IMG/VR virus record: IMGVR_UViG_3300027749_000050
Direction: 5' to 3' (one strand)
Source of the DNA: an uncultured virus (IMG/VR IMGVR_UViG_3300027749_000050)
Lineage: Duplodnaviria > Heunggongvirae > Uroviricota > Caudoviricetes
Length of the DNA: 20,000 bases
Positions 1-20,000 of the stretch are shown here, one piece after another. Position 1 is the first letter of the stretch; the number at the start of each line of letters is the position of its first letter. Position numbers and translations under genes: made by a program. The notes below the pieces were generated by a model. It was not told the origin of the DNA. It worked only from the letters and a program-made list of their open reading frames with translations, and ran no database searches.

Positions 1-1450
1 ACAATATCTCTATCAACATTTCTAAAACCTTCACCAAATATATCATCACTGTTTACATTTTCTCCTTTTTTAATCTTATCAAGAAGATCGGCTTGAGCTT
101 TATTAAGTTTACCAAGACCAAATAGAGTATAACGTAAACACTTTTCAGTTAGGTACATCTGAGCATCTGCTTTCTCTTTATTCTTCCCTGCAAACTTTCC
201 TTTATATAAAGGATCTTCAAATGTAACTACATGGGATGTTTTATTAGCATGTTCAATACCAAGTTCTTTAGAAGTAATTATAGATTCTATAGAAGCACCA
301 GAACCATTCAAACCTCTATTACGTTTAACTTCATCTATACCTCCATTATTCTTAAATATTTCAGCAGCATCTCCAATAAATAATTGTCTAGCTGATAATG
401 TATTTAAATAATTACTCATCATTATCTGAGCAATATTATATACAGGAGCTTGAGCAAGCATGTTAAGCATTCTGTTTCTATCTATGTCATACTTACCATT
501 TTTCTTAAAACCATAGAATACAGATTCACTAAGAAGATTGTTTACAAGCTTTGTTTTAGTTTCCCCAGCTTCATTGACTTGTGTTATTCTTTTTATTATA
601 TTTTGATTAATAAGACTCTCAACCATTTGATCAAGCTTCCCACCGGGGCCTAACCAATACTTTTCAACTTGCTGTAAAATTTCATTTTTGTATTTACTAA
701 TATCCTCATTGCCTCTAGCAGCATTCATTAACTTTTCAGATAGATCAGAGCCTAACATATTACCCATCTTAATAAACTTAAGACCTCTCTCTTCACCATT
801 GTGATAACCTTCTATAATACCATTAGGAAATCCATTATTCATCTCTTTTTCCACTCTAGTAATTCTATCATACTCACGTATAACTTCAGCCATCAAAGCA
901 TCAGTCATTTCAGAAGTTAATGCAATCTTTTGATTTTTATATTCTACACTTCTTATTACAGGAAGGTTTGCAACATTTCCTGTGTTAGAAGCTTCAAGTA
1001 CACCAAGAAGAACAGAAGATGTCATAAATTCATTAAGTCCTTTACCATCTTCTCTAATTACAACATGCTTCTTATTATTAGTGTATAGATCAAATAAGCT
1101 AACCAAAAACTCTCTATCTGACATTTTACCATAAGTAACACCAGCATTCTGGTTTACATTAAGTTGTTTATTCTCAACAAACTTACCATTATCATTTTCT
1201 GTAAGTGCAGAATCTTTTGCCCCATCTATACTAGCCACTTTAAAATTATCAGCTATGGCTTGAAAGAATGGACTATTAAGAAGGAAGTTTGTACTTAAGA
1301 ACTTATCTTTTTTAAGTTCTTCACGGTACTCTGAGTTCTGTAACTCAGCTCCTCTCACTAAATTAAATGTAGGAAGTTGATGAGAATGTACAAGTTCTCC
1401 ATTAGCATTTTTATAAGAAGTTGTAGATACTTGTTCATCAAATATAGAGT
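1..1450 (-). other. Start of crAss-type RNA polymerase core region (catalytic DxDxD expected beyond the window edge)
   Basis: GDAA..K...D..KR......G block at 374-298 and DAQMYLT...R....GLGK block at 167-109; recalled resemblance to phi14:2 gp66-like polymerases. The catalytic loop was not seen in the segments translated. Confidence 0.7.
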
Positions 1451-4400
1451 TGGCCCCTGCTATTTTAGTAAGACGTCCTATAGCACTATCTACATCATCA
1501 TTTACATCTTTAGCAGTATCTTGTTCAGCATCATCTTCTCCTTCAGCTTCTTCTGGAGTTTCATAGCTGGTGATGTTATTCATTTGTTCATCAGCTGCAG
1601 CTAACTTATCAGGATCTATATTGGTACCAAAAGGATTTTTACCAGATTTAATAATACTAGTTATCTCTCTAGCATCTTCTTCTGTCATTGGTTCAACACC
1701 TTCAAATGCTTTTAAGATTTTATAATCTTCATCACTAACCTTTTCTGCTTTAGATAAGTATGAATACTTTAAAAATAAAGGAGAAAGGTTTATACCCAAC
1801 TCATCTTTCATATCACCTATAATTCTTTCTATTTGAGCTTCTAATTGATCCTCACTATAGTTATTTCCTTTCTTAAGAATTGTAGCTAAGTCTTCTAATG
1901 CCTCAGTTTTACGATTCATAAACTTAGATATGTCTTCTGTTGTTTTAGGAACAATATCATATTCATCCCCAAACTTTCTTAAGAAGGCATTATACCAAAT
2001 ACTAAATTGATTTTTAGCAGCACCCTTACGGTTAGCCTCCATCACCACAACTGTTCCCTTACTAATATCTTTATTAATAAAATAAGAATCTACAGAGAAC
2101 TGACTAAACCCTTTTACCACTGCCTGGAACAGTGTAGCCTGTGCACTGTTTCCAATGTTCACAAAATTATTATTTTCATCATATTGTATATCAACATCAT
2201 CACTAAACTTATTCCAAAACTTTCTAGCTTCTGGATTATGTTTAGCAAATATTTTTAGTCTGTCTAAAGTTTGTTCTTGACTTATAGATCCTGAAACAGC
2301 CTTTAGTATACCGTTATATAGTACATTAGCATTAGCTGCCTCAACCAAAGGTTCACCATTTACAAATTTAGTATTACCAAATTCATCTGTAGCAGTATCA
2401 ACAATAGTTCCTAAGTATTGTCTTAACTCTTTAGATAGAGATCCATATCCACCAATACTATAAGTTTCTTTCCAGTTGTCTGTTGTCACTCTATCTCCAT
2501 ATTCATCCACCTGCTCGTCATAAAAATCAGTGTCTTCTCTTTCTTGATATCCCATTAACTTGGTATGTTCCTTTACAGCTTTTTTAAATTCTTCTACAAG
2601 TTCTGGATTACTAAACAATCTATACTTTTCTTTAATAGAATTCCTAGCTCTGTTAATAGCCACTGCAGATCCATTATACCTATCTTCAAATGTATCAGAT
2701 TCATAATAAGGATTTGATTCTAAATCATATAATTCTGCATAGTCTGCAATTACACTATCCATTACATCTTCATTATGTGTACGTAACCCAGCCTCAGCCA
2801 TACGTCTATGATATATAGCAGCAATAGTAGATGCAAGAATATCTCCTTCTTGTTGACTTAAATATTTAGGAATATTTTCTTCTTCACCATCTTCATTTGT
2901 TATTCTGGTAACTCCAATCTTTATAGATTTTAAAGCAGGTTCTGCTATACCAATATTAACCATTTCAGAAGTAAATCTATTTAAAACAGCACTACTATTT
3001 CTAAAACTTCCTTTCTCAATTTTCATAAACAAATCATCTATAGGAGATTGTTTAAGTCTTTTAAAGAAGTTTAGAATAAAATCAAGTAGTTTACGGAACC
3101 AACTTTTATTTTCTGATGATGTTTTTACTTTAGAATCTTTTTTCCAGTCTTCAAATTTATCAGCAAGATATTCTTCATAAACTCTTTCTTCAAGTTGTTT
3201 ATCAGTTAGTCTTGAATAAAACTCAGGCTTAGATTCATAAAGTTCTTTCTTTAAAGCTTCAATACTCTTTCCAGATTGCTTAAGTTCTTTTTTAGCTTCA
3301 TTTAATAAAACATTAATCTGTTCATCTGTAAGAAGCATACGGAATATAGCATGGAAAGCTTCATGAAATTTAAATGCTCCATTTTTAGTAACTGCAACTC
3401 TACCTTCAAGTCTACCATTAAGCTCATTCATGTGCATATAGAACATACCCACAGTGATACCAGCTTTCTTCATCTCTCTGTTTATATTTCTAAACTCTTC
3501 AGCAGAAATAAATTCAGGTAGATTTTGCTTAAGCCATTTATTAAAATCATTAATATTTGTTATATCATCATTTGATAGTTTCTCAGAAACTTTTAATGCT
3601 GTTCCATTATTTAATTGTGCTATCTGTTGATCTACTTCTTGTATTCTAGGATCATTAGCATATTTATATTTCATTGTGTCTTGACGAGACATTCCTCCCT
3701 TCAAAAGTTCACGTTGAATAGTTTCTATAAGATCATCTCTTTTATTTGATAAATCTAGTAATTGATCTTGAATAGTTTTTTTTCTTATTTGCTCCTTACG
3801 TTGTCTAACTAGCTCAGCCATCTTAGCAACTTCTGCAGGATCCACTTGTATATTACTTGGATCTGGAACAATTATTTCAGGACCTGCTGCTGGAGTTTTA
3901 GGAGCTCCAGGTTGATTAGGATTACCATTTGTATTTATAATTATAGAACTAGATGATGTTTGATTTTTCTTTACAGAAAAGAATATACCAGCATTCTTAG
4001 TAACATTTTTATTAACACCAGATATCATTTGACGATATTCACTAATCTCAGCATCCTCAGATATAGATCTTTTAAAGCTTTTAGCATTTATATCAATACC
4101 AATTTTCTTAGTAGAATTTTTATCATTAGCATCATGATCAGCAATACCTCTATTTATTCTTTCTATAAGATCAGCTGCATCTTTAATATCTAATGGCTTC
4201 TTACCATCTGTAGAAGATTCACTAAGTATAATATCTCTTTTAAGGGGAGACTTATCTCCTTTTCTAAATGTTGCAACTTCCACTCTTATATTACCAGTGG
4301 GTGTCATGGAAAGATTAAATCTCATACCTCTTCTTCCTGCAACAGCAATATATATACTATCATTAATTTCTGCATTTATATCAACAGAAGCATTTGCATC

Positions 4401-7400
4401 TCTTGCTCCAAAGTAAACAGTATTAGTTTTTGGATCTGTTTTTTGTTCTAAGTTGTTTTCTTTTAACTTCTTAGAAACTTCATTCATTTTTTGTACTAAA
4501 GATGTCAATTCATCTTTCTCTATTATAGCACTCTGAAGTGGAATAAACTTAATAGAACCATTAGGCATTTCTACTGCAGCAACATATCTACCAAGATTTC
4601 TAAGTTTATCTTCTCCTCCTTCATATCTAGCAGCATTAATCTTATCTTCTATAGATTTCTTCTTAGCACCAATTACACCAGCACTGGTTTGTATACGAGG
4701 GTCTTCCTCATACATTCCATTACCAAGATATTTAGTTCTACGATCTATAATATATGTTTCTCCTTCTATTGTATTAACATCAGTATCATTTAAACTTATA
4801 ACAGGATCAGCTTGTGTTGTATAATCATATTCTCCTAAAGATGGAGTAAAGTTAAATAGCTTACCTGTTTCTTCTGCTGAAAGAGTTAAACTATCTTCCT
4901 TTCCTAATTGTTTAAGAAGAGCCCTAAAGAATAATTCACTTTGAATATAATTGTCTCGAAACTTCCTAAATTCATCATTTACATCTTTATTTTTAACATT
5001 AAAGATTTCTTCAAATTGTTTTTTACTAATAGCATTTAAACTAGTTCTATTACCCTCATCACTTAAATACGTATATCTATTGTAAGATGTAGCAAACCCT
5101 ATAGTCTCACCATTGTACATGATTTCAATCATGTGAGTCTCAGGATTAAGTTGAATATTTTTATTTTCATTTAGTTGCCCTTCTTGCCATATAGTAGGCT
5201 CACCAACATTTTGGTTCTTAGTTATACGAACAGATATACCAGCTATCAATAAATCCTTTGGAGTATCACTTACTAATTTTTTCAATCTATCTTCAGCAAT
5301 AGTTAAGTCTTCATCAAAAGAATTTTTCTTAGGATATATTCTTACAAGTTCGTTGTTTCTTACAATCCTTATAGCATTAGGATTTTTTGGTGTGCTTGCT
5401 GGTTGAAATTCAGATTCTAATCTAAGATCATCCAGTTTAGTTATTGTTTTTGAGCTTATTGTTCCAGATAAAGGTTGTATTACAATAGAAGGTATACCTT
5501 TAATTTTTTTAGGTTCACGTTTTGTAAGTACTTTAAACTTATTTCCGTTTTTATCTACTAGTATAGCACCATACATAATAGTTTTACCATCAAAAGTATA
5601 TTCTTTAAGATCTCCAGAATATGCTTCTAATAAAGCATCAAAGACTGTTTTAACTTTATCCATTGTTTCATATAATCCCATAGGATCATAATCAGGAAAC
5701 TTCTTTTCATCAAGAGTAGTTTCCATTACAGGATTATTTTTTTTATCTACTATGTAGTAAAAAAAGTTTCCTTCTTTATCTTCAGTTTGAATTAAATAGA
5801 AACCATTCTTAGATTCAATAACAATTTCATCTTTAGGTAACCCATCCGGTCTATCTTTATCTTTAGCTAAAATATCATCTAATTCTTTAGCTTGTTGATT
5901 AGCTTCATCTTCTGTTTTAATTCCTTTAGCTACAATATTTCTTTTAGGACTTATTATGCTATACGTACCATCTTCATCTAACTTAACAATATGAGTTTCT
6001 GATTCTGGATCTTTAGGGTCTTTAGGATCCTTAGGCTTTTTACCATTTAGTTCATCATTTATTTCTTGGATGTGTTCTTCTTTAAACTTCTGGGCAGTGG
6101 CTTCCATAGCATCCATAAGTCTTCTATGAACATTTACAAACTGAATAGGGTTTGCAAGAACATTGTATGCATCTATATATTCTTTATGATCTTTATTAAG
6201 ATCCATATAATCTAAGATGGTTTCATACATATCTTGAACATCATCTGTCTTAACAACTGTATCAATTTTAGATTCTGCATTTTTAGAATTTATATAATTC
6301 TCAAAAGCTTTTCTAGCCTTTGCAGATTTACGTTTGTTTCCACGAGTCATATTATTTAACTCTGCAGAATGTAATACCCAATCCTCTAAAGATTTTAATT
6401 GATTTTTCTTAACCTTTAATAAGTCTCTTGTAGCTTTATCTTTTTGAGTAATTGCTTCAGTGTCAGCAATTTCTTTCTTTAAAAGATCAATTTCCAACTC
6501 AGTGTTTTGCATAACACCAAGAGTTCTAATAGATATGGCAGCAGAAGATCCTATTACAGGAATCTCAGCCATTTTGTTTTGAAGTTTTACACCTCTTATA
6601 GTAGTGTTTCTAGCTTTATAATCATTAGTTGCTAACATTTCAATAGCATCATCTAATGCTCTTTTAGCAAGTTGAGCAGTTTTGTGTTCAGGAGTTCCTT
6701 CTCTATAAAGGTCTAGCATCACTTTATCACCAAATCTACTCTTTAATGTTTTCCATGTTTTATGAAAGTCTACAGTTTCATCAGCAATCTTATTAAAGAA
6801 ATCACCCACTGACTTTATATTGTCATTAGTTTGTTCTAATCCAAAAGCTTCTTTAAATTGTTTTTCATCAAATGATTTTCCATACTCACGAAGTGTATTA
6901 ATTACACTATCAATCATATCTGTTTTAATAGAAGCAGATACCATCTTAGCAAATGCTGATGATTTATTATTTGAAAATACATATTGGTCTGCATTACCAA
7001 TAGCCTCCTGCATATTCTGAGCTGCTTTATTTTGAACCTTTATATTAGCAATATGCTCATTTAAATATCTATTAGGATTTTCATAGAAGGCATTAACTAA
7101 TTTTAATTGAGAAGCTACATCAGCTTTTCTAATTTGTCTTTCTAAAGAACTAGTTCCTCCATATAGTTTAGCTTGTCCTACAGCAAAGTTTATAGGAGAT
7201 ATAAGTCTTCCTGTAACAGCACCCATCAAGAATGTTTTCAATCCTTGCATGTTTGTTTCTTGATCAACAGCTTTACTTAAAGCTTTATCAAATAAGTCTG
7301 ATCCTTTTTTACCATGATATAAATCATAGTAATAATTTTGTAAAGAGTTATTAGATATATCTTGAAATAATTCTTGCAAACCTTCATCAAGCTCCCACTT

Positions 7401-8828
7401 AAACATTCCTTTACCAACAGACTTAGTAACTTCCCAAGCTGCTTTTCTCACCCCAAAATCTTTAGCAATTTCACCAGCAAGTCCTATTGTTCCAAGTCTT
7501 CCTTTTTGATATCCTTTAGTAAATATTTCATCACTAGTTTCAGCCACTCCTTTTTTAACAGCTTTTTTACCACTAACTTCTAATATGTCTTCTGCAAATT
7601 GACCCACTCCTTCACCTAGCACTTTACGACCTGCAGAAAATTTAGAAAATACATTATCAAATTCAAGTCTATTACTAAGCATTAATATGCCGGTGTTTAC
7701 CCAAAAGTTATCATGGGCAGCATCCATTGCATTTTGCTTCATTTTACTTTCAAGAACAGGATCTGGAGCTTCTCCTGTTTTATGCAACTCCTCATCATAC
7801 ATTTTAGTATAAAGATCCCCATATGTACTAGCAGCTTCCATACGAGCCTCTGACATAGCTATATTAGTTTCAGATAAAAATCTTCTAAGACCACCTACAC
7901 CTATAGTTGCTAATTGTAAAGCTCCAGCACCAGCTTTACCATATTTGTCCATTGTATATATAGTATCAGCAAATGGAATTATCTTACGAGCTCCCTGAAT
8001 CATTTTTTCAGCAATAGTTCCTTGTTTCCATACAGAATCTCCAAGTTCTACCATATCTTTCATCACCTCTGCTTTGGTAACTATTTTACCTGCCCATGAT
8101 GCTTCTTTCAATCCAAGTTTAGCAAGAGAAAATTCTGTAGATAATCCCATAGTGAGAAGTTCTTCAGAAAGAAATTGTCCTATTGCACCAACAGCAAAAC
8201 CTGACTGTTGTAACATATCACCAAAGAACTTTCTATTAAATATACCATTCCATCCAGTTTGTTCACTTTCTGGAGTAGAGTAAATAGCATACTTATTCAT
8301 TATATTATCAGTCACCTTACTTTGCTCCATTAACTCTTCAGGAGTACCAAATAATTTACTAGAGTCCCAAGAACTTATAGCATCAGCTATATTTCCCCAA
8401 CTTTTCCATCCATTAATAAAACCATTTCCAGCAATTTTAATCATTCCTGTAAGACCATTTCCCCACACATCTCCCCAAGTTTGACGAGCACCATATTTAT
8501 ATTCATTCTCTTGACCAGCATTAGGATCAAAACCTAATTGACTAAAGTTCTTAGAGCTAGTATATCTATTAGCTTGTGATGCATTATAATCAAAAAAAGT
8601 AGGAGCAGCTTGATAGCTAGCACTTGTTGGCTTCTTTAAAAAGTCATTAAGTCCATTTTCAACAGGATCAAATGCACTGCCAGTAGTTGGTAAATTAACA
8701 CTTTGATTAAAATTAACATTAGGATTAACTATATCTAGTATCCCTAAATCTTGAGGTAATTCTAAATCAGGACTCTTAAGATAATCTCCTTGTAGTTGCT
8801 CAGGTATAATTCCAGAATCAAAAGCCAT
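1..8828 (-). CDS. Giant virion protein, 3'-truncated (>=2942 aa): putative virion-packaged DNA-dependent RNA polymerase fused to a zincin metallopeptidase domain and an ejection-protein-like N-terminal region
   Basis: ATG at 8828-8826, 17 bp after the previous TAA; begins MAFDSGIIPEQLQGDYLKSPDLELPQDLG. No stop in the long segments I translated by hand, and its absence from the ORF track fits a frame that runs off the edge. Motifs: SEARMEAA and DEGLQELFQ (N-terminal), HEAFH...EEYLA (aa ~1822-1889), SYKNANGELVHSHQLPTF, LFIGDAAEIFK...DEVKRNRGLNGSG and ADAQMYLT (aa ~2887-2894), which resemble crAss-like RNAP motifs as I recall them. Confidence 0.88.
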   Translation of the reverse strand, partial: MAFDSGIIPEQLQGDYLKSPDLELPQDLGILDIVNPNVNFNQSVNLPTTGSAFDPVENGLNDFLKKPTSASYQAAPTFFDYNASQANRYTSSKNFSQLGFDPNAGQENEYKYGARQTWGDVWGNGLTGMIKIAGNGFINGWKSWGNIADAISSWDSSKLFGTPEELMEQSKVTDNIMNKYAIYSTPESEQTGWNGIFNRKFFGDMLQQSGFAVGAIGQFLSEELLTMGLSTEFSLAKLGLKEASWAGKIVTKAEVMKDMVELGDSVWKQGTIAEKMIQGARKIIPFADTIYTMDKYGKAGAGALQLATIGVGGLRRFLSETNIAMSEARMEAASTYGDLYTKMYDEELHKTGEAPDPVLESKMKQNAMDAAHDNFWVNTGILMLSNRLEFDNVFSKFSAGRKVLGEGVGQFAEDILEVSGKKAVKKGVAETSDEIFTKGYQKGRLGTIGLAGEIAKDFGVRKAAWEVTKSVGKGMFKWELDEGLQELFQDISNNSLQNYYYDLYHGKKGSDLFDKALSKAVDQETNMQGLKTFLMGAVTGRLISPINFAVGQAKLYGGTSSLERQIRKADVASQLKLVNAFYENPNRYLNEHIANIKVQNKAAQNMQEAIGNADQYVFSNNKSSAFAKMVSASIKTDMIDSVINTLREYGKSFDEKQFKEAFGLEQTNDNIKSVGDFFNKIADETVDFHKTWKTLKSRFGDKVMLDLYREGTPEHKTAQLAKRALDDAIEMLATNDYKARNTTIRGVKLQNKMAEIPVIGSSAAISIRTLGVMQNTELEIDLLKKEIADTEAITQKDKATRDLLKVKKNQLKSLEDWVLHSAELNNMTRGNKRKSAKARKAFENYINSKNAESKIDTVVKTDDVQDMYETILDYMDLNKDHKEYIDAYNVLANPIQFVNVHRRLMDAMEATAQKFKEEHIQEINDELNGKKPKDPKDPKDPESETHIVKLDEDGTYSIISPKRNIVAKGIKTEDEANQQAKELDDILAKDKDRPDGLPKDEIVIESKNGFYLIQTEDKEGNFFYYIVDKKNNPVMETTLDEKKFPDYDPMGLYETMDKVKTVFDALLEAYSGDLKEYTFDGKTIMYGAILVDKNGNKFKVLTKREPKKIKGIPSIVIQPLSGTISSKTITKLDDLRLESEFQPASTPKNPNAIRIVRNNELVRIYPKKNSFDEDLTIAEDRLKKLVSDTPKDLLIAGISVRITKNQNVGEPTIWQEGQLNENKNIQLNPETHMIEIMYNGETIGFATSYNRYTYLSDEGNRTSLNAISKKQFEEIFNVKNKDVNDEFRKFRDNYIQSELFFRALLKQLGKEDSLTLSAEETGKLFNFTPSLGEYDYTTQADPVISLNDTDVNTIEGETYIIDRRTKYLGNGMYEEDPRIQTSAGVIGAKKKSIEDKINAARYEGGEDKLRNLGRYVAAVEMPNGSIKFIPLQSAIIEKDELTSLVQKMNEVSKKLKENNLEQKTDPKTNTVYFGARDANASVDINAEINDSIYIAVAGRRGMRFNLSMTPTGNIRVEVATFRKGDKSPLKRDIILSESSTDGKKPLDIKDAADLIERINRGIADHDANDKNSTKKIGIDINAKSFKRSISEDAEISEYRQMISGVNKNVTKNAGIFFSVKKNQTSSSSIIINTNGNPNQPGAPKTPAAGPEIIVPDPSNIQVDPAEVAKMAELVRQRKEQIRKKTIQDQLLDLSNKRDDLIETIQRELLKGGMSRQDTMKYKYANDPRIQEVDQQIAQLNNGTALKVSEKLSNDDITNINDFNKWLKQNLPEFISAEEFRNINREMKKAGITVGMFYMHMNELNGRLEGRVAVTKNGAFKFHEAFHAIFRMLLTDEQINVLLNEAKKELKQSGKSIEALKKELYESKPEFYSRLTDKQLEERVYEEYLADKFEDWKKDSKVKTSSENKSWFRKLLDFILNFFKRLKQSPIDDLFMKIEKGSFRNSSAVLNRFTSEMVNIGIAEPALKSIKIGVTRITNEDGEEENIPKYLSQQEGDILASTIAAIYHRRMAEAGLRTHNEDVMDSVIADYAELYDLESNPYYESDTFEDRYNGSAVAINRARNSIKEKYRLFSNPELVEEFKKAVKEHTKLMGYQEREDTDFYDEQVDEYGDRVTTDNWKETYSIGGYGSLSKELRQYLGTIVDTATDEFGNTKFVNGEPLVEAANANVLYNGILKAVSGSISQEQTLDRLKIFAKHNPEARKFWNKFSDDVDIQYDENNNFVNIGNSAQATLFQAVVKGFSQFSVDSYFINKDISKGTVVVMEANRKGAAKNQFSIWYNAFLRKFGDEYDIVPKTTEDISKFMNRKTEALEDLATILKKGNNYSEDQLEAQIERIIGDMKDELGINLSPLFLKYSYLSKAEKVSDEDYKILKAFEGVEPMTEEDAREITSIIKSGKNPFGTNIDPDKLAAADEQMNNITSYETPEEAEGEDDAEQDTAKDVNDDVDSAIGRLTKIAGANSIFDEQVSTTSYKNANGELVHSHQLPTFNLVRGAELQNSEYREELKKDKFLSTNFLLNSPFFQAIADNFKVASIDGAKDSALTENDNGKFVENKQLNVNQNAGVTYGKMSDREFLVSLFDLYTNNKKHVVIREDGKGLNEFMTSSVLLGVLEASNTGNVANLPVIRSVEYKNQKIALTSEMTDALMAEVIREYDRITRVEKEMNNGFPNGIIEGYHNGEERGLKFIKMGNMLGSDLSEKLMNAARGNEDISKYKNEILQQVEKYWLGPGGKLDQMVESLINQNIIKRITQVNEAGETKTKLVNNLLSESVFYGFKKNGKYDIDRNRMLNMLAQAPVYNIAQIMMSNYLNTLSARQLFIGDAAEIFKNNGGIDEVKRNRGLNGSGASIESIITSKELGIEHANKTSHVVTFEDPLYKGKFAGKNKEKADAQMYLTEKCLRYTLFGLGKLNKAQADLLDKIKKGENVNSDDIFGEGFRNVDRDI
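3000..3560 (-). other. Zincin-like metallopeptidase domain within the giant protein (approximate bounds)
   Basis: HEAFH (HExxH) at 3365-3351; candidate third ligand in YEEYLADKF (EE at 3176-3171); followed by amphipathic WFRKLLDFILNFF, the pattern seen in zincins of phage polyvalent proteins. Confidence 0.85.
6006..6035 (-). repeat. 9-bp tandem coding repeat (PKD)x3 linker
   Basis: Encodes KKPKDPKDPKDPES between the helical N-terminal region and beta-rich small domains. Confidence 0.8.
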
Positions 8829-8845
8829 AGATAGTAAGTGTATGA

Positions 8846-11800
8846 TTATTTAATAATAATTCCGTTGTCTCTGTAATATTTATCCCTATCAAAAGTAGTA
8901 GGCTTATCAGCAACTGGTTGACCAGTGGCAGGATTCACAGCATTACTTGGATTAGATGGAGATTCTAAGTACTGTTGATATTGTTGTTGTGTATTACGAT
9001 TACTCACCATAAGCTCATAATATTTTTCATATAAATAGTTTATTATTTCATCAGGACTTTTAGAATTAGGCCCTACCAAAGGTATATCAATATCTTGAGA
9101 TTTTTGTTTAGTAACTGAAGTTAGTTGTTTAGTTTTAGGATCAGTAACATTTTCTCTAACATTATACTTAAGATTTACTGTTACAGCTGTAGGAGGATTT
9201 GCTTCTCCATTTGCTCCTACAGTACCATCAGTATTGGGAGTGGCAGTAAAATCAAATCCTGAAGCAGCTATTACAGGATCACATTTCATAGGTTTACCAC
9301 GTAATAAGTTTTGATACACATACATACCAGTGCTATTAGGAAGACTAGTTAATGTAGGACCAGTTGCTGTAGAAGATATTACTAAACTATATTGCTGTTG
9401 GTTTAACTGATCTAAATTAACTCCACCAATTTGTTGTTTTGTTTCAGCAGATATTTCTCCAATATTAAAACTAATAGTTTGCTTACCTCCAACACCAAGA
9501 GTTTTATATGTAAACCCTTGTATATACTTCTCTACATTTTCTTCTTTGTTTTGTAATAAGGCTCTTAAGGCAGCCATTGTAGAAGGATCTACAGGTTTAC
9601 CATCTGCACCATATATATCAGCATTAGCTGGAGATAAAGCTTCATTTAAAATATTAAATGATTTATCTTCTTGATGTTTTTTATCAAATGTATATGACCA
9701 TTCTGTACCAAGCTTTCCTGTTTTATCTCTATAAAATAATAAATCAGGAACAACATCTTCATTTGCTTTTGTTACTTTAGCAGCAAACTCTTCAGATGTT
9801 CCATATTTAGGAGTAAGTTGTTTATTATAAATATCATTCCAAGCACGAGGTCCATATATAATACCTTCTTCATTATTTGTTTTAATTAAACTATATTTTT
9901 TACCATCTAAGAAAATATCTCCTTGATCTGTTTGACCTAGTTCTCCTTTTATATATCTAGCTGCTACATCTTGTTTACTAAGTTTAAGAATATGTGTAGG
10001 ATTTGGATCACCATATGGTTGAAGTTCTAATGTAGGCATATCTTTAGATATATCATTAGCTGTAACAATATCCTTTTGACCATTGTGATCAATCACTATA
10101 TTCTTATACTCTGGGTTCTTTAAAACTTTTTTAAGAAGCTCTTGTCTGTTGGCTTCATTAGAATTATATGTATCTAAGTTTTGAACAGATGTCAAATAAC
10201 TCATCATTGCACCAAATTCATTTTGGTTTAATGGTACATCATTTCCCTCTTTTCCAAGTTCTAATCTCTTATTAAAATAATCTTGACCATATGCTATAAT
10301 AGCATTTCTTAATGAACCAGGTCCTGTTATTTTCTTTATACCAGCATTTTGTACAGCAGGATTATTTTGTAAAGCTTTACCAAGTTTATCTGTAGCTGCT
10401 TTTTGTTCTGCAGTAAAATTATAATCAGGAGAATTTTTATCATGAATAGATCTCACTTCATTCTTTAAAGCAGATGATATACTAGCTATTTCAGCATCAT
10501 TTAAATTAAGACCTGACTTAGTAACATATAATAAACCTTTAGGATCAAATATCATATCATGAGCACTTAAATAAGTCTCAGTCATTCTTTTATTATATAC
10601 TTCAGCAGCAGTAGTTGCACTAGCTGTTATATCTCCTGTTGTACCTAATCCAATATACCTACCTGTAGAAAATACATCTTCTCCTAAATCTGGAACTACT
10701 ACATCATTACCACTAGCATCTTTAATAGTTTTAGTTTTACCAGTGGTGCCTGTTCCTATAGGTTTAGGATTTTTTAATTCCCAATCTTTTTGTGCAAGCT
10801 CTGTAAGTTTATTGTTTTGAGCCCATACATCTTTTTGTTTTTCCCAAACATCATTAGAAGCATTTCTATTAAACTCAGCTTTTCTCATTTGCAAATTTTG
10901 AGCACTAAAGAAAGCTGAATTCTCTTTTATTTCTTTATTTTCTATTGATGATTTACCAGTGGCCCAATTATCTACAAGACGTTGTCTAGCAAGAGTGGCA
11001 AAATAAGAATCAGGATCTACTCTTAAAGCATCTGTTATTCTATTTTTATCTGTTTGATTAAAATATTTATAATCAGTATTTAAACCTTTTTCTTTACCTT
11101 CTAACGTTATTAAATCTTGATTTAATTTATCAACAAAATTTTTCTGTTGCTCAGTCATTGTTGATGGCATACTTTTAAGTACACCCATTATTTCACTTCT
11201 TTCAACATCTATAGAGTTTTGTCTTTTTTTATATCCTTGATCTAACTCAGTGATTACATCTTTAGACATAACATCTACAGATTGTTCATCTGTAAGATTA
11301 GGAAGAGACTTTCTAAGATTTTTTATTCTCTGTTCTTTTTCCACTATACCTGTAACACGAAATTGTTCATAAAAGTTATTACCAATTGTAGACTCAGCCC
11401 AGGTTTTAAACTTTTGTTTAGAACGTTCTCCATTCTTTGAACTAATTAAATAACCTCCATCTGGACTTTGCTCATCCCATTTAACTTCTAACTTTTGTTT
11501 AGTAGCTTCATCTTCTAAATACTTCTGTATGTTAGTAAATGGAACAGCCTCACGTTTTTCAATTTTAGAATAGGCATCTGCATTTCTACCAGCATTCTGA
11601 AGTTTTTCTAATCCATTATTTAAATACATCATAGCAATACCACTATACTGCTCTTTTGTTTTAGGATCATTGTCATCTCTCCAAGTTGTCAACTTTTGAG
11701 CTTGTCCTTGATACCACTTAGTTAAAGCACTATCTTTTAGCATAAACTGATCATCCCAAAATGGACTAAATATACTTTGAGCTGAAGCTACGTTTTCAGG

Positions 11801-12055
11801 CATAGAAAAATCTGAAGCAGATATTTTCTTTAATTCTTCTTTAGCTTGCTTTATATATTGATCTCTTAAAGGAATATTAGCTTTATCTGATAAAGGTGCA
11901 TTCAATACAGAATCATATGAACTTTTAGCTCTAGCTACTCCTTGATCATACAAAGCTTGCTTCTTCTGAAGCATCTTGTCAAAGAAGTTAAAATCCGGTT
12001 CATAGTTGACTGGTTCCGGAAAGATGTCTGTTATATTCGGTAGATATGTTGCCAT
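8846..12055 (-). CDS. Putative virion cargo / ejected protein, 1069 aa, function unknown
   Basis: Long ORF (ATG...TAA); coiled-coil-like N-terminal half (MATYLPNITDIFPEPVNYEPDFNFFDKMLQKKQALYDQG); lies immediately upstream of the giant RNAP gene. No catalytic motif recognised. Confidence 0.8.
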   Translation of the reverse strand: MATYLPNITDIFPEPVNYEPDFNFFDKMLQKKQALYDQGVARAKSSYDSVLNAPLSDKANIPLRDQYIKQAKEELKKISASDFSMPENVASAQSIFSPFWDDQFMLKDSALTKWYQGQAQKLTTWRDDNDPKTKEQYSGIAMMYLNNGLEKLQNAGRNADAYSKIEKREAVPFTNIQKYLEDEATKQKLEVKWDEQSPDGGYLISSKNGERSKQKFKTWAESTIGNNFYEQFRVTGIVEKEQRIKNLRKSLPNLTDEQSVDVMSKDVITELDQGYKKRQNSIDVERSEIMGVLKSMPSTMTEQQKNFVDKLNQDLITLEGKEKGLNTDYKYFNQTDKNRITDALRVDPDSYFATLARQRLVDNWATGKSSIENKEIKENSAFFSAQNLQMRKAEFNRNASNDVWEKQKDVWAQNNKLTELAQKDWELKNPKPIGTGTTGKTKTIKDASGNDVVVPDLGEDVFSTGRYIGLGTTGDITASATTAAEVYNKRMTETYLSAHDMIFDPKGLLYVTKSGLNLNDAEIASISSALKNEVRSIHDKNSPDYNFTAEQKAATDKLGKALQNNPAVQNAGIKKITGPGSLRNAIIAYGQDYFNKRLELGKEGNDVPLNQNEFGAMMSYLTSVQNLDTYNSNEANRQELLKKVLKNPEYKNIVIDHNGQKDIVTANDISKDMPTLELQPYGDPNPTHILKLSKQDVAARYIKGELGQTDQGDIFLDGKKYSLIKTNNEEGIIYGPRAWNDIYNKQLTPKYGTSEEFAAKVTKANEDVVPDLLFYRDKTGKLGTEWSYTFDKKHQEDKSFNILNEALSPANADIYGADGKPVDPSTMAALRALLQNKEENVEKYIQGFTYKTLGVGGKQTISFNIGEISAETKQQIGGVNLDQLNQQQYSLVISSTATGPTLTSLPNSTGMYVYQNLLRGKPMKCDPVIAASGFDFTATPNTDGTVGANGEANPPTAVTVNLKYNVRENVTDPKTKQLTSVTKQKSQDIDIPLVGPNSKSPDEIINYLYEKYYELMVSNRNTQQQYQQYLESPSNPSNAVNPATGQPVADKPTTFDRDKYYRDNGIIIK

Positions 12056-12117
12056 GTGTTACATTAATAATATACTATAAAATCTGTAAAGTTTAAAACT
12101 AAACTTAATAAGTTTAG
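12056..12117 (-). promoter_or_regulatory. Putative phage promoter/operator: overlapping inverted repeats plus TATATTAT element
   Basis: Longest intergenic gap. Perfect 9-bp inverted repeat CTAAACTTA-A-TAAGTTTAG (12099-12117); second pairing AAGTTTA(12089-12095)-AAAC-TAAACTT(12100-12106); minus-strand AGTATATTATTAATG ends 6 nt before the ATG at 12055. Confidence 0.5.
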
Positions 12118-15100
12118 CCACCATATAAATCTGTCATGTCATATCCATCCATATTGTTTGGATATGCATTTTGTGAACCACTCATCATTGCCATATATTG
12201 AGCTGCTGCATTTCTGCTATTACCTTGTCTATTTGATGCATTTCCTCCTGCAAATCCTGGAAACTTTTGTTGCATTAAAGCATTAATTGTCCTAGCATCT
12301 AATTTCATATCATTAAGTCTTTTTGCTTCAGCTACATATTGTGCATAGTCTGTTGAACTACTTCCTGAATTTTGACCACCTGTAATATTACCATAAGCAT
12401 CTGTACCTGGTCTCATTGTTACAGCACCATTTTGATTACTTATATTAAATCCTGGATTAGTCTCATTCATTAAATTCCATTTCCAAGATCTGTATTCTGC
12501 AGGTATAGCTACTTTAAGGTAATTATTAACATATGCTCTGTTAGCATTATCTTTATTTTGTAGTCCTGTTACTGTCTTATCTGAAAGTCTAGTTTTTCTA
12601 GCAGCTTTCCATTGATCTAATGCATTAGCAATATCCACTTGTTTATCAGCATATTGGTTAGCTACACCAACATTTTTATTTTGGTAGTCAGAAAGAATAC
12701 CAGCAGCTTTTTCTGCAGCTCCCATTTGAGTAGCCATTGCATTAGTAGAGTATCCTTGAACAGGTCCTTGATATCCAGCCATCATTGTTTTAGCTAATCC
12801 AGAGTTTTCAGCAAGAGCTCTACTTGGATCATAGAAAGTAGGAATAGGTATTCTAGCATTAGCATCAGCTTCAAAAGGAGGATATAATTTAGGAGGAAAC
12901 ATCAAAGCTCCTAAAGCAGCCCACTTATCAGGCTTAGCCCATCTTGGATTAGTACCCTTTCCTCCCCATCCAATACCTGTTCCTGGATGTGGAAAATCTT
13001 CATCATATGTAATTAGATCCTCACCTTCATTTATTTTTTCACATTTACCTGTAGTTGCATTTAAAGTGTAACCTGGAGGACATTCTGTTTTATCAGGAGT
13101 GCCAGCTACAGCAGGAGTAACAACTTCTGTTTTAGTTTGATACTCAGGATTTTCCTTAAGCATTTTATGCACTTTAGCATTATGAGCAGCTTTTTGTGCT
13201 GGAGTTAAACTTCTCCACCAAGCATTTTCATTAGGTACGTACTTTTTACCTGGAATAGTTTTAGTAACAGCATCTTGACCAGTGGTACCTTTAGTAATAT
13301 TAGGATCTTTTACATCAATTGTTTTAGTACCTTTTCTCCATGTATTAGTATTTCCTACTCTTGAATATCCTTGTTTTTCATAATTACTAATTTCAGCTTT
13401 AGGAACTTTACGTGGTGTACCATCATTTGTTTCTTCTTCTGACATCTCCATTCCTAATGCAGCATAAGGAATATAATCTCCACCATACTCCATACCATTA
13501 CCATACATGAATTGAGGAAGTCCATATGCACTATCAGCCATATTAGGAATATAACTACCACCATAAGCATAACCACCACCATACATACCCATAGGAGGTT
13601 GTCCTTCCATCATTTCTTGAGAAGGAGCTTGTTGTCCTTGAGGACCTTGCATCATTTGTTCTTGACCACCACCTTGTTGTTGGGCACCACCTTGCAGTTG
13701 TTCCATAACAAACTGAATAATTTCTTGAGCTTTATTTTCAGGAATCTTAGCTGCTATTAATTGTTGATATACTTGTTCAGGAGGCATTCCTTGCTTTATC
13801 ATATCAGCAACTTTTATTAAAAGAGTTTCATCAGGTGATGCTTGTCCTCCTTGAGCATAGCTACCACCGTACATAGCTTGATCTTGCATTTCATTTTCAA
13901 CACAATTAGCTCCATAACATCCTGTACTACCTCTATTTTTTCTACCTCTTCTTTCCTCTGCTTTTTCTCTAAGTCTCATTTTAAAGTTTTCAAATCCACC
14001 TCCAGTGTTACGTTCTTTTCTAGGTTCAGCCCATTGTGTAGGATACCATCCCCCTGTTATAGGAGTTGTATATGATTGTACACCATATGGATTACTATCC
14101 ATACTTGTTTGATCACTAGGAATACTATGTCTCTTCATAAAAAGAACACTAGGATGTTTTATAAATGCTTTAGCTGTTGCTCTTGCACTATTAAAATCAC
14201 TAACATTTCCTGTTTTTTCATTTTTATATTTATTAGCTGCCCCATACAAAGTTTCATAGAAGGGATCCATAGCTGTATAAGCATCAGATCCAAGTTGTTT
14301 TAATCTTTGTTCATCACAATCTACTACATTGCCTTGAGCATCTCTACATGGTTCACCACCTGTAAGAAATGGAGGCATACCATATTGTCCTTGATAATCA
14401 TCAGTCATTCCACCATAAGCCATACCATAATCAGGAATATAACTTCCTCCTTGATCAAAGTATGTACCTTGATAATAAGTACCATTGCCCCCTGGATTAA
14501 AAGTTTGTCCACCTCTTCTAAAGTCTCCACCGTATGCAGCCATTTGAGAAGGATCCATTCCTTGTTGTTGGGCCATCATCATTTGTTGTTCCTCTGGTGA
14601 CATCTGTTGAGGAGCAGCTTGTTGAGACATCATTCCTTGTTGAGGTTGTTGTTGAGCAGCACCTGCTCCCATTTGTTGCATAACACTTTGTATAATAGCA
14701 ATAGCTTTCTTCTGAGGAATTTTAGCTTGTACTAATTCTTGTAAAACTTCTTCTGGCTTAGCTCCTTGTTGTAACATTTGAGCTACTCCTTGAATTATTT
14801 GTTGATCTTTACTACCACCTTTACTTCTTTTCTGACCACCTCTTGCATACATATCTTCTTCTCCCCCATAATCAAACATCCCACCATATGCCATATAAGG
14901 ATCCATATTATAAGAAGGAACAAATCCACCATTATCAAACATACCTCCATAAGCCATGCCTGGTTGTTGTGGAGCTTCTTGACCTTCATTAGAATTTTGT
15001 TGAGTACGTTGTTGTTGTTTCATTAATGATTCTGCCACTTTAGGAATACCTTGAGGAAATCCTTTTTTACCTTCTTGTACTAAAGCAAGTTCAGCAAGTT

Positions 15101-15605
15101 TCTTTTCATAATTTGCCATCATATTTTTTGCAGTTTTTTTAGCTAAAGCATCTGAATTAGGATTATTAAGAATAGCTTTATATTTATTAATGTCATACTG
15201 TTTAGCAAGCTCGGCTGGAGTGTACTTTTTCTTATCATTCTTACCTTTGCCAAAATGTGAAAGTATTGGGCCTCCCAATTTCATCTTCTTAGTATTAGAA
15301 TAAATAAAAGTTCCTTCTGGTACATTTAGAGGTGTTCCTCCTTCACTATGTAATCTACCAGGAATTTTCATATGTTCTCTTTGACCATCTCCATCAAAAT
15401 CACCATATGCTGTTTCTCCTTTTTCAGCTTCTATATTAGCTTGATTACGAGGAACAGGTTTTATTGTACTTCCTACATCATCATAAGGATTGTCAGCCAT
15501 ATTGGAATAAATCCCTCTATGGTTTAAGCTAAGACCGTAGCTAGATTGTCCACCGTATTTCATTTGCTGGGGAGCTTTTTCAACAATCACTTTAAATTTT
15601 TTCAT
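12114..15605 (-). CDS. Putative virion cargo protein, 1163 aa, with low-complexity Q/M/G/Y centre and many Phi-x-x-G-G motifs
   Basis: N-terminal domain ANIEAEKGE...G.LHSEGGTP...GTFIYS resembles a block I associate with crAss-like cargo proteins; central disordered region; helical C-terminal region; ends DLYGG-stop. Confidence 0.82.
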   Translation of the reverse strand: MKKFKVIVEKAPQQMKYGGQSSYGLSLNHRGIYSNMADNPYDDVGSTIKPVPRNQANIEAEKGETAYGDFDGDGQREHMKIPGRLHSEGGTPLNVPEGTFIYSNTKKMKLGGPILSHFGKGKNDKKKYTPAELAKQYDINKYKAILNNPNSDALAKKTAKNMMANYEKKLAELALVQEGKKGFPQGIPKVAESLMKQQQRTQQNSNEGQEAPQQPGMAYGGMFDNGGFVPSYNMDPYMAYGGMFDYGGEEDMYARGGQKRSKGGSKDQQIIQGVAQMLQQGAKPEEVLQELVQAKIPQKKAIAIIQSVMQQMGAGAAQQQPQQGMMSQQAAPQQMSPEEQQMMMAQQQGMDPSQMAAYGGDFRRGGQTFNPGGNGTYYQGTYFDQGGSYIPDYGMAYGGMTDDYQGQYGMPPFLTGGEPCRDAQGNVVDCDEQRLKQLGSDAYTAMDPFYETLYGAANKYKNEKTGNVSDFNSARATAKAFIKHPSVLFMKRHSIPSDQTSMDSNPYGVQSYTTPITGGWYPTQWAEPRKERNTGGGFENFKMRLREKAEERRGRKNRGSTGCYGANCVENEMQDQAMYGGSYAQGGQASPDETLLIKVADMIKQGMPPEQVYQQLIAAKIPENKAQEIIQFVMEQLQGGAQQQGGGQEQMMQGPQGQQAPSQEMMEGQPPMGMYGGGYAYGGSYIPNMADSAYGLPQFMYGNGMEYGGDYIPYAALGMEMSEEETNDGTPRKVPKAEISNYEKQGYSRVGNTNTWRKGTKTIDVKDPNITKGTTGQDAVTKTIPGKKYVPNENAWWRSLTPAQKAAHNAKVHKMLKENPEYQTKTEVVTPAVAGTPDKTECPPGYTLNATTGKCEKINEGEDLITYDEDFPHPGTGIGWGGKGTNPRWAKPDKWAALGALMFPPKLYPPFEADANARIPIPTFYDPSRALAENSGLAKTMMAGYQGPVQGYSTNAMATQMGAAEKAAGILSDYQNKNVGVANQYADKQVDIANALDQWKAARKTRLSDKTVTGLQNKDNANRAYVNNYLKVAIPAEYRSWKWNLMNETNPGFNISNQNGAVTMRPGTDAYGNITGGQNSGSSSTDYAQYVAEAKRLNDMKLDARTINALMQQKFPGFAGGNASNRQGNSRNAAAQYMAMMSGSQNAYPNNMDGYDMTDLYGG
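13692..14807 (-). repeat. Duplicated ~47-aa three-helix unit (copies at 14807-14667 and 13832-13692)
   Basis: DQQIIQGVAQMLQQGAKPEEVLQELVQAKIPQKKAIAIIQSVMQQMG versus DETLLIKVADMIKQGMPPEQVYQQLIAAKIPENKAQEIIQFVMEQLQ; ungapped alignment. Confidence 0.88.
14862..14957 (-). repeat. 33-bp direct repeat with 63-bp spacing encoding MAYGGMFD(N/Y)GG
   Basis: Copies at 14957-14925 and 14894-14862; 10 of 11 aa identical, with synonymous DNA differences. Confidence 0.85.
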
Positions 15606-15623
15606 AAGTTTATTATTAGACCG

Positions 15624-18155
15624 TTATATAAATTTTACATTACCACCATTATTTAATATTTCTCTTATTTCATCTTCAGTTAATTCATACTCTTCCCCTT
15701 CATTATAATTGTTTGGAGCATTAGTTTCTCCACCTTCTTCAAATGAATATCTTTTAATTATATCAGGACTTTTTGAATTTTCCCATTTAGCAAATTGAAT
15801 AAGTAGATTGTTAATTTCTTTAGAAGTTAGTTCGGTGAGTTTCTTATCTCCTCCCATTGATTTTACTATATCAGGAGTAGATGGATTAGTTATATTAGGA
15901 TTTCCACTCACCCATTTATTTCTAGCTTGAGCTATTGTTAATCCTGCTCCAGCATATCCTCCTCCCATTAATAAATCTTTTGCAGCTTTGACACCAACCT
16001 CAGGAGTTGGAAATGCTGCAATATATCCTCCATTATCTTCTCCACCCACTGTAGCATTATATTTTTTAGTAAAATCTCCATAGTGAATATTTAATGGATT
16101 GTTTGTAACAGTTGGATCAACACTCCCAGTAGAATTTTTTTCTTTAGGAAAGTCTATATTAAAATTAAATATTCTACTTGGATCTACCAAATCCCCAGAA
16201 GGATTTCTATAAGTAAAATGTAAATGTGGACCAGTTGAATTTCCTGTATTTCCAGATAGAGCAATCACTTGACCTTTAGATACATTATCCCCTACCTTTA
16301 CTTTATACCCATTTAAATGAGCATATCCTGTTCTTGATCCATCTTCATGTTCTATAACAAGTTGATTACCTCCTAATCCATTACTATAAATACTTTTAAC
16401 CACTCCATTCATTGGAGCAAATACATCACTATTAATAGCTACACCTAAATCAAGTCCATTATGATTTGTAGAAGCTCCTTTTAAAGGTGCATTTCTAGAT
16501 CCATACCCACTTGTTATTTTAAAGTTTTGTACAGGAAGCATGTAATCAGAATCAGAACTAGCTGCATCTACATTACTTAAGTTACTTTGTGAATTTGAAG
16601 ATGGTTGCTTTGAAGTTGCATCTAAAGATATTACATCAAGAGGAATGTCTGGTGCAGATTCTTCAATAATACCTCCACCAAAAGCCATCTCATTTAATTC
16701 ACCACCATACTTTCCTAATGAAAGACCTGGAGCTAGTTCATTAGTGTACATTCCTTTATTTACAACGTATCTCTTAGGATCATATACACCTTCTTGTGTA
16801 TAATCACCACGAGATCCCACTGTTCCTACAGGCATGGAAACCGGAGCATTAAATCTACTTTGAAGTTGTTTTCTTTTCATTTCTTTTGCTATCCTCTCAT
16901 TATCAATATAACTAGTAATAGCATTTGTAACTCCTAAACCCATTTCAATACTACCAGCAATTTTAGCTGGAGTTTGCAAAGCTTTATTAACATTGTTAAA
17001 AGATTTATCAGTCCAGTTTGCAAACTTTTGACCCCAATTTATTTTTGGAGTTACAACGTCTGGTTCACTTGTACTATTAAGATCTGTTGAATATAATTTT
17101 GGGGCACCTGTATTTACACCAGGAGTAATTGTTTTATTTCCATCACCTGTAACAATTGTTTTTTGAGGTAAGTAAGCATCATTAGGATTTTGTCCATTGA
17201 TGTCTAAATTAGCATCCCATAAACCAGGCATAGGTTGTTGTGTAAATCCTGACAACTGAGTAGGTTCAGGTGCTCCTGGATTATCAACTTTTTTTAAAGA
17301 TTTATTACCATACTTCTGTCCTATTATTTTAGTAAAGTTGGGAAGCTTTGCTGCATAATCTATTTCTTCATCTTGCTTAGGTGCCTGAGGACCACTAACT
17401 GTAGGTACAGGAGCTTGTGTAACTGGTGCCGTACTTACAGGAGGTGCTGCTGTTTTAGTATTTCCAGGTTGTGTTACATACTCATTAGCTATATTACCTA
17501 CACCTTGATAATAACCCGTATGAAAATCCTTCATGTTTTGTGGGTTCTTCCCACTATTAAGACCTAGATTATAATATCTACTTTGTTCAGAATCTAAATT
17601 TTTAAGAAACTCTGTAGGATTATTATTATATGCAGCTAACACCTGATCTTTACGATTCTTCCAATCATCTCCTGTAAATTGATCAGGAGATAAATTTTTA
17701 CGTTGTAATTTAGTAGCTGCTCTTTCTTCAGGACTCATAGGATCCACTCCTTTAAAACTACTACCAGCCACCATAAGTTCACCATATGGATCACCTGTAT
17801 TAACAGCTAATTGTAAAGCTCTTGTTCTTAAACCTGGTGGTAAATCTTTTACTTTAGACCAATAATTATCATAATAGTATTTTTTAGCATCATCTTTATT
17901 TCCTATTTTTTGCATAATAGGTTTTCCTTGGGGATCTTTTTTACCAGTGTCATATTCAGTTAGGTTAGTACCCCAATTAGAACCACCCCCTACATATCCT
18001 TTAGTACCAGCTGAACTACCTTCTTGCTCGTAGTCCATCATAAAGTTAATGGCTTTTTCAAATTCAGGATCATATGGTGCATCTGTAGTTAGATTAGTTG
18101 TTTCAAAACCTAATGCTGCTTTTGGTAGTACACCTGTTATTTTTATTCTTGGCAT
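15624..18155 (-). CDS. Virion-associated multidomain peptidoglycan hydrolase (GH108-like + M23 peptidase + NNPxNI lysozyme-like), 843 aa
   Basis: M23 motifs intact: ITSGYG, HNGLD (16463-16449), YAHL, GNTGNSTGPHLHF (HLH 16226-16218). N-terminal FEKAINFMMDYE...GGSNWG...AKKYYYDNYW...LP...LAVNTG resembles GH108. C-terminal NNPLNI...AAFPTPEVGVKAA...LTIAQARNKW resembles phage virion lysozyme-like proteins. Confidence 0.88.
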   Translation of the reverse strand: MPRIKITGVLPKAALGFETTNLTTDAPYDPEFEKAINFMMDYEQEGSSAGTKGYVGGGSNWGTNLTEYDTGKKDPQGKPIMQKIGNKDDAKKYYYDNYWSKVKDLPPGLRTRALQLAVNTGDPYGELMVAGSSFKGVDPMSPEERAATKLQRKNLSPDQFTGDDWKNRKDQVLAAYNNNPTEFLKNLDSEQSRYYNLGLNSGKNPQNMKDFHTGYYQGVGNIANEYVTQPGNTKTAAPPVSTAPVTQAPVPTVSGPQAPKQDEEIDYAAKLPNFTKIIGQKYGNKSLKKVDNPGAPEPTQLSGFTQQPMPGLWDANLDINGQNPNDAYLPQKTIVTGDGNKTITPGVNTGAPKLYSTDLNSTSEPDVVTPKINWGQKFANWTDKSFNNVNKALQTPAKIAGSIEMGLGVTNAITSYIDNERIAKEMKRKQLQSRFNAPVSMPVGTVGSRGDYTQEGVYDPKRYVVNKGMYTNELAPGLSLGKYGGELNEMAFGGGIIEESAPDIPLDVISLDATSKQPSSNSQSNLSNVDAASSDSDYMLPVQNFKITSGYGSRNAPLKGASTNHNGLDLGVAINSDVFAPMNGVVKSIYSNGLGGNQLVIEHEDGSRTGYAHLNGYKVKVGDNVSKGQVIALSGNTGNSTGPHLHFTYRNPSGDLVDPSRIFNFNIDFPKEKNSTGSVDPTVTNNPLNIHYGDFTKKYNATVGGEDNGGYIAAFPTPEVGVKAAKDLLMGGGYAGAGLTIAQARNKWVSGNPNITNPSTPDIVKSMGGDKKLTELTSKEINNLLIQFAKWENSKSPDIIKRYSFEEGGETNAPNNYNEGEEYELTEDEIREILNNGGNVKFI
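16170..16545 (-). other. Peptidase M23 domain
   Basis: HxxxD and HxH zinc ligands and the catalytic YAHL histidine are all present. Confidence 0.95.
17500..18062 (-). other. Divergent glycoside hydrolase family 108-like domain plus PG_binding_3-like segment
   Basis: Order and spacing of E, GGxxxG, A..YY..YW, LP, AVNxG, then RYYNL...P....DF..GY, parallel the GH108 lysozyme architecture; the canonical EGGY is altered to YEQEG. Confidence 0.65.
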
Positions 18156-18160
18156 AGTAA

Positions 18161-20000
18161 TTAAATTATATCAAATTTATAACCTTGTTTTTTTAATTGT
18201 TCTAACTCTTCATCTGTTACATCCATTTCATCTCCTATAGTTACAGAACCTCCCATTTTATATCCTTGACCTTTTAAATAAAACCCTGCACCACCAGAAC
18301 TATTAACTTCATATTTTTTCCAATCTGCAGAAGATATTTTATTTCCTTTTTTCATAAACCCTCTAGAATAAGTACCATTATCTAAAACAATTAATTTTAC
18401 TTTAGAAAGTTTGTGTTTAGCTTTAAATTCTTCTAGTGCTTTATCAACATCTGATAATGATCCACCAACAAGAATTTTTTCTTTAAAGTCTGGAGTGGCA
18501 ATAACTATTTTACCACCTGTATTTTGTCCATAAGTTTTATCTTGATCTTTACCTGCATTTGGTACAAGGAAAGGTAAATAAGTTTCACCCTTGTCAGTTT
18601 TTACATGAGGTACTTTAGAAGTCTTTTTATTACTTGTTTCTGTACCTAACTTATAGTTACCTTTTGCATCTTTAATAAAACCTTCTGTTTCTACACTTCT
18701 AAAATCAGACATAGTAAGATTCTTTCCTTTCATATCTTTACCATACCCTAATTGGAATGTACCATTATCATCTATACCACCATATATAACATTATCTTTT
18801 ATCTCATTATCTTTATATTTTCTAATTGTATTAGTACCTAAGAAATCATCAGATGCACTGTTTCTTCTTTTAGATTTTGATGAGTATTCAGCAGCAAATG
18901 GAGTTAATACTAATCCAGCAGTTTCTGTAATACCATTTTGTTCTGTTGATGGTTTGCCTCCTCTGTTTTTAAATCCAAACTTAGCTCTATTTAAATCAAC
19001 ATACATAGGAGCATGATAAAAATTAGGATCTTCTCTATCTGTATCTACTACTTGTTTACCAAAAACTACAGGAGGAGGTAAACTATCTTTAACATTAGGG
19101 TTGACTACAGGTATTGTAAAGTTAGTAATTGCTGTTGAGTCATCTCCTTTTGCAAGTCCTTTATCTCTAACACTTTTATTTTGATAAGCATCCCATAATC
19201 CTGATATACCTCTTTCTTCAAAAATAGATTTAGCATCTTGGAATGTTTCATTATTAGCAAGTTTGTCACTTAATTTTATTGCTAAAGAAGGATTACCTGT
19301 AAACATTCCTAAAACGTCACTCATTTCTATATCATTTGAAATTGGTTTTTGTTTCTTTTTTATAGGATCACTTTCTTCAACCTCAGTTTGTTTATTAACT
19401 TTTTTAAATGCTGGAACAATACTAAGTGGATTTATTGGATTTTTAGCCCAAGCATTTTCATTAAAAGATTGAGTTCCTATTTTTGAAGGCTGTTGCTTTT
19501 TAACTATTGGTTGTTGTTTTTTAACTACAGGAGCAGTTGCTTTATAATTATTAACAAAGCTAGTAGAGTTAAGAGGATTATTAGCCCATGCTTGAGTATT
19601 AAAAGATTGTGCTGGAGAAGGAGTTCTAAAATTTGCTAATACTTTTCCTCGTCCTGCTGGATTTGAAAATCCTCCAAATGGATTAGTATTAATAGGAGTA
19701 GTCACTTCTTCAACTTCTTCAGTATCTCTAACTTGCCTAACTGGTTTTTTCTTAACAACAGGAACTACATTTTGTCTAGGTTGTTGTATCATTTGAGGAA
19801 CAGCTTTAGGAATAGAAGCTTCTTTTTCCATTTGCATCATCTTATCTACAGAAACTGGTGTGACTGTAGATTCATTTTCTTCAAGCATGTCATCATTCTG
19901 ACGTAACTTATTTAACAACTCTATATTTTTACTTCCACTAAAATCATAATTCTCCACATTATATTGTTTGGCTAATTGTTTTCTAAAAGTTTTAGTTCCT
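18161..20000 (-). CDS. Putative virion protein, 5'-truncated (>=612 aa), with DUF3597-like N-terminal segment and globular C-terminal domain
   Basis: The track's start at 19957 is an internal GTG; the frame stays open to 19999 (GTKTFRKQLAKQYNVENYDFSGSKNIELLNKLRQ). Ends with TAA at 18163-18161, 5 bp before the next ATG. Confidence 0.82.
   Translation of the reverse strand, partial: GTKTFRKQLAKQYNVENYDFSGSKNIELLNKLRQNDDMLEENESTVTPVSVDKMMQMEKEASIPKAVPQMIQQPRQNVVPVVKKKPVRQVRDTEEVEEVTTPINTNPFGGFSNPAGRGKVLANFRTPSPAQSFNTQAWANNPLNSTSFVNNYKATAPVVKKQQPIVKKQQPSKIGTQSFNENAWAKNPINPLSIVPAFKKVNKQTEVEESDPIKKKQKPISNDIEMSDVLGMFTGNPSLAIKLSDKLANNETFQDAKSIFEERGISGLWDAYQNKSVRDKGLAKGDDSTAITNFTIPVVNPNVKDSLPPPVVFGKQVVDTDREDPNFYHAPMYVDLNRAKFGFKNRGGKPSTEQNGITETAGLVLTPFAAEYSSKSKRRNSASDDFLGTNTIRKYKDNEIKDNVIYGGIDDNGTFQLGYGKDMKGKNLTMSDFRSVETEGFIKDAKGNYKLGTETSNKKTSKVPHVKTDKGETYLPFLVPNAGKDQDKTYGQNTGGKIVIATPDFKEKILVGGSLSDVDKALEEFKAKHKLSKVKLIVLDNGTYSRGFMKKGNKISSADWKKYEVNSSGGAGFYLKGQGYKMGGSVTIGDEMDVTDEELEQLKKQGYKFDII
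19415..19609 (-). repeat. Internal repeats: QSFNxxAWAxNPxN..S.V x2 (138-bp spacing) flanking a 21-bp tandem (V/I)VKKQQP x2
   Basis: QSFNTQAWANNPLNSTSFV (19609-19553) versus QSFNENAWAKNPINPLSIV (19471-19415); VVKKQQP-IVKKQQP at 19528-19487. Confidence 0.82.

Follow-up and report, generated by a model that had tools for sequence, protein, structure and literature searches.

The window, i.e., the whole stretch of DNA analysed here (20,000 nt), belongs to a crAss-like phage and represents its cargo operon. It carries the following genes and features:

18161..19999, minus strand: gene A, at least 612 aa, its 5' end beyond the window; putative cargo protein with a class I module at its end
18248..18262, minus strand: YKMGG motif before module A, aligned to the H-x-G hairpin turn of intact DUF7210
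18164..18235, minus strand: module A (socket), class I; predicted strand-helix-strand, DUF7210-like without strand 1
18120..18155, minus strand: N-terminal strand (plug) of gene B, class I, MPRIKITGVLPK
15624..18155, minus strand: gene B, 843 aa; N-terminal plug, C-terminal socket, and GH108-like and M23 peptidase domains between them
17793..18026, minus strand: Glyco_hydro_108-like region of B (residues 44-121), PF05838, E 4e-4, 21.3 bits for a cut-off of 21.2
16179..16466, minus strand: Peptidase M23 domain of B (residues 564-659), PF01551, E 1e-26
15729..15743, minus strand: FEEGG motif before module B
15627..15698, minus strand: module B (socket), class III, whose last strand (GGNVKFI) carries a rare E-to-K substitution
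15570..15605, minus strand: N-terminal strand (plug) of gene C, class III, MKKFKVIVEKAP, central R replaced by I
12114..15605, minus strand: gene C, 1163 aa, last member; a plug, no socket; conserved domain at 15464-15030
8846..12055, minus strand: gene D, 1069 aa, context; neither plug nor socket; in the same place as crAss001 gp46 (position only)
3..8828, minus strand: gene E, more than 2942 aa, continuing beyond the window; context

The crAss-type capsid and ring genes lie beyond the window itself and were seen in a relative, G002, whose C domain is 59% identical (Crass_capsid, E 5e-31; CrAss_Ring_2, E 3e-21; CrAss_Ring_1, E 2e-13). We infer that genes A to C encode virion cargo from their place after the muzzle-position gene, from the hydrolase domains, and from the weak match of gene E to crAss001 gp47 (blastp E 1e-4). 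Gene E also weakly matches the Lbo-JY46 counterpart (blastp E 4e-8). This position after rings and muzzle is also that of the crAss001 gp45-gp50 cargo block, as it appears in the structure paper (PMC10172136). In crAss001, one gene separates the muzzle from gp46, whereas the relatives studied here have two to four genes from muzzle to C. Residues 5-60 of gene A match phrog_2307 (E 1e-4). For the gene C domain, a tblastn search among phage records gave no match, and its profile did not match the Lbo-JY46 protein XAI97384.1, with which only motifs are in common.

The initial annotation had placed an ungapped 24-aa module at the ends of proteins A and B, and its coordinates (18235-18164 and 15698-15627, minus strand, flush with TAA stops) proved exact. 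The two copies share the six identities that had been counted, but the conservative pairs, put at about ten, come down to 8 BLOSUM62-positive substitutions. The pair scores 38; of the 160,524 other pairings of a 24-mer of one protein with a 24-mer of the other, 0 reach this value. A Phi-x-x-G-G motif does precede each module (YKMGG 9 residues and FEEGG 15 residues ahead), but it is not specific to it: the gene C protein has 10 copies for 1.1 expected, and such repeats are also found in crAss001, with five in gp45. The basic strands that had been described do open the following genes, MPRIKITGVLP after 5 nt (18155) and MKKFKVIVEKAP after 18 nt (15605).

Profile comparison showed that the module corresponds to the C-terminal three quarters, probably strand-helix-strand, of a DUF7210-like phage domain, which bears out the proposal of a small phage domain devoid of its strand 1. 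The module profile matches that of 13 intact DUF7210 members with a probability of 93.8% (hhalign, profile-profile, E 1.7e-7), in a match that spans only template columns 13-39 of 45. Module A aligns to positions 16-37 of the 38 of Pfam DUF7210 (PF23843; E 1e-4, 21.7-22.2 bits), and both window modules stay below the gathering cut-off of 27 bits. A Pfam search gave no DUF7210 match for module B, which has 11 identities over 21 positions with the intact DUF7210 protein L237. More generally, 8 of 52 modules match this family at E <= 0.1 (best 1.2e-7). The strand-helix-G-strand part, the G spacing and the preceding GG/HxG turn all align with intact DUF7210. Unlike the module, intact members have a first strand (Phi-x-Phi-x-x-P) and are small proteins of phage head-tail modules, whereas the modules described here terminate proteins of 400-2000 aa. 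No such first strand adjoins the module in the same chain: 0 of 60 internal modules have a strand up to 40 aa before or 35 aa after them. A basic strand of the form Phi-[KR]-Phi instead opens the next gene, in the position that the first strand occupies in intact DUF7210. Compared alone with DUF7210, the next-gene strand gives a probability of 0.8%, being too short to score; by eye, the pattern is alike. Literature searches found no paper with the term DUF7210.

An L9-N-like fold had been suggested. A fold search with the module model returned nothing at Z >= 2, and neither L9 nor gpFI chains were among the matches of PDB sequence searches that used profiles of intact DUF7210 and of the module. 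The ESM Atlas returned unnamed viral clusters only, at 0.79-0.80, a lead-level score. Of the 52 modules, 17 match SutA-RBD (PF20661) at E <= 0.1 (best 3.8e-5). The module could then be a helix-GG-strand grip that, after injection, adds a strand to host or phage RNA polymerase; as PMC9300723 reports, SutA-RBD consists of a helix and of a strand that joins the RNAP beta protrusion sheet, G78 and G79 being needed, and crassvirus cargo includes polymerase-related proteins (PMC10172136). However, these matches are limited to class III rows and reach 20.1 bits for L001 against a gathering cut-off of 29.3, and a Pfam search gave no SutA-RBD match for the window modules. As this grip would also leave strand 2, the DUF7210 match and the downstream strand unexplained, we consider it very improbable.

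We confirmed in relatives that the association of the module with a strand on the next gene is real and far beyond chance. The module is carried by 1574 representatives at E <= 0.001. The strand motif formulated in the initial annotation is found at the next gene start in 56 of 83 module-ending junctions of the discovery set and in 106 of 138 in the held-out loci, i.e., those left out of model building, versus 8 of 160 and 11 of 314 junctions without a module. With a relaxed motif, these figures rise to 81/83 and 132/138, and a basic N-terminal strand is present at 21 of the 314 other junctions of the held-out loci. In the two discovery misses, a lysozyme gene has entered the junction and the strand gene comes one place further on; the six held-out misses look like strands by eye.

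As had been proposed, the coupling is with the N-terminus of the following gene; it is not with that of the same protein. This polarity bears on another explanation, in which the N-terminal strand of each protein would complete its own C-terminal module, forming a circle or a self-chain. The middle proteins can be read literally as a DUF7210 domain with a large insertion, and AlphaFold2 places strands at both ends of one natural protein that has the two elements, L163 B (2-7, 460-462 and 477-480), in a low-confidence model (mean pLDDT 37.9, 54-63 at the ends) that shows no contacts and in which the paired ends are in cis and non-cognate. A fold search with this model reported residues 319-448 only, the matches being filled by another domain. 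Against such closure, the first genes have modules and 68 of 70 are without a strand (2/70 with one), the last gene has a strand and never a module (0 of 148 distinct C proteins), and the class matching and charge compensation described below track the next gene and not the same protein. We therefore hold closure to be quite improbable, slightly less so than the polymerase grip.

The constraint acts on the protein and does not involve read-through, as indicated by synonymous codon variation at the invariant module and strand residues, by junction gaps that occur in every frame (87/65/69) and by the prevalence of TAA among the stops (197 of 210). Fusion of consecutive products by read-through was thus ruled out. 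Class II junctions do have a common AT-rich spacer of about 58 nt, which could point to a non-functional relic of duplicated junction DNA or to a constraint at the nucleic-acid level. However, amino acids are conserved with synonymous variation while the bodies between the protein ends range from about 130 to over 2000 aa, and this in as many representatives as counted above. This reading is largely refuted, and we regard it as the least probable of all.

We showed that a rule holds family-wide: on the two sides of a gene border, socket and plug share the same fate, be it retention, loss or change, and they fall into three classes that correspond. The module in gene 1 and the strand on gene 2 are concordant in 41 of 42 loci; counted on the tree, this gives five independent pairs, none of them opposite, for a sign test p of 0.0625, which falls short of 0.05. 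L059 has lost every module, and its strand has decayed (MKKSNMPLYKAQ versus MKKRVRLYKAQ in L178). In the B-C fusions (L023/L025, L033, L124 and L205), both halves are missing at the old border. Loci that have lost the terminal module usually keep an internal one (L004, L023, L041, L061, L063, L124, L142 and L156). Three module classes pair with three strand classes, with a match at 220 of 228 junctions, the class labels having been assigned after viewing the data and being confounded with gene orthology. Because of this confounding, and because module, stop and strand adjoin in the DNA, Fisher p-values overstate the independence of the two elements.

The E of the module's last strand is nearly invariant among relatives, and module B has K. 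When this K is present, the centre of the next gene's strand is non-basic in 4 of 8 cases versus 2 of 220 otherwise (p 9e-6); once redundant sequences are filtered out, the counts become 3 of 5 and 2 of 98 (p 5.5e-4). This compensation amounts to about three events, among them the case in the window, which prompted the idea; four K modules face a strand with a basic centre. In the cis control, using the strand of the same protein, the count is 0/4. Where the module has the charge swap, it is the strand of the next gene, and not that of the same protein, that tends to lose its basic centre.

These observations also weigh on the possibility that the two ends are independent packaging signals, the module binding capsid or portal alone in the manner of lambda gpFI and the strand being a separate targeting signal, with the DNA of the junction simply inherited together. 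The C-terminal domain of gpFI (2LSM) resembles the module in its G...helix...G register and, as Popovic reportedly described in 2012, is head-binding. The match is weak and is a lead only: 6.9% to DUF7210 and 0.2% to the module, using a single-sequence template, which counts against the parallel. The gpFI gene comes after the major capsid gene, and PMC13595911 describes gpFI as bridging capsid and terminase. Likewise, intact DUF7210 genes sit in phage head-tail modules, and three of them (L240, L242 and L243) come after a large capsid-like gene. Modules repeated internally without strands, and internal strands without modules, would also fit separate signals. Yet the strand stays when the sole module is internal or one gene off, it decays once all modules are lost, as in L059, the charge compensation is specific to the trans partner, and C, the most conserved member, never carries a module. 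Independent signals thus appear unlikely, while being the most serious of the four alternatives.

We propose instead that the tail module and the head strand of the next gene product fold into one domain, tethering cargo proteins to each other, which we regard as probable. The plug of protein n+1 would insert into the socket of protein n and complete its fold, so that separately translated cargo proteins, here including cell-wall hydrolase domains, would be tethered for co-packaging in the head and perhaps pulled out together. In line with this, AlphaFold2 predicts a helix and no sheet for the module alone, and strands at both ends of L163 B in the low-confidence model mentioned above. Co-folding of module B with the 30 N-terminal aa of C scored 0.29 in two alignments, for a mark of 0.32, the controls not being folded, a result that speaks neither for nor against the clasp. 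A likely origin would be an intact domain whose first loop took up a large insertion, with tandem duplication and domain swapping as later steps.

The initial annotation had imagined a chain that links the cargo proteins in gene order; in a strict linear form, this part of its proposal found no support. The first cargo gene often has one or two additional internal modules with no adjoining strand; internal modules make up 229 of the 336 copies in the best 150 representative proteins, a ranking that favours multi-copy proteins, and sockets outnumber plugs in 28 of 70 full loci. Conversely, 18 of 27 long C proteins retain a second, internal strand without a matching module; the internal Met at this retained strand in fused proteins has a median start score of -3.7, versus 6.2 for true starts and -7.7 for other internal Met. 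In seven loci (L051, L118, L123, L140, L129, L102 and L157), the middle gene is split with no clasp between the halves. In L234 and the truncated L071 and L148, the strand is present and no module was seen upstream; L063 was dropped from the exceptions, its module lying in an ATG-less frame. Spare internal modules and strands, together with undocked split genes, make a strict one-to-one, order-setting chain less likely. The unit would rather be a pairwise clasp than one obligatory chain, and branching or avidity would be allowed by the surplus sockets of the first protein and the surplus plugs of fused ones.

Clasps may nevertheless help to determine the order of packaging or ejection. In its most extended form, which we put forward tentatively and hold to be rather doubtful, a three-class plug-and-socket code would string two to four large cargo proteins into a tethered train, branched at the first of them, that sets packaging content, ratio and exit order through the tail. 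Once complete, the domain may in addition be the unit that binds the capsid, with only docked pairs being packaged.

Modular PKS and NRPS use docking domains, including pairs of a beta-hairpin with a short motif. As in these systems, C- and N-terminal ends are matched by class on consecutive gene products, binding being predicted here; unlike these enzymes, which pass intermediates, the proteins described here are putative virion cargo, with halves of one domain and spare internal sockets. In chaperone-usher pili, a subunit whose fold is incomplete receives the missing strand from the N-terminus of another subunit. There too, the first member is without donor and the last without acceptor. On the other hand, the socket is a putative 24-aa alpha/beta element on unrelated large proteins and not a pilin Ig-fold, and no chaperone or usher gene was seen in the window. 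In cyanopodophage A4, two adjacent proteins of the pre-ejectosome (gp27-gp26) are connected within the head, the C-terminal part of one to the N-terminus of the other (PMC12002296); that link is made of a helix in a cleft and a Cys1715-Cys5 disulfide, whereas the window plugs and sockets are without cysteine. No module was found in crAss001 gp44-47, gp49 and gp50, and literature searches found no description of a split-domain clasp between cargo proteins.

According to the crAss001 structure paper (PMC10172136), cargo order is likely set by packing and cargo-cargo interactions. Our finding bears on the way in which injected proteins are selected, counted and ordered in short-tailed phages, crAss-like ones included. 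If the binding is true, virion cargo would be assembled through a code of strand complementation, which would also provide three very small, possibly orthogonal peptide pairs. The interfaces are named, of 24 and 8 aa, in a family of 1574 representatives and in one phage isolate record, Lbo-JY46, whose host is written as Leptolyngbya boryana and whose proteins concerned are XAI97385.1 and XAI97384.1; since this isolate record has the module-strand junction, the clasp can be tested.

The operon in the window is AT-rich and lies entirely on the minus strand, where it comprises the following genes:

Gene A, more than 612 aa, minus strand
Gene B, 843 aa, minus strand
Gene C, 1163 aa, 12114-15605, minus strand
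Gene D, 1069 aa, minus strand
Gene E, more than 2942 aa, minus strand

Gene B carries an M23 peptidase domain and a GH108-like region. We re-derived the positions of the two 24-aa C-terminal modules (A, 18235-18164; B, 15698-15627), of both gaps and of the basic N-terminal strands of the next genes (B, starting at 18155; C, at 15605), and all agree with the initial annotation. The two modules do share six identities, with eight conservative pairs rather than the ten or so first counted, and none of the 160,524 other A-versus-B 24-mer pairs reaches their score. One junction belongs to class I and the other to class III. The Phi-x-x-G-G motif does precede both modules, but it is a general repeat: C contains 10 copies against 1.1 expected, between Gln-rich stretches, and crAss001 gp45 contains five. 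The motif aligns with the hairpin turn of DUF7210 (PF23843, a small phage domain) and may act as an independent signal. To us, the segment before module A (18161-18700, LDNGTYS...GFYL) recalls a phosphodiester glycosidase domain, for which Pfam gave no match there. The AT-rich C-D spacer (12056-12113) measures about 58 nt, a length nearly constant before D genes and class II strand genes (97 and 79 spacers in the loci, respectively); such spacers hold AAGTTTA...AAAATTT...TATAT-like stretches and are possibly promoters.

In the relative G002, which shares the order of C, D, and E, genes for a capsid and two ring proteins of the crAss type precede a 1524-aa gene at the muzzle position, after which comes the C-D-E block. 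Protein E weakly matches crAss001 gp47 (E-value 1e-4), and the post-muzzle genes of crAss001 encode virion cargo (PMC10172136). Because of this position in relatives, their domains and the gp47 match, the window proteins are probably cargo proteins. G002 also has a gene with an arginyl-tRNA-protein transferase C-terminal domain (L073:5756-6427; ATE_C, E-value 3e-7) adjoining PhoH. Directly before D, four loci (L002:8822, L026:3418, L028:12854, L049:10651) carry an ORF of 156-214 aa that duplicates the start of D (MATY...GIYKI) and resembles a GIY-YIG endonuclease. Eight genome bins assigned to unrelated bacteria and archaea also contain contigs of this phage group (L229-L236), probably through mis-binning.

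Through the conserved domain of C, we collected 229 loci, some of them redundant, and counted each distinct junction once. Only the first 71 loci (discovery) went into the module model, the others being held out, and no reversed protein scored above 12 bits. As first proposed, the strand motif follows module junctions (56/83 in discovery, 106/138 held-out) far more often than other junctions (8/160 and 11/314). A relaxed motif, set before the held-out loci were scored, follows 81/83 and 132/138 module junctions against 15/160 and 21/314 others, with p-values that ignore kinship. Both discovery misses are lysozyme genes inserted at the junction, and the six held-out misses have strands by eye. 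The 21 held-out exceptions comprise 11 low-scoring terminal modules, four cases with an internal module, and six truncated or doubtful ones. A phage lysozyme gene separates module gene and strand gene at L034:7221-7664 and L066:9439-9897.

The arrangement is also polar: the module is absent from all 148 distinct complete C proteins, and only 2 of 70 first genes begin with the strand. Modules and strands each fall into three classes, which match at 220 of 228 junctions, under labels assigned after the data were viewed and confounded with orthology. Beyond the observed homology, co-occurrence, polarity, and covariation, we infer a binding, a virion location, and a purpose: the N-terminal strand of the next protein quite probably completes the socket formed by the preceding module, and the completed socket would tether cargo proteins together. 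That modules and strands are instead independent packaging signals has a low but appreciable probability. On a weakly resolved FastTree tree of the C domain (103 rows, 147 columns), the presence of a module in gene 1 agrees with that of a strand on gene 2 in 41 of 42 loci; five independent pairs show the same direction or no difference and none the opposite (p 0.0625). In L059, all upstream modules are lost and the strand is decayed; in one group of B-C fusions, both halves are missing at the former border; and where the strand is kept though the terminal module is gone, an internal module usually persists. We give the view of the module as a relic hardly any credence.

Charges at the border vary together as well. 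In the window, K replaces the E that relatives show in the B module, and I replaces the R of their C strand. A non-basic strand centre stands opposite K modules in 4 of 8 cases versus 2 of 220 otherwise (228 junctions, leaving out L034 and L066, where lysozyme comes next, and L134), the compensation amounting to about three events, of which the window is one; L134 is by eye a fifth compensated case. In the cis control, the K-module proteins' own strands have a non-basic centre in 0 of 4. Self-closure, by which a module would pair within its own protein, appears improbable to us.

Module A matches DUF7210 positions 16-37/38, below the cut-off, and the module profile matches 13 intact members, taken from prokaryote genomes, with 93.8% probability, the alignment spanning columns 13-39 of 45; taken by itself, the strand is too short for scoring. 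AlphaFold2 folds the module by itself into a helix with no sheet; its low-confidence model of a natural protein that has both ends assigns a strand to each of them, as secondary structure only. If the fold is that of L9-N, the missing strand would be the central one of the sheet; a relationship to L9-N or gpFI is a lead. For comparison we point to docking in polyketide and nonribosomal peptide synthases (PKS/NRPS), to the donor strands of pili and to the head-binding domain of gpFI. A SutA-like polymerase grip seems very unlikely.

The initial annotation saw a possible docking chain in gene order. Comparative evidence for pairing in trans is good, whereas the order-setting chain is the weaker case. 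First genes often have extra internal modules: these make up 229 of 336 modules in the best 150 of 1574 representative matches, and none of 60 distinct internal copies in the loci lies beside a strand. Among 70 full loci, sockets and strands are equal in number in 39, sockets are more numerous in 28 and fewer in three. An internal strand is retained in 18 of 27 long C proteins, just after a Met in 17, and in some phages the middle gene is split with no clasp between its halves. Hence, the evidence favours a pairwise clasp over one chain with a fixed order. A conserved Met-K-I-R-I strand lies inside L019 and 17 further long C proteins, some 55 residues ahead of the C domain, and is a possible second start producing a short isoform.

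The Leptolyngbya phage Lbo-JY46 (PP438436.1) encodes crAss rings and a capsid homolog (E-value 1e-58) and has a class I junction, in which XAI97385.1 ends in the module (25.8 bits) and, 11 nt on, XAI97384.1 begins MKIRIIGLPKAQ. Its record offers a testable system; crAss001 gp44-47, gp49, and gp50 yielded no module. Searches covering few subscription papers found no publication on DUF7210 or Lbo-JY46, and titles and abstract starts on donor strands or docking in ejection proteins and on strand complementation in virions gave no description of the pattern. The module-strand junction is a real, conserved feature for which we found no published description. The recorded host of PP438436.1 is cyanobacterial (L. 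boryana as written); this assignment needs checking because crassviruses are described as infecting Bacteroidetes (PMC10136315).

Outside the window, the giant downstream proteins have Cys at facing ends (...EVNC / MSNC; ...VCNI / MNKC), a possible second tether:

L251:15603 and 7355-15601 (Lbo-JY46), facing-end Cys
L019:14927-18253, facing-end Cys
L252 gp47, gp49, and gp50, facing-end Cys
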